Origin: a virus
Taxonomy: Duplodnaviria > Heunggongvirae > Uroviricota > Caudoviricetes
Virus record (IMG/VR): IMGVR_UViG_3300035696_000002
Direction: 5' to 3' (one strand)
DNA length: 64,000 nucleotides
Below, in pieces: positions 1 to 64,000 of this stretch. Position numbers and translations under genes: made by a program. How positions within the stretch are numbered: the stretch's first letter is position 1; each line of letters opens with the position of its first letter. The notes under the pieces are model-generated. The model did no database searches. It was not told the origin of the DNA and worked only from the letters and a program-made list of their open reading frames with translations.

Positions 1-39
1 TGCGATTCTCGCACGGGCGACGTTTCCTAAGTTGGGCTA

Positions 40-477
40 ATGGGCCGACGTAAAGACATCCCGAATGTGGTGAAGCTGCCGGACGAGCGGCACGGCCCGG
101 TATGGATGGACGGCTCCAACAACGAGTACGAGGAAGTCCGGGATGCTTTCATCGGAGCCCTGCGGGTGTTCTTCCCCAAGATCGACTACCGCAAGCCGAC
201 TTACGGCACGCAAGCCTATGAGCAGTACAAGGACATGGTTTGCATCCCGGACATCAAGGAATTTTACGGCACCGGGTTCATGCCCACGTACCACCAGATG
301 ACGCCGGAGCAGCAGGAAGCGGCCAACCGTCTGTACATTGTGATCGGTCACGCTATTTGGGCGGCGTACAACCATGGTCAGGATAACGGACGCAACCTGC
401 TCCTCGGACTGGCCAAGGGTGAAGTGAGTTTCGAAGATTACAATCAGGGAGTCCGCCTGAAACGGGAGGAAGAGTAG
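40..477 (+). CDS. hypothetical phage protein
   Basis: ATG-initiated ORF in a tightly packed + strand run. Confidence 0.7.
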   Translation: MGRRKDIPNVVKLPDERHGPVWMDGSNNEYEEVRDAFIGALRVFFPKIDYRKPTYGTQAYEQYKDMVCIPDIKEFYGTGFMPTYHQMTPEQQEAANRLYIVIGHAIWAAYNHGQDNGRNLLLGLAKGEVSFEDYNQGVRLKREEE

Positions 478-478
478 T

Positions 479-880
479 ATGGGTGCGATACTGGAAACCA
501 AAGACGATCTCCTCGGGCTGGAAGAACGCCGGGAGTCGTTCATCATCGTCGATATACAACGCAAGTATCCCCACGAATTGCCACAGCGAACGAAAGCCTA
601 CTCGTTGGGCAAAACTCTCAAGACGGGTGCCTATCCCTCGTACACCTATCAGGTGAAAAAGTTCAACGATGTTTTTCTCGACTGCGGCTCCGACGAATTC
701 AAGGCCGAACAGATCGTCGCCGGGCTCAACAAGTTGGATGAGCCGGATCACATATCCGGTTTGTCTGAGCACATTTTCGCCAATCAAGATGGCGAGATTG
801 AGATGAGCAAGGAATTCCTCCGCAGGCTGGTGGATTTCTTCGACGACATCAAGAACAAAAAGTACTTGAAGGAGCGATAA
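479..880 (+). CDS. hypothetical phage protein
   Basis: Abuts neighbours; TAATG overlap with next gene. Confidence 0.7.
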   Translation: MGAILETKDDLLGLEERRESFIIVDIQRKYPHELPQRTKAYSLGKTLKTGAYPSYTYQVKKFNDVFLDCGSDEFKAEQIVAGLNKLDEPDHISGLSEHIFANQDGEIEMSKEFLRRLVDFFDDIKNKKYLKER

Positions 881-1098
881 TGCGGGCGGACACAAAAAAG
901 CGGGTCATTGCGGCTTATAAGCATCTGCTTGACCTGACGGAATCGCTGAAATTCGCGGCACAGGGCTGCACCACCCACCATGCCCCTGAGGATTTCGCAG
1001 CGTGGATTCTCATCAGGCAGGTGGAAGACGCCATCAGAGCGGGCGACATGGTATCGAAATTGGGTGCCGTGGCTCAAATTGCGGAGAACGAGAAATGA
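880..1098 (+). CDS. hypothetical protein
   Basis: GGAG SD; coupled to both neighbours. Confidence 0.6.
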   Translation: MRADTKKRVIAAYKHLLDLTESLKFAAQGCTTHHAPEDFAAWILIRQVEDAIRAGDMVSKLGAVAQIAENEK

Positions 1099-1409
1099 AC
1101 ACCAACGACGTGGGCTGGAGGCTGGCAACCATGAACGAGATCAAAGACGAGGAAGGGTACGCAGGGACGACCCACACGACACCGGAGCGGTTGCTCCCGA
1201 AAGCAGCCCCGGTGCCGCCGACTGAGGGCTGGTCGTACCTTTTCAACTCCCCGAAGTGGCACTACTTCCGGGCCGGGCGTTCCCTGTGCAAACGCTGGAT
1301 GATCCTTGGCCGGGGCGAATTCGAGCAGGGAAAGGATAACAGCCCGGACAACTGCAAGGCCTGCATCAAGGCCGTGGAAAAGGAGAAGGCCCGTGCAGCC
1401 GGGAAATGA
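1095..1409 (+). CDS. hypothetical protein (His/Cys motif)
   Basis: ATGA overlap; KWHYF..SLC..CKAC. Confidence 0.65.
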   Translation: MNTNDVGWRLATMNEIKDEEGYAGTTHTTPERLLPKAAPVPPTEGWSYLFNSPKWHYFRAGRSLCKRWMILGRGEFEQGKDNSPDNCKACIKAVEKEKARAAGK

Positions 1410-1824
1410 GGCAGCAACACTGGAGCAGGCTATCGCTCTATTTGCCGAGTACAACCAGCGGTGGAGCAAACAGCGATTCGCCCTGTACGAGTGCGAGACC
1501 GCAACCGGGGAGTTCCTTCGTTTCCTGAATCAGTTTCCCGGCTTGGTGACCTCTACCAAGGCTCAGCGATACGAGTTTGGCGTCGATAGGTACGAATCAC
1601 AGCGGAACCCGGCCCCCAAGATTTTCACGGGCGGAAGCAATGAAACAGGAAGCCATCGGGCAGGCTGGCATTGCATCGTTGAGACCGAAACATGCTTGAT
1701 TGATTGGACAGCCCGGCAGTATACTGAAAGGGCACCGTTCCCGTTCATCATGCCGAGGCTGGACGAAGATGAACCGTTGTTTTACCTGAAAGAGAGGTTT
1801 CCCGAATGGCATCGGTTGTTATAA
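1306..1824 (+). CDS. hypothetical protein, possible transglutaminase/papain-like fold (start uncertain)
   Basis: Cys..HC..IDWTARQY pattern. Confidence 0.5.
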   Translation: MAGANSSRERITARTTARPASRPWKRRRPVQPGNEAATLEQAIALFAEYNQRWSKQRFALYECETATGEFLRFLNQFPGLVTSTKAQRYEFGVDRYESQRNPAPKIFTGGSNETGSHRAGWHCIVETETCLIDWTARQYTERAPFPFIMPRLDEDEPLFYLKERFPEWHRLL

Positions 1825-2150
1825 GCACCGACGATCTGATGACGATCATCAAGAACTCCCGGCTCAGCCCGGAGCAAGTTCTGGAGATCACCAAACTCAA
1901 ATGCCAGCCACTCCTGACGCCGGAGACGCTTGTCAAGATCGCCCGCGACATGAAGGGCGGCTACCTCGCCAGCGGGCTGAAAGAGAAATTCGCCCGCAAT
2001 TTCAGTCACAGCGAAGTGAAGCTGACTCGCCGGGACATTGATGTCACCGCCGACGCTCTGAAATTCAACGCATTCTTCGTGCCCACCTATGTTTACAACG
2101 AGGCGTGGGCTTTGGTCGAAAAGGAAAACGATGAGTCTCTGTCCAAGTAA
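1806..2150 (+). CDS. hypothetical protein
   Basis: GAGG SD; packed ORF. Confidence 0.6.
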   Translation: MASVVISTDDLMTIIKNSRLSPEQVLEITKLKCQPLLTPETLVKIARDMKGGYLASGLKEKFARNFSHSEVKLTRRDIDVTADALKFNAFFVPTYVYNEAWALVEKENDESLSK

Positions 2151-2700
2151 CGCCATCGCCGAACAAGTCAACGGCGGACAGAAAGTGTTTGCCAATGTCG
2201 CCCGGCGTATCTGCCGGGACAACCCCGAGTACCCGTACAATGCGATTCTGCTACCTGAGGCTCAGTCGATTGCCGATGAAGTGGACGCCATCATCCGTCA
2301 GGAATTGATCGACGCTGGCATCCCCGCCAAAGTAACCGCAGACGGCAACGCGGGCATCATGGATATGTCCTTCGGCAAGCTTGAAAATGTGCGGCTGGCG
2401 AACGGATACTTCCCGGAAGTCCCATCGAAATTGGTGGGGTTCATTCATCGCTGGAAATTCGAACGCTCGTGGTACTACTACCGAGCCGAAGGCTCTGGTA
2501 TTCCACCCGAATTTGCCATTGAATTCGACAAAAAGTGGGGCCGTGAAGTGCGGGTTAACGGTGATTGTGCCTGCCGTGGAGCCGCGTTTTGGGGCGACGG
2601 TTTCGCCATCGACAGCTACCATATCGACACGCCGGGCGGGCTGAAAGCGTTCATCGAACTGCTGGCCACGATTCACAAACCACACCCGAGGGAAGAGTAA
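2131..2700 (+). CDS. hypothetical phage protein
   Basis: Long ORF with SD; WKFERSWYYY motif. Confidence 0.7.
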   Translation: MSLCPSNAIAEQVNGGQKVFANVARRICRDNPEYPYNAILLPEAQSIADEVDAIIRQELIDAGIPAKVTADGNAGIMDMSFGKLENVRLANGYFPEVPSKLVGFIHRWKFERSWYYYRAEGSGIPPEFAIEFDKKWGREVRVNGDCACRGAAFWGDGFAIDSYHIDTPGGLKAFIELLATIHKPHPREE

Positions 2701-2893
2701 TGGGGCTGGTAGCGTTCAGCATCGAACTCGAAAGCACGTGCGGTCGCTGCGGCGGTCGCGGACGGCTGCCCAAGATGGTGCAAGGAATTCCGGTCGCCAA
2801 TCAGACCGTCCAGTGTGCCTCCTGCAAGGGCAAAGGCACCCTTGAGAACGAATGGAACCGCCTACTGTTGCCCGAACTGATGGAGACGCGACC

Positions 2894-3280
2894 GTGATTC
2901 CCAACCTCTCACTTACGCAGGCCCTTGAAATCTACGAAGAACTGCTCGAAGCTTATCAGGGCACGAATGGGTTCGGCGGCAACGTCGCGGAAATCTACGC
3001 ATACCGTCTTTCCCCGGAAGACCCCTCGGCTGAAGTTGCTTATCGGAAAATGAATGAGATCAAGCCGGGTGATTTACTCCATACGGCCTTGATCGAACGC
3101 GGCATGATCGCTGCTTACAACCTGAAAATCCTGATTGAGTTTTTCATCAAACGTCATGAGGACGCGAAGGTCACAATCGAAATGTACGACGACAAAAAGA
3201 AAACATGGATTTTCGCTCCGTATAAAAAAGTCCTCAAGACGCCATTCATCCATCGCTGCCATGTTAGAATAGAGCAGTGA
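2894..3280 (+). CDS. hypothetical protein
   Basis: GTGA overlap start. Confidence 0.6.
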   Translation: MIPNLSLTQALEIYEELLEAYQGTNGFGGNVAEIYAYRLSPEDPSAEVAYRKMNEIKPGDLLHTALIERGMIAAYNLKILIEFFIKRHEDAKVTIEMYDDKKKTWIFAPYKKVLKTPFIHRCHVRIEQ

Positions 3281-3501
3281 TCCTGATCTGGGCTGCAAAC
3301 GCCACATTACTAGCTTCTGTCTGGCTCCTCGGTAGGAAGTCCTTCAAACTAGGTTGGGCTGCAAACCTCCTCGGTGATCTGATGTACACCTACGCCTCGC
3401 TGTATCTGATGCAGCCGAGGCACTGGGACATCGCTTCGTTCAATATCACGATTGCCTGTTTTGCAGCATGGAACCTATGGAAAACGTATACGACAAGCTA
3501 G
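3277..3501 (+). CDS. small membrane protein, PnuC-like
   Basis: Three hydrophobic segments; W..G.K....GW pattern. Confidence 0.5.
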   Translation: MILIWAANATLLASVWLLGRKSFKLGWAANLLGDLMYTYASLYLMQPRHWDIASFNITIACFAAWNLWKTYTTS

Positions 3502-4298
3502 TCAACGTCCTGCTCAAGAACAAATTCCCGTACACCGACAGCCTGATCCACGCTTTTGTGGGCGGCTCCGGCCTCCACGGGGCTCAGGTTAAGGCCGGGC
3601 ATGACGACGACTTCTTTGGCATCTTCATCGAACCGCCGAACAAGGTGATCGGTCTGCACGAATACCAGCACTATGTCTGGAGCACGAGCGGCGACCATGA
3701 GCGGAATGTCCCCGGCGACGTGGACATCTGCCTCTACTCGCTCCGCAAGTGGGCACGGCTGGCAAGCGGCGGCAACCCCACCGCCTTGGGGTACCTCTTT
3801 GTGCCGCCTGAGCGATTGCTTGATCTCGATTCTGGCGGATTCATCAAGCGGTATAGCTGGCTCACCGTCCTCCAAAACCGTGACCTGTTTATTTCCCGCA
3901 CGTGCGTGAAATCATTCGAGGGATTCGCCCGGCATCAGCTTGAGCGGATCACTGGCGAGAGGGGCCTTGGGAAACACGGGCAGCGACCGGAACTCGAAGA
4001 GAAGTTCGGGTATGACGTGAAAGCGGCAATGCACGTCATTCGCCTGCTGGGTGAAGGGATCGAAATCCTTGAACACGGGAACATCACCTACCCGCGTCCG
4101 AATAAAGGAATCCTGATCGCGATTCGTTCAGGAAAGTACGAGTTGTCGTTCATCAAGGAAATGGCTGACGTTCTGTTCGCCGACCTTGAACGGGCGGCAC
4201 GGGAATCAACATTACCTGACAACGTAGACACGGAGAAAATCTCCGATCTTCTCACCAAGGTTTACGTTGACTTCTGGGAAGACCATGGCCTTATCTGA
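3477..4298 (+). CDS. nucleotidyltransferase, RlaP/YcgL-like family
   Basis: GGSGLHG..DDD motif, GNPT, GYDVKAAMHVIRLL. Confidence 0.8.
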   Translation: MENVYDKLVNVLLKNKFPYTDSLIHAFVGGSGLHGAQVKAGHDDDFFGIFIEPPNKVIGLHEYQHYVWSTSGDHERNVPGDVDICLYSLRKWARLASGGNPTALGYLFVPPERLLDLDSGGFIKRYSWLTVLQNRDLFISRTCVKSFEGFARHQLERITGERGLGKHGQRPELEEKFGYDVKAAMHVIRLLGEGIEILEHGNITYPRPNKGILIAIRSGKYELSFIKEMADVLFADLERAARESTLPDNVDTEKISDLLTKVYVDFWEDHGLI

Positions 4299-4810
4299 AA
4301 TTTCCCAGAAGGATTTCAAAATACTGGACGACTGGGATATCGTGTTAGACGGAACGTCAGACTACAAAGGACAATCCTCGATAAGCCCAGTCGTACCTAT
4401 GGCCGTGATCTATGCATGGCCAGCGGACTCCCCGGAGCCCGAAGATTTCAGACTGCACGAATACTTGCACATTGCTTTGAGTGCATTCAGGCGTATTCCC
4501 GAAGAGGGACGGTACGATGCTGAGGAGGCCCTTGTGCAAGACATTTGTCGCTTATTCCGGGAGCGAAAATGAGACCAATGTGCGGCGTTACCTTCTCCCC
4601 GGAAGGCAACATAAACTTCCAAATCTCCGACCCTGATGGCAAGGTACTTGAATTCCCGGTAGGCCGGGTCTGTGGCAAGCCAGCGGTCGATTTTATTGAG
4701 TTCGTCGGGTGCGGCAGGACATGGTTGTGTGCAGAACATTTTGACGAGTGGAAAGTCTGTGCAAAGACAGCCGAAGACGTACTGACTAAGATATCGGAGA
4801 CTTTGAAGTA

Positions 4811-5095
4811 ATGGGCAACGAACTGAGGGCATGCGAACTTTGTGACCGGGAGCGGTACGACATCACCGGGCACCATCTCATTCCCCGGACACTGCACAAC
4901 AATAAAAAAGTTCAGGCAACTTTCCCAAGAGCAGTATTGAACATCACAGTTCCACTCTGTAAGCCCTGCCACAAACAAATTCACGAACTCATAAGCGAAA
5001 AAGACCTTGGCTGGGAGTATAATACAGTTGAAAAGCTGAAGGCACACCCCGAGGTCGCCAAGTGGATCGCGTGGGTGAGAAAGAAAACATTCTGA
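4811..5095 (+). CDS. small HNH endonuclease-like protein
   Basis: CELC..HHLIPR..LCKPCHKQIH. Confidence 0.8.
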   Translation: MGNELRACELCDRERYDITGHHLIPRTLHNNKKVQATFPRAVLNITVPLCKPCHKQIHELISEKDLGWEYNTVEKLKAHPEVAKWIAWVRKKTF

Positions 5096-6157
5096 TGGAC
5101 AACGAAGGATTCACTTCGATGGAGTTTGAAAAACTCAAAGCGATGCTGGAACGGTCTGGCATTCCGTTCACGGTGGAAGACACCGGAGAAAGGCTCGAAT
5201 ACTTCAAGGTGCCGGGCGGGAAAATTATTCATCTTGAAGTCGGCACCCACGACCATGACAAGCTGGTGGGCTACCTCGGCTTCATGGCCGAGTTCATGTT
5301 CGACGCGAACGGCTCGCTAGTCAAAGCGGGAATTTGGGAATGAGCGTAAAACTTTTAAGGGAGCCATTCACCGCCACAAAGTTTGATGGCACCAAATACT
5401 TTACTGTCATCGCCACAGGCAATGGCATGATTGTTCAGAATCTTCGCCGCAAGAAACCAGCTATAGAACTCGCACGACTTATGAACGAGGCCTTCAAACT
5501 CGGGTATGATTCTGGTTTCAAAAACGGACGGGCGAAACGAATCGTCGCCTTCGACTTTTAAGGAACAAAGATGAGTGAATGCACACACTTTCAGAAAATA
5601 CACCTTTGCAGTAACGGCCCCTCCAGCGGAGGCTCCTACTTCTGGTGCCCTAACTGCGGATGTCTGGGGCGTGAACGATCCATAGTGCGGCAACGACAAC
5701 TGTTCGTTGAACTGTTGTGGCGGAGTCCCGACGCAGAGTTTGTCGATCCTGATTTCCCGGAACGCTTGGCCCTGACCTAATGCGAAAAACTGGTGCCCGT
5801 AAAACACGCCGGAGCGAATTGACGAAGCAGCAACTCGTCAAATTGGCCATGAACAAAGTGCGTGGGTTGAACAAGAAGGAACTGCGGAAATTTGTGTTCG
5901 ACACGAATTGCTGCCCCCACGAGAACACGCACCCCTGCGGGATGGACACGGTCTGTAGCGACTGCGGAGATTGGGTATGATCCGCATCAACGTCGCTCTG
6001 AAGCCCTGCAAATGGTGCACGGACGAGAAGAGAATGTGGTTCAAGCACGTAGGCTACTATGCTGGTATCTACGGGGCAGAAACGATCATCCCCAAATGGC
6101 TCAAATGTCTTTGGTGCGGGAGACTTGTTGATTACACCGAAATCTGGGAGCGAGCCC

Positions 6158-6601
6158 ATGCCAGCAACGCCTGAACAACTCGCCGCACTCGCCGCCATCA
6201 TCCGGGCAAAAGAAAATCGCGTGTGTCCGCATGGGCCGCTCATCGTCGAAGGTATGAAACTCCGGTGTGAGCCGCACTACGATGAGTCCGCCTACCACGC
6301 GGAAGACCCGGCACTCGACACCCAATATCAGCGGGAAGAGGACGAGTACGCGGCCCGCGAGGTTCTTGGGCGGCTGGTTCTCTACCTCTACCCGACAGTA
6401 CCGGAACAGTGGCAGGATCGGGACTTCGTTAAGACTTGGCAGGCGTACCTGATGTTCTTGTACAAGCCAATCGCTAAGCATTACAACGTGGACGCGGACG
6501 CTCTGTTGAGCAGCTTCAATCGCCATTACCTGCCGTCAATCATTATGCGGGAGTATGGCGAGGCAGAGGCAGTTAAATTCATGATGGGGGCAAAACAATG
6601 A
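6158..6601 (+). CDS. hypothetical protein
   Basis: GGGAG SD, ATG. Confidence 0.65.
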   Translation: MPATPEQLAALAAIIRAKENRVCPHGPLIVEGMKLRCEPHYDESAYHAEDPALDTQYQREEDEYAAREVLGRLVLYLYPTVPEQWQDRDFVKTWQAYLMFLYKPIAKHYNVDADALLSSFNRHYLPSIIMREYGEAEAVKFMMGAKQ

Positions 6602-6699
6602 CGCCGTTTTTATGGAAACTCGCCGACATCTTGGTGTACCCAGTGGTGATCGGCGGCGTGATGTGGATCATGTGGAAAGTTCGCTGGAGCAAATTCTAA

Positions 6700-7089
6700 A
6701 TGCCGAAGTTCGTCATCGAAGCTGGGGCCATCGAGCTTGTCCGGGGCCGTCCCATCGAGGTCGAGATCGAAACGGGCGGTGCCATTACCGCACTGACGAA
6801 GCTGGGCCTCACTGTTTGGGAGCGGGACAAGTGGGATGCGACAGTAGCAAAGATCAAGGAAACTATGGATTTTGATTTCCCTGAGCCTATCGTAACGAAC
6901 CTCACGGTGCCCGGCTACATGCTGCTCTTGGATTTCTACAACGCCGTCGCCTACCTGACCCTCCACCACGACGTACTGGGCGGCGAAGTCGGCGACAAGG
7001 TACTCGGCGAGACGGCGGTGGTTTATCCATCAAAACTTGGCCCGCTGCTTGAGGCCGTGGACAAAGAATGGTGGAAGAGGAAGCCATGA
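6700..7089 (+). CDS. hypothetical protein
   Basis: Packed ORF. Confidence 0.6.
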   Translation: MPKFVIEAGAIELVRGRPIEVEIETGGAITALTKLGLTVWERDKWDATVAKIKETMDFDFPEPIVTNLTVPGYMLLLDFYNAVAYLTLHHDVLGGEVGDKVLGETAVVYPSKLGPLLEAVDKEWWKRKP

Positions 7090-7727
7090 TTAAACTACCC
7101 AGCGATGAATTCATTTTCAAGGTTCGGGCCATGACCGACGAAGAGTTGATCGCCGCCTACAAGGAAGCCCGCACTTGCATGGACAACCTTGAAGTGGAAC
7201 GGATGAACTGCTGGAACCGCATGATGGAGATTCACAAATTGCAGGACGACATCGGCGGCGAGATGCAGGCTTTGGCCGTCAATCTTCACTACGTCCGCAA
7301 GCTGAAGTTGGAACGATGAGAAACCTAATGAGCGAATTTGACAGGTTGAAAGCACAGAAAGAGCAGTTCGAGCAGCGGGAGGTTTGCCGGATCATCAATG
7401 TCCTCCGGCAGGCCTTCGTGAAGATCGCAAACGGGGCCGAGGCCATGAAGTTCGAGGACGCCGTCCACGCGGTCTACCCATTCGCCACAGACTGGATTCC
7501 GCCGAGTCAGGAACCGCCGACACAGGGATAACCATGGGACTACGACCAATGCCGATGATGCCGCTGCCCAACTCCCCGAAGGAGCACTGGGAAAAGTACT
7601 ACGCCGCTATGCGGCGGATGCAGTACGTCGCCGGGCTACAGATGCGAGTTCTCGCTATCGGGATCGGGCTCAGCATCGGCCTTGCAATCGCCCTGATCGC
7701 CATCGCAAAATAATTTTTCGCCAGTAG

Positions 7728-7756
7728 TTGACATTTTCCGAAATACCCAGTACTAT
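7728..7756 (+). promoter_or_regulatory. sigma70-type promoter of the tRNA operon
   Basis: TTGACA-17 nt-TACTAT. Confidence 0.85.
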
Positions 7757-7793
7757 ACAGAGAGTCAGCAAACTGCTGGCCCGAGACACTACC

Positions 7794-7892
7794 ATGACCT
7801 CAATGAAACATAATACGGTCGCACGAAAGCAGTGGCGGAATCGTCGCCACGACGGCGTTGGTCTGTCCTCGGACACGGAGTTTGGGAAGTAA
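7794..7892 (+). CDS. attenuator leader peptide MTSMKHNTVARKQWRNRRHDGVGLSSDTEFGK
   Basis: 32-codon ORF between promoter and terminator; core enriched in K/H/N/R/Q/W codons. Confidence 0.75.
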   Translation: MTSMKHNTVARKQWRNRRHDGVGLSSDTEFGK

Positions 7893-7933
7893 ACAAAGCA
7901 ACCAAACCCAAAACGAGAGCAAACAGACCCGCC
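7854..7933 (+). promoter_or_regulatory. putative antiterminator helix
   Basis: GGCG/CGCC, GGTCTGT/ACAGACC, CTCG/CGAG, TTTGGG/CCCAAA pairings; overlaps the terminator 5' arm. Confidence 0.7.
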
Positions 7934-7958
7934 AAAAACTGGCGGGTTTTGCATTTTT
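7927..7958 (+). terminator. intrinsic terminator (attenuator)
   Basis: ACCCGCCA-loop-TGGCGGGT followed by TTTGCATTTTT. Confidence 0.85.
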
Positions 7959-7971
7959 AGTGGGAAAATTC

Positions 7972-8045
7972 GGGGGTGTCGGTTAATGGCAAACCAGCGG
8001 TCTCCAAAACCGTGACTGGGGGTTCAAGTCCCTCCACCCCCGCCA
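7972..8045 (+). tRNA. tRNA-Trp(CCA)
   Basis: Cloverleaf, anticodon loop CTCCAAA, encoded CCA. Confidence 0.95.
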
Positions 8046-8064
8046 AAAGATTGAGGCGGAGATT

Positions 8065-8692
8065 ATGGAATTGAAGATTGAACAGCAGACGCGAGGCACC
8101 CGCATCCTGCGGGGGGAGTCAGCTACCCGGAGGCGACTTCATCTCATCTAGTCTCGCAACAGCAGCGACGGCAGCCGGGTACGAGGAAATCGTACTCCCG
8201 TCGCTAGAGCCAGCCGCTCTCTACGCTGAAAAGGCTGGCCCTGAGATTCTGGGACAGATGTACTGCTTCCCGGACAAGAAAGGCAGGCAGTTGTGCCTGC
8301 GACCGGAAGGAACGGCGACCTGTCAGATACTCGCCGACACGGTAATGAAAATGGAGCGAGACGTGAAGCTCTGGTATCTGACGACCTGTTGGCGTTACGA
8401 ACGACCACAGGCTGGGCGGTACCGGGAGTTCACACAGTTCGGGGTGGAAATCCTGAACCCACGCGGCCCCGTCCGGGATGAGTTAGTGGCTTTGGCCGAA
8501 AGCATGGTGCGGCAGTTCACGGATCAGTATGAAGTGAACGCGGCAGTCAAGCGGGGGCTGGCCTACTACGTCGAGGATGGCTTCGAAATCAGTTGCCCGG
8601 CACTGGGGGCTCAGAAGCAAGTCTGCGGCGGCGGTTCATACAAGCAAGGCTGCGGTTTCGCAATTGGGGTAGATCGCATGATGCTTGTGTGA
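8065..8692 (+). CDS. histidyl-tRNA synthetase-like catalytic domain (no anticodon-binding domain); +1 frame break near 8137-8147
   Basis: RGTR N-terminus, GYEEIVLP, LRPEGT, WRYERPQAGRYREFTQFGVE, GGGSY, GFAIGVDR. Confidence 0.85.
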
Positions 8693-8697
8693 CGTAT

Positions 8698-8774
8698 GGT
8701 GGGCGTAGCTTAATGGTTAAAGCATCTGGCTGTGAACCAGAAGGTTGCGGGTTCGATTCCCGTCGCCCACCCCA
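8698..8774 (+). tRNA. tRNA-His(GTG)
   Basis: Cloverleaf, G-1/C73, CCA. Confidence 0.95.
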
Positions 8775-8785
8775 AAATTTTATAT

Positions 8786-8863
8786 GGTGTCATTGGTGTA
8801 GGGGCTTATCACGGCGGACTGTGAATCCGCTATTCGTGGGTTCGAATCCCACATGACACCCCA
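8786..8863 (+). tRNA. tRNA-His(GTG), second divergent copy
   Basis: Cloverleaf, G-1/C73, CCA. Confidence 0.9.
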
Positions 8864-8879
8864 AGATTGGAAGTGCACC

Positions 8880-9032
8880 ATGTGGTACGACGACAACGTG
8901 TGCGAAGTTTGCGGGTTGGAAAAGCCGGACGTTCGTGAACGCGAGTGCGGTTACTCGATGGAACTGACTGGCGAAGTGCACTTGGAAGTTATTTGCGATG
9001 ACTGCGAACACCAGCATTGCATGGACGTGTAG
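8880..9032 (+). CDS. small Cys-rich protein (50 aa)
   Basis: CEVC..CDDC; stop codon lies inside the next tRNA. Confidence 0.5.
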   Translation: MWYDDNVCEVCGLEKPDVRERECGYSMELTGEVHLEVICDDCEHQHCMDV

Positions 9033-9099
9033 CTCAGTTGGATAGAGCGTTCCCCTCCGAAGGGAAAGGTCGCAGGTTCGACTCCTGCCATGTCCACCA
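9023..9099 (+). tRNA. tRNA-Arg(CCG)
   Basis: Cloverleaf, loop CTCCGAA, CCA. Confidence 0.95.
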
Positions 9100-9103
9100 G
9101 TTT

Positions 9104-9343
9104 ATGAGTAGAACATTTACAATTCACGATACGGAACTCGCTACGTTCGAGAAGTTCAAGGCAGAGCACGAACCAAAGTGCGTCTACCACGGCGACACGA
9201 TGGCGAATCCGGGGCACATTCGGTACTTCACGCCGACATCGGCGTACACGATTATGTTCAAGCCGACAGGCGTCGGTGACGGCGTGCATGTGAAGTGCCT
9301 TTGCGGTGAAGAGGTAGACATCACCGATTACGAATTGTGGTAG
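9104..9343 (+). CDS. hypothetical protein
   Basis: ORF between tRNAs; PTGVG..VKC.CGEE.DITDY..W. Confidence 0.65.
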   Translation: MSRTFTIHDTELATFEKFKAEHEPKCVYHGDTMANPGHIRYFTPTSAYTIMFKPTGVGDGVHVKCLCGEEVDITDYELW

Positions 9344-9347
9344 TTTT

Positions 9348-9424
9348 GCTCGTGTAGCTCAACAGGAGAGAGCGTACCCCTGCGAAGGGTAAGATTTGTG
9401 GTTCGAGTCCACTCACGAGTACCA
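9348..9424 (+). tRNA. tRNA-Arg(GCG)
   Basis: Cloverleaf, loop CTGCGAA, CCA. Confidence 0.9.
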
Positions 9425-9435
9425 TTTTAGATTTT

Positions 9436-9513
9436 GCCCGGTTACCCATTGGACATGGGGCCTCGTCTTCGAAACGAGGACGCTCAAGGGTTCGAATCCC
9501 TTACCGGGTTCCA
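9436..9513 (+). tRNA. tRNA-Arg(TCG)
   Basis: Cloverleaf, loop CTTCGAA, CCA. Confidence 0.9.
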
Positions 9514-9589
9514 GATTTTGGTCTGACACACGCTGGTGTCAGCGTAAGCGAGGGTCGCCGTAATCAGTCGCCCTTCGGCCATGAAGTTT

Positions 9590-9666
9590 GTTTCCGTAGC
9601 TCAACTGGATAGAGTACGTGGCTACGAACCACGGGGTTGGGGGTTCGAATCCCTCCGGGAACACCA
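9590..9666 (+). tRNA. tRNA-Arg(ACG)
   Basis: Cloverleaf, loop CTACGAA, CCA. Confidence 0.95.
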
Positions 9667-9679
9667 GATGTTGTAACAT

Positions 9680-9766
9680 TGGGATGTAGAGCGTAATTGG
9701 TAGCGTGCACGGCTGTTAACCGTGTGTCGAAAGACCTTGTAGGTTCGAGCCCTACCGTCCCAGCCA
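9680..9766 (+). tRNA. tRNA-Asn(GTT) with long variable arm
   Basis: Loop CTGTTAA; variable hairpin GTC-GAAA-GAC; CCA. Confidence 0.88.
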
Positions 9767-9783
9767 AATTCATAGGAGGCGTT

Positions 9784-10038
9784 ATAGGCAAACAGAAGGA
9801 AGTGAAATTCAGCGTCAGGGTCAGCGACCATGACTACGGTTACAGAGTCGAGCAGGTGAAGCGATTTCTGGCCAAGAAGCATAGTGTTTTGGCTGTGGTG
9901 CAGTTTAAGGGGCGTGAGATCACACATCCCGAACTTGGGCAAGAGTTGTTGGCCCGGCTGCTAACCGATCTGGGGAGAAACGGAACTCCCGTCCTGAAGG
10001 GACGATCACTTCAAGTTCTGATTACGCCTAAGAGTTGA
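9784..10038 (+). CDS. infC: translation initiation factor IF-3, C-terminal domain only (probable ATA start)
   Basis: KEVKF..DHD..RFL..FKGREITHPELG; AGGAGG SD upstream of ATA. Confidence 0.8.
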   Translation: MGKQKEVKFSVRVSDHDYGYRVEQVKRFLAKKHSVLAVVQFKGREITHPELGQELLARLLTDLGRNGTPVLKGRSLQVLITPKS

Positions 10039-10115
10039 GCGGTGCCGTAGAAGGCAACCCTGTTCAATAGGAGGGCAGAGACCAAAGCGGTACTGCTCAA
10101 AAAGTTTTGATGTAT

Positions 10116-10203
10116 TGGGAAGTAGGAAAATTGGCAACCCCAGAGGATTCTGAATCCTCCGTGCTTAAGCACACTGAAGGTTCGAATCCTTCCTTCCCAG
10201 CCA
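10116..10203 (+). tRNA. tRNA-Gln(CTG) with long variable arm
   Basis: Loop TTCTGAA; variable hairpin GTGC-TTAA-GCAC; CCA. Confidence 0.88.
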
Positions 10204-10216
10204 AGTTTAGGAGTCG

Positions 10217-10286
10217 TGGACTGTAGCTTAGTTGGCAGAGCACCCCCGGCAAGGGGGAGACGCGGGTTCGATTCCCGCCAGCCCGA
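10217..10286 (+). ncRNA. tRNA-like RNA with 5-nt anticodon loop, no CCA
   Basis: Canonical D and T arms; CCCCC-GGCAA-GGGGG arm. Confidence 0.65.
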
Positions 10287-10369
10287 ATACGAACGACTCT
10301 TAGTGCTGAGAGTGGACGAGGATTTGTCCTGATCGTATCGGGACGTAGAATTGTCCGCTCTCGTTGCAT

Positions 10370-10444
10370 TCCTCGGTAGCTCAGGGGTAGAGCAGGTGGC
10401 TGTTAACCACCCTGTCGGAGGTTCGAATCCTTCCCGAGGAGCCA
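10370..10444 (+). tRNA. tRNA-Asn(GTT)
   Basis: Cloverleaf, CCA. Confidence 0.95.
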
Positions 10445-10446
10445 AG

Positions 10447-10547
10447 TTAGGTTAGAAGGTCGCGGACACAGGAACCGCCTCTCGTGTACTGTACGCTTCG
10501 GCTATCGACAGAGGACGGGTGTAGCTCAGGGAGAGCATCTAACCTGA
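10447..10547 (+). ncRNA. circularly permuted tRNA-like RNA (YrlA Y-RNA-like topology)
   Basis: TAGGTTAGA/TCTAACCTG closing stem, then AGGTC, T-like arm, looped acceptor stem, TAGCTCAGGGAGAGCA D arm. Confidence 0.6.
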
Positions 10548-10560
10548 AAGTTTGAAGCTG

Positions 10561-10628
10561 GGGGGCGTAGCTCAATGGTAGAGCAGCCCACACAAGGGAA
10601 GATGCGGGTTCGAGTCCCGCCGCCCCCA
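10561..10628 (+). ncRNA. tRNA-like RNA with degenerate anticodon arm, no CCA
   Basis: Perfect acceptor, D and T arms; shortened anticodon arm. Confidence 0.65.
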
Positions 10629-10716
10629 TAAGGCTTCATTAAAGGGCCAGAGATAGACCGGGACGCCGGGAACGTCGTGAAATCCTCATAGGCCCCACGT
10701 GATTAGAAGTAAAGCT

Positions 10717-10793
10717 GGGTGTGTGGTGTCAACGGCTAACATATCTCCCTCTTAAGGAGCAAGATGCTGGTTCAAATCCAGTCACACCCACCA
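10717..10793 (+). tRNA. tRNA-Lys(CTT)
   Basis: Loop CTCTTAA, CCA. Confidence 0.9.
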
Positions 10794-10814
10794 AGTTTGT
10801 GTTAGAGTGAAGTC

Positions 10815-11627
10815 ATGTTGCATCACGTAATTCAGAAGGACATGTTTCACGAGTTCGGGTTTCATACTCTGATTCGTGCGATGGAAGAAAACGAAGTCCC
10901 GTATTGCGTGGTGAAGATCATCCCGTTCAGTCATGAACTGACGTGGGAGTCAGGTGTGCCGCTGCCGGAGAGCACGGTGCCGACAATGATCTGGGGCATG
11001 ACCTGTGTTGAGGAAGTCGCCGGAGTAAGACAATGGACGCCCGGCGTGTTCAAGAACGAGAATTTCGATTTGCGTGTGATCGGCGAGAGGTACGGCGAGA
11101 ACATGCTGAATGCCGACGCGAAGTTTTGCAGGCTGGGGGATATTCCAGCGTTTGAGGGATCGGCATTCATTCGCCCGGTACACGACACAAAGTCGTTTAC
11201 CGGAGCCCTTATCAATGGCGAAGACCTGCGAACTTGGCAGGATCAGCTAATGCAGTTGAAGGGTGAGTTCACGACGTTGAGTCTGGACACCCCGGTGCTG
11301 TACGCCAGCCCGAAGAAGATTGATACTGAGTGTCGCTTCTTTGTGGTGGATGGAAAAGTTATCACTGGTAGTTCGTATCGGGTTAACGGTAGAGTATTAT
11401 ACAAGAGGGTGAACGCCGACAACCCGATGTGCATCCCCCTGAGGGAGTTTGCACAGAGAATGGTTGACCAGTGGCAACCTGTTGAAGCATTCGTGATCGA
11501 CATCGGACGAGTCGGCCAAGAATGCAAAGTGATCGAGATCAACTGCTTGAATTCGTCGGGGTTTTACGACTCGGACATGGCGGCGGTGGTCAGGGCGATC
11601 ACGAATTTACCAAGTTTGGATCGGTAG
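10815..11627 (+). CDS. ATP-grasp domain protein (DUF4343-like)
   Basis: FIRP..DTKSFTG, ECRFFVVDGKVITGS.Y, FVIDI..KVIEIN..NSSGFY. Confidence 0.8.
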   Translation: MLHHVIQKDMFHEFGFHTLIRAMEENEVPYCVVKIIPFSHELTWESGVPLPESTVPTMIWGMTCVEEVAGVRQWTPGVFKNENFDLRVIGERYGENMLNADAKFCRLGDIPAFEGSAFIRPVHDTKSFTGALINGEDLRTWQDQLMQLKGEFTTLSLDTPVLYASPKKIDTECRFFVVDGKVITGSSYRVNGRVLYKRVNADNPMCIPLREFAQRMVDQWQPVEAFVIDIGRVGQECKVIEINCLNSSGFYDSDMAAVVRAITNLPSLDR

Positions 11628-11693
11628 CTCAATTGGCAGAGCAGGTGACTCTTAATCATCAGGTTGGGGGTTCGATTCCCTCCCGGTTCACCA
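11618..11693 (+). tRNA. tRNA-Lys(CTT)
   Basis: Cloverleaf, CCA. Confidence 0.95.
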
Positions 11694-11696
11694 ATT

Positions 11697-11765
11697 TTAC
11701 GGGTCGCTTAGAAGACGGAAGCAGGCGGCGGTACCGCCGTTGCGGGTTCAATGTCCGCCCCGTGA
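11697..11765 (+). ncRNA. tRNA-like RNA with 5-nt anticodon loop, no CCA
   Basis: GCTT/AAGC D stem, GGCGG-CGGTA-CCGCC arm, GCGGG-TTCAATG-TCCGC T arm. Confidence 0.55.
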
Positions 11766-12486
11766 ATTCGGGTCGAAGGCTAAATGCCTGATTGTTCCCG
11801 TGGACACCCAAACGAAAGAGGCGTGACCAAGCCGGAGAGTCGGCACCAGTTTTATGCGAAAGACGTGTCCCAGTTGTCTCGGTGATGACGCAGCAGAGCG
11901 AGAAGGCCGGAATTTCGACCCTCTCTATGGCACCGTAGAGATTTACTGCACGTACTGTGGCTCGTTTGTGGACATGATCTGGCGATGGCAGACAGACGAT
12001 TCGGTCTGGCAAAAGTTTAAGGAACAAGCGAGGGGATATGTGGGGTGCTCCTGAGGACGTGCCGGGTCGTTGTAACGCCCGGCTTTTTGTTGGGGACGAT
12101 TATGGCGACAACACCGCGACGTTCATGTGCGAGTTAGACCCCGGCCACGAAGGTAAGCACCGGGAAGTCTTCCGCGATGGCACAGCGGTCATAGAGTGGG
12201 AGACCGATGAGAGGCAGACCGGGAACGATCCTGACCTGTAAGGATTTTGCGGATTTGGGCATCGAATGTTGCGAGGCCTGCCACGACGTAGAGAATCTTG
12301 ACCCGCTTTTACGGATCAGGGTCGATGGGCAGGAAGCCCTAGTTTGTTGTGAAATAATGGCATTTTTCTACCCTGACGAAGCAGATCAGGCGGATTTTTG
12401 GCAAGCTCAAATGGACGAGGCCGAGGCGTTAAACCCACCAAAGCCAGAGGACTTTGAAAACCCTGAATAGAAGGGGAATTGATTTT

Positions 12487-13035
12487 ATGGCTGACACTCT
12501 AGTACTTGACATGTCGGGAACCCCAATCGGGTTCGTTTCTTGGCAGCGGGCTGTGAAGCTCTACTGGGAAGACCGTGCCGTCATCGTGGATGATGACGCA
12601 AACCGGATTCTCCACTCGCCGTCCTTCGAAATGAACATGCCGACCGTCATCCGTGCTAAGAACTGGGTGCAGCGTCGGAAGAAGGAACGTGTCCCGTTCT
12701 CGCGTCGCAACATCGCGATCCGCGACAACAGCCGTTGCCAGTACTGCAATAAGCTGTTGCAGACGGCCCAGTACACGATGGATCACGTCATCCCTCGTTG
12801 CAAGGGCGGAACGTCTACGTGGACGAACCTCGTGCTTGCTTGCATCCGTTGCAACAAGTACAAGTCTGGTTGCACGCCGGAGGAGGCAGGTATGCATCTG
12901 TTGAAGCAGCCTATCGAGCCGAAGGCAGATGACCCGAAGTACAACTTCAAGCTTCGGATCAAGAAGATGCACCCGACGTGGAAGCCGTGGGTCGATGGCG
13001 GCTGGCTGTACTGGAACATCGAACTGGACAAGTAG
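12487..13035 (+). CDS. HNH endonuclease (McrA/HNH_5-like)
   Basis: FSRRNI..RD..CQYC..TMDHVIPR..GG...WTNLV.AC..CN..K. Confidence 0.9.
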   Translation: MADTLVLDMSGTPIGFVSWQRAVKLYWEDRAVIVDDDANRILHSPSFEMNMPTVIRAKNWVQRRKKERVPFSRRNIAIRDNSRCQYCNKLLQTAQYTMDHVIPRCKGGTSTWTNLVLACIRCNKYKSGCTPEEAGMHLLKQPIEPKADDPKYNFKLRIKKMHPTWKPWVDGGWLYWNIELDK

Positions 13036-13456
13036 GAGAAGTCATGAGCCTAGTGCTAAGCGGCGATTTTTGCGGCTGTGAGAAGCATCATGGCTCATGG
13101 CACTCCAACTGCCCCGAGTGTGACACGGAAGAGGGCAAGTCCTGCTGGAAGTTTTTGCACGTGCAACTACCGTGCGGTAAGTGCGATAATTGCATTCGCA
13201 ACGGGAACAAGCCGTATGATTGGCGTAAGGAAATGCTGGGCGGGGAGTTTACCGAAAGTTTCATCGCTTGAAGGAGCCTTATGGACGTTGACAGTATTCG
13301 CAAGTTGGGCATTAGCAGCAGCCTCGGAGACAAGGAAACAGTAGCTCTCTTCGAGAAGTTGATCGCATACGGCTGGATTGACGGGGCCGGGCGGTCGTTA
13401 CCGTGGACGGCTCATCTTCGCCGCAAGGATCGTGCAGCGGCAGCGGGGCGTGAGTA

Positions 13457-13714
13457 ATGCCGTACAACTACCCCGGCTTACTTCGCAGCGAAGACACCAA
13501 CGACCACGATTGGCGGATTGTGTGTGATGTGCTGGATGCAGCCATCGCTCACTGGAAAAAGCGGAGCGAAACCGAGAGTGATTTGTTCGGTTCGGCCTAC
13601 GGTCATCACTACGTAGGGGCTCTCACAGAAGTTCAGATCGCGTTACTCGGCGGCGAAAGCGACAACGTCGATGAGAAGGCGATTGAGGCCATGATTAAGG
13701 CCGCAAAAGTTTGA
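13457..13714 (+). CDS. hypothetical protein
   Basis: TAATG-coupled ORF. Confidence 0.55.
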   Translation: MPYNYPGLLRSEDTNDHDWRIVCDVLDAAIAHWKKRSETESDLFGSAYGHHYVGALTEVQIALLGGESDNVDEKAIEAMIKAAKV

Positions 13715-13800
13715 TCCCGTAGTCTAGTTGGACAAGGCAGCGGTTTCCTAAACCGCAGAGCGAAAGCTCATCGGGGGTTCGAATCCCTCCGGGATCACCA
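13713..13800 (+). tRNA. tRNA-Arg(CCT) with long variable arm
   Basis: Loop TTCCTAA; variable hairpin GAGC-GAAA-GCTC; CCA. Confidence 0.9.
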
Positions 13801-13821
13801 TTTTGATTGCAGGAGCACGCG

Positions 13822-14094
13822 ATGTTTAAGACGATGCAGTTGGTTTATCGGAACATGGTTTGGAACCGCCCGAAGATCGGGCTGTGGGGTTTGATCGTAG
13901 TCGCGTTAGTGGCCACGACAGACCTGTACTTCAGCATTTTGCGGATCGGTGGGGGCCGGGTAACTGCTGGCGTATTCGCCGCCTTCGCACTGAGCTTCTG
14001 GTTCGTCGGGTTGCCAATGGTTCTGACACTGATCGACCTGAAGATGAAGCCCCAGAGGATGGAAAAAATCTGGGCACAGATGCACAAGCAGTAA
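13822..14094 (+). CDS. small membrane protein
   Basis: AGGAG SD; two hydrophobic helices. Confidence 0.6.
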   Translation: MFKTMQLVYRNMVWNRPKIGLWGLIVVALVATTDLYFSILRIGGGRVTAGVFAAFALSFWFVGLPMVLTLIDLKMKPQRMEKIWAQMHKQ

Positions 14095-14100
14095 ACGTTT

Positions 14101-14174
14101 TGCCCCTTCGTTCAACGGCAGGACACTTGGCTCTGAACCAAGGTATGGTGGTTCGAATCCATCAGGGGCAGCCA
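14101..14174 (+). tRNA. tRNA-Gln(CTG)
   Basis: Cloverleaf, CCA. Confidence 0.95.
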
Positions 14175-14661
14175 AGTTTTGGGCTTCAGAATCCATTTGT
14201 ATATGGAACTGAAACCGTATAAGATCGTTGCAATGCCGTTCGCACAATCTGACGCGACCGCCGAATACACGGAGTATGCGATCAGCGAAGATCAGGCCTT
14301 GCGAAATTTTGAACGACGTTACCCGGCGTACCGGGTTAAAGAAGTAAGGGAAGCGTGAGCAAGTACGACGGAACAATTTGCAACGACTGTAACACCGAGA
14401 TTTATCAGGACAAGTGCAACTGTGATTATTACCGGGCACACCCTGAGGCAACCTTACCCGAGAATGAAACATCTAGGGAGATAGGTCGCAGGATTCGAGA
14501 AGACTTTGGCGATGAGATCGCCGGAGCATTGAAATAGATTATGACCATGCTAAACTACATGCCGCTGATTGCCGCAACCGAGATCATGGTTCTCGTTGTG
14601 CCCCGCCTCGTCTTCGCGATTGCCGCGACTCCTCTCAGACGAAAACGCTAACCCAATCCTT

Positions 14662-14743
14662 GGGGGCGTAGACTCGTGGTCTTCTAAACCATAAGAGCTT
14701 AACCGGACTGAAAATGTGGGTTCGAATCCCACCGCTCCCTCCA
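14662..14743 (+). tRNA. non-canonical tRNA-Arg(TCT) lacking the D arm
   Basis: Acceptor, anticodon and T arms plus CCA intact; 7 nt in place of the D arm; 23-nt variable region. Confidence 0.7.
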
Positions 14744-14760
14744 TACCTTTGCGTACCTTT

Positions 14761-14835
14761 GCCTCCGTAGCTTAACGGTAAAGCTACCGCCTTTTAAGCG
14801 GATAGATGGGGGTTCGATTCCCTCCGGGGGTACCA
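14761..14835 (+). tRNA. tRNA-Lys(TTT)
   Basis: Cloverleaf, CCA. Confidence 0.92.
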
Positions 14836-14837
14836 AT

Positions 14838-14917
14838 GGGGGTGTAACTCAATCGGGTCAAGAGTACCCGGCTTTTAACCGGGAAGTTGCAGGCAACCCA
14901 ATCTGCCGCCCCCACCA
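14838..14917 (+). tRNA. tRNA-Lys(TTT) with aberrant T loop
   Basis: Loop CTTTTAA, T loop CAACCCAA, CCA. Confidence 0.8.
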
Positions 14918-15133
14918 TTCCTTCCTATGCTATAATCACCACGTGAAATACAAAGACTTTTTCATCGACGAGGGCAAATACTTCATCGACGCCGAGAAGG
15001 TGACTCGCGAAGTGTTCAACGAACGCCGATTGAAAGAGTGCTGGCACCACTGGGTGCCGATAGGTGATTCCGACAAAGACGGCGAATGTCGTTACTGTGA
15101 ACTCAAAGTTGTCGGGGGCAAAAAAGTAGTCGA

Positions 15134-15655
15134 ATGATTACCTGCGTGACAGCACCGAGTCGAAGCGGCACCAGCTTGACCATGCAAATGCTACAGGCAG
15201 CGGATGTGCCGCTGTGGTGGGACGCTCTCCCTAATCGCACAGCGTGGAATCCACGCGGACACTTCGAGATCAACACGCGAAAGAACAACGACTGGACGAT
15301 CCTTCTGCCGCTCTGTGAAGGCAGGGCCATCAAGGTGATGCCGTTTGATCTGTACCGCCTGACGCCGGATCACGAATACCGTTTCATCACAATCCTCCGC
15401 AATCCAACAGCCGTCGATGCGTCGCAGCAAGCTGCGGTGGAATTTCGTGGTGCAAAGATGTCTGACGCGGATAAGACCAAGGAATGGCAGCGGTATACGC
15501 TGGACTTTATCAAGGACTACCCACACGTCATCGTCAATTTCGACGACCTGTTCAACGGCAAGGCCCAGCAGAGCATCGGCGAGTTCATGGGCTTCGACGA
15601 CCTCCAAATCGCGAAGATGAACGATTGCGTAGACCCGGAACTCAGGCATTTCTAA
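15134..15655 (+). CDS. sulfotransferase-family P-loop protein
   Basis: PSRSGTSLTMQML, NPRGHFE, AIKV, ILRNP..V.AS. Confidence 0.75.
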   Translation: MITCVTAPSRSGTSLTMQMLQAADVPLWWDALPNRTAWNPRGHFEINTRKNNDWTILLPLCEGRAIKVMPFDLYRLTPDHEYRFITILRNPTAVDASQQAAVEFRGAKMSDADKTKEWQRYTLDFIKDYPHVIVNFDDLFNGKAQQSIGEFMGFDDLQIAKMNDCVDPELRHF

Positions 15656-15738
15656 TACCAACCGGAAAAAGATAAAACAAGAAATAGTTTCTGTGGTACG
15701 TTTGTTTCGTGGACACATTCCACAGACAAAGGGTATAT

Positions 15739-16326
15739 ATGTCAAAAGCTGCTGTAAAGGAACAAGCAATTGAGGTAAAACGGTTGGATATTCGTTCTAT
15801 CCGGCTGACGCTCGAAGGCGATTCACCGCTCATTTCCCACAAGTGGGCGGAAAAGGCAAAAAAGGAAATGCTCGACAAGCAGATGAAGAAGGCCAAGACT
15901 GCTAAGGAAGCAAAAGACCCCGAGAAGGACTACAAGGATAGCCTGTATGAGTATCCGGGCGGCGGTTTTGGTTTCCCAACGATTGGCGTCAAGGCTGCTG
16001 CGGTCACCGCTGCTGCTCAATGCGACATGTTCAAAACTGACGCACGTGCAGCATTCCACATCGACGGCGATCTGGTTAAGATCGACGGCGAACCGGAGAT
16101 GCGGGAAGACATGGTGCGAGTTGGCATGGGCACTGCGGACATCCGCTATCGCGGCATGTTCCCCAAGTGGAGGACAACCTTCACGCTCAAGTACAACGCA
16201 TCCGTGTTGTCTGCTGAGCAGATCGTGAACTTGTTCAACGCTGCGGGATTCGGCGTTGGCATCGGTGAGTGGCGTCCCCAGAAGAACGGGTCGTTCGGTC
16301 GCTTTCACGTTGCAAACGAAGCGTAA
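15739..16326 (+). CDS. stand-alone Cas7/RAMP-superfamily-like protein
   Basis: L.G.SPLI.H start, FP..GVK helix, IRYR..F..W, C-terminal G-rich loop AGFGVGIGEWRPQKNGSFGRF. Confidence 0.75.
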   Translation: MSKAAVKEQAIEVKRLDIRSIRLTLEGDSPLISHKWAEKAKKEMLDKQMKKAKTAKEAKDPEKDYKDSLYEYPGGGFGFPTIGVKAAAVTAAAQCDMFKTDARAAFHIDGDLVKIDGEPEMREDMVRVGMGTADIRYRGMFPKWRTTFTLKYNASVLSAEQIVNLFNAAGFGVGIGEWRPQKNGSFGRFHVANEA

Positions 16327-16331
16327 CAGAA

Positions 16332-16360
16332 ACCGGGGCCTAACCGCCCCGGTAGTTTTT
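16332..16360 (+). terminator. hairpin/terminator after the RAMP gene
   Basis: ACCGGGGC/GCCCCGGT followed by AGTTTTT. Confidence 0.65.
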
Positions 16361-16368
16361 ATAAGCGA

Positions 16369-16589
16369 GGTAGGGCAGGCTTGGCATGGTACGGCGGGGA
16401 GAGGCGAGGTCAGGCATGGCAGGTATGGCGTGGTAAGGTCGGGTGAGGCGAGATCGGGGCTAGGCGGGGCAGGCGTGGTGCGGTAAGGTGTGGTCGGGTC
16501 TGGTAAGGCGTGGTTGGGTAGGGCAGGCAAGGTGAGGTGAGGCGGGGAGAGGTGAGGTATGGTTAGGCCCGGCGTGGCAGGCGAGGTGT
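16369..16589 (+). repeat. GGY-NN pentamer array 1 (putative guide ncRNA), about 40 units with 5 GGCA separators
   Basis: Parsed directly: near-invariant GGY with a variable NN every 5 nt. Confidence 0.9.
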
Positions 16590-16614
16590 GATAAAATCAT
16601 TTTGAGGTGGAGCT

Positions 16615-17091
16615 ATGGTTTACAAATGGAAAGCAGCAGCACAGATCAAAGGACTCGATCCGCAAGTTTGTGGCGACCGGATGGAGTACATCAAGAAAAC
16701 AGTTGGAGCCGTAACAGCAGAAACAGTTCTTGAAGATGCCCGCAACATTAACTCGCCCCTGCACGGTGGTTTCACATGGGACGACAACGAAGCAGCAGAA
16801 CAGCACCGCCTCAATGAGGCACGATATCTTCTTCGTCAGATTGTGATCTACGAGGAGCCCAAAGAACCGGAAGGCGAACCTACGATTATTCGTGCGTTCG
16901 TAAATGTTCAGGAAGAAAACCAGCCGGATGCAACCTATGTTGATATAACGACGGCGATGAGCGATCCAAAATTGCGTGAGCAGATTTTGGAGCGAGCATA
17001 CCGCGAGCTTACGGCGTGGAAAGTTCGTTACGAAGAGTTTGAAGAGTTCGCACGGGTCGTCAAAGCAATCAACTCAGTGAAGCTGAAATAG
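16615..17091 (+). CDS. hypothetical partner protein between the two arrays
   Basis: GAGGTGGAG SD; V.EDAR...SPLH..FTWDD..AAEQHRL..AR.L motif. Confidence 0.8.
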   Translation: MVYKWKAAAQIKGLDPQVCGDRMEYIKKTVGAVTAETVLEDARNINSPLHGGFTWDDNEAAEQHRLNEARYLLRQIVIYEEPKEPEGEPTIIRAFVNVQEENQPDATYVDITTAMSDPKLREQILERAYRELTAWKVRYEEFEEFARVVKAINSVKLK

Positions 17092-17118
17092 GCGACCGCT
17101 GCGGAGTAGAGCGAAACG

Positions 17119-17396
17119 GGCGTGGTGAGGTACGGCACGGCTAGGTATGGCCCGGTTTGGCGTGGCAGGCGTGGTGTGGCGTGGCCCGTCGCGGTCTGGT
17201 GTGGTAAGGTAGGGTTAGGTATGGCAGGCGAGGTAAGGCGGGGATAGGCATGGTGCGGTGCGGCACGGCAGGTGAGGTGAGGTGAGGCGGGCTGGGCGAG
17301 GCATGTTTGGGCGGGGCGAGGCAGGCGGGGCTGGGCTGCGTATGGCATGGTCGGCAGGGTCAGGTCGGGTTTGGCATGGCAGGCACGGATCGGATA
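17119..17396 (+). repeat. GGY-NN pentamer array 2 (putative guide ncRNA), about 50 units with GGCA separators
   Basis: Same grammar as array 1 with different NN content. Confidence 0.9.
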
Positions 17397-17424
17397 AACC
17401 CCCTGAGTTCAGGGGGTTTCCTAT
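17396..17424 (+). terminator. terminator hairpin closing array 2
   Basis: AAACCCCCTGA/TCAGGGGGTTT. Confidence 0.8.
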
Positions 17425-17454
17425 TGGCCAAAATACCGTCTTCCCCGGTATACT
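17425..17454 (+). promoter_or_regulatory. leaderless promoter
   Basis: TGGCCA-18-TATACT-6-ATG. Confidence 0.75.
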
Positions 17455-17460
17455 ATAGAT

Positions 17461-18399
17461 ATGGAAACGCCCACCATTGACCAGTTTGTCACCGCCGACC
17501 CCCGCCGAGAAGAACGCTGGCACGCCGCGAAAAAGATGATCGCCGAAGGTCTGGCGAACAAACAAATCTGGAACACCGAATTTGAGTTGGCGAAATCCAA
17601 CCTGCACGCCATCGGCGAAGCAGCCCTCGAAGTCCCCTATGATGCCCTCCTGAACCGCCTCCGCAATGACGCCGACTGGCGGGTCGAAGTAAACAGTGAA
17701 GCCCGGTGGGCGATCAGCGGCTATTATCAGTTCAACGAACTCCCGAAGCGAATCCGGCTGTTGGAAAAGATGCAGGAACCGATCCGGTCGCAGGTTGAGC
17801 CGTACCTGCAAGTGTGCCGCGAGTTGGTCACCGTGGGCAACGATCTCAAGGCCGTGAAGCCTTTCATCGTGAAGGGCCGCAAACCGAATCCGAATGCACC
17901 GCCTGTCGAAGTCACCATGGCGAACACTGGCCAGTGTGCGATCTGCGGTCGCCGCCAGAAGATGAATAAGTACAACGCCATCGTTGACCATGGCTTCCAG
18001 ATTTCAGACGGCGTGCACTACTTCGGCTACCGGGCAGGACATTGCTTCGGTGTTGGCTACGAGCCGAGCGAACTTTCCTGCAAGGCGAATCAGGCGTACA
18101 AGAAAGTTCTGGAGAATTCCCTGTCCGAGACTGAGGAGACACTGGCCGAACTCGAAGCTTCCAATTTCGAGCAGTTGAGCGAGACCGTCCGGGTCAAGGA
18201 AAAGAATTTCAATTACCGCAACGAGAAACGCACCCACCTGAAAGGCACGCCGGATTACGAGCGTGTCCGCAAGAACAACATCGACCGGGCTCAGGAGCAG
18301 ATCAGAACGCTCAAGAGCGACATCAACTATCAGGCTGAGATCATCAAGAATTGGAAACCCTCACCGCTTCTCTACGGCTCCAAAGCTGACCAGAAATAG
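17461..18399 (+). CDS. hypothetical protein with Zn-binding motif
   Basis: GQCAICGR..HG..CFG. Confidence 0.75.
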   Translation: METPTIDQFVTADPRREERWHAAKKMIAEGLANKQIWNTEFELAKSNLHAIGEAALEVPYDALLNRLRNDADWRVEVNSEARWAISGYYQFNELPKRIRLLEKMQEPIRSQVEPYLQVCRELVTVGNDLKAVKPFIVKGRKPNPNAPPVEVTMANTGQCAICGRRQKMNKYNAIVDHGFQISDGVHYFGYRAGHCFGVGYEPSELSCKANQAYKKVLENSLSETEETLAELEASNFEQLSETVRVKEKNFNYRNEKRTHLKGTPDYERVRKNNIDRAQEQIRTLKSDINYQAEIIKNWKPSPLLYGSKADQK

Positions 18400-18414
18400 T
18401 GTACAATGTGGGGC

Positions 18415-19113
18415 ATGGACACCCTCCACCCCCATATCGTCGGCAGAATGGCCGACGACTTTTCTATCCTGAGCAAGAATCGGTACCTTACGTCGGAGGA
18501 AACCCTCGGCCTTGCCCTCGATGAACTCTTCGCCCGGCACAACATCACGGTAGATCGCGTACCCTTGATCCACGCCGTGGTGCACCCCAATGGTCAGGTC
18601 TCAAAGAGCGAATCCATTCTCGGCATTTCGTATGGCGGCAGCGTGGCACTGCGGAGCGATCTCGGGGAGAACAACCCGTTCCACCTTTCGACAGCCATCC
18701 ATGAGTTTGCTCATGAGTTTCTTCACTGCCCGGTCGATCCCTCTGATCCTGACGGCCTGAATCGTGCCGGGAGTTTCATGTCCCTGTATCGGCCCACACG
18801 GGAACGCGAAGCTGAGAGTGTCGCCCGGTGGGTGATGCGACGAGTTGGACTTGACTGGCCGGACATTTCCGCTTACGACACATGGGACGACATCACCTAC
18901 CTGAGCGAGGCCGAGTTGCTGGTGGTGCGGATGATCGTCAACAAGTTTCATGAAGTCACTGCCCGGCGTACCGTTGTTCCCGACTATTACACGCTGGTAA
19001 AACCAGCGGCTCCCCGGTATGAAAGTTTCATCAAGCCCGGCTGGTCGAATTGTCTGTGGTGCGACTACACCTTTCCGCATACTGATTGTCGGAATGTAAA
19101 GTCATGTAAATAG
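18415..19113 (+). CDS. zincin metallopeptidase (ImmA/IrrE-like)
   Basis: TAIHEFAHEFLH...EREAESVA. Confidence 0.7.
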   Translation: MDTLHPHIVGRMADDFSILSKNRYLTSEETLGLALDELFARHNITVDRVPLIHAVVHPNGQVSKSESILGISYGGSVALRSDLGENNPFHLSTAIHEFAHEFLHCPVDPSDPDGLNRAGSFMSLYRPTREREAESVARWVMRRVGLDWPDISAYDTWDDITYLSEAELLVVRMIVNKFHEVTARRTVVPDYYTLVKPAAPRYESFIKPGWSNCLWCDYTFPHTDCRNVKSCK

Positions 19114-19176
19114 GGAAGTTGGCTACGACTTTTTTCTGGACTTCGGGTTTCTAGTATTGAGTAGTAGGAGGCACTT

Positions 19177-19710
19177 ATGCGTAAGACTCTTTTTTGGTTC
19201 TTCTCTCTTTTCCTTTTTGCAGCCATCCCGGCTGTAGCTCAGCACGGCGGTCATGCAAGCGGTGGTCATTTCGGCGGCAGCGGTAGGTCGTTCGGCAGTG
19301 CCCGTGGCGAACAGCACGAACGTGTCGCGGCCCCGGCCAAGGGTGAGCAGCGAGGCGGCTTCGTCGAGCACCATGGCGAAGGCTTCCCGGCGACGCACAA
19401 CGGCTATCACTGGGCTGGCGGCGGGGCTGCCCGCACGCACTGGGACGGCCATGCGTATGACCATGATTATTTCTACGGCCACTGGGGCCGGGAACACGCA
19501 TTCTATTGGGGTCACTGCAATTGGTGGGGGCCTCGTTTCGGCATCGGTTCGTACTTCTGGTTCGGCGGCGGCTACTGGACGATTATCGACCCGGTTCCTC
19601 CGTACTGGTATGACGACGAGGTCTATGTCGAGTGGGTTCCGGGGTACGGCTATGCCCTCGTAAACCCCCTGTATCCGCAGGTTTACTTCCACGTCGGCGT
19701 CCGGTTCTAA
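19177..19710 (+). CDS. secreted Gly/His/aromatic-rich protein
   Basis: AGGAGG SD; signal peptide ending AVA-Q; G/H-rich region then W/Y-rich domain. Confidence 0.75.
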   Translation: MRKTLFWFFSLFLFAAIPAVAQHGGHASGGHFGGSGRSFGSARGEQHERVAAPAKGEQRGGFVEHHGEGFPATHNGYHWAGGGAARTHWDGHAYDHDYFYGHWGREHAFYWGHCNWWGPRFGIGSYFWFGGGYWTIIDPVPPYWYDDEVYVEWVPGYGYALVNPLYPQVYFHVGVRF

Positions 19711-19784
19711 AGCTTCGCGGGGTGCTGCAAAACAGGCACTTGATTTTTCCGGCAGAACACAGTATTATTTGTCGGAGGAGTCAG

Positions 19785-20171
19785 GTGCCTTTGCTTACCA
19801 CGGTCAACATTTTCAACTCCGAGACCAAAACCGAGCAGCCGTTCGGTGCCCGTGAAGATCGAATTCGGGCTTTCTACCAATTTATTGTGGGTGACCGCAG
19901 GACAGCGAACTCTGCCAAACCTCGTATGCCCGGCATCAGCGGCCCTGCCGCACTGGGCCTGAGCACGATGTTCTTCCGGGTGCCCGGCAGGTTCCCGGCT
20001 GACGACATCCTCAAGTGGCTACGGGAAAACCAGAAGACCTACCTAGACGGCTACCCGAACCCGACGATTACGCTCGAAGAAATCGAAGACGCTCTCGGAC
20101 GCTTCGCGGCGGTGAACACGCAACTGTTGGCCGATGGGCAGGATTCTTCCTCGCGGCAAGCTGGCGTATGA
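19785..20171 (+). CDS. hypothetical protein
   Basis: GGAGGAG SD before GTG. Confidence 0.6.
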   Translation: MPLLTTVNIFNSETKTEQPFGAREDRIRAFYQFIVGDRRTANSAKPRMPGISGPAALGLSTMFFRVPGRFPADDILKWLRENQKTYLDGYPNPTITLEEIEDALGRFAAVNTQLLADGQDSSSRQAGV

Positions 20172-20396
20172 ACTGGAAGGATTACAGCACCCATCCGTGG
20201 CGTTGGCCCTACCAGTTAGTCCGGGCCGGATTTTTGGGGTTCTTGGCCCTCGGGACGGGCCTACTGTGGATGCGACACGGCTGGCACGCAGCCCCGTCGC
20301 CGGAGAAATATGTACACTTGGCTCTTGGTACTGGTACGCTGGTTTTTATCTGCTATGCGATCTGGGCCTTCATCGTCGAACGGGGTAAAAAATACG

Positions 20397-21263
20397 ATGG
20401 ACTTTACCTTTAGGGATCACGTCAAGACGATCTACCAGAAGTACCTTCAAGGGGACATCCCCCGCGACATCGCTTACAGGCGATTCGAAAAGCTGTTGAA
20501 AGACTACGGCCTGATGGCTCTCGATCACAGGCTCCCGGACGACATCACCAACGAAAACTTCCTCGGCTTGCTGCGTTGGGCATTCAACATGAATCCGCAG
20601 CCGACCAACGTGCCCGATCCCCGGCACTTCTCCGCCCCGATGAACATGCTGAACAACGAGGAGTCCGCTGCGGTCAAGGAACTGCGGGAAGAGATCAACA
20701 CAGAGATTCGCAAGCTGCTCGACGGCAATCTTGGTAAGCCCCTGCCCAAGGCACCACCATCAAATCAGGCACCACTGAATCGAATTCGATTCCTGCCGCC
20801 AGCATACCCGGCACCGCCGATGATGAGCCACTACATTCCCCCGAAACCTCGCCGCATGCCGGAGATGCCGACGTGCCCGATCTGCCACAAGGAAACATCC
20901 ATCCTGTGCTCGACGGCTCAGTTTGAGAACCGGATCATCCAAGTCAATCCGGCCCGGTGTCAGGAATGCACGTTCGACTACGCGGTCAAAGAGTTCGAGA
21001 AGAAACCGTACATCATGGACACGAAGCACACTCCGTTGACTACGGAAGAGGAGAAGTTTTTCGCGGGGCTGGAAGACCAGATGAAGGTCTCGCCCTTCAA
21101 GGAATTGTGCGAACACTGTCATCGGCTGGTTGAGCCCGATCACCGCTGTCCACGCCGACCGGAATTTGACACGCACACATGTCCGAAGTGCGGGTTCTAT
21201 TACGACACACCAAATCACGTGCTTGGTTGCGGAGCCGATTTTGGCAACGAAAAGAAAGTATAA
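20397..21263 (+). CDS. hypothetical Pro-rich protein with CxxC motifs
   Basis: Long ORF; several CxxC pairs. Confidence 0.65.
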   Translation: MDFTFRDHVKTIYQKYLQGDIPRDIAYRRFEKLLKDYGLMALDHRLPDDITNENFLGLLRWAFNMNPQPTNVPDPRHFSAPMNMLNNEESAAVKELREEINTEIRKLLDGNLGKPLPKAPPSNQAPLNRIRFLPPAYPAPPMMSHYIPPKPRRMPEMPTCPICHKETSILCSTAQFENRIIQVNPARCQECTFDYAVKEFEKKPYIMDTKHTPLTTEEEKFFAGLEDQMKVSPFKELCEHCHRLVEPDHRCPRRPEFDTHTCPKCGFYYDTPNHVLGCGADFGNEKKV

Positions 21264-21730
21264 AGCCGTCCCCCTCGACGCAGTCGAGATCATGACCCGT
21301 CCCATTGGGGAGGATGAACGCCATTGGTTCTGGGATTACCGGGGCTACCGAATCCATATCAGCAAACAGAAGTGCATGGCCGGGTACTACCTGACCTACT
21401 TCGATATTTTCCGCAAGAAAGATGGTTACGAGTTCGTCTGCGACTTCACCGAGGGCTCCGACACGGTCACGCAAATGTTAGGTTTCATGAAAGACCGAGT
21501 TGATGATAAGATAGAGACCAAGAGGCCCGATGCCGAAGACTAAACGGTTCGTTGAAATGCAGTGCTTATCGCGGAAGTGCCGCAACAAGACGACGAAGCA
21601 TGTGCGTGAACCCGAGCACGAGACGACGCATTACCAGTCAACAGTGGGACGCGGCGGGCCGTCCGATTATCGCTTCATGCGGTGCACAGAATGTGGCCAC
21701 GGCCAAGAATGGGACTTTGCGAGGGATTAA

Positions 21731-22441
21731 ATGACTGACACACGACCGGGGCCGACCCGGCTGGAAACGATGCTCCACAACGCCGCGATTCTTGTCCGCG
21801 AGGGCAACACTGGCAAGCAGGTTGACGAATTCGTCGCCGGGTTGATCCGGCTGGCCAAAGTCAAGCCCGCATTTCTCGGCTACAAGCCACTGAACATGGG
21901 CGGGGGTGACGGGTATCCCGCAACGATCTGTGTCTCCTTCAACAATGAAGTGATCCATGGCATCCCGGACGACCGCAAGTTCCAAGAGGGTGACGTGATT
22001 AAGCTGGACTGCGGCATCGAAGAGGACGGGCAATTCGACGACGGTGCCCTGACCGTGATCGTCGGCAACGGCTCCGCCACAGCCCGCAGGCTGGTCAAGG
22101 CGACGCAAGAGGCTCTGGAGGCTGGCGTAGCTCAAGCCAAGGCCGGGAACACCACACACGACATTGGCCGGGCAATTGAGGCAGTAGCCAAGAAGTACGA
22201 TGTCTACGTCGTAGAGGGTTACGGCGGACACGGTATCGGCGAAAAACTGCACATGGAGCCGCACGTCCCCAACAAGGTGGAAGGCCCCGAGGTCAAACTG
22301 GAATCGGGAATGCGGATCGCCATCGAACCCATGTTCGGCAGCAACCATGGCCGCACGTATGTGGGGCCGGACAAGTGGGTCATCAAGCTACAGAACGGGG
22401 GCCTCGCCGCCCACTTTGAAAAGACGGTGACGATAAAATGA
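21731..22441 (+). CDS. map: methionine aminopeptidase type I
   Basis: YPATICVSFNNEVIHGIP, D..KLD.G..DGA.T, GHGIG..LHMEP, AIEPM, AAHFEKTV. Confidence 0.93.
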   Translation: MTDTRPGPTRLETMLHNAAILVREGNTGKQVDEFVAGLIRLAKVKPAFLGYKPLNMGGGDGYPATICVSFNNEVIHGIPDDRKFQEGDVIKLDCGIEEDGQFDDGALTVIVGNGSATARRLVKATQEALEAGVAQAKAGNTTHDIGRAIEAVAKKYDVYVVEGYGGHGIGEKLHMEPHVPNKVEGPEVKLESGMRIAIEPMFGSNHGRTYVGPDKWVIKLQNGGLAAHFEKTVTIK

Positions 22442-22741
22442 GTACAGCGGAAAAGGCAATTGCAGTAGCAATTTTGCTAGGCTCCGAACGGCGTCCTGAC
22501 CGTGTTTCCTCAGTCGAGATCAGGCAGTTCATTGATCTGGTTGAGAAGATCGAAAAGGAAGTTCTCGCCTACAACAACGACAGACGATAATGGCTGACAT
22601 GCATTGTCCAATTTGTCAGGCTGTGCGTGACGTATCTTGGGGTGTGCAAATCAGATGCGACAAGTGCCGGAACTGGTCACACGTTGACAACTGGACGTAC
22701 ACCAAGGAAGCTTGGGCCAAACTTCAAGCGAGGAGGGGACG

Positions 22742-23032
22742 ATGAACACAGGAACAGTTTCAGTCCACGTAATTCCATCGAGTGCAAGCCTTGACGCCAT
22801 CACGATTTTCTTTCAGGACTTCGAGCCCGGCCAAGGCCGCATGGTCGTGGAATGCTACGGCAATGCGTGGGCAGCCTACTGGGGTGCCATGGGCGGCAAG
22901 ACCGTCCGCGAATTCGTTCGCTCAGCAGACGTGTATTATCTGACCAACAAACTCTCCCGGCCAAACCAGAACAAGACCACGGACAAGTACCTCCAGCGTC
23001 TCGTTGAGGCCATTAAGGCGGATTTGAAATGA
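22742..23032 (+). CDS. hypothetical phage protein
   Basis: LD.ITIF.QD..PGQGR....CYG.AW.AYWGAMG. Confidence 0.7.
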   Translation: MNTGTVSVHVIPSSASLDAITIFFQDFEPGQGRMVVECYGNAWAAYWGAMGGKTVREFVRSADVYYLTNKLSRPNQNKTTDKYLQRLVEAIKADLK

Positions 23033-23306
23033 AAACAGCCCTCCTCCTGCTATTGACTCTGTCGATTCCCAAGATCACGCCTCCGGCCCCACCACGCCAA
23101 ATCGTGGACAAAACTTTGCCCGCCCATGCCAAGGGCGGACGCTGGTATATGGCCGAAGATGGGCACGCCATCTTTTGCTACGGCCCCACCATGCTGATTA
23201 CTTCCCCCACGGGCGGTTTCACAAAAGTCGCCACATTTTGCCGTGGCGATAAAACAATCGTCCCGCTTCACGAATAACTCCGGCCAAAATCCAGTATTAA
23301 CTGGAT

Positions 23307-23720
23307 ATGGCAAAGCCGAATCCTCCAAAATTATCCCGCACACCATCCGAGCATGAACTCCGGGCATACGCCCGGCGTCTGCAAGAATACGAACAGGCCC
23401 TCCTCCGCTGGGAACGATCCCTCTCTCAACGCGAAGAAGAATTCGCAGAAGACCTTGCCGAGGAAATGGGCTTTGAAGACGAGGAAGAAATCGAGTGGGT
23501 GTGGTGCAGCGATTGCGGCGGATATCATCCCGAGCGAATCATGGACGTAGAGGATGTACGGACAGCACTGGTGCAGGCGGGAAAAGCAAACACAAAAACT
23601 GATGCACCGGAATCAGAAATTTCATGGCTGAATGAGTTGTACAGCTTGCAGGACGAGCGGCCCGACAAACACACGCAGACCCCGGTGGGAAACACACGTA
23701 TCCCCCGAGGTCAGGTGTAG
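23307..23720 (+). CDS. hypothetical protein
   Basis: ORF downstream of a CAGTATT motif. Confidence 0.6.
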   Translation: MAKPNPPKLSRTPSEHELRAYARRLQEYEQALLRWERSLSQREEEFAEDLAEEMGFEDEEEIEWVWCSDCGGYHPERIMDVEDVRTALVQAGKANTKTDAPESEISWLNELYSLQDERPDKHTQTPVGNTRIPRGQV

Positions 23721-23941
23721 ATGTAGGATCACCCCCTTAGTTCAAATTTTGGATTGTAAAGCTTGCTCTCCCGTAGGTGTGGCGAAAAGCGGTTGAGGTT
23801 TGTAACGCAAGGGTCATGAGCGATATGTCCTCCTCGGGATTAGGGGTATTCAGTTGTGCGGGGCACGATGCCCCGGTCTTACTATCTAAAGGGGAGCGTA
23901 GTAGCAAAATCCGGCAATACTGAAATCAGATTAGGAGCATT

Positions 23942-25435
23942 ATGAACGACGGACTCAAAAGAATCTTAGGCCTACTGGGCGACGAAAAACGCATCTACTA
24001 CTTCGTCGAAGACCACGAGGTCAAGCAGGAAGATTTCCAATATTGTCAGACGTTGTACCAGATCGTCTTCGGGCCAAAGGGCTATGTTGAGACGCTGGGG
24101 CCGACGTGGAACATGATCCACGATCCTCGCTTCATGCAGATCGAGAACAGCTTCATCAAAAATCGCCGGGCCTTCTTCGGCGGCAACGCCGATTCCGGCA
24201 AGCAGTACATCTTCGCCGACAACACATTCACATCCAGCATCACCGATCTCGAACAGTACGCGGAAATTCTCGGTGAAGGCCGCAACTACTACAACGTCAT
24301 CGTTCACCCCGAGGCAAAGTGCCCGATCCGCCGCTGGCTGGAACGCACGCAGACCGGGATCACTTCGATCATTCCGCACGCAGACCTTGCATGCTCCTGC
24401 CCGAGCAACGGCGACCCGCACGCACTCAAGGATGCACCCGCAGAAGAAGTCTGGGCACTCATCAGACAGGAATGCCCAAACCGTGCCTTTGAACAGAGCG
24501 GCATGACCAGCGATTACGGCGACATGGTCTTCGATCTGTTGACCAAGTGCGATCTCGTCGGCCTGATCGCTGACTACGCCATCACGCCGCTGATCGACAG
24601 CTACGTGTACATGGAGACCGGGGAAGATGTCGTCGATCATCGCGAATTCGTCAGCGATCCCCACGGAGCCAACCATCAGAAAGTGCTGAAAGAAGTTGAT
24701 CTGCTGGAGACCGCCCTGACTCAGCGTGCAGTCATGCGAATGACGGCAACAGAAGTTCTGGACAGCATCGGCTTCGGAAAACAGATTGAAAATCTGACCG
24801 GGGAGAACGAAATCGAACTGGACGATCTGGAACGGGATGAACTCCTGCGAATCGTCTACGAATCCAACTGGCCAGAAGATAAGGCCAAGGTCATGTCGGA
24901 ACTTATGCTGTTTATCAGCACCCGGCACGCGAAGACGCTTGAAGAGCGTCGGGCAATCCACATTCAGCAGTGCAAGGAAGATTCTCAGAAAACCATCCAA
25001 GGCCTGCTCAAGGGAACGATCCAGCCGATCAATCCCAGCACTGAAGGTGTCGTTGAAATCCCGAAGGATGAAAACGAGAAGGAAGTGCTGTTCTACGCTG
25101 ATCTGATGGCCGCTTTGCAGAAGAACCCATTCAAGGCGGAACTCTTCATGCTCTACACCGACGCCGAACTGAAGGGCAACCGGGCGGTCGTGGAGATGCT
25201 TGCCCCGATCTTCGCTGACCCGAACTATTCGCTCGACGAGATCGGCTACTACAATTTCCTGAAGGCCATTGCAGCAGGGGTATTGACTGATGGCAACCGC
25301 CGCAATATCCGTGCAGGCAAGGAAGACGCCATCGCCGGAACAGAAACCACTGGGACATACAAAAAGTCTGTGGTACACTATGAGGCGGAGTACAACGGCC
25401 CCAATGATCGACCAAGTAACGACCCAAAACGGTAG
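23942..25435 (+). CDS. large hypothetical protein (497 aa)
   Basis: AGGAG SD; long ORF; no recognisable motif. Confidence 0.8.
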   Translation: MNDGLKRILGLLGDEKRIYYFVEDHEVKQEDFQYCQTLYQIVFGPKGYVETLGPTWNMIHDPRFMQIENSFIKNRRAFFGGNADSGKQYIFADNTFTSSITDLEQYAEILGEGRNYYNVIVHPEAKCPIRRWLERTQTGITSIIPHADLACSCPSNGDPHALKDAPAEEVWALIRQECPNRAFEQSGMTSDYGDMVFDLLTKCDLVGLIADYAITPLIDSYVYMETGEDVVDHREFVSDPHGANHQKVLKEVDLLETALTQRAVMRMTATEVLDSIGFGKQIENLTGENEIELDDLERDELLRIVYESNWPEDKAKVMSELMLFISTRHAKTLEERRAIHIQQCKEDSQKTIQGLLKGTIQPINPSTEGVVEIPKDENEKEVLFYADLMAALQKNPFKAELFMLYTDAELKGNRAVVEMLAPIFADPNYSLDEIGYYNFLKAIAAGVLTDGNRRNIRAGKEDAIAGTETTGTYKKSVVHYEAEYNGPNDRPSNDPKR

Positions 25436-25810
25436 CGTTTACCTCATCGACCACGACAAGAAAACGTGGACGAAGACCAAGGAAACTGAGCGGTCAGGAC
25501 TGCTTCGCACGCCGGACGGAAGCTTTACATCGGTGTTCATCGAAATGGGCAGGGGCATGGAAATCCTGTGTCCCCCGTTTATAGAGGGTGCAATCGCCCG
25601 CCTGATTTACACAAGCGATGTAGTTCGCGTCGAACGACTTGAGGAGTAGGCTATGGCATTCAAAGTCTCCAAGGAACTCGCCGATCTGCTGAACAAAGTC
25701 AGCGAGGAAGTCAGCAAGTGGGAACCATGGCAACGCAGTCTTGATCCGCTGGGCACGCCCGAGGGTCAACGAGCAATGAATCAAGCCATCGACGATTTCA
25801 ACAGGTACTA

Positions 25811-26413
25811 ATGTCGTACTACGAACTGCACATCACTGTCGCCGAACAAGAAAAGTGGGAGGAATTCGAGGCCCACTGCAAAACCAAACTTCTCTGCAAA
25901 TCCAACCTCATCGAACTCAGTCAGGGCCGCTATCCGCTCCAACTCATGCTTGCCAAGAAAGGCATCCTTAACACGGACGCCGAAGCACTGGAGTGGGGTG
26001 ACATTATGACGGCGTTCCTTGACATCGCAGGTTGGACTCCCATTCGCACCAAGGTTGAAGCACCGCTAGGCAGCGGGCCTGCCGCGTATTTCGAGGCTCA
26101 TTGGAAATTTGACTTGAGTTCTCCGCCCTCCAACCGTCTTGACATTTATTCGTGGGACAATATGAAACGGGCAATCGGCGAATTCACTGTTGCGTTCCCC
26201 GGCTTCATGCGGAGTCGAAACGTCGGACGACCGGGGGTTTACTACCTTTCCAAGCGTGCCTACCATTCCGATTTCGACGAGGCGATGGCGTCATTCGATC
26301 TCGGACACGAGCAGATCACCCGCTACCTGTCCTATGTCGTCCCCTGTGACGGCGTTCATTATGAACGGGTTCTGTTCGATTCCGATCCATCCATCGACGC
26401 AGGCTGGGCCTAG
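25811..26413 (+). CDS. hypothetical protein with duplicated [YF]E.H motifs
   Basis: YELHITV, YFEAHWK, E.VLFDS...ID.GW. Confidence 0.7.
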   Translation: MSYYELHITVAEQEKWEEFEAHCKTKLLCKSNLIELSQGRYPLQLMLAKKGILNTDAEALEWGDIMTAFLDIAGWTPIRTKVEAPLGSGPAAYFEAHWKFDLSSPPSNRLDIYSWDNMKRAIGEFTVAFPGFMRSRNVGRPGVYYLSKRAYHSDFDEAMASFDLGHEQITRYLSYVVPCDGVHYERVLFDSDPSIDAGWA

Positions 26414-26812
26414 AAAACATGTATACGGCAACCATCTTTAGGGGGTACCCTATGGACGATTGCCCTTGCCTCATCCCAGACGAAAATGACAACTGCGTCG
26501 AGTGTGGTGAACACATCTCAATGCCAGAAGTTGCCTGCCCCGACCTCGGGGACATCGGCAGCATCATCAGGCTCATCGACCTCACCGCCAAGGGCATGAA
26601 CGTTATCCAGAAACAGAACGAAGACCCGGATCGTCCCGGCCTTCCTCGCCTCCGCATGGTTGGTCACGTCATGGTGCGAGTGGCCCACTCAACTGTCTTC
26701 CGCGACTTTCTCGTACCGTCCTACATGGCAGCACGCCAACTCGGCTATCGCGGAACGTATCAACGATGGAATGAACTTGTAGAGGAAGCCCGCGTCAGAT
26801 TATAATCGTCGC

Positions 26813-27136
26813 ATGGCTTCAGATTCCAAGTTAGTGCCGAATTTCAACTCTGTGTTCATGGTGGGCACGTACATCCTCATCAACAATTTCGGCAAGTTGA
26901 ATGGCAAGAAAACCAACACCTATGGTGTTTGGGAAAAAGACATGCGACAGGATCAGTACGTCGCAGGCCCACCACTGGGCACGATCACGTGGCTTTCCCG
27001 TTGGAGAAAATACGCATTCAATCCCGCCCCCAACTGCTCCTTTGAAGAAATTTGCATGGGAGAAATTTCTGAATTCATCAAGAACGAAACCGCACATCAC
27101 TACGCCACACTTAAAACCAGAAAGGCCGCAGCATGA
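26813..27136 (+). CDS. hypothetical phage protein
   Basis: TATAAT 6 nt before ATG; LG.I.W...WRKY.F.P. Confidence 0.65.
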   Translation: MASDSKLVPNFNSVFMVGTYILINNFGKLNGKKTNTYGVWEKDMRQDQYVAGPPLGTITWLSRWRKYAFNPAPNCSFEEICMGEISEFIKNETAHHYATLKTRKAAA

Positions 27137-27619
27137 GCAATCATTTTAAGGGAAGGTTCGCTACGTTTCATTGGGAAGATGGCCGGGCAGTTGCCATCGC
27201 TCAAAGTGCAACTGGTTCGCCCAGCATGGCACTCGTCATCGACGACGTGAAAGATTTTGTACGGGAACTTGCCAAACACGAGAAGCGTGACCTGAACATC
27301 GTTTTGAAAATAGAATCTGTCCTTACCGAATTGATGCTCCGCTCACACGAGCCATGGTCAAGTCGCGTACAGGCCGACCGTATCTATGACATCGTCATGG
27401 GCCGCAGCGAAGAGGAAGTCAAGAAGCCGTGGGAACACTTCGCCGTTGGCGATCCGCCCTCTGGCGACTAACGAATCCAAGATTAGAGGCTGCATTACCT
27501 CATTGGAATGACCAAACGCAGCCCTCTAGTACCGGGGAGCACCGTCAAAGTCTCTCAAACACCTTGACACCGCTCCCCGGTTTCCCTTTTAAGCCCTTGA
27601 TTTCAAGCCACATCCAGAC

Positions 27620-27649
27620 TGGACAAAATGCCCCTGAAACCCGTATACT
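27620..27649 (+). promoter_or_regulatory. leaderless promoter
   Basis: TGGACA-18-TATACT-6-ATG. Confidence 0.8.
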
Positions 27650-27655
27650 TTAGGT

Positions 27656-28597
27656 ATGGCGAAACCAAAGGCACCGAAACCGGAAGCTGCACCGAAATCC
27701 ACCACTCCTGAACTCGATATTCCCGTCCAAAAAACCACTGTCAAGTCCAACTGGAAAGGCACCATGGTCATTTTCGACGGCGTGTCTGCGTTCCCCGTCA
27801 AGACCTACGTTGCGACCGACAACGATGCTTTCGAGCGTCACATGTATCACGGCTTCGTGCCCGTCATGAAAGACGGCAAGCCTGTGATGAAGGATGGCGT
27901 CGCCGAAATGCACCTGTGCGGCGGCAGCATGAAACAGGATTTGATGTCGTGCGAAATTTGCGGCACGAAGGCTGGCAAGACTGACCCGGCCATCGTCAAA
28001 GGTTTGAAGTTCGGCGACAAGCTGGTCGTGGTCACCGACGAAGCTGTGAACGCTCAGAAACCCATGAGCGATTCCACCATGAAGCTGACCGAGTACGTTG
28101 ACCCGAACGAAATCAACCCCAAGTACATCGAGAGCACCGAATACATCGCCCCGGATAAGGGCGGCGAAATCCCGTTCGCGGTTTTGGTTGCCGCGTTGCA
28201 ACGCACGAACAAAGTTGCCAAGGGCGTTCGCGTGAAGGGCGGCAAGGAACAGTACTTCGTGGTTCGCCCGGAAGGCCAGAACGGCCTCGTCCTGTCGTAC
28301 CTGTTCGCCGAGTACGAAGTCCGCAAGTGCGACAAGTGGACGCCGCTGGCAGTGCCAGACAAGGTTGTCGATCTCACGGCCAAGCTGATCGAAGCCAACA
28401 CCGTGAAGTTCACCCCGGCTCCGGCTGACCGCTTCCTGACCAACGTCCGCAAGTACGTGCGTTCGTTGTTCGACGGCACCACGGCGGCGACGGTCGAGGC
28501 ATACAAGGCCCCGGCTGCGACCGACAATCTGGAAGATGCACTGTTGAAGGCTCTGGCGAACGCTCAGGCTGCCAAGGCTGCGAAGGCTGGCAAGTAA
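27656..28597 (+). CDS. ku: Ku DNA end-binding protein
   Basis: SNWKG......FPVK.Y.AT, IVKG, V...EI.P.Y....YI.P, L..AL....KVA, L.F..EVR, NLEDAL. Confidence 0.85.
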   Translation: MAKPKAPKPEAAPKSTTPELDIPVQKTTVKSNWKGTMVIFDGVSAFPVKTYVATDNDAFERHMYHGFVPVMKDGKPVMKDGVAEMHLCGGSMKQDLMSCEICGTKAGKTDPAIVKGLKFGDKLVVVTDEAVNAQKPMSDSTMKLTEYVDPNEINPKYIESTEYIAPDKGGEIPFAVLVAALQRTNKVAKGVRVKGGKEQYFVVRPEGQNGLVLSYLFAEYEVRKCDKWTPLAVPDKVVDLTAKLIEANTVKFTPAPADRFLTNVRKYVRSLFDGTTAATVEAYKAPAATDNLEDALLKALANAQAAKAAKAGK

Positions 28598-28987
28598 CTT
28601 CGATCTTCGGGCGTGGTTCGGTGAGGGCTCCACCTTAGACGTTTGAGTCTTGACCAACCACACCCGAAACTTTTTCAGACTGGAGGAGCGAATGAAACTG
28701 CTGCTGACAACTTCGTTGCTGTTGCTGACCGCGTCCGCCGCTCACGCACAAGAGCCGCGAACGGCGATTAAACCAGCCGACCCAATCTCCGCTCCCTCCC
28801 ATGACGTGACTATCATGTCCGGCGACGGTGAGAAGCCAGTGATCCAGCCGACTCCGCTGCCGAAGTTGAAGATTGATCTGGCGGAAGTGGCACGCCGGGT
28901 ACGGGCCGCGAGGGTCGCACTACCGAAAGCACGCACCGTAGTGAACGACGATCAACCAATCGAGACCGCTTTCCGGGAGATATTCTA

Positions 28988-29620
28988 ATGAGCAACGTTT
29001 CACGAAGCACAGACTTTGACGATCTGCGAACAGCGATTCAACTTCTGATCGTGAGCACCTTCAAAGCTGATGGTGCACAGCCACGGGAATTCGGCTACGG
29101 GGTGATCGTCCCCAAGAAGTATTCCTTTGAAGTCAACCTGCAAGGTAAATCATGGAGCGTGTCCGGCGTTCGCGTAGTGGGCGACGTGCTGGCATCGCAC
29201 CGGGATCGCAAACCATTCTTCGTCGCCAAGGATTTGGCCGAGGCCGTTGAGAAGCTGAAAACCAAACTGATACCCGCCCTGAACGAACTTGAGGAAAACT
29301 GCAAGAAGCGGGATGCGTGGCAGAAAGAATCGGACGAGAAACGGAAGGCAGAAACCGCCCGTGTTCTGCGTGTGCTCACGGACGCTGGATTCCCTGCTGA
29401 GTCGCCTTACGCCGGGAGCATCCGGGTCAAGATCGACATCGGACAGATCGACTTCGACTATCAGCACAGCTATTGGCGTGCCAAGCTAGACCTGAATAGC
29501 GATCTCGCAAAAGATGCGGTCGCAATTCTTGCTTTGGCCAAGCGGCTGTCCGGGGCGGACGCGGCGAAAGACGCCCTCGCCGTTCTGGACGTGGCCGAGC
29601 ATCTGGCGGCGAAACAATGA
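28988..29620 (+). CDS. hypothetical protein
   Basis: TAATG-coupled long ORF. Confidence 0.7.
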   Translation: MSNVSRSTDFDDLRTAIQLLIVSTFKADGAQPREFGYGVIVPKKYSFEVNLQGKSWSVSGVRVVGDVLASHRDRKPFFVAKDLAEAVEKLKTKLIPALNELEENCKKRDAWQKESDEKRKAETARVLRVLTDAGFPAESPYAGSIRVKIDIGQIDFDYQHSYWRAKLDLNSDLAKDAVAILALAKRLSGADAAKDALAVLDVAEHLAAKQ

Positions 29621-29991
29621 ACCGCGAACTCGATACCGCTCTCGTGAAGTTGCAGACGCACCTGTGCGAGAAAGACGACAACGCCGGGCTCAAGCTGTTT
29701 GACGCCGTGCGTCAGGCGATCAAGAGCAATGACGACGTGGAGAAAATCCTGCTCTACGCCGCCGACTGTGAGGCCGCGACCGCCGAGGGCTACGCTCTCC
29801 GCAAGAGTGCGTCCAAGTACGAACGGAAACGGCACGGGAACATCTGTCTCGCTCTGGAAGCGATGATTCGCACGGGGTATTTTTCCGGCAGCACCATCTA
29901 CAGTGGGGTGGACTACAAACAGCGGGTGCTGGACAGGCTGACCGGGGCGTTCCGGGCCTGTCGGGACAAGGCGGAGGAAATACGTGGTTGA
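29617..29991 (+). CDS. hypothetical protein
   Basis: ATGA overlap. Confidence 0.65.
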   Translation: MNRELDTALVKLQTHLCEKDDNAGLKLFDAVRQAIKSNDDVEKILLYAADCEAATAEGYALRKSASKYERKRHGNICLALEAMIRTGYFSGSTIYSGVDYKQRVLDRLTGAFRACRDKAEEIRG

Positions 29992-30268
29992 AAAAACAGT
30001 AGTCATCTTCCGTAAAGACCCGCCTTCGCTTGGCGGCGACGTGTTCGCCCTATTCCCTTACGAAGAGGGGGCACCGGGGTTCTGCACGGTCTACCAACAT
30101 TGCGGAGGCCATGGAAGTGCCGATTACACCGGGTGCGTCGCCCGGTCGCGTCCGGCGAAGCCGGAAGAGTACGCCGCTCTCAAGCGGGAACTGGAATCAG
30201 CCCCGTACAAGTATGTGCTTGACGTGCGGAAGCGTGCCAGTCACAATAGACGGATGGGGGCACAATGA
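29984..30268 (+). CDS. hypothetical phage protein
   Basis: GGAGG SD; VIFRK..VFALFP..Y.H.G.H..A...RPA.PEEY..LKRELE. Confidence 0.7.
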   Translation: MVEKTVVIFRKDPPSLGGDVFALFPYEEGAPGFCTVYQHCGGHGSADYTGCVARSRPAKPEEYAALKRELESAPYKYVLDVRKRASHNRRMGAQ

Positions 30269-30458
30269 ATCCCATTCGTGAACTGATCGAAGCTGACAAG
30301 CTGAAAGGTCGGCCAACGGAAATGTTGCTGATCGCATTCTTAGGCTTCGGCGTTTTGTGTTTTGGTCTCGGGGTCATCACAGAAGTGGCGATCACCCGGC
30401 CTGATCCGGGAAAGGACGTGCACGGCGTGCCCTGCACGATCAGTGAGGAGTGCCGATA

Positions 30459-30797
30459 ATGGAATTCAATATCAAAGAAATCGTGAAGGACAACGTCGCC
30501 AAGTTCTCGTACCTGCGGGGCGAGAATGCCTACTATACGGTGACTCTGACGCACCCCAAGACTGAGGAGCAGAAGGTCTACATGTTCCCGGTGAGTCTCA
30601 AAGACCTCGGCGGGGCGTCGATCTTCGCCGAAATGAAGGCGATCACGCTGATGCGGTACATCCGCAAGGCGATTGCCGACTGCACCTTCGTGCCGACCAA
30701 GGATAAGCCCCGGCGTCGGTTCAAGATCACGTACCGGAACGGCGGCTATTACGTGAGCATCCCCAACTACGACGGTGGGGAGGTCGTTGAAGTATGA
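30459..30797 (+). CDS. hypothetical protein
   Basis: FPV...DLG.A....E.KAITLMRYIRKA. Confidence 0.7.
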   Translation: MEFNIKEIVKDNVAKFSYLRGENAYYTVTLTHPKTEEQKVYMFPVSLKDLGGASIFAEMKAITLMRYIRKAIADCTFVPTKDKPRRRFKITYRNGGYYVSIPNYDGGEVVEV

Positions 30798-31219
30798 AAT
30801 TCTACATCAGACTCAACCTGTTGCTTGGGTCAGCGTGTTTCGTAATCATGCTGGCTCTGGCTTCAACGTTGAAGAAATAGGGCCTATGCCAAAAACCAAG
30901 ACACCGAAGAAGCGGATCGTCCGGCGAGAGGGCAACATCAAGATGTCCAAGATCGCCGGGAAGCGGGTCAAGAAAGCGAAGGGCGAACTCAACAGCGTCA
31001 GCATCGTCTGCCGGGTTGATCCGAAAACCCGCAAGGCCGAAGTTGAGGTTCAAGACCTCAAGACGAAAGAGACGTACATCATCGAAGCCGACGTGCCGCA
31101 GGGCCTCGACTTGTACGATTTCGCAGAAGAGTTCAAGCAGTACATGACAGAGAAATACGCCGGGAACATTACATCGTTGGTGGATTCAAGGTCGCCAACG
31201 GTGCCACAGGCGTAACAAG

Positions 31220-31400
31220 ATCGGGAGGGGGATGAGCGACCTTCGGAGTCCACGTTCACGCCACTGGCGGCAGTAGCCGTTGCAGAGTCTACGTGACGAG
31301 AACTCCCTCCCGATGGCGATTTAGAGATCAAACCGGAGCCCCTTGCTTGGGGAGAAGCACTCCGGGGCGGTGGGAGCGTCCCTACAAAACCCTCTCACCT
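31220..31400 (+). ncRNA. unidentified structured intergenic RNA
   Basis: 12-bp stem 31220-31231/31303-31314, cUUCGg hairpin and further stems. Confidence 0.45.
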
Positions 31401-31691
31401 ATGATAGGGATGTGACAGGCGGGAACGAGACCGTCGTTCTTTTTGAGGAGACCATGGGCGAAGATGTTCTGATCGAAGTTGAACGTCGCAGACATGACAT
31501 CATGGAGACGGTTCGTGCACAAATGGCCGCAGGGCCGCTCTCCGAGGAAATCCTGTTCGAGGCCAACATTCGCCGGATGGAAGTCGAAGAGTACCTGTAC
31601 GAAGTTGAGGAGTGTCGCTTAGCGGAAATCCGGCTGGCGGAAATTATGCGGGAGAAACGGCTGGCAGACGAAGCCGCCGCAAAGGAAAACC

Positions 31692-32222
31692 ATGAAGAAG
31701 TTGACGACGAGGAGTGTCGATAAGCGAATTTACGTCGTGGCGAGTCAGAAGTCTCTGCTCCCCGGACGTGATCCGTTCATCCTGCCGCCCGGCATGATCG
31801 CCGCACAGGTGGGACATGCGGTGTCCAAGCTGCGGTACGCCATGCTCCGGCACGACATCAAGCGAGTGCTGGCGACCAAGGCCTCGGCGTCGGCGAAGCT
31901 GAAACAGATCGACACGATTCTCGGCCTCAATGACGGCGTCATGAAGCCGATCACAACCATCGTCCTCGGTGCACGTGACAACAAGGAAGTCGATCACGTG
32001 TTCAAGCTGCTGGTCAAGGCGAACGTGTTCACCGTCCGGTTCTTCGACACGAACCCGGTCATCTATGACGAGCACAGGGTGCTCACTGCCATCGCTACGG
32101 AGCCCGTGTACCCCGACAAACTGGACGGGATCACCGATTACCTGCCCCTGTGGGACGTAATCGAGATCGCCCCGCTGTCCCGGTGGATGCAGAAGTCGAT
32201 TTTCAAGCCCGAAAGGGACTGA
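31692..32222 (+). CDS. peptidyl-tRNA hydrolase, PTH2 family
   Basis: PGMIAAQVGHA, TTIVL, F.D, LTAIATEP. Confidence 0.75.
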   Translation: MKKLTTRSVDKRIYVVASQKSLLPGRDPFILPPGMIAAQVGHAVSKLRYAMLRHDIKRVLATKASASAKLKQIDTILGLNDGVMKPITTIVLGARDNKEVDHVFKLLVKANVFTVRFFDTNPVIYDEHRVLTAIATEPVYPDKLDGITDYLPLWDVIEIAPLSRWMQKSIFKPERD

Positions 32223-32240
32223 AAACACGGCACTTAGCAC

Positions 32241-32270
32241 TGGCCAAACCCTCCCCCAAGTCCGTATACT
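32241..32270 (+). promoter_or_regulatory. leaderless promoter
   Basis: TGGCCA-18-TATACT-6-ATG. Confidence 0.8.
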
Positions 32271-32276
32271 GTAGGT

Positions 32277-32567
32277 ATGGCGATCATCCTTCTACCGAAC
32301 GGGCACCGTGAAGCGACGATTGATCCCCGCGATCTTGACCCGAAAGATCAATGGACGAATCGCTTCCCCGTTCCATCGTCCTCTTCCAACGTGATTCACA
32401 CCGTCTCCCAACACAAAAAGAACCGCTATTGGGGCTGCTCCTGCAACGGCTGGAAGCGGCACAAAAAGTGCCATCACCTGACAGACCTTGGCTTGCCTTG
32501 CGGCAGGGAAGGGGAGCCCGGCTACCTGAAACCTTACGAACCCACACTGGTATCGGAGGGCAAGTAA
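32277..32567 (+). CDS. SWIM-type zinc finger protein
   Basis: WGCSC.GW..H.KCHHL. Confidence 0.7.
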   Translation: MAIILLPNGHREATIDPRDLDPKDQWTNRFPVPSSSSNVIHTVSQHKKNRYWGCSCNGWKRHKKCHHLTDLGLPCGREGEPGYLKPYEPTLVSEGK

Positions 32568-32568
32568 C

Positions 32569-32907
32569 GTGGCGAAGAACCATTGGGCTTACGAGGGTCG
32601 CCCCCGGTACAACCCGGAGAAGGAAGGCTACGGCAATCCCCGGAAATGGCGTGCGGCGTTCGCCGGACGCATGAGCCTGAACGATGCCACGGCTCACTTC
32701 CGCAGCAAGAAAGAAACGCCGCGTGAAGTGTTGGGCGTCGCGTCTTACGCAACGTGGGCAGACATCAAACACGCCTACCGCGTGCTCTGCCTTGAGTGGC
32801 ACCCTGACCGGGTCAAGACGACCGGGAAGGATGAAAAAGCCGCCGAGGCCCGGTTCAAAGACATCAGTGCAGCCTACGCCATACTGGCGAACGAATACGG
32901 AGAATAA
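32569..32907 (+). CDS. J-domain (DnaJ-like) protein
   Basis: VLGV..A...IK.AYR.L...WHPD..F..I..AY..L. Confidence 0.88.
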   Translation: MAKNHWAYEGRPRYNPEKEGYGNPRKWRAAFAGRMSLNDATAHFRSKKETPREVLGVASYATWADIKHAYRVLCLEWHPDRVKTTGKDEKAAEARFKDISAAYAILANEYGE

Positions 32908-34553
32908 CATGTCATTCGCAGACACGTTTTACAAAGACGAGAAGTCCGGCATCGGCATGAAAGCTGGCGACGTTTACCGGATGAACAATTGGGGTGCGTT
33001 CGGGGATTGCGTCATCCTTGGCTTCGATGGCAAGGGCAACGTGAAGGTCTCCCGCCCGTACCTGTACGCTTCGAGCGTGGGCACCACCTGTGCGACGCCG
33101 CTGTTGGGCTGCGAGACATGGGAAATGCCAGCGGCAAACTTGGTCGAGCACTACATCGTCGTCGAAAAGACAGGGAGCCGGATCACATAATGCCATTCCT
33201 CGACGAAATTCTCGCGGAACGGAACCTTGCACGGGTAATCCCGATACCGGAGCCTGATGCTGTTCCAATCGCCGAAACCGTCATCGACGCCGGGTTCGAA
33301 GCACCGATCCGCAAAAAGATTGTTGTGAACACGTCCGGCCAGCGTATTTCATCGCAGGTCAGCGACCGGGAATTGCTCGACAGGATGGATGATTTCCTGA
33401 GCCGACTGGACGGCATCCTGACGAAGAAAGACGAAGAGACGCACGCGGCACTGGCGACTGAGAACACTTTGCGATTCGCGGAAAGCAAACCAGCTTGGAT
33501 GAGGGAGGAATAACATGGGATTCATACTGCCCGAGGCCGAAGTCAAACGGATGCGTCGCTTGCAGATCAAGCGAATGCTGTTCCTGATGGTGTTCATCAC
33601 CGCTGGCTCCATGTGGGCCGTGATGGTCATCACCCATTCAGTTCCATGGACGCCTTGGTTTCTCGGCCTATTGGCCGGGTTCCTGATCGGTGCCCTTGGC
33701 GTCCGGGCGTACCACAAGATCGGCCCCCCGGTGCCGCGAGTGGACAAGTATATCCCGGCTGAGCCGATCAAACAGTGGAACGAGGAATCGTTTCAACGCG
33801 GCCATCGGCAGCCGTATCTGGTGAAGGGCTAGTCATGTGGATCATCGTGGAGGATGGTGAAGTTTTCGAAGGCGACGAACTCCATTGGGAGGATTGCTTC
33901 TTCACCAACGCCACTGAGACCGAGATCAGAAAATTTTGCAGGGAGAACGGCTGGAAGGTAGTCATTCAGGATCAAAAGCTATGGCTCAACTGAAAATCTG
34001 GAACGGTCGCGGCGACTACGCGGAACTCGACGGGCACTTGTTCGTGTGTGCCACGAGCCGGAAGCACGCCGTCGAACTGATTAACAAGGCCGGATACAGT
34101 GCCGGGCGGATGAACCTGCATGAACTGGACGTGTACTACAGTAAGGATTGTTGGGGCCGGGACATGAACGGCATCAAGATGGAGCCGGGCGTCTGGTTCC
34201 AGCCCAAGGATGCCGATCTCTGCATCTGCAACATCGGCCTGATGGAGTTTGACAAGCCGCACAAAAAGGAATGTCCAAAACGGCCCCGGAGGCTGGTATA
34301 ATGGCAGAGTATATGTCTGACGACACCGAGAAGAATTTCAACCACACGCACCCGGAACTTCTGGAAGGCGAAGTGTGGCTCACCAACCAGTTCGAGAGCG
34401 ATACGTGGGGCGTAACGATCCCGCACCGCATCGGCACTCAGGCGTACACCATTCTTGGGCGTCCGCTGTCGTATGGGCACCCTGTTTTTGCTTTGAAATC
34501 CGATCTTGAAAAAAGTCGCCAGTCCGGTAAGGGCTGGTACGAGGATGGGGACG

Positions 34554-35078
34554 ATGATTTGTCCAAACTGTAACGGCGAAGGCATAGTCTACGAGTACGG
34601 TGAGGAATCCCCGAGCGGGATTATCGCCGATGACGTGTGCCTGAACTGCGGCGGGTTGGGCGTCATTAACCTGATCTACGTGTTCGGCAGCAACGAGGCT
34701 GGCATCCACGGCAAGGGAGCGGCCTTGACCGCCCGGCTGGAGCACGCAGCCATTCTTGGGCAGGGATTCGGTCGGCAGGGGCAATCCTTCGGCATTCCCA
34801 CCAAAGGGAAGATCAACCTCGGCGGTACGTGGGGCATCGGTCGTCCACTGCCGCTCAGCGACATCAACAACTACGTCGGAATGTTCGTCGAATACGCCAA
34901 GCAGGTTCCGCAGGAGCATTTCAAGATCACGCAGATTGGCACCGGGCACGCCGGATTCAAGCACGAACAGATGGCTCCGATGTTCGCCGATTCGCCGGGC
35001 AACTGCCTGTTCGACGAAGCGTGGCGTCCGTGGTTAGGCAACAGATGGTATTGGGGGACTTATGTTCCGGGTCGGTGA
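34554..35078 (+). CDS. Macro-like phage protein (A1S_2505-like) with N-terminal Zn finger
   Basis: IYVFGSNEAGIHGKGAA, GQSFGIPT, T.IG.G.AGF..EQMAPMF. Confidence 0.75.
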   Translation: MICPNCNGEGIVYEYGEESPSGIIADDVCLNCGGLGVINLIYVFGSNEAGIHGKGAALTARLEHAAILGQGFGRQGQSFGIPTKGKINLGGTWGIGRPLPLSDINNYVGMFVEYAKQVPQEHFKITQIGTGHAGFKHEQMAPMFADSPGNCLFDEAWRPWLGNRWYWGTYVPGR

Positions 35079-35909
35079 CAAAGTTCGCTGCATCCACAAT
35101 CCGCCGTCAACGCCCGAGGGCTCCATGGAGTTTGTGATCGCCGGGTTCAAGCAGGGCGATGGAGTTTTCACGGACGTTGACACCCTGTACGCGGGTGGGC
35201 CGTCACTACACTCAGCGGCGAGGATTCTCTGGCCGATTGAGAAGCTGACTTTGATCGAAGGGGAGGGCAGCCGTGGAAATTGAACACGAGAATCAGAAAA
35301 TCCGCCTGATCGTCACCCGGCAGGAAGCACTCGACATGATCGCGGAACTGGCGAAGGGTGTTGGCCTGTCCGTTCGTGCTGATTTGGAGTGCGTGCACTC
35401 TGGCGGCTTCCACGCGGTCTTCCGCGAATACAAAAAGGCGAACGAGCAGGTGGGGCCGGATTACCCGGCATCCTGTTTTGTTTTTGTGGAGAAAGGGTTG
35501 TCTTGAGCACAATTGTTGACCAAGCGACGGAGTTGGCCCGGCTGCTCAACTACATTTTCGGGCGACCGGATCACGAACGGGATGCGATCTTGGTTGTCGC
35601 CGCCGAGAAGATTGACGGTGAGACCGCACGCCGGATGCTGAAAACCGTTTACCAGTCCGACGACCGGGGATGGGGGAGCTAATGACCGTTTTCCAATTCA
35701 TTCTCGTGCTTGTCACGGTGGAGGCCGCTGTCGTGGGAATGTTTCTCGCGATGCGGATGTCCCCGCCGACGACGATCAAGCCAATTCAGATCGTAATCGT
35801 GGTGCTGTGTTTGGTCGCCATCATCGGAGCCTTCACTGTCGGCTCGTACTGGAACCATGACGACTATCTATGCAAACCGGGAGCACATTGCTTCCCGTGG
35901 GGAGACTAA

Positions 35910-36434
35910 ATGGGCACACAAGGGATTGTAAGTGTCATTGTCGGCGGCAAGATGGAAGCCAAGGTCATCGCCGGGTGTAATGGTCAGAACGCCGCTAAGC
36001 TGGCAGACCTGATCCGCAACTACACCGTGGAGGATGAACTGGTAACGGGCCTGAAAATCCTCGGCTACCCGAAGCTGGCCGCACGGGTTGAACTCGATCC
36101 TGAGCACGCACCCAAGAAAGTCATGCCTAGCTATTTCCGCCTTCGTCCGCTGGCACGTCAAGCAGGATTCGGTTGCGACGATTGTCTGATCGTACAGGCA
36201 ATGCATCGCGGCAGAATCGCCGAAGATGGCACGCCGCTGCCGCCCCGGCTCAGCCTGTTTGGCATATCCGATCTCGGTGCCGAGGGCGAAGAACTGGAGC
36301 ATCGCACTGGCGAAGATCACCTGTCGAAGCTTTACGACCGCTTCAAACGCACGTTCGATGACCCCCGATTCAACCCCCGGTGGGAACGTGGCACCGCTGA
36401 GTACGTGGAAGTCGTTGAAATAGCAGGGGTTTAG
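35910..36434 (+). CDS. hypothetical protein
   Basis: GGAG SD; long ORF. Confidence 0.65.
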   Translation: MGTQGIVSVIVGGKMEAKVIAGCNGQNAAKLADLIRNYTVEDELVTGLKILGYPKLAARVELDPEHAPKKVMPSYFRLRPLARQAGFGCDDCLIVQAMHRGRIAEDGTPLPPRLSLFGISDLGAEGEELEHRTGEDHLSKLYDRFKRTFDDPRFNPRWERGTAEYVEVVEIAGV

Positions 36435-36436
36435 AC

Positions 36437-36466
36437 TAGCCAAAAAGTACCAGAAACCCGTATACT
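36437..36466 (+). promoter_or_regulatory. leaderless/short-leader promoter
   Basis: TAGCCA-18-TATACT-8-ATG. Confidence 0.7.
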
Positions 36467-36474
36467 ATAGGTGT

Positions 36475-37296
36475 ATGGTAAAGGCCGAACTCCTGACGGA
36501 CGGTCACCCTGACGCAGTCGAGCGGTACATCCTCGACCCCAACTGGGTTTTCCAAGAAAAACACAACGGCGACCGTCGCCTCGTTGAAAAACAAGGCCTG
36601 AGCGTGGTGGACTACAACCGCAACGGCGTCAACGGCAAGGGCCTTTCCCCGGCAATCATCGACGCCCTACGCAAGCACCCGCTGCCGCTGATGGTGGGCG
36701 ACGCTGAATACGTCCCGGCGACCGATCAGCTTTTTGTTTTCGATGCACTGGCGTTCGGCGACGAAATGGTTATCGGCAAGCCGTACTCGTATCGCGAGGC
36801 CAGCTACCACTCGCAATTCGACGGCTTCAATTATCACATTGTCCCGGTCGCGTCGGCCCGGACGCCGGAAGCGAAACGAGCGTTGATCGCTCACCTTCGC
36901 TCAATCCGGGCGGAAGGTTTCGTTGCGAAAGATTTGCGTGCGATATACCGTCCCGGTGGACGGTTCAACCTACGTTTCAAGTTCTGGAAAACGCTGGACG
37001 CGGTTGTGATCGGCGACAGCAAGGAACGGGACGACAAGGGCATGTTGAAAGACAGCGTGCGAGTCGGCCTGTTCGACAGCAAGGGCATCTTGCATGACAT
37101 TTGTGGGGCGACCAAGAAGGCTCAGTACGTGCTTCGCCCCGGCGACGTGGTCGAACTCAAGTACCTGTACGGCACCGGGACGCTGGACGTGGTTCAACCG
37201 TCGATCTTGAATCAGCGATTCGACAAGGCCCCGCAGGAATGCTTGTTAGATCAGATCGTGGTCAACAAAAACTGGTCGAAGTGGGGTAAACGATAA
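36475..37296 (+). CDS. ATP-dependent DNA ligase-like protein (minimal, LigD-type core)
   Basis: QEKHNGDR (motif I), DAE, FVFDAL, EGFVAK, RFKF, OB-fold C-terminus. Confidence 0.78.
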   Translation: MVKAELLTDGHPDAVERYILDPNWVFQEKHNGDRRLVEKQGLSVVDYNRNGVNGKGLSPAIIDALRKHPLPLMVGDAEYVPATDQLFVFDALAFGDEMVIGKPYSYREASYHSQFDGFNYHIVPVASARTPEAKRALIAHLRSIRAEGFVAKDLRAIYRPGGRFNLRFKFWKTLDAVVIGDSKERDDKGMLKDSVRVGLFDSKGILHDICGATKKAQYVLRPGDVVELKYLYGTGTLDVVQPSILNQRFDKAPQECLLDQIVVNKNWSKWGKR

Positions 37297-37759
37297 TGGC
37301 CGACTACATCAAAACCGATTACGTCAAAGTCAAGATCGCCGGGAAAAAGTCGATCTACCTTGAGCAGGTGAAGTACACCGAGGCCAAGGGACTCAAGTTC
37401 GTTTCCGGCTACGAGATCGACAAGAACGCAGAGTCGAAGATCATCCATGGTGGAGTGACGCAACACCTGATACAATTGGGCGAGGGCCGGGAAGTGGTGC
37501 CGCAGATGATGTCCAAGACGTATGCGACACTGGAGGATTACGATGAAACCAAAGTTTAAGCCGATAGTCATCAACGTCTACCCGGAGACCCCCGGCGTGG
37601 TTGAGATCGCTCTGGAGCGTGTTTGCCCCCGCTGCAATGGCAACGGTGAAGAGGCCAAGGGCCTCGTGTGCGGCATTTGTTGGGGCAAGGGCATTCAGCC
37701 GACCGCCACTGGCGGCATGATCCTCGAATTTTTGAAGCGACACACAGGAGAGAAATAAC

Positions 37760-38668
37760 ATGGCGTTCGATGACGACAGAAAGACATACAAGCACGAAAG
37801 CTACGGTGCGATTACGATCAACCGTTCCAGCGGCTCAGCCTATCTGTTTGGCTCCGATGCCCTGCACCACCAGTTCGTGCATATCGAAATCAAACACGCG
37901 GAAATGAACCGCGACCTGTCGCACAACTGGATTTATTCTGGCGGCGTGCCCATCACCGAAATCTGGATGACCGAGGCTCAGTGGGCGGAATTCGTTTCGT
38001 CCTTCGGACAGGGCTCAGGCGTCGCGTGCACCATCCGTGGCATCGAAGGCCGGACTATGCAACTGCCCCCGGAGCCGGAGCACTTCACCAGCGAGTTCAA
38101 AGACGAAGTCAAAAAGACCGTGGGCAAGGCCGTGGGCACACTCAAGGGCCTGACCGGGCAACTTGACGAGGCCCTTCTGCCCGGCAACAAGGCATTGGGC
38201 AAGAAAGACCTTGGCAAACTGCTCTCCGAGATCAATCACGCCATCATGCAGATCGAAGCGAACCTGCCTTACGTCGAGACCTGCTTCGAGGAAGAGATGG
38301 AAAAGAAAATGTCCGAGGCTAAGGTCGAATTCGAGGCCGTGGTCGCGAATCGCCTCCGCGAAATGGGCATTCAGCACGTCATCCAGCAATATCTGCCGGA
38401 GACCAGCATCCAACGCGGTGCCGGGCTACTCACTGGCGAGACCGACCTGACCAAAGACCCGTTCTACCGGGCTGGCGGTGGGCCGTCCAAGGAAACGCTG
38501 GCCGAGCACGGAATTCCGGCTCCGACCGAGGCCGATCTCGTCGAGGTTGAGCCGACTGAGCCTGAGATTGACGAAACCGAGAACGGTGCCCGGATCATCG
38601 TCACCGACCTGCGGAATTCGGATGTCCCACGCCGTTTCCGGGACGACTACGAGCCGGAGGGAAACTAA
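37760..38668 (+). CDS. hypothetical phage protein
   Basis: H.SYG.I..R..LFGS..H..E..M.EAQWA.FVSS.G.GSGV.CT. Confidence 0.8.
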   Translation: MAFDDDRKTYKHESYGAITINRSSGSAYLFGSDALHHQFVHIEIKHAEMNRDLSHNWIYSGGVPITEIWMTEAQWAEFVSSFGQGSGVACTIRGIEGRTMQLPPEPEHFTSEFKDEVKKTVGKAVGTLKGLTGQLDEALLPGNKALGKKDLGKLLSEINHAIMQIEANLPYVETCFEEEMEKKMSEAKVEFEAVVANRLREMGIQHVIQQYLPETSIQRGAGLLTGETDLTKDPFYRAGGGPSKETLAEHGIPAPTEADLVEVEPTEPEIDETENGARIIVTDLRNSDVPRRFRDDYEPEGN

Positions 38669-39476
38669 CGTGAACGCACTGGACAGAGCACAACTCGACT
38701 GGTGCAAGGCCCGTGACGCCTTCCATGGTGAAGGCAGCAACGGCATAGAGCCGACGATTGACGGCTATTGGGAAGCTGACCGGGCTCTGCTGCTGGAGTT
38801 CTCCCGCGACTGGAAGGGCTCAGACAAGCTGTTGCAGACCGCCTATCGGCAGTTCCGCAAGGCTCTGATCGACAGCCGCTATTGCCCGGAGCCAAACGTC
38901 GAACGGATGGTGATTCCGTGCCCGGCAGGACAGGCCTAATGGTCAAGGTCAAGAGAGAACCGAAGGGAATGGGGCCGTTCGAGCGATGCTGCATTTGCCG
39001 CGAACCTACCCCGTTCTGGTATACTCCAAAGGACGTGGCGTTGTGCCGGGCCTGTGCAAGAACGGCCAAGGTCAAAGACCTGCCCGATAAAGCGGCATGG
39101 GTCACCAAGGAAAGAGCACTGCGGCGAGGGTACTAATGAAACTGAGACTGCTGTTCGTTTTGATCGTGTTCCTGTTCGTGGTTTGGGAAGTCATCAGCCA
39201 CTCGTACTTGATCGTCTCCACGTCCGCCGTAATCGGCTGGCTGGTCACGATTGCGGCCTTGTTGGCGATCTTCGTCGTGCGGGGCAGACGTGGCTGAGAT
39301 CAGAGTCGGCCCATGGACAGAGAAGGCGATCCTGCGGGTGTATCGCCGCGAGGCACAGAGGTTAACGCCGGAACAACTGATCGAGGAGTACGCAGAGGCC
39401 CGGCTCCTGCAAGAAGTAGTCTGCGACCGCTTGGGCATTCACGCCTTGGGGTCGCTTGCTTACGCGAGGAAATTGC

Positions 39477-40517
39477 ATGACACAGATTTTGCTAAGCCGG
39501 GGCAACTTCCGCGAATTCACATTCGCAAGAGACAAGCATAAGTGTGTCAACTGTGGGCTGCCCGGCGTGGACGCCCACCATATCATCGAACGGAGGCTCT
39601 TTCCAGATGGCGGATACTATCTCGACAACGGAGTCACACTTTGTGAAGCGTGTCACCTTGCTGCCGAAGCTACGCTTATTGCATGTTCAAGCCTTAGAGC
39701 GGCAGCCGGAATCGAACAGGTGGTACTACCGCCCCACTTCTTTGCCGACCAAGATTACGACAAGTGGGGAAACTCCATCCTCCCAAACGGAATGAGGATG
39801 AAGGGCGAACTCTTCTACGAGGAGCCCGTCCAGAAAGTTCTCAAGCCTGTCCTGCACATGTTCACCGACAGGATCAAGTACCCCCGCACATTCCATTTCC
39901 CATGGTCGCCGAATCTCCAGAACGATGATCGGATGCTCCAGAGCACCGAAGGATGGGAAGGCACCGAAGTTGTAGTCACGGAGAAAATGGACGGCGAGGG
40001 CACCACGTTCTACCATGGCGACCTGCACGCCCGGTCACTGGAATTCGAGCCCCGGCCTGACCGGACATTCATCAAGGCGATCCACGCCACGGTCGCACAC
40101 GACATCCCGGAAGGCTATCGCATCTGCGGGGAGAACATGACGGCGGTGCATTCGATCCGCTATACTGATCTCCCGTCCTACTTTCTGATGTTCAACATTT
40201 GGGACGGCCTGACGTGCCTGTCGTGGGCCGAAACCTGCGAGTGGGCCGCGATGCTTGGCTTGTGGACGGTTCCTCTGATATACTGGGGGCCGTACAGTGA
40301 CGATCTGTGCAAGGAACTGTGCGACAAGATCAACCCGGTGACTCAGGAGGGTCTGGTCGTTCGACCTGCACGGGCGTTCCACATGCGTGAGTATCCTTAC
40401 GTCGTGGGGAAATGCGTTCGCCACAAGCACGTGACAACTGACCAGCACTGGGCAAAGAAAGCGGTGGAGTTCAATGGGCTTAGCAGACGAGACGGCTTCA
40501 AACACGGACTACAGTAA
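39477..40517 (+). CDS. HNH domain fused to RNA ligase (Rnl2-like nucleotidyltransferase)
   Basis: RD..KCV.C..DAHHI.ER..LC..CH; KYPRT.H.PWS, TEKMDGE, CGEN, QEGLVVR. Confidence 0.85.
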   Translation: MTQILLSRGNFREFTFARDKHKCVNCGLPGVDAHHIIERRLFPDGGYYLDNGVTLCEACHLAAEATLIACSSLRAAAGIEQVVLPPHFFADQDYDKWGNSILPNGMRMKGELFYEEPVQKVLKPVLHMFTDRIKYPRTFHFPWSPNLQNDDRMLQSTEGWEGTEVVVTEKMDGEGTTFYHGDLHARSLEFEPRPDRTFIKAIHATVAHDIPEGYRICGENMTAVHSIRYTDLPSYFLMFNIWDGLTCLSWAETCEWAAMLGLWTVPLIYWGPYSDDLCKELCDKINPVTQEGLVVRPARAFHMREYPYVVGKCVRHKHVTTDQHWAKKAVEFNGLSRRDGFKHGLQ

Positions 40518-41633
40518 GTTCGGCACGTATGAGAAGCTGACGCCGCAGGAAGAAGCGGCGTGGAAGCTTTACTGCGAAGAGACTGCGGGCGACATGGATG
40601 TCCGGGACTACTGGTCTCAGCTTCCGCGTCACGTGCGGGAGATGTATCTGGCGAAGGTATCCTAATGGCGATGCTTGCAGTCAAAATCGTCCTCTCCATC
40701 GTCTGGCTTGTCGGCGTGTTCTGGCTGTGCAAGCGAATCTGGAATGAGCGGTTACCGGGAGACCCGAAATAATGGAATTCGATGCGAAGAAAGAAACCCG
40801 ATCAGTGACTTTCACCACGTGCACGTCCAATGCCTTTGAACGCGGCGATAAGATCACGATCTCGGGGCTGGCTAACGGCGGGGAATATTCTCATTACGTC
40901 CCCGGCAAGGGGCTTGCGTTTGACAGCATGAACGGCGAGTACACGATCACGAAAATCGCCGGGCAGCACTGGTACGATCCAATCGTTCGGTTCTTGAAGG
41001 AGTGTTATGGATACATGCGAGAAATGCGGAAAGCCGAGCGACCACTTTAACCACTACGCCGACTATTCCATGGACGGCAGCATGTGGCACAATGCCGATC
41101 ATGAGTTCGTCGCTAAGCGGAATCAGCGGACGTTCGTGATCTTCACAGTGTATGCGATCCTCGGCCTGATCCTGCTGTGCACGATGGGATTCTTCGCCGC
41201 CCAATTCCTGACCAAATAACATGTGCACCTATTGCAGAACCGAGCACGATAAATTTCCCGAGGGCGGCTTCTTCATGTTCAAGGGCTGGAAGTTCACCGC
41301 CCCGTTTTTCTGTATGTGCTGCGGGATGTCAATCTGCCACGTACAGTGGGCCTTCGGTCGCTACTGCGGCATCTGCGATACAGGGAAGTGTAATCACCCC
41401 TACAACCATGGTCACCACCACATTTACGCCGGGCCGCATGAATTGATCGACACCACAGAGGCCGTCAAGTACCATTTCTTGGAAGAGCGGATCGTCACGC
41501 TGGAGAAAGAGCCGCCTGAGTACGTGGAGTGGCAGAAAGAATTGAAGCGGCAACGGGACACGCCGCTAAACAACTGGATGATAGATCGGATGGGCCTGTG
41601 ACACAACCAAGCATACTCGCATTGTGGCTGACC

Positions 41634-42215
41634 ATGGCTCCGAACCAGAAATTCCCGGAGACAGGGCCGCTCATCGACGCTCTCGTTCTTCGCTACCGCG
41701 AGGCCGGGCGGTTCTATCACAACTGGCAGCACATTGAATCCGGGCTCGAAACCTACCGAAAGTTCTTCGATAAAATCGACCGCACGGTGTTTTTCGCATG
41801 GATGTATCACGACGCGGTCTATGATCCGAAGGCCCATGACAACGAGGAGCGGAGTGCGAAGGTTTTCTTGAAGGACAACGCAGTCCTCGGCTTCAACAAC
41901 GAGGATGCTGACAAGATCGCGATGCTGATCCTGTCCACTACGCACACCGGGGAAACCAACGCCGTCACCGACATGGATTTGGCTGGCCTCGGGGCCGACC
42001 CGGCGACGTTCACGGCCAACACCGACCTGATCCGCCGCGAGTACCACTTCGTGGACGAGAACACATGGCGTGCCGGGCGTGCCGCGATCCTGAAACAGTT
42101 CTTGGAACGGGCGAAGGCCGGGACGCTCTACTCATCGTCGGCCTTCATCGGGGCGTTTACCGCTCAGGCCCAGTCCAATTTGGCCCAATCTATCGAAAAA
42201 TTGACCGATAAATAG
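41634..42215 (+). CDS. HD-superfamily phosphohydrolase
   Basis: RFYHN..HI, YHDAVYDP, NEERSA, D.DLA.LG, IRREY. Confidence 0.85.
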   Translation: MAPNQKFPETGPLIDALVLRYREAGRFYHNWQHIESGLETYRKFFDKIDRTVFFAWMYHDAVYDPKAHDNEERSAKVFLKDNAVLGFNNEDADKIAMLILSTTHTGETNAVTDMDLAGLGADPATFTANTDLIRREYHFVDENTWRAGRAAILKQFLERAKAGTLYSSSAFIGAFTAQAQSNLAQSIEKLTDK

Positions 42216-42238
42216 CCCATTTTCAGTAGTTTATCCTC

Positions 42239-42268
42239 TGGACAAAACATCGCTAAACTCCGTATACT
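42239..42268 (+). promoter_or_regulatory. leaderless promoter
   Basis: TGGACA-18-TATACT-6-ATG. Confidence 0.75.
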
Positions 42269-42274
42269 TTGAGT

Positions 42275-42409
42275 ATGAGTTCAGCATGGAGTGCTGGTCA
42301 AAGCCCCGTCAGGCGTGAATCCGACGCATTTGCCAAGTACATGATCGTTGCATGGGCAGTTGTTACCATCGCTGCCGTTGCCTTCCTTGCGTTCATCAAG
42401 TTTCACTGA
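42275..42409 (+). CDS. 44-aa single-pass membrane peptide
   Basis: Starts at promoter +1; hydrophobic C-terminal half; below the ORF-track cutoff. Confidence 0.55.
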   Translation: MSSAWSAGQSPVRRESDAFAKYMIVAWAVVTIAAVAFLAFIKFH

Positions 42410-42421
42410 TATACTGGGGAA

Positions 42422-43399
42422 GTGAGCCGGATTTACTTCCACGAAAACCACAAAGACGGCGGTGCCGAACTTTACGGTGCCGAGCGTCACTACATGGGCG
42501 GCTACGTCGCCGATCTTTTCATTCACGCTCTTGACCTCGACGACGATACTTGGATGCACTGGTCAAGCGACAGCCTCAGCAAAGAGCATCCCATCCGCAG
42601 CATCGTAACGCCGGGGCACTACTCTCTCGCCAGCTACGGTCAGCAATTCATTCGCAGCATCCGCACCGCCATCCATCTCGCACAGGACAACTGCCTGTTG
42701 TACTACGGGACTCCACGACGCGGTATCAAAGCCAGCAATCTCTTGGAGGTCGATGAGAAAACCGATCCCAAGTGGAACCCGGTCACGATTTCAGTTTGGC
42801 TATCGCAATTGAACACCGCCATGGCCGTGGGCTCAGACCCGGTCAAGTTGATGGCACGCCTCCATGGGCAATGTGAAATTCACTGCTTCGTTGAAGGCCC
42901 CAATCGAAAATGGTTGGCTGACATCATTGAGCAGGGCTGCGAGAGCGGGTTACTCCGCTGCGGCGATGATCCGCGTCTTGATGCGGGGTGGTTTCGCGTC
43001 ATGGACATGCTTCGTAAACGCGATGATCGCCCGGTCGTGTGCAGCTACAGTGTGTGTGAACAATTCCCGAATGCCGCCGCCGCGAATTTTCCTCTTCCTC
43101 TCGACGAATACGGCGATCCTGATCCTGATGCGTGGTACAAACTACCGAAGAAAGAGCGATGGGAACTGGCCATGGCTGGTATCCGCAAAACTGGCTGGCT
43201 GGAACTCAAGCCGGAGAACTGGGCCAACTATCGTTTCGGCGACAGCCTCGATGAGGCCCCCACGGCGTGGCTGCTTCATGACTCCGCGATCATGAAACAG
43301 AACGACGAGAACGCCCGGTGCAAAGCACGAATCAAAAAACTGGATTGCGGCATCGAAAATAAGAATAGCGGATTTAGCTTGGGACGTGGTAATGTGTAA
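42422..43399 (+). CDS. hypothetical protein
   Basis: Long ORF; ARLHGQCEIHC motif. Confidence 0.75.
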   Translation: MSRIYFHENHKDGGAELYGAERHYMGGYVADLFIHALDLDDDTWMHWSSDSLSKEHPIRSIVTPGHYSLASYGQQFIRSIRTAIHLAQDNCLLYYGTPRRGIKASNLLEVDEKTDPKWNPVTISVWLSQLNTAMAVGSDPVKLMARLHGQCEIHCFVEGPNRKWLADIIEQGCESGLLRCGDDPRLDAGWFRVMDMLRKRDDRPVVCSYSVCEQFPNAAAANFPLPLDEYGDPDPDAWYKLPKKERWELAMAGIRKTGWLELKPENWANYRFGDSLDEAPTAWLLHDSAIMKQNDENARCKARIKKLDCGIENKNSGFSLGRGNV

Positions 43400-43702
43400 A
43401 CAGTTAACACTCTGGCCTCAGGCTGAGCCGATACGGATCACGGTGATCCAACTCGACGAGCCTGAGATTTATTGCCACATTTGCGACAAGTACTTAGACC
43501 CCGAGAATCACTACTGTTTACCGTGGTACGAGAGTCAAGTTGCGTGGTGGTCTCACTTTTTTGTTTGCGTCTGCAAAGCTTGTCATGACGCACACGAGCC
43601 TCCACCGGGAACTCGGTTTTCGCAGTAAGGTTGTCAAATCCGCCCTGCGGGGCGACAGTCAAGGTGAATAAGGAATTTTTCGTTCCTTAGAAAGGAAGTA
43701 TC

Positions 43703-44884
43703 ATGGGGGTATTCGGCGTGAAACAGGCTGCTACTAAGACCATGCTTGACCCAAGCCGTCGCAGTAATGACGCACAGAGTTTCGAGGCACAGTTGCGACG
43801 CAGGATCGTAGGTCAAGACGAAGCGGTCACAAAGGTCACCGAAATCTACCAAATGTTTCTCGCCGGATTGAACGCTCCCGGACGCCCTGTTGGCAACCTT
43901 CTCTTCCTCGGCCCCACTGGAACGGGCAAGACTCGCGTAGTGGAAGCCATGGCCGAAGCACTCTTCGGCGACGCCCGTGCCTGTATCAAGATTGACTGTG
44001 CTGAATTCCAGCACTCCCACGAAATTGCAAAGCTGATCGGTTCGCCTCCGGGCTATCTCGGACACCGCGAGACTCATCCACTGCTCACGCAGGAAGCATT
44101 GAACCAATGGTTCACTGAGAAACTGAAACTCTCGATCCTGCTCTTCGATGAAATTGAAAAAGCCAGCGACTCGCTCTGGCAATTGCTGCTTGGTATTCTC
44201 GACAAGGCAACACTCACCCTCGGCGACAATCGCCGCGTCGATCTTAGTCAGTGCATTATCATCATGACCAGCAATCTCGGCGGCAGGGAAATGAACGAGG
44301 ACAGCGGCTTGGGTTTTGCTCCGAAAGACACCATCGTCGATCCTTCTTGGGACGCGAAGGTTGATCGTCATTGCGTCGAAGCCGCACGCCGGAAATTCCA
44401 GCCGGAGTTCATGAACCGCATTGACAAGACAGTCGTGTTCAAGACTCTCCGCGACGAACATCTGGCACAGATTCTTGAGATCGAACTCGGCATGGTGCAG
44501 CAACGCATCATCATGGCTGCCGGAACAAACCAGTTCGTGTTCACTTGCACCGATGCGACCAAGGAAGCCCTGCTCAGAGAAGGCACCGACAAAAAGTACG
44601 GAGCCCGTCACTTGAAGCGTGCGATTGAGAAGCGGCTGGTGCATCCGATGTCCAGCCTCGTTGCGACCGGGCAGGTAAAACTCGGCGATTTCATCCGCGT
44701 TGATTACGATCCCCCGGCTGAGGGTGCCACGGAAGGTGAGTACTCTTTCCACAAGGAATCCGAGAACAACTTTGTGGCTCCTACACTCGAACGCTACTAC
44801 GGTTCCCCGGCACGCACCGACCTGAACGGGCCGCGTAAGGTCGCCCCCATCGCCCCGCCAAAGAGTGGAACGGGCATCATCTAA
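43703..44884 (+). CDS. ClpA/ClpB-family AAA+ ATPase, D2 module only
   Basis: IVGQDEAV, GPTGTGKT, KLIGSPPGYLG, LFDEIEKA, PEFMNRID, YGARHLKRAIE. Confidence 0.92.
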   Translation: MGVFGVKQAATKTMLDPSRRSNDAQSFEAQLRRRIVGQDEAVTKVTEIYQMFLAGLNAPGRPVGNLLFLGPTGTGKTRVVEAMAEALFGDARACIKIDCAEFQHSHEIAKLIGSPPGYLGHRETHPLLTQEALNQWFTEKLKLSILLFDEIEKASDSLWQLLLGILDKATLTLGDNRRVDLSQCIIIMTSNLGGREMNEDSGLGFAPKDTIVDPSWDAKVDRHCVEAARRKFQPEFMNRIDKTVVFKTLRDEHLAQILEIELGMVQQRIIMAAGTNQFVFTCTDATKEALLREGTDKKYGARHLKRAIEKRLVHPMSSLVATGQVKLGDFIRVDYDPPAEGATEGEYSFHKESENNFVAPTLERYYGSPARTDLNGPRKVAPIAPPKSGTGII

Positions 44885-44918
44885 ACCTACTTCGGCCCTC
44901 TTAAATGAGGGCCGATTT

Positions 44919-45284
44919 ATGGGATTCTTTAAGACGCAAGGCAGCAAGATTCAGGGATTTCTCGACAAACTTACCAACGACGCACACGTGCCGATTGCTC
45001 TGTTCGTGTTCCTCGTGACCTCTGCCTACCACTTCCACACAGGCAAGGATTTGGGCACCAACTACATCAACAGCCTCTATGCTTTCTACGGCTTCCTGCT
45101 TGGCCATGCTGGCGTTTACCAGAAATGGCCGGATCAGAGTAATAGCGGTGGGGCGTCAGCCGCGTCCACCGATCAATCTCAACAGACCCAGACCGTGGAC
45201 GTGACCGTACAGGCTCCGCCTGCGGCACCAGCCCCGGCCCCTGCGGCGGCTCCGGCGACGGGAAGCAACGGCCCCAAGGGGTAA
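44919..45284 (+). CDS. membrane protein, possible holin
   Basis: Two hydrophobic segments; Ala/Pro-rich tail. Confidence 0.5.
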   Translation: MGFFKTQGSKIQGFLDKLTNDAHVPIALFVFLVTSAYHFHTGKDLGTNYINSLYAFYGFLLGHAGVYQKWPDQSNSGGASAASTDQSQQTQTVDVTVQAPPAAPAPAPAAAPATGSNGPKG

Positions 45285-45285
45285 A

Positions 45286-45834
45286 ATGGAAGTGTCCTGC
45301 TTCGTAGCCGAACGCCTACAGAAATACCGCCGCGAGCTACGCCGCTTCGTCTGGAGCAGCGAACAGAAATGCCTCGGCCCCTACGGCTACCATACCAGCA
45401 CCACGATCCTTGACACCGTCCCATCTCCACCAGATGAGGACGATCTGGAAGGCACCGGAGTCCGGCCCTTCGTTGCCAACGACGATTCCCGCTGGCCAAA
45501 GACCTGCTCTTGCGGGTACGTCTATCAGGATGCCGATCAGTGGCAGCAAAACCAGCACCGCCTATACCGCGATCCGTCCACAGGCCGGGAGTTCACCCTC
45601 TCCGAGGCCCCGCCCGGTGCCATGTGGTTCGCCGATTGGATGACTTGGACTGGGCCGGACGGCAAGACCCTTGTGGTAATGACGCCGGGCGGCGAATGGT
45701 GCGTGGATGGGCCTTCGAGTAATGGGTCGGGCTGGAAACGCACAGGAACGCCCCCAAACGTCACGGCGACCCCTTCCATCTCCATGCCCCGGTACCATGG
45801 CTGGCTGACGAACGGCAAGCTAATCTCCTGTTAG
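45286..45834 (+). CDS. DUF6527-like protein
   Basis: W...G.PP..T.TPSI...YHGWL.NG. Confidence 0.6.
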   Translation: MEVSCFVAERLQKYRRELRRFVWSSEQKCLGPYGYHTSTTILDTVPSPPDEDDLEGTGVRPFVANDDSRWPKTCSCGYVYQDADQWQQNQHRLYRDPSTGREFTLSEAPPGAMWFADWMTWTGPDGKTLVVMTPGGEWCVDGPSSNGSGWKRTGTPPNVTATPSISMPRYHGWLTNGKLISC

Positions 45835-45858
45835 CCAAAAACCCAGTATTATTCGGGT

Positions 45859-46521
45859 ATGTCAACCAGACAGTACATCTCCCAGTTCCCACATTGCGAC
45901 CAACGAATCCTTCACGCTCCCGGCGAGTGTGAATACTGCGACATGCACCCGGAATGGCAAGAACTCCGTGACGCATGGGGCATCAACTACACTGGCGGCA
46001 CCAAGGACAAGACCGATGGCGGCTGGCCGATGCTGCGGTGCCCGTCTGAGGCAGCCCGCCCGCTGGAGACCATCGAACGATGGCCCGGCAACCGGGCCTA
46101 CAAAGCCTGCACGACCTGCAACGACCAAAAGACTATCACGGTGGGGCACCCATTCGAGGGTGAGCAACCCTGCCCGGACTGCAATCAGGACGCTGTCGCC
46201 TGCAAGAAGTGCAACGGCTCCGGCCAAGTCAGTCGCGGCGGCGGTTGGGCCGGATACCCAGATGAGGATTGCCCGGAGTGTTGGGGCCGGGGCTATCTCA
46301 CCCCGATTGGGACGGTCACCCATGCACCTACCACTGCTGAACCTTGGCTTGAAGCGAAACTTACCGAGGATGAAACGCCCGTCATGATCGAACAGGATGG
46401 CTCAGTCCGACCGCTGACTTCACTGGAGGAGGGGGAGGACTTGGTGCAGAAGATTAGGGCTCTGTACAAGGAGTCTCAACGGCTGCTGACTGACCTACGG
46501 AAGAAAGACGCGGAGCGTTAA
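45859..46521 (+). CDS. hypothetical protein with DnaJ-type CxxCxGxG zinc fingers
   Basis: CKKCNGSG, CPECWGRG. Confidence 0.65.
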   Translation: MSTRQYISQFPHCDQRILHAPGECEYCDMHPEWQELRDAWGINYTGGTKDKTDGGWPMLRCPSEAARPLETIERWPGNRAYKACTTCNDQKTITVGHPFEGEQPCPDCNQDAVACKKCNGSGQVSRGGGWAGYPDEDCPECWGRGYLTPIGTVTHAPTTAEPWLEAKLTEDETPVMIEQDGSVRPLTSLEEGEDLVQKIRALYKESQRLLTDLRKKDAER

Positions 46522-47044
46522 TCCGCTCCGCAGCCTTCAACTTCACACGCCACTTCTTCAACGTGGTGTTCGCCCGCTTTACCTTCGACTCCCACTTCTC
46601 GACCATCTTCTGAGCCTTAGTTAGCCGGGCCGCACGCCGGGCGGTCAGCTTCTCATCCTTGGTCGGCTCAGGCTTCGCGGCCTTCACCCCAATCGGATAA
46701 TCCTTAGCGTAAGCGTACCGCTCACGCCAGCCTTCGCCCCAGTTGTAACGCACGGCGTTCATGTCGCGGTGCTTCAACCCCTTCGCATGACCCAACTCAT
46801 GGGCGATGACGAGGGCCAAGGCCACAGGGTCTACATTCGTGCGAGGAAGATTGAGCCGCATGCGGACGTTCGGGTTCTGGATCGTCCCGTAGTAGCACCA
46901 GCCTCCGAGCCCGCCGTTGCGACGGTAGTTGATCGTGATGCGTCCGTTGTCCAGTCCACCGGGATTCAGTTCATCCTGAGCAACCCGGTACACCAGCTTC
47001 ATGATCGACCGCGTATCGTAGTGCGTATTGTTGACTATCTTCAT
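46454..47044 (-). CDS. zincin-like metallopeptidase domain protein
   Basis: VIAHELGHAKGLKH. Confidence 0.7.
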   Translation of the reverse strand: MKIVNNTHYDTRSIMKLVYRVAQDELNPGGLDNGRITINYRRNGGLGGWCYYGTIQNPNVRMRLNLPRTNVDPVALALVIAHELGHAKGLKHRDMNAVRYNWGEGWRERYAYAKDYPIGVKAAKPEPTKDEKLTARRAARLTKAQKMVEKWESKVKRANTTLKKWRVKLKAAERINAPRLSSVGQSAAVETPCTEP

Positions 47045-47241
47045 TTAGCCTCCCAGAGTGGTTCTGCCACGTCTTCAACACGTACCTTCCGGTTCCGCTT
47101 CACCAGCTTGCCGCTCTTCTTGCTTCGCTTGGGCGGAGTGAAGTCGCGAACGATTGCCCACTTACGTCCACGCTTGACCAAGACGGCGTGGAACCACCCG
47201 CCATCTCGATCATAGAACCGGATGATCGTCTTGTTCTTCAT
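47041..47241 (-). CDS. small basic hypothetical protein
   Basis: TATAAT 7 nt upstream; overlaps start of next gene. Confidence 0.6.
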   Translation of the reverse strand: MKNKTIIRFYDRDGGWFHAVLVKRGRKWAIVRDFTPPKRSKKSGKLVKRNRKVRVEDVAEPLWEAK

Positions 47242-47419
47242 ACTTACTATTATAGACGGGGTGTTTTTGCGGACGTGCGTTTTAGGCCCTATTCATGCGG
47301 GTTGGACGCACTAAGGCTTTTATTTTCAGAAGTGAAATATTTTTGTTGACAGAAAATTTCGACAAAAACACAGTTGCACAGGAATGTGCAATTTAGGAAA
47401 GTTGTACGGAAGTGTGCAA

Positions 47420-50400
47420 CTACTGATATCTCTCTTCTGCCTCTACCAAAGAATACGTTTCGTACCCGTGGGCGGGAGAGTGCCACTCAACATCTACTCG
47501 TGCGGTATCCACAGCGAGGAGACGGACAAAAGCACCAAGCCTACGTTGAGCATCGGCCTGAGAGAAGAATTCAAAGATAGCAACTTTACCGCCAGTTGTC
47601 ACCTTCAACCCCGCCGATTCTGCGTTATAGCGAACGTAACCAGCCCGCATCGCGAACAACTCCGCACCTTCGTAGCCGCCCAGACCTTTGGACTGCCCAC
47701 CGCCGCGAAACTTTCCTTTGCTCTTGAAACCGAGAGCACGGGCTATTTCAGCGTGCGTCCCATTCACTGGAATATTTTTCCCGTCTGGTGTGATCCAGCC
47801 CCGACCGTGGAGCGGGTAAGACAACGCTGTTGGGGTTATCGGCTGGGTCGCCGTTCCCGCCGCAGCCGCCGTAATACCGGGGTTCTTCGGATCGAACGCA
47901 CCCGTATTGCCCGTCGCAGACTTGATCTGGGTCGGTTCGAACACAACGTAGTTGAGTGAGGCATCCAATCCGCCGCGTCCGTACATTTTTTCGGCACGGG
48001 CCGCGTAGTCTTCATCGCTCTGACCAACAAATTGAAGCTCGCCGCCCTCGACGGTGATGTAGCCATCGTAGCCAGCAGACTTAATGTCGTTCACGAGGTT
48101 GATGCCAAGCTGTTCATCGGTGGACACAGACTCCATGCCCTCTACGAACGCCCATTTGCCTTCGCGGAACAGTTTGTAGATGTGCTTTGGATCATACCCC
48201 TGTAGTTTCGCCGTATGCTTGCGGAGCCATTCACGCACCCAGCGACGCGAGGCTGGATCACGGAAATCAAGCGGGTTTTCCATCTTCAGGTAAACCGCTT
48301 TGACGTTGCCGCCTTCGCGATCCTTCCCGCCCGGATCGTAACTGTAGGTGAACTGCTCCGTGTACATCGGATTCGAGGCGAAAAAGAATCCGGGCCGGAG
48401 TGTAAGCTCCGTAGTCTTCGGACGATCAGCTTCAACCTTGTCCTTGGCCTGTTGGAGGGTGCCGAACTCGCCGCCGTCCGGGAAGAGCTTGAACTTTCCT
48501 TCCTGTTCGACGATTACGGCCTGCGTGCGGCCCTCACCCTGACCCACGGCACCCTTGCCGCCATCAAAGTCGCTCCACTTCCAGTACAGCGGACGTTCCA
48601 AGCTGAATGCATCGAAGTCTCGCGGCGATCCATGGTAAACCACCTGCGGATTGCCGTTCGCATCCACAACTTTGGAATTACCGAACCACGCTTTGAACTG
48701 CGGAGTGTCCGTCACCCTTTGTGGAGCCCGAGCCGGACTGGCTGCCGTGTGCACATCCTCTTCAGTCGAGGAGATCAGCTTCACGACCTTTGCTTTGCGT
48801 GCCCGATACTCGAACAACGTGTGCTCGCCGCCCTTGGCCTTACCGCTCCAGTAACCCTGAGCAAGGCGGGCAGCCTCCGGGTCATCTATGCTGTCCCAGA
48901 TGTACGTTGACAACTCGGAGTACCAATCCATGTCGTTCTTCTCGACCTTGCCGATAGGTTCGACGGCGTAGACGTAGTCTTCGTAGCCGCCCGCATAGTC
49001 GATCAGAGCCGGATCATCCACCATATAGACGCTATCCTTGCGAGGCAGGGCACCTTTCGGGCGATGCAGTTCTACGATGTCTTCAGTCAACTCGACATCG
49101 GGTTCTGGGGCGGTCACATACCCGCCCGGCTGGGGCGTAAGGGTGTCGCCCGGCTGGAATTTCTTCCGGCTGCCGTGGTACAGAACCGTCTTCGCTGTCT
49201 TTACCGATCCGTAGTGTGGGTCGTACTCTTTATCAACCTCATCCCTCGTCAGAACCGCACCAAAGTAAGCATCCCGCTTCACGGTAGTCTCGATGAGCGT
49301 CCCCTTCGGGGTGACGAGCCATGAGTGTGGACGCCAGAGTCCATCCGGGGACAGAGCGAATCCGTTCGCAACTTCTCCAATGCCCTTCTCCATGAGGCAG
49401 CGACTATTTCCGTGGCACTGGTTGTTCCGCATCTTCTGGAGCTTCGATCTTCCCTTCCAGTACCGACCGCGAGTGAGCAACCGCTGCACTTCGTCAGGTG
49501 GGTTGATCTGACCTCCGATCAAAACTTCGAAGCCGCCATAACCGAGTATCTTGTCCCGCAACTTGACCAAGTCGGGACGAGTCCGCAACTCAGGCTCGTT
49601 CATCTCCTCAAGCCGCTGCTGCCATTCCTTATCCACTGCAAGATCGGCAGCAGACTTGGGATTGGGGTCTACCGACGCATACTTGCTGTTCACATTGAAG
49701 ATTTTGTCGGTGAACTGGTAGCTCTTCAGCTTCGGGTATTTCGCCTTGATGCTCGTGACGATGGAGTTCGGTGCGTGCACGCCGTAGGACTGCATTTCAA
49801 CGGTGTTTTCATCTGGGTCGATGACAGCATACCCACGAAGAAGCTTGCTATCGTTCGGAATTCCCAACTCTTCTGCCCAACTGTCGTGGCTCCACGCGAT
49901 TTCCTGATCTTCGATGTAATCTTTGCCGCCACGGGACATCCAAATCAGGTAATTGCTCGCCGGAACGCGGGCAGCCGTTTTCTCCTGATCTTTTCCAAGG
50001 GCCTTGCGGATAATGTTCCCGGAGTTCTGGAACAGTTTCAGGAGGCCGGGGTGGTACTTGCTGGAATTCGTCCCGATGTCCTCCATGACAGTCTCGTAAG
50101 GCACCCAGTTCAAAGACGCGGTCTCGTCCTTGTGCTCCAGATCGTGTGTGCCGCCCGGCTGCGGGTTAAGGCCGAACTCCTGCGACACCACGCCGATGAA
50201 GTTGTGATAGTTGAACCCACCGAAGCCGGAATAGGTGAAGGCCGGGATCAAATTGATGCCGCCAGTGTACCCGGTCTCCTCGGCAAGTTCCTTCTTGGCA
50301 CTCTCAGCCGGGCCAAGGCCTTCTTGCAGGGCACCGCCGATTGTGCTGTACACGTTCGGGTGATCGACGTAGTTGGAACGCATGGCAAGGCAGATGGTGC

Positions 50401-53400
50401 CCTTTGCGGGGCACACAGGGAGGATACCGGACGCCTGCCCGGACTTACCGCCCCAGAATCCCTGCTTAGCCAGCCGCCCAGCCGGGAAACGCTCCTCAGC
50501 GTCAGCCAAGGAGTACTCGATAAAGTTGCCACGGCCCTCTTCGACGCCAACACGGGCGATATCTACCGGGAAGCGGCGGAGGATTTCGCCTGCACGGCGA
50601 TAAGCGTCTGCCTTGTCGGCAAACTGCATGAAACCGATGCTCTTGTTCGGGTCGATGACGACGCGGACGTATCCCTTGTCGATGGCCTGCTTGGTGAGAT
50701 CGTGTCCACGGAAGCCAAACTGCATTGCCATGGTTTCGTGGTCAGTATCGGAGCAATCCACCCAGTTTCCGGTTGGAGTCACCCAGCCATCGTCGCGAAT
50801 CTCCATGGGCATAGGGACGCCACGCATTTTCGGGCGGGCGAGGCGAACGCCGGGCTTCCCGCAATTCAGAGCGATTGCGGCAACCTTTGATCCCTGTGGA
50901 TCACGCACCATAAGCGTGCCCCGGACGGTTTTGAATCCACGACGGCTGTACCACGACGTAAGCTGCTCATCGTCGAGGCCCTGACCATCACCAAACGCAT
51001 CCGGCGTCAAACTCATCTTCACGCCATGCTTGTCAGCCAACGAGCACAGCCAATCCAATGCCCGTGAAGCGTTGCCTTTGCCCCGGAACAGGGAGGTGAT
51101 GTCGCTGATGTGAATCTTGCCGTCGAACGGACGGACTTCGATCACGACTTGTTCATTCCATACACGGTCGCGGTGCCCAAGTGGGTTAGGCCCAGTGCCG
51201 GAACGGAAATCATTCATGAATTCTTCGAGGGCCGGGTTCTTTGACTTCAGAGAAATCTCTGCGGAGGTTTTCCACGACCGGGATTCAAGCGGACGTTGAG
51301 CAACGACTTCTTTCTCCGGGTATAGCTGCTGGAACTCGTCAATAACCTCGTAAGGAACGCCGCCGTAATCGGAACTCTCCCGCAAGAAAATCTGAGTGGA
51401 GGCCTTACGGGCATCACCACGGGGAATGCGGTCAAATGAGTGCCCGGAGGTGGGCAGGCCCATGGCTTTGAACCATTCCAAGTGTCCCTTCTCCGATGGC
51501 ACGCCACGGAGCACTTCAACCTGACCATTTACGATGGCCCACAGGTCGAATGTCTGCCGTCCATGAAGGGCTGTCTTCACGCCATACTCTTTGAATGACG
51601 CCGGAGTCCAGAAGACCTTGTAGTGGTCTCCGTACAAGCCTGTGGCATCGCACTTTGTCTTGCCGGGCTCTTCCACACGTAAAGCCACGGCCTCAGCGAC
51701 CGGGTATCTGTCGAAGGTGAAAACTACCTGCTCCCCGTGGAGGCAAAGCGGGCGATCCTTGAACGCCCAGAACTCTTCCTTGCCGCCAGAGTCCTCAAAG
51801 AAGTGATCGCGGGCGAAGGAGGGGACTTCAATCGTGAAGGCCTTCTTGCCCGCCACAAATTCTCCGGTGTCTTTCTTGACCTGCCGGGCCTTGTCATCCC
51901 ACATCTCAATCAGGCCGGGGTCTTTGATGTTCGTCGCTTCGAGCGGCGTGCCAATATGCTTCTCCGTCCATTCACGAAGCAGCTTGTGGAGTGCCTGCTT
52001 GTTTTCGAGATCGGCCAGCCGGGCCGTGAAGACTTTTACAAGTTTGCCTTCCTTCAAGGCCTGCTTGACTTTCTCAACCATCGCCGGAATGGGCTTTCCG
52101 ATCACCAGAGGCGTGAACGGCACAACATCTTCAGCGAGCGTGCCGTCGAGATCGACACCGATCCATGGACGCCATCTTCCAGCTACCAGATCATCCTCTT
52201 CAGCAGAGAATTTCAGGGGGACATCATGCCCGTTGTACCGGAGCTTCGGTGCCACAATCGGCTCCCCGACCTGTTTGATCTGGCTCGACTTGAACACGAT
52301 GTAATCGTCGCCCGCTTTTAATGCGTGCGGTTCGATTACGTTTTTGATGATGACCCCGTCATACCCATTTTTGTGTGCGAATTCCGCAATGAGGTCTGAA
52401 CTGACGCCCCGCTTCTTCCACCAGTCACCACCGAGGAAGCCTTGCTGCATCTCTGGAGGTGCAGGAATGTTGTCGTAGAAGTTCCCTTCTGCGTCCACGA
52501 TGTACGGCTTGTTAATCGTCAGATATGCTTGGTGAACCTGCGGGCCATAAGCTCTGGCAACCTCTGGTGACGAGGTGAAGAACTCCCCGACCGTGTACTG
52601 ATCGTTCTTGATCTTGCGATTCAGCTTTTGCCCGACCGGGATTCCCCGATAAACGGGGCCATACTGCTGGGCGACCTTAGCGGCTGCGGCTTTCCCACTC
52701 ACAACACGGAAATACGTCGGCGGCAGAGGACGAGTCAAACAGACGTTCCCCGGCAGATCATTGATGTGGGCCAATTCTGTAAGGACATCGTCGGCGACGC
52801 CGTCCTCGGGGTCAACGATCAGGTTGTCGAGCGGGACATCGCGGACTTCTACGACCGTCTCGCATCCCTTTTCGCCTGCATACCAGAGAGCGTTCTGGAT
52901 TTCGTTCGTCAGGTAGAGATATTTTGTCTGCCCGGCATTACCACCCATGCCTGCCTTGTTGGGCTGCCAGCCGTGCTCGATCAGTTCCTTGGCGTTCTCT
53001 GGGCAAGTGCCGTGATAGAGCGGCGGAGCCAGTTCTGCGGCAGTTTTCGATGCACCCTCAGAGAACCACGGCATGTCAATCGTGTCGCCTGCTGTGACGG
53101 TACGGAGATTCTTCGGCGGCTTCTTCCATTCCTTTTCACCCTTGTACTTGTAGCCCGTGATCTGAATCTCTGCTCCCGGAACAACGTTAATTTCCTTCTC
53201 ATCAGCGGCCACAAGGTTCACGTATGCCGTCCGATTCCAGTCAACTTTGTTGGGCGAGTCGAGGATGCCCCGAAGCATGATGATGTGTGGGTGCCCAGCG
53301 GCAAGTTCTTCGTGCACGTAAGCATTGTTCTCGTCGTCAGACCAGAAAATGCCCGTGCCCTTCTCCTTGTACCGCCCCTTGTTAATCTCGTTGAGGCTGA

Positions 53401-56400
53401 CGGTGCCCAGTCCACGGTAAATCGTCAGCGGAAACTGGAGTGAATGGAGGCGATTCTCCGTAATCTCCCACGAAGCCCGGAGCCATTCCCAACCCACCTT
53501 GTCCAGCCACGCTTCACGTTGAGCCTCGGACAAAGTGTTCCAATCGTTGCCCTCGGCCTTCACTCGCTGGCGTGCCTCAGCCTCAATCTTATCCCAATCA
53601 CCCTGTGCCTCTTCGAGGCCAACATTGGCCCATGCCAGAGCGTCTTCCAGATCGGGCATACCCGATGCACTCTTGCTGGTCTTGAGTTCTTCGTACAATT
53701 CGTCGGTGTTTGTGTCATCGACTACTTGTTTGTTAGGCCTCTTTACGGGAACATACGCCTGAATGGTCTCGTCCCCACGCAGCTTCGCCGCCGCTGCACG
53801 GTGGTTTCCATCCAGTACAGTGCCACTGAATATAGAGCCGTTCGGATAGGAATTCATCACAATCGCCGGGAAGGGGGTGTCCATGTCCGCATATTGTTGA
53901 GCAACGGCGGGGCTGTAGTCATCGCCCGGTGTCAGAAGATCGACAGGTACATCTTTCAATTCCCACCGTGTGCTGGCACCCGTCTTAGGGTCTACGCCCA
54001 TCAGTTGATATGCCTCACGGAGGTCGGTCATGAATGGGCGTGAGTCACCGTAACGAGTGCTGTTGTCCAATATGTGCTGTGCGACGACTTCTCCGCTTAC
54101 TGCTTGCCCAGCGGTGACACTCGCCATGCGGAAATCGCCGGGTTGCTTTGCCTTATCCCCAGTCGCCAGTTCATAGAACTTGATGAGGTCTTCATCCGAG
54201 GTGATGTACTGCGACAGCGTGTTGTGAATACGGTGGTCTAACGCCTTGGCCTGCCCGATTGGCATGACCCGGAGAACTTTCGCCTTCTTGGGGTCTTCCA
54301 CCCAGAACTCGTTCCCGAATCCACGCTTTACCTGCCAGTATTTGTCACGGGGCACGTCGCTCATGTCGATCTGAGCCGCATACGCACGAGACTTGCCGTA
54401 ATAGTCCGCCCAGTTGTCGAGGTGGGACGTAATCATGAGTTTCCCGGCGTCCGCTGTGGCATCGCCCATGCTGGACATGTCACGCGGCCCCTTCTTCGGG
54501 TCAATCGTGAAGTTTGGGTCGGTCGTTACGTGCCAATACGTGCCATGCTTGATCTCGTGGAAGAAATCCTGATAGAACTGCTCAAACGAACCCGCTTTGC
54601 GTGCCTCGGCAGCGAGGCCGGACAGCGACGGCGGAATTTTCTTCAGTTCTTTGTAACCCCCGGTCTTCGAGGACAACTTTTCGGGCTCATCTTCGACATC
54701 GTAGCCTGATGGATCACGATCTGATGTGATCGAAGGTGGAGTCTTGCCGCCGTTGACGCCCTTCCACATGTAGTTGTCAGTTTCGTCGCCCTGTTCGGTA
54801 TCGTAGACGTAGCTGAAACCCATGGAATCCCAGAATCCTCTGGAACTACCCGCCCCGGTATCGCCTGCGTACAGCCGCACGAGTTTTATGTTCTTGGGGA
54901 GCCCGGCTTCCCATTGCATGTAGAACTTTCTGCCCAGACCCTTGCCGCGATCCTTCGCCGGGATCACAAACATGTCGATCCAGATCGTGCTTCCGTCCCC
55001 ATGGGTCTCAATGCTGGGCTTATCCTTTGCCCCGGTTTTGTCGAGCCACTGGAGAGCCTGTGACGGCGTCGGTTCTTCTTTACCCGCGATGTCTTCCAGT
55101 CTATCGAGGGCCATCTGAGCCATTTCCTGATCGAATGGGTTGGACGGCAGCGGCTTGTCGAATTCTGGCTGAGCGGAATCGCTGTGCTGCGGAATCATGT
55201 ACGACTGATCGGGGCCTGCGGTCTTCGTGGAGCCTGATTTTCCAGTCCCGGACAGTTGGCTGAGCGTATTGCTGCCGCCTTCGATGAACCAGCTTGCCAA
55301 ATCACTCCGCTGATGCACAATGTTGAGCACGCGGTCGATCAGTTGCAGCTTTTGCTCCGCCGTGGGGGCCTCGGAAAGCTGAATCGCGAGATTGGTGAGC
55401 TTGTTCATGGCGAAATCGCTGATCCGCCAGTTGCCCTTCTCGTCATCAAAGAAATGTTCGAGCTTTTCGAAGTAGCCGTCAGGGTATTGGTCACCTGTGA
55501 TGCCTTCGGCATACTGGATCGGGTCTTGTTGCTCATGTCCACAGAGAATCGTGTTGACTTCCAGCTTGTTGATGTTGTTTGCAATGATCCAAGCGATGTC
55601 GTCGATGCCCTTTTCGTCACGGACGAAGCCTGTCTTCGCGTAATCGTTCCAAATTTTCTTCAGACGGGCAGCGGGAACGAGCGTCCACTTCTGACGGTAA
55701 TTTTTCTGCTTCAAATGAGCAGTGTACTCTTCGATAATTTGCTGGGCGGCGGCATCCTGTCCTTCGATGTGTGAATACACGTCCGCTTCCTTCTCGAAGA
55801 GTCCCGGTGCGAGCGTTTCCAGAGCAGGCATGCCCTCGACACCCTTGACTCGTTCGTTGACAACCGAGTAGGCGTTGGTTTCTTCTCCCTGTGCGGGGTC
55901 TTGGTACTGGGTGTCGCTGAGCGGAGGCGTCTTATGCGAGGCCGTCTTGCCCGGCGTGAACTCTCCGGCGATTTCCTGCCATTTGTCGTGACCCTCAGCG
56001 AGTAATTTCTTCAAATCTTCAAGCAGATTTTCGCATTTCGAGAACTTCCACTGCCCCAAAGCGACGGCGGCGTCGCGTGCGATCCGCTGGGCGTTGTTGT
56101 AGACAGTCAACTGAGCGTGGGCGTCGGCGTATGCCTGACATTTTACCTTCAAACGGGCAACCGCGTCCTCAAAACTGAGGGAGATCGTGCCTTCTTCCTT
56201 GTGCACGTTGTAATTGTTTCGCTGATTGCCTTCCATTTCGCGGACGAAACCATACGGGTTCTGGAGAACACGCAAAACCTTCTCTACTTTGTCCTTGACG
56301 TTGCCCCACTGGCCCCGGAAACCGCTGAAATTTTCTGACATGCGGTGCGTCAGGTCTCCGGTGTGCTCAACAACGAAACTAAGGACGCCGGACGCAAGCT

Positions 56401-57445
56401 GATCGTGCTGAATTTTCAGCATCGCCTCTTCGGGAGCACCACGTTGGGCACTCGCAAGCTGCTCAAACGCCGCATCACGCTGGTAATCGTGCTCAGTCAT
56501 CTCGATTCCGCGACGATCATAGGCCCCGGTCTTGGGGGTCTTCCACTGAATGACGGCGGGATTGAGAATGAGAATACTCTGCCCGTTGGCCGACATGGGT
56601 TCGTCGATAAAAGCCCCGTCATAGCCGAGTTCTCGCATTCGCTTGGCGATCTCCGGGTAGTTCCAGAGGTAAGAGTAGTGGATTCCCTTCTTGCTCACGA
56701 GATCATCCACGGTCAAGCCCTTCTGATCGAGTAGCACAACCTTCAACACGTCCCACAGTGCGTTACGATCCTTCGGCGAGAGCATTTTCTTTGGGGTCAA
56801 TGTCGCCGTGAAAACGTTCGGGCCGTAGTCACGAGCGTCACCGGGGTCTTCTGCGAAATAGATTTCGTTGTGCGATGGTGGTGTGTCGGAATCCGTGCCA
56901 TGGTATGCCCGTATCCGCTCCAGCCCGGCAGAGGTCTTTTTAACTTCGACCGGATGGAACTCCCCCAAAGGGACTTGCACCTGCGACTTGTCTTTTCTGG
57001 AAAGTGTCACGGCATACACCGTGAAGGCCAGCCCGGCCAAAGCGTCGCTGCCTTCGTACTTGGCAGCGGCCTCGGTCGTCACGTAGGCGACTGTGACGTG
57101 CGGGGTGTATTCGAAATCGTCCGGGCGAACGCCGATGGCTTTGTCGATGGCGTTCTTCAGGTTCTCGATCTCGGGAGTCTTTTCAACGAGGGCGACAATC
57201 GGTGTGGTGGAGTGCCCTTCAAAGCCGTGGAGCTTCCCCAGCGTCACCTCGAACGGTTCAATGTCGCGGAGGGCCTGAGTGAGGGCAATCACATCCTCTT
57301 CGACGCCATACTTCAGGGTGATGTGGGGCTCAGTTTCCCGCCCGTCTCCGGCGAGTTCTGCTTCGGGGATTTCCTGCCCGACCTTCAGCACCGTCTCGGC
57401 GGCTTTGGGCGGCAGATTGATCTGTGTGAGTGCGTTCTTCGGCAT
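47420..57445 (-). CDS. giant polyvalent protein (2H phosphoesterase, multiple ART-like, 2 GNAT, ParB-like, HAD, NUDIX, Cys/His hydrolase-like modules)
   Basis: HITL/HVTV; YHG/YRG..GYDG; RGKG; DGNHR; DLDGT; GG.....E.A.KEL.EETG; 3341-aa uninterrupted ORF. Confidence 0.9.
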   Translation of the reverse strand: MPKNALTQINLPPKAAETVLKVGQEIPEAELAGDGRETEPHITLKYGVEEDVIALTQALRDIEPFEVTLGKLHGFEGHSTTPIVALVEKTPEIENLKNAIDKAIGVRPDDFEYTPHVTVAYVTTEAAAKYEGSDALAGLAFTVYAVTLSRKDKSQVQVPLGEFHPVEVKKTSAGLERIRAYHGTDSDTPPSHNEIYFAEDPGDARDYGPNVFTATLTPKKMLSPKDRNALWDVLKVVLLDQKGLTVDDLVSKKGIHYSYLWNYPEIAKRMRELGYDGAFIDEPMSANGQSILILNPAVIQWKTPKTGAYDRRGIEMTEHDYQRDAAFEQLASAQRGAPEEAMLKIQHDQLASGVLSFVVEHTGDLTHRMSENFSGFRGQWGNVKDKVEKVLRVLQNPYGFVREMEGNQRNNYNVHKEEGTISLSFEDAVARLKVKCQAYADAHAQLTVYNNAQRIARDAAVALGQWKFSKCENLLEDLKKLLAEGHDKWQEIAGEFTPGKTASHKTPPLSDTQYQDPAQGEETNAYSVVNERVKGVEGMPALETLAPGLFEKEADVYSHIEGQDAAAQQIIEEYTAHLKQKNYRQKWTLVPAARLKKIWNDYAKTGFVRDEKGIDDIAWIIANNINKLEVNTILCGHEQQDPIQYAEGITGDQYPDGYFEKLEHFFDDEKGNWRISDFAMNKLTNLAIQLSEAPTAEQKLQLIDRVLNIVHQRSDLASWFIEGGSNTLSQLSGTGKSGSTKTAGPDQSYMIPQHSDSAQPEFDKPLPSNPFDQEMAQMALDRLEDIAGKEEPTPSQALQWLDKTGAKDKPSIETHGDGSTIWIDMFVIPAKDRGKGLGRKFYMQWEAGLPKNIKLVRLYAGDTGAGSSRGFWDSMGFSYVYDTEQGDETDNYMWKGVNGGKTPPSITSDRDPSGYDVEDEPEKLSSKTGGYKELKKIPPSLSGLAAEARKAGSFEQFYQDFFHEIKHGTYWHVTTDPNFTIDPKKGPRDMSSMGDATADAGKLMITSHLDNWADYYGKSRAYAAQIDMSDVPRDKYWQVKRGFGNEFWVEDPKKAKVLRVMPIGQAKALDHRIHNTLSQYITSDEDLIKFYELATGDKAKQPGDFRMASVTAGQAVSGEVVAQHILDNSTRYGDSRPFMTDLREAYQLMGVDPKTGASTRWELKDVPVDLLTPGDDYSPAVAQQYADMDTPFPAIVMNSYPNGSIFSGTVLDGNHRAAAAKLRGDETIQAYVPVKRPNKQVVDDTNTDELYEELKTSKSASGMPDLEDALAWANVGLEEAQGDWDKIEAEARQRVKAEGNDWNTLSEAQREAWLDKVGWEWLRASWEITENRLHSLQFPLTIYRGLGTVSLNEINKGRYKEKGTGIFWSDDENNAYVHEELAAGHPHIIMLRGILDSPNKVDWNRTAYVNLVAADEKEINVVPGAEIQITGYKYKGEKEWKKPPKNLRTVTAGDTIDMPWFSEGASKTAAELAPPLYHGTCPENAKELIEHGWQPNKAGMGGNAGQTKYLYLTNEIQNALWYAGEKGCETVVEVRDVPLDNLIVDPEDGVADDVLTELAHINDLPGNVCLTRPLPPTYFRVVSGKAAAAKVAQQYGPVYRGIPVGQKLNRKIKNDQYTVGEFFTSSPEVARAYGPQVHQAYLTINKPYIVDAEGNFYDNIPAPPEMQQGFLGGDWWKKRGVSSDLIAEFAHKNGYDGVIIKNVIEPHALKAGDDYIVFKSSQIKQVGEPIVAPKLRYNGHDVPLKFSAEEDDLVAGRWRPWIGVDLDGTLAEDVVPFTPLVIGKPIPAMVEKVKQALKEGKLVKVFTARLADLENKQALHKLLREWTEKHIGTPLEATNIKDPGLIEMWDDKARQVKKDTGEFVAGKKAFTIEVPSFARDHFFEDSGGKEEFWAFKDRPLCLHGEQVVFTFDRYPVAEAVALRVEEPGKTKCDATGLYGDHYKVFWTPASFKEYGVKTALHGRQTFDLWAIVNGQVEVLRGVPSEKGHLEWFKAMGLPTSGHSFDRIPRGDARKASTQIFLRESSDYGGVPYEVIDEFQQLYPEKEVVAQRPLESRSWKTSAEISLKSKNPALEEFMNDFRSGTGPNPLGHRDRVWNEQVVIEVRPFDGKIHISDITSLFRGKGNASRALDWLCSLADKHGVKMSLTPDAFGDGQGLDDEQLTSWYSRRGFKTVRGTLMVRDPQGSKVAAIALNCGKPGVRLARPKMRGVPMPMEIRDDGWVTPTGNWVDCSDTDHETMAMQFGFRGHDLTKQAIDKGYVRVVIDPNKSIGFMQFADKADAYRRAGEILRRFPVDIARVGVEEGRGNFIEYSLADAEERFPAGRLAKQGFWGGKSGQASGILPVCPAKGTICLAMRSNYVDHPNVYSTIGGALQEGLGPAESAKKELAEETGYTGGINLIPAFTYSGFGGFNYHNFIGVVSQEFGLNPQPGGTHDLEHKDETASLNWVPYETVMEDIGTNSSKYHPGLLKLFQNSGNIIRKALGKDQEKTAARVPASNYLIWMSRGGKDYIEDQEIAWSHDSWAEELGIPNDSKLLRGYAVIDPDENTVEMQSYGVHAPNSIVTSIKAKYPKLKSYQFTDKIFNVNSKYASVDPNPKSAADLAVDKEWQQRLEEMNEPELRTRPDLVKLRDKILGYGGFEVLIGGQINPPDEVQRLLTRGRYWKGRSKLQKMRNNQCHGNSRCLMEKGIGEVANGFALSPDGLWRPHSWLVTPKGTLIETTVKRDAYFGAVLTRDEVDKEYDPHYGSVKTAKTVLYHGSRKKFQPGDTLTPQPGGYVTAPEPDVELTEDIVELHRPKGALPRKDSVYMVDDPALIDYAGGYEDYVYAVEPIGKVEKNDMDWYSELSTYIWDSIDDPEAARLAQGYWSGKAKGGEHTLFEYRARKAKVVKLISSTEEDVHTAASPARAPQRVTDTPQFKAWFGNSKVVDANGNPQVVYHGSPRDFDAFSLERPLYWKWSDFDGGKGAVGQGEGRTQAVIVEQEGKFKLFPDGGEFGTLQQAKDKVEADRPKTTELTLRPGFFFASNPMYTEQFTYSYDPGGKDREGGNVKAVYLKMENPLDFRDPASRRWVREWLRKHTAKLQGYDPKHIYKLFREGKWAFVEGMESVSTDEQLGINLVNDIKSAGYDGYITVEGGELQFVGQSDEDYAARAEKMYGRGGLDASLNYVVFEPTQIKSATGNTGAFDPKNPGITAAAAGTATQPITPTALSYPLHGRGWITPDGKNIPVNGTHAEIARALGFKSKGKFRGGGQSKGLGGYEGAELFAMRAGYVRYNAESAGLKVTTGGKVAIFEFFSQADAQRRLGAFVRLLAVDTARVDVEWHSPAHGYETYSLVEAEERYQ

Positions 57446-57480
57446 AAGACCAGCGATTTCCCCTACTTAGAAGCGAAAAG

Positions 57481-57885
57481 TTAGAACAGTGTGTGTCCCT
57501 TGTAGAGGGCGTGCTTCTTGAAGATACCACGGTCGGAAATGTACTGACGCCACTCCTCAAACGCCGGGCCGTGGTCGTCTTTCATGTTCGTGGCGAGATG
57601 GATCATCTCGTGAGCTAAAGTACTCAAAACCTTGATCCAATCCGCCTTTTCATCCAAAACAATCTCGAAATCGTGGCGGCAGCGGGGGCAATTCTTCTGG
57701 TGGGTAGCCCAAGTGGGTGTGGCTGGGCTGTCAGCCCAACCGAAATAGCTATCTTCGATCTCCCGCTTCTCTTCACCGGGTCGGGCGTATCGAACGCATA
57801 CCCGTTTTGACTCAGGGCAGTTGCCCGTAAAGAATCGGCGATTGATCTCCCGGTACCATTTGAGCAGTGTCCGATCAGACCTCAC
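57481..57885 (-). CDS. SprT-like zinc metalloprotease
   Basis: Y..IN.RFF, TLAHEMIH, HG..F. Confidence 0.8.
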   Translation of the reverse strand: MRSDRTLLKWYREINRRFFTGNCPESKRVCVRYARPGEEKREIEDSYFGWADSPATPTWATHQKNCPRCRHDFEIVLDEKADWIKVLSTLAHEMIHLATNMKDDHGPAFEEWRQYISDRGIFKKHALYKGHTLF

Positions 57886-57912
57886 AGAAATTCCCCCGAT
57901 GTTATCCTATCA

Positions 57913-59418
57913 CTATTTGGTGGTTTGAGTTTTTAGTTGTTGTGCCAAGGCTATGGTGCGTTTTTGCTCATCGGGGGTCATTTGAGCATACCCACGCTCA
58001 CCGCCGCCGACCTGACGTACAGCTTCCAGCCAATACGGATCATCTTGCGATGCTGGCCGCTGTTGGACTTGATTCATACTGCCCTCGGGCTCCTGTTCCT
58101 TTGTCTTCCAGAAGTCCTTCAGGCGGTCATCGACTGCATCAGCCCGATGTACCTTTAATACCGCAGTGCGGGCCTTGAGGTAAGTGAACCACGCACCAGA
58201 TTTGCTCCCAGCCGCCGCTTGCTTGGCGACCTCCGCTACTTCGTCCACGGTAAGTGACGAAGCTGCCTTGCCTTGGGATTGCAGGGCCAGTCTTTCCGCC
58301 AGTTTGGTCAGGGCCGAGGTAATGTCGAACCTCAAGTCCCCCTTCTGGCGTCCTTCTACCGATTCCTGAAGCTGTTCCAGAGTAGCCTCTCCCGCCTGTA
58401 CGATGTCATTGAGCTTTTTCAACATCTGCATCTCGGGCTCAGTGAGCTTACCCTTCTCCGGCTTGTAAATCAGGTCGTGCGTCACCTCGGCCCATGCGTG
58501 CATGAGCACCGAAGCGATTTGAATCTCCACGTTCGTGTCGGCGTACCGCAATTCGTCCTTGTGAAGCGTCTCAGGACGCAGTTGCACGAGGTAGTGCGTT
58601 GCCACATAGCCCATGGAATTGTCCGCGTCGCGATCTTCGGGGAAGTGTTTCGCCGGGCGGACTGATACGAACAATTGTTCGATGATTTTTCCTACGGCCT
58701 CACGATCAGCCGGGAGATACAGGGCGACACGGACGCCAGCGAGGTCAACGATGTCGGCGTAAATGTCGCTGAACGATTGATAATTTCGCGTCTTGTTCCG
58801 CTTCACCAATTTGTCGTACAGCTTGTGGGGCCGCTTCGCTCGATGAGTGACGATGGCTCGAATACCCGCCTCTTGCAGGGCTTCGTCGAGGGTGTCCCGC
58901 ATCTGGTGAGCAACCTGATCGTAGAAATCGACCTCGTGCTTGTAGAGTTTCACGAATGCGTCGATGATCGGGTTGCCGCTGGCGGCGGTCTTCGCTTCCT
59001 GTGCTTTTTGGACGGTATCGAACAGATATTCGAACGGAACTTCGTAGATTTCACCGAGGTTGGTGTCTTCCCAGCCCTCGTCGTAGTGAGCCAGATACGA
59101 GGCCTCGGCGTCTTCCAGCGAGTCGTACCCCAGCATCACCTTGTACTCGTCGAACTCGCCCTTGTCATCGTTTTGCTCAACAACATAGACAAATTCGGCA
59201 TCCTTGTCCGGGCCAATGTACACGTCCACTTTTTCTTCATCGCCCGCAGCCGTAGTATCGGGGATGTATCCGTAGTCGGCGTACATTTTCCGCTTCCACT
59301 TCTCCCCCTCAGGGTTCACCCCCACCCGCTCGCTGCCTTTTGGCCACTCGATTACGATGGGAATCCCCCTAAATTCAGTACTATGCATGTTAGGGAGTTT
59401 GTCTGCCGTTTTGTTCAT
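57913..59418 (-). CDS. inorganic pyrophosphatase-like domain fused to a RelA/SpoT small alarmone synthetase domain
   Basis: IEWPKGS.R..YGYI..D.E.VDV..DEYKVMLG; RAK..L..K, DLAGVRV, GY.A.H, EIQI..HAWAE..H. Confidence 0.88.
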   Translation of the reverse strand: MNKTADKLPNMHSTEFRGIPIVIEWPKGSERVGVNPEGEKWKRKMYADYGYIPDTTAAGDEEKVDVYIGPDKDAEFVYVVEQNDDKGEFDEYKVMLGYDSLEDAEASYLAHYDEGWEDTNLGEIYEVPFEYLFDTVQKAQEAKTAASGNPIIDAFVKLYKHEVDFYDQVAHQMRDTLDEALQEAGIRAIVTHRAKRPHKLYDKLVKRNKTRNYQSFSDIYADIVDLAGVRVALYLPADREAVGKIIEQLFVSVRPAKHFPEDRDADNSMGYVATHYLVQLRPETLHKDELRYADTNVEIQIASVLMHAWAEVTHDLIYKPEKGKLTEPEMQMLKKLNDIVQAGEATLEQLQESVEGRQKGDLRFDITSALTKLAERLALQSQGKAASSLTVDEVAEVAKQAAAGSKSGAWFTYLKARTAVLKVHRADAVDDRLKDFWKTKEQEPEGSMNQVQQRPASQDDPYWLEAVRQVGGGERGYAQMTPDEQKRTIALAQQLKTQTTK

Positions 59419-59650
59419 GACAAGAAATACCTGTTTTACTGGGGATTTAAGAATAACCCGAAGGTTCCCTCACTCAAGGAACGGGAAACCTTCAAATTTT
59501 TAAGAGCAAATTTCGCTTCCAGCAAAATCGCAGTATTGTACAGAGGAACCAGCAGGAATCACGGCCACGAGAGCGGAGCAAGGGATTGCACTGCTGTTGA
59601 TGCAGGCCACTTCGTTAACTAACTATACACCTCATAGGAGAGGGCACCCA

Positions 59651-60931
59651 ATGGCATCAAGTAAGATGGCCGTATCCAAACCCAGCAAGGCCACTCGCGA
59701 TCAAGTAATAGCCGATCTTAAACGAGTAGCAAAAAACTTCCCAACAGCAAAACTTTCACGCGACTTTTATCGGGCACAAGGCAAATACGCCGACGCCGCA
59801 TACACGCAGTACTTCCCCGAGGGCTTCAAGGCCTTTGCGGCGGCTGCCGAAGTCAACACCGTGGCCCCCGTTCCGGTCGCTTCCGATCCTGAGATTCCCA
59901 TCGAGAGCCGCGTCGATCTTGAAGTCAAGAAGCTCGACGCAAAACGCGACACCACCAAGAAAATGCTGGATGAAGCTGTCCGGCGTAATCAGGTGCTTGA
60001 GCAGGAACGCGAAATTCTGCTTTCGCTCAAGGATGTCACTCCGCAAGACCTGAATATCGTTCCGAAAACCAGCAGCGGCAGCAGCGAATCAGTGGCCGTG
60101 GGCGTGTTCTCGGACTGGCACATCGAAGAGCGTGTTCTGCCCGGCGACGTGTCCTACAAGAACGAGTTCAACCTTGAGATCGCCGATAAGCGTGCAATCA
60201 AGGCGTGGCAGGGCTTCTATCGCCTGTACGACATCCTGCAACGCGACACCGCGATCAAGTCCGTCATCATTTTCTTGGGCGGTGACTTCATCACGAACAC
60301 CATTCACGAAGACGCTCAGGAAAGCAACCTGCTGCTCCCTGCCGACGCGATTTACAAGGCCGAGAGCCTGATCGTCAGCGGTCTGCAATTCCTGCTGCGA
60401 GAACTCCCCGAAGATGTCGAGATCACGGTCGTCTGCCACTCAGGCAACCACGGTCGTATGACCAAAAAGCAGCGTCACTCGACCGAAGCCGGAAACTCTC
60501 TGGAACAGTTCATGTACTACCACGTCCGTGACTACTTCAAGGCCACGGTGCCGGAAGAACGCATGAAGTTCCAGATTGCAACAGGCTATCACACTTACGT
60601 CCGCCTGTTCAACGAGCAGTACACGATCCGATTCCACCACGGGCATGACATCCGCTATCAGGGCGGCGTGGGCGGCATCTACATCCCGGTCAACAAGGCC
60701 ATCGCCCAGTGGAACAAAGCTGTGCGTGCCGTTGACTTGGACGTGTTCGGCCACTTCCACCAGTACATCGACGCCGGAAACTTCGTTGCGAACGGCTCGC
60801 TGATCGGCTACAACGCATACGCCGTTGCAATCAAGGCCGACTTCGAGAAGCCGCAGCAGGCGTTTTTCCTCATCAACAAAAAGTACATGGCCAAGACCAT
60901 GGCGACGCCGATCTTCGTCTCAGAGGACTAA
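59651..60931 (+). CDS. calcineurin-like metallophosphoesterase with N-terminal extension
   Basis: SDWH, GGD, GNHGR, HHGH, GHFH motifs. Confidence 0.85.
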   Translation: MASSKMAVSKPSKATRDQVIADLKRVAKNFPTAKLSRDFYRAQGKYADAAYTQYFPEGFKAFAAAAEVNTVAPVPVASDPEIPIESRVDLEVKKLDAKRDTTKKMLDEAVRRNQVLEQEREILLSLKDVTPQDLNIVPKTSSGSSESVAVGVFSDWHIEERVLPGDVSYKNEFNLEIADKRAIKAWQGFYRLYDILQRDTAIKSVIIFLGGDFITNTIHEDAQESNLLLPADAIYKAESLIVSGLQFLLRELPEDVEITVVCHSGNHGRMTKKQRHSTEAGNSLEQFMYYHVRDYFKATVPEERMKFQIATGYHTYVRLFNEQYTIRFHHGHDIRYQGGVGGIYIPVNKAIAQWNKAVRAVDLDVFGHFHQYIDAGNFVANGSLIGYNAYAVAIKADFEKPQQAFFLINKKYMAKTMATPIFVSED

Positions 60932-62046
60932 CGTGCGTCTGGACATAGTCAAGTTGTGTGCGGCTGCCGATGAGAAGCCGGAACACCGCTTAGATCGCAG
61001 ATACAAATGGGAAGCATACGGATACGGCAGTCACCTCGCCGACTATTGCTTCCCAATTTGCGTTAAAGACTGCCCTCGTTGTAAAATGGACGAGTGATCG
61101 AGACCCTACAAACCTTAGCTTGGACTGCACGCCCGGTTCCGCCCATCGGGGTTGCCCCGTGGCTCCGCAGGCAACACTGGTTTCGGTACTACATCGTGTA
61201 CAAAATCAAATACCAGTTTTGGCGGCTCAAGAATTGGCGTTGGGAACGTCGGACTGGCAACAAACAGGACTGGTGCTGGTAATGCCGCCGATCACAGTTA
61301 CGCTCACCGAGACAGAAGCCGGGCACATCCGCGAACTCTGTGAAGAAGACCACAAAACCTGCGAGTTTGGTCTCAAGTTCAACACGAATCCAGACATTCG
61401 TGGCTTCTATGAAGCCATAGATACGGTCAATCAAAGCATCATCGAAAAGGTGAAAGACGCATGAGCGACGAACCAGTAGTTCACATCATACTCAAGGAGG
61501 GGGCCTTGATGAAGTACGTGCCGCCGCAGGGCTGTGACTTTATCCCCATCAACCCCCTCGCTGGCATTGAGACTGAGAGTGGCGTATGTGTCTGTGCACC
61601 GGGCTGGGGACACAATGCCATGGTGTACGAGCAATACCGCACGTCGGCTCCACCTGAGGCCTAATGAAAACCCATAACGACACTAACCAGCCCCTCCTGT
61701 TTGACCGTCCGTACTTCTCAGTCGCACCCGAACGCTGTGCCTTACAGCACGACTGGCGGCTCGTTGGCTTTGGCCCCAACAAAGACGGAGTTCGCATTTA
61801 CGAATACTGTTGCAATTTGTGCAACGTCGAACACATCCGCCAACCTGAAAAACTGGAGCGTAAACCCAACCCGCTGTGCTTCGAGGAGAAGCATTTCTGG
61901 CTGGATGCCTGTGGCGACGGCTGCTGCCCGTGGATGATCTGCTACTGTGGGGCGGTCAAACCGATACATCCAACGATGTATGCAGATCGCATCAAATATA
62001 CCCACGATTTCGACGGCAACCGGATAGTTGATCGAGAATCAATTCA

Positions 62047-62274
62047 ATGAAACTCACAGACGAACAAATCAAGTACATGGTGGATCGCTTTCTTCAGTGG
62101 CGGCTGCCGGAAAATTTCAACCCGGATGGTGGAATCAGCTTCAAGCGGATAGGTAACGAGCACCGCCCGGAGTGGTCATACAAGAATGAGCCTGTCGGCA
62201 CGAACCTCTTTGACGCCACGCAGACGGAGGCGATGATCCGCCATCTAGTGGATGGGATGCCAGACTTACCATAA
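62047..62274 (+). CDS. hypothetical phage protein
   Basis: MVDRFL.W.LP.NF.PDGGISF..P.GTNL. Confidence 0.7.
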   Translation: MKLTDEQIKYMVDRFLQWRLPENFNPDGGISFKRIGNEHRPEWSYKNEPVGTNLFDATQTEAMIRHLVDGMPDLP

Positions 62275-62387
62275 GGCGGCTTATCGGACGTTGCTTTTGT
62301 TCTCAGCAACTTGGCTCGGTAACAGTATTATCCTAGATACGGCACTTTCGTGTGGGTAACCGCGTCGAAATTGTACTGAGGAGTAAT

Positions 62388-63230
62388 ATGGAACTTGCAG
62401 ACTTTCAGAAGAAATTTCATCTCGATCACCCCGAATTCATTGACGCATCTGCACCGCTAGTTACGGCGGCTATGGATATTTTCGACACCCCGCTTCGATC
62501 CCCATTGCAGGAACGCGACCTCGTGGCTCGGCATTTGGCTCAGTCGGTAGTTAGCTCCTTTCAAAGCATTCAAATTCTCACATACGAAGGTCACGGAGCG
62601 GATGCCATGTGCATAGTCAGAAGTATGCTCGAACGCACCGTCGCTCTCGTAGCTTTTGAGCAGTTTCCCACAATGGCTGAAGACTACTGTGATTTTCGCT
62701 GGATCAAAAAATGGAAATCTTATCAGCGTGCTCGCGGAACGCATTTAGACGTGCTTCCCGATGAACAAGTGCGTGAACTCGAAAGTAAGTACAACACAGT
62801 GGTGGGTAAATTCACGTTACCAAGAGGAGGTATTCGAGGATCGTGGTATGCGTGTGATCTTCGCACCCTTTGTGACCAAATCGACAAAAGTATCAACCGA
62901 GTGCTGTGGGTTCCGATTTACGATGCCGCTTACAGGGTCGGCTCCGATTTTGAGCACGGTGACATCGCTGGTTTAGAACGTCAAGTTGACATCGAGAAAG
63001 ACCCGTACAACCTTGATCTCCCCCCATCTGATAATTTCATTACCCCCGCAATCTCTACGGCTCACTGGTTGACACTGGCGGCTTTGGTTGCTTACGTTAG
63101 CATCACTGGTATTGACAAGGGGGCAGTGACCGCACAAATCCACGACACCTACAAAAAGGTGTGGGACGTGGGATCACGAGAACACACGGTAGCCAAGAAG
63201 GGCTTCGACGACACTGTAGCATCCCTATGA
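62388..63230 (+). CDS. DUF5677-like helical protein
   Basis: A....RSMLE..., Y...S.FEHG motifs; appears lower in GC than neighbours. Confidence 0.55.
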   Translation: MELADFQKKFHLDHPEFIDASAPLVTAAMDIFDTPLRSPLQERDLVARHLAQSVVSSFQSIQILTYEGHGADAMCIVRSMLERTVALVAFEQFPTMAEDYCDFRWIKKWKSYQRARGTHLDVLPDEQVRELESKYNTVVGKFTLPRGGIRGSWYACDLRTLCDQIDKSINRVLWVPIYDAAYRVGSDFEHGDIAGLERQVDIEKDPYNLDLPPSDNFITPAISTAHWLTLAALVAYVSITGIDKGAVTAQIHDTYKKVWDVGSREHTVAKKGFDDTVASL

Positions 63231-64000
63231 CAAAAAAGACGTGGTTAATCTTGCGATGTAAAACTAAGGACTGTAGCCCTGACTGCAAACAAAAACACGA
63301 GTACACCAATAACGATACGGTCGAGGCAACGCTTGACTTTGAACCCGACCCTTCTACCTTTCTCAAATAATCCATCCACAAGAGCCAACGAAATAGCCCT
63401 CCCCATAGCAACCGTTTGCGTGGTAGAATACTAAGGCCGTGACCCCCCACTTTTGCGAATGGCGTCTCAAGTTCCATCATACAACTCGCACGTTTGAGAA
63501 CTGTGATAAGCCTGCCAACTTTGAACTCGGGGGGTACTGGTATTGTGCCGATCACTATGATTGGTATATGATGATGGCAAGAACCTATCCCTTGACGCCA
63601 AGGAGTGAACAATGCAACCAGTAGTTCTCATCAAAGACAGGGACGGTAATTTCACCGTCGCCGAAGTTTCAAACTACACCTACGACAACGAAGCGACAGC
63701 CAGAGCCTTTGCCCGCGACAAGTGGGGCGACGAAACTCCAGTTGTAGTTACCGCCGCCGAGGATTTTGTTCCTGCGTGGAAGACTACCGGGCCGGAATCG
63801 TCCCGTTCTTAACGCCGAGAACCCACTCTTCGTAGATGCTCACTGGGATCGCGATCATGTCACCTTCACCGTGGCCGACCGTAATTCCACAGATCGCATC
63901 TTGATTCTCGCACACCAATGCCGATCCGCTGGAGCCCGGCCCCTCGCCGGGCAACTCAAAGAGTAAGTCCCCTGTCCAAATCGTCCCGTCATCCAGCACC

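Follow-up and report, generated by a model that had tools for sequence, protein, structure and literature searches.

The window analysed here is a 64,000-nucleotide stretch of a huge-phage genome, which is a 463-kb single contig with a terminal overlap and carries capsid, protease and sheath genes. The phage is of soil origin. On the minus strand of the window lies an operon whose first two genes encode an InPase and RelA/SpoT fusion and a SprT-like zincin, followed by the gene for a giant protein, P0001 (Table 1). The initial annotation placed a 3341-residue reading frame here and called its product a polyvalent protein. Both descriptions hold: the frame is open over the stated length from an ATG start, and the product joins disparate domains in one chain. 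No nucleotide matches were found in phage or plasmid collections. The operon lies amid non-structural genes; the closest gene of the head block is about 25 kb away, and the capsid gene about 55 kb. It is preceded by the element GGTATT-N7-ATG, which also stands at 14 other, mostly non-structural genes. A k-mer search for late promoters upstream of structural genes gave no clear motif.

Table 1. Features of the polyvalent operon and modules (M1 to M21) of P0001; module ends give the motif and the residue at which it starts.
Feature	Residues	Position	Strand	Description	Module end
InPase + RelA/SpoT fusion		57913..59418	-	501 aa; first operon gene; Pfam PF18823 (E 5.7e-37), PF04607	
SprT-like zincin		57481..57885	-	134 aa; HEMIH; second operon gene; Pfam PF10263 (E 2e-6)	
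Polyvalent protein gene, P0001	1-3341	47420..57445	-	intact open frame, ATG start, 3341 aa, about 21 modules	
M1	1-172	56930..57445	-	2H phosphoesterase; Pfam 2_5_RNA_ligase2 (E 8.6e-15)	KTSA 170 (56927-56938)
M2	173-307	56525..56929	-	ART-like (YHGT); resembles M10 (E 3e-5)	KTGA 305
M3	308-502	55940..56524	-	unnamed	KTAS 500
M4	503-743	55217..55939	-	two sub-modules, about 503-556 and 557-743	KTAG 741
M5	744-929	54659..55216	-	GNAT-like by motif only	KTGG 927
M6	930-1110	54116..54658	-	unnamed, conserved; 60-74% identity to modules in P0007, P0008, P0012, P0013	
M7	1111-1260	53666..54115	-	ParB-like by motif in the initial annotation	KSAS 1258
M8	1261-1469	53039..53665	-	ART-like (YRG); weakly resembles M20	KTAA 1467
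M9	1470-1587	52685..53038	-	ART-like (LYHGT)	KAAA 1585
M10	1588-1749	52199..52684	-	ART-PolyVal; Pfam PF18760 (E 4.1e-12)	KFSA 1745
M11	1750-1869	51839..52198	-	HAD-like (DLDGT); phrog_1238 (E 6.8e-6)	KKAF 1867
M12	1870-1959	51569..51838	-	unnamed compact domain; 48-57% identical homologues	KTAL 1957
M13	1960-2061	51263..51568	-	unnamed	KTSA 2059
M14	2062-2189	50879..51262	-	probable GNAT acetyltransferase	KVAA 2187
M15	2190-2328	50462..50878	-	GW..TP..GYVR module, first copy	KQG 2327
M16	2329-2491	49973..50461	-	NUDIX hydrolase; Pfam PF00293 (E 7.6e-9)	KTAA 2489
M17	2492-2591	49673..49972	-	unnamed; no family match	KYAS 2588
M18	2592-2751	49193..49672	-	Cys/His module	KTAK 2749
M19	2752-2901	48743..49192	-	ART-like (LYHGS); Arr-ms (E 0.006, below Pfam cut-off)	HTAA 2899 (degenerate)
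M20	2902-3193	47867..48742	-	ART-PolyVal; Pfam PF18760 (E 3.6e-34)	ITAA 3191 (degenerate)
M21	3194-3341	47423..47866	-	GW..TP..GYVR module, second copy; 62% identity to P0003 3883-4066	
Weak terminator-like hairpin		47374..47391	-	just past the polyvalent gene stop codon	
Metzincin-like metallopeptidase		46454..47044	-	196 aa; downstream of the polyvalent gene; weak Reprolysin/Matrixin matches	

Module boundaries were defined independently. P0001 was compared by BLAST with 65 other giant proteins, which carry the modules in shuffled order, and each match end was taken as a boundary. At least 12 modules of P0001 shuffle separately among these homologues, and the modules range from 90 to 290 residues. 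Most of them had no match in a per-module Pfam search. Among the module names given in the initial annotation, 2H, three ART-PolyVal stretches and NUDIX were recovered by Pfam and HAD by PHROG, so several disparate activities are present in the chain. Two hallmarks of polyvalent proteins are found in the operon, ART-PolyVal in P0001 and InPase in the first gene. The proposal of about seven ART-like domains (one of them Arr-like), two GNAT domains and a ParB-like domain was backed by family searches only in part. Six ART-like Y-[HR]-G signatures occur in P0001, and M2 alone has no Pfam match; the Arr-like match is sub-threshold. The second GNAT, ParB-like and Cys/His modules had no family match. 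Of these, M5 has no match in Pfam or among the giant homologues, and M7 has no Pfam match and a single homologue match, to P0011. M14 is 62-77% identical to modules of P0003 and P0004, with pLDDT of 88-95, and its probable GNAT identity comes from acetyltransferase Pfam families that are listed for whole homologous giants and not mapped to the module. The two GW..TP..GYVR modules are indeed a duplication, as had been proposed (28% identity, E 2e-12).

The nearest Atlas clusters to the Cys/His module M18 are unnamed free-standing phage proteins of 133-201 residues, and its homologue was found in only one relative, P0004 (46% identity). An internal protease role for M18 drew no support from its matches, which are all to such unnamed proteins. 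No module of P0001 has a peptidase family match in Pfam, searched with the whole protein and per module.

The initial annotation also held that a short Lys-x-small motif, K-x-[AGS], marks the module junctions, and listed 19 sites, all of which are correct within 1-2 codons. This claim holds far beyond chance. In P0001, K-T-[AGS] occurs 14 times compared to 2.9 +/- 1.7 in shuffled sequences, and K-T-[AGS]-[AGS] occurs 10 times compared to 0.67; with either motif, 0 of 2000 shuffles reached the observed count. In the ORF set of the 463-kb genome, 10 of the 44 occurrences of K-T-[AGS]-[AGS] fall in P0001. Counted along the full chain, the loose form K-x-[AGS] shows no enrichment (63 vs 54, p 0.08), and for this form only the junction position is special. 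Sixteen of the 19 sites lie within 10 residues of a homology breakpoint, with a median distance of 1, whereas random positions give 5.3 and a maximum of 14 in 5000 draws. The other three, KSAS 1258, KYAS 2588 and KTAK 2749, have no breakpoint nearby because the homologues give no information there. Within modules lie three K-T-G sites, at 604 (M4), 803 (M5) and 1154 (spanned by the M7 match). Lysine is lost at two junction sites, HTAA and ITAA; Tunturi 5, whose polyvalent protein is gp273, has SKSAA at the junction corresponding to the first, and ITAA is kept in P0004. The site codons differ synonymously from one site to another, so selection acts on the protein. This rules out a DNA-level recombination signal.

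The comparison of boundaries with interiors suggested in the initial annotation is positive in the relatives as well, independently of P0001. Of the breakpoints in 15 relatives, 25% have K-T-[AGS] no more than 10 residues away, compared to 5.6 +/- 1.5% for random placement. An unbiased scan of 400 X.Y patterns in the junction windows of the relatives, from which P0001 was excluded, ranked K.A first (108 vs 187, ratio 4.1, p 3e-27); these counts run over homologues and are not independent. The junction logo in the relatives reads K-[T 5x]-A-[A/S 3x], which makes K-x-A-[A/S], with a preference for Thr at x, a better notation for the motif than the original one. In distant polyvalent proteins with homologous modules the K.A ratio is 0.91. 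The 2H module shows the same pattern, since homologues of M1 end in K-x-A in relatives of the clade, and distant homologous 2H modules lack this end. The K-x-A junction tag is, by these sequence comparisons, specific to the clade. Three complete relatives have the same protease and motif-bearing polyvalent proteins, and enrichment is clear in two of them (9 vs 0.6 and 3 vs 0.4). Relative G001 shows weak enrichment.

The tag stays at junctions whatever modules adjoin it, while the flanking linker residues vary. Counterparts of M3 (49-53% identical) occupy other positions in P0003, P0006 and P0010, where the starts or ends of the matches coincide with the motif. M9 is 56% identical to P0006 2598-2711, whose end is KVA, and M8 has matches in P0005, P0006, P0007 and P0010. 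The split of M4 rests on separate match sets for its two parts, and relatives have KTA, KTG or KQG both between and after them. In the first operon gene, KTA stands at residue 3, KTAAS between the two domains and KAASS after them, and K-x-A is kept at this inter-domain junction in relatives.

A structure model of residues 1740-2335 places five of five sites at the edges of domains or in linkers of low pLDDT, where the motif is predicted to be accessible to a protease. The confident fold of M12 (pLDDT about 90) begins right past KKA and stops at KTA. KTSA 2059 lies in a low-pLDDT stretch, and homologue matches begin exactly at K2059. The HAD module, whose homologues exist as stand-alone proteins in many phages, was poorly predicted because its alignment is shallow.

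These junction data could be explained without any cleavage. K-x-A-[A/S] could be a linker or docking element, such as a scaffold or packaging contact, a Lys modification site or a domain end-cap, and P0001 would then act as one 367-kDa multi-enzyme chain. Some packaged giants do stay whole, for example N4 vRNAP (PMC5512222), and common ancestry of the linkers could inflate the motif counts. However, an uncut element does not readily account for a tag that persists across different module pairs while its neighbouring residues change, nor for its predicted location in disordered stretches. We consider an uncut tag possible and rather unlikely, also in view of the head proteins described next.

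The initial annotation called for a search for the motif in capsid and scaffold proteins, and this search found the tag concentrated in the head block, in a scaffold-like protein and in the two disordered tails that flank the head protease core. K-x-A-[A/S] is enriched 3.6x in the head block and 3.2x in the polyvalent operon, compared to 1.28x in the rest of the genome. Among 310 proteins, the top ranks for the tag are held by head-block giants, the scaffold-like protein (9 vs 2.9) and the protease. In 44 homologues of the head protease, K-x-A-[AS] occurs at 1.41 vs 0.16 in the N-terminal tail and 1.05 vs 0.11 in the C-terminal tail, an excess of about 10x; in their catalytic core it is not enriched (0.09 vs 0.10). 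The tag forms conserved islands in tails that are otherwise variable and disordered. Sites in the tails on either side of the core are the usual layout of a self-processing prohead protease, as in SPN3US gp245 (PMC5694885), and this also argues against a tag that is never cut.

The protease is encoded in the head module, at genome positions 196750-197715 (phrog_18299, E 5.6e-16). In a wide VIA search, its structure model aligned with T4 gp21 (Z 9.0, rmsd 3.1, 129 residues aligned) and with herpesvirus proteases (VZV Z 8.2, HCMV 6.7, KSHV 5.5), with the next unrelated fold at 5.5. Foldseek with the same model gave no significant match and ranked gp21 first at E 0.07. As modelled, the head protease has the T4 gp21/herpesvirus assemblin fold. 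T4 gp21 cuts at L/I-x-E and herpesvirus proteases cut at V/L-x-A|S. Other enzymes of the family also cut after a P3-x-P1 triplet, which is A-x-E in SPN3US and S-x-E in phiKZ (PMC5694885). A protease of this fold would suit a tag in which P3 and P1 are fixed and the residue between them is free, which speaks against an uncut linker.

The capsid protein of the clade is 34% identical to that of phage G and carries K[TS]A...KLAAS within an almost invariant N-terminal segment, in which phage G has E-T-E. The motif is thus common to the capsid protein, the scaffold-like protein and the protease termini. Because the segment is nearly invariant and phage G has E-T-E there, the capsid N-terminus is uninformative as a propeptide test, and it was dropped as such. 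Its K-[TS]-A may serve a structural role and not be cut, which favours the uncut element. The phage G papers hold no cleavage-site data. Over the whole genome, short N-terminal K-x-A leaders show no enrichment (34 vs 20-30).

The motif could also be cut by an enzyme other than the head protease. Two zincin genes flank the giant gene, and zincin-like processing of polyvalent proteins was proposed by Iyer et al., with P1 DdrB as an example (PMC5512222). Either the SprT-like enzyme encoded upstream or the 196-aa metzincin-like enzyme encoded downstream could cut K-x-A in the cytoplasm, ahead of packaging or once the protein has been injected. A small peptidase-like gene does occur at the equivalent operon position in four relatives, and three relatives (L009, L010 and L104) keep the 196-aa zincin next to their polyvalent gene. 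However, the operon slot holds unrelated folds: the SprT-like gene is replaced by Prok-JAB in L009 and Tunturi 5, and the stretches fetched from L103 and L105 showed neither it nor a substitute. The enrichment of K-T-[AGS]-[AGS] does not change with the slot (10/0.7 with SprT, 10/0.8 with JAB, 9/0.6 and 3/0.4 with none). As for the 196-aa zincin, Tunturi 5 lacks it, and so do the complete genomes G002 and G003. Since an adjoining peptidase would also leave the tag in the head-block proteins and head protease tails unexplained, we find this explanation quite unlikely.

A host protease that recognises K-x-A after injection and frees the modules in the cell seems very improbable. Release after delivery is among the options discussed for polyvalent proteins (PMC5512222), and the hosts of the clade, characterised or inferred, are all soil bacteria; that of Tunturi 5 is Tunturiibacter psychrotolerans X4BP1. 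Against this, head-assembly proteins and the phage protease bear the tag too, which speaks for an enzyme of the phage. We know of no host protease with K-x-A specificity.

P0001 is best explained as a polyvalent effector polyprotein of small enzyme or binding modules, and the pattern of sites suggests that the K-x-A tag probably marks where the capsid-maturation protease of the phage cuts. The modules are joined by linkers, predicted to be exposed, that bear K-x-A-[A/S] with Thr preferred at x. The polyvalent protein would be loaded into the prohead, probably together with the InPase-RelA/SpoT protein encoded upstream. The gp21/assemblin-type head protease would then cut at K-x-A, where Lys would occupy P3 and Ala P1, and the small enzymes released would remain in the capsid. 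They would enter the host with the DNA, as tools for host takeover and counter-defence. Taken jointly, head-protease cleavage, packaging and injection have in our view about an even chance of being right. The wider proposal is more tentative and stands somewhat below that: a cut-site code, K-x-A-[A/S], would hold across the clade, read by a gp21/assemblin-type protease with an undescribed Lys-P3/Ala-P1 specificity, and the polyproteins would be packaged and diced into about twenty injected enzymes. No terminal module is common to P0001 and its relatives among the giant homologues, and consequently no capsid-targeting sequence can be pointed to. This counts against cleavage by the head protease and packaging, as do the position of the operon away from the head block, its upstream element in common with mostly non-structural genes, the lack of leader enrichment, the two sites without Lys, the three interior K-T-G sites and the weak enrichment in G001.

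Several known systems resemble parts of this scheme. T4 packs Alt, an ADP-ribosyltransferase, and the internal proteins IPI-III, which are small and act against host defence, into its head, trims them with gp21 at a P3-x-P1 site and injects them with the DNA. Each is a separate gene product with its own capsid-targeting leader of 10-20 residues and one cut. P0001 likewise has ART domains, and its phage encodes a head protease of gp21 fold, with packaging and injection here predicted; unlike in T4, the cargo units lie in one chain with about 19 would-be K-x-A cuts and no evident leader. Eukaryotic RNA viruses also make their units as one chain, from which a viral protease frees them at short conserved sites. 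On the proposed reading, P0001 has the single chain, the short conserved sites and the fixed stoichiometry in common with these polyproteins. In contrast to them, family searches found no protease module in P0001, the cutting would take place inside the capsid, and the products would be delivered effectors rather than replication proteins.

Herpesvirus assemblin offers a parallel for the predicted cut itself. Work by Welch et al. in 1991, which is among the references of PMC5512222, reportedly described maturational (M) and release (R) sites of the form V/L-x-A|S. The fold is the same as that modelled here. In both, any residue can stand in the middle, and the predicted cut would have Ala at P1 with Ser or Ala after it. 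The differences are Lys at P3 instead of Val/Leu, and substrates that would include effector strings beyond the scaffold and protease. In phiKZ, 201phi2-1 and SPN3US, many head-internal proteins are cleaved, often more than once, at a three-residue motif, and the S80 protease processes itself (PMC5694885). These are giant phages with a three-residue motif in their head proteins, as in this clade, where cutting is a prediction. In contrast, their motif is S/A/G-x-E, their cuts take off long propeptides and do not separate strings of enzymes, and they have other capsid protein and protease families than the clade, whose capsid protein has a relative in phage G.

Polyvalent proteins of phages and conjugative elements were described by Iyer, Burroughs, Anand, de Souza and Aravind (2017; PMC5512222). 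Like these, P0001 is phage-encoded and has many unrelated enzymatic domains per chain, the ART-PolyVal hallmark, partners such as InPase, NUDIX, GNAT and 2H, an associated zincin gene, and predicted delivery with the DNA and proteolytic processing. The proteins in that study have 2-15 domains, and processing by zincin-like or, rarely, fused assemblin-like peptidases was proposed without any site; "linker" does not occur as a word in the text (PMC5512222). P0001 differs in its roughly 21 modules and in its defined, clade-specific K-x-A-[A/S] tag, which is common to the head proteins.

If the tag is the cut site, the cargo of this uncultured huge-phage clade, its cuts and the mature enzymes that reach the host could be predicted from sequence alone. 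The gp21/assemblin family would gain a specificity for Lys at P3 and Ala at P1. It would also extend the polyprotein strategy to the effectors of a DNA phage, with equimolar loading from one gene and small units able to pass the tail. Exchange of cassettes between tags suggests a simple route for effector turnover, and gain and loss of modules between tags would be a general path from ordinary small phage genes to virion cargo. The relative Tunturi 5 is in culture, which makes these predictions testable.

The window comes from one contig of 463,033 bp whose ends overlap. Since this contig encodes a major capsid protein, a head-maturation protease and a tail sheath, it belongs to a huge phage. 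Among cultured phages, Tunturiibacter phage Tunturi 5 is the most closely related (69.5% capsid protein identity), and Bacillus phage G is a distant relative (34%). The reading frame of the polyvalent protein, P0001, is open from ATG to stop, and all 19 K-x-[AGS] linker sites listed by the initial annotation were recovered at their positions. K-T-[AGS] occurs 14 times in P0001 compared to 2.9 in shuffles, and K-T-[AGS]-[AGS] 10 times compared to 0.67, which is 10 of the 44 in the genome-wide ORF set. Across the full chain, the loose form K-x-[AGS] shows no enrichment (63 vs. 54).

The proposed modules were correct in outline, with family searches backing part of the list. By Pfam, P0001 has a NUDIX domain, three ART-PolyVal stretches and, at residues 36-153, a 2H phosphoesterase, and PHROGs adds a HAD-type module. 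When modules were scanned singly with Pfam, the only additions were ART-PolyVal in 1588-1749 and an Arr-ms match below threshold in 2752-2901. P0001 also carries six ART-like Y-[HR]-G signatures, and similarity between the two GW..TP..GYVR modules (E 2e-12) shows them to be true paralogues. For the Cys/His module (QCHGN...HSW), the closest clusters in the Atlas consist of unnamed phage and bacterial proteins, free-standing and 133-201 aa long.

Searching 5.8 billion proteins yielded 65 further giant proteins, in which BLAST found modules of P0001 in scrambled order. Due to this scrambling, the ends of the BLAST matches (breakpoints) mark boundaries independently of the motif. A breakpoint lies no more than 10 residues from 16 of the 19 sites (median distance, 1 residue), while random placement gave 5.3 on average and at most 14 in 5000 trials. 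Several matches start exactly on the Lys (305, 500, 1585 and 2059). In 15 close relatives, 25.4% of all breakpoints fall within 10 residues of K-T-[AGS], compared to 5.6 ± 1.5% with randomly placed motifs; the homologue-based counts are not mutually independent. All 400 X.Y patterns were then compared in the relatives, junction windows against interiors and without P0001, and K.A was far ahead of the rest (108 vs. 187, 4.1-fold, p 3e-27). The same procedure on 51 distant polyvalent proteins, used as a control, gave a K.A ratio of 0.91. Thus, the comparison of boundaries with interiors that the initial annotation had proposed was positive both in P0001 and in its relatives.

In the junction logo, the first position is K, the second Thr (5x) or any residue, the third Ala more often than Ser or Gly, and the fourth Ala or Ser (3x); the flanks show no residue preference. 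The motif is confirmed and sharpened to K-x-A-[A/S], hereafter the tag. The 2H modules of the clade end in ...VPFGNP-KNA-S, ...LPLG-KQA-A or ...VPFN-KSA-Y, in contrast to those of the distant proteins, which end in ...IPLKGQAPSTSS or ...IPLNGPSKKP. In an AlphaFold model covering residues 1740-2335, each of the five sites either borders a confidently predicted domain or falls within a low-confidence linker. A DNA recombination signal at the junctions was ruled out, since the Lys, Thr and Ala codons differ between sites, indicating selection on the peptide. Three K-T-G sites were seen inside modules, away from breakpoints. Should the tag be a cut site, variants with Gly in third place may be cut poorly or not used.

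Within the phage's own genome, K-x-A-[AS] exceeds expectation 3.6-fold in the head gene block, 3.2-fold in the polyvalent operon, which lies outside the structural block, and 1.28-fold elsewhere. A ranking of 310 proteins by enrichment is headed by three giant proteins of the head block, a scaffold-like protein (whose gene lies between those of the protease and the capsid protein), the protease itself, P0001 and its upstream neighbour. Clade-wide, the observed/expected ratio is 7.7 for the head protease, 6.2 for the capsid protein, 2.8 for the scaffold-like protein, 2.7 for the giant protein upstream of the protease and 0.4 for the decoration-like protein; capsid and scaffold are where the initial annotation had suggested looking. 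The K-[TS]-A of the capsid protein may not be a cut site, as it lies within an invariant segment where phage G has E-T-E. Three complete relatives with this protease also encode tagged polyvalent proteins (9 vs. 0.6, 3 vs. 0.4, and weak enrichment in the third).

The modelled protease core matches T4 gp21 (Z 9.0, rmsd 3.1, 129 residues), followed by the VZV, HCMV and KSHV proteases (Z 8.2, 6.7 and 5.5), above unrelated folds. The cleavage sites are L/I-x-E for T4 gp21 and V/L-x-A↓S for herpesvirus assemblin, an architecture that K-x-A↓[A/S] shares. Members of this protease family recognise three residues, of which the middle one is free, and cut behind them (A-x-E in SPN3US, S-x-E in phiKZ); they also trim their own ends (PMC5694885). 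We took 80 protease relatives from IMG/VR, and in the 44 with clear anchors both tails are about ten-fold enriched in the tag (N, 1.41 vs. 0.16; C, 1.05 vs. 0.11), whereas the catalytic core is not (0.09 vs. 0.10). The structure model shows both tails as disordered.

A junction tag that is conserved at the protein level, is clade-specific and exposed, and is common to head proteins and to the protease tails is best explained as the cut site of the gp21/assemblin-fold protease, a reading in which we place about even confidence. The protease would then cut the polyvalent protein at its K-x-A-[A/S] junctions, and, by analogy with T4 Alt and the internal proteins and with phiKZ-type ejection proteins, the protein might be packaged and then injected. 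This scheme from the initial annotation is partly supported: the tag links P0001 to the head proteins and protease tails, but BLAST to the giant homologues revealed no common terminal module that could serve as a targeting signal, and short N-terminal K-x-A leaders are not enriched genome-wide. The polyvalent class and prohead-protease processing of cargo are already known; the defined tag, proposed specificity and twenty-unit polyprotein layout form a new variant.

Another possible explanation is processing by zincins, as Iyer et al. suggested for polyvalent proteins (PMC5512222). The operon runs InPase-RelA/SpoT, SprT-like zincin, polyvalent gene and a weak terminator. A 196-aa metzincin-like gene (weak Reprolysin/Matrixin matches) also adjoins the polyvalent gene in the relatives' stretches L009 (convergent), L010 and L104, at 47-72% identity. 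The first and third operon genes are retained in relatives, whose InPase-RelA protein keeps K-x-A between and after its domains. However, the middle gene is SprT-like in L010 and L104, a Prok-JAB/MPN protein in L009 and Tunturi 5, and not found in L103 and L105 within the stretches retrieved, yet the tag persists. It also persists in three complete genomes (G002, G003 and Tunturi 5) that lack the metzincin-like gene. Zincin processing of the K-x-A sites is therefore weakened, and this concerns these sites only; zincins may have other roles.

Coordinates of the features described (window positions unless a stretch or genome is named)
Feature	Position	Strand	Detail
Polyvalent gene (P0001)	47420-57445	-	3341 residues
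K-T-G sites inside modules	about 55631-55636, 55034-55039, 53981-53986		residues 604, 803, 1154
Cys/His module	49193-49672	-	residues 2592-2751
SprT-like gene	57481-57885	-	middle operon gene
Prok-JAB/MPN genes of relatives	L009:9424-9969; L005:7047-7532		same slot
Metzincin-like gene	46454-47044	-	196 aa
GGTATT-N7-ATG	59419-59460		upstream of 59418 (-)
AAA+ gene	43703-44884	+	ClpB/Cdc48-type
DUF5677 gene	62352-63230	+	near operon
Major capsid gene	genome 192725-193741 (L003:8977-9993, own genome)	-	outside window
Split polyvalent genes	L010:2984-18616; L104:1954-16096; L011:1-16753		two adjacent genes

One operon slot is thus occupied by two unrelated metallopeptidase folds. GGTATT-N7-ATG directly precedes the operon's first start codon, and GTATT lies 6-9 nt ahead of the start in 15 genes of the genome, mostly small and non-structural; the element may act as a promoter of transcripts that have no leader or almost none. 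All relatives start the major capsid protein (MANLSR...) 19 codons downstream of the point where its longest ORF begins here; Met20 is probably the true start, giving a product of 319 aa, small for a 463-kb phage. Some relatives divide the polyvalent protein between two neighbouring genes. In the L010 split, the halves (2337 and 2871 aa) are separated by TAA, three bases and ATG, with AGGTGG just upstream, and the split point coincides with the start of an ART-like module (MRWFHGT). The AAA+ gene (AAA_2 E 3e-36, plus a ClpB D2-small domain) and the DUF5677 gene are both close to the operon, and the AAA+ gene is likewise near the polyvalent gene in L009.
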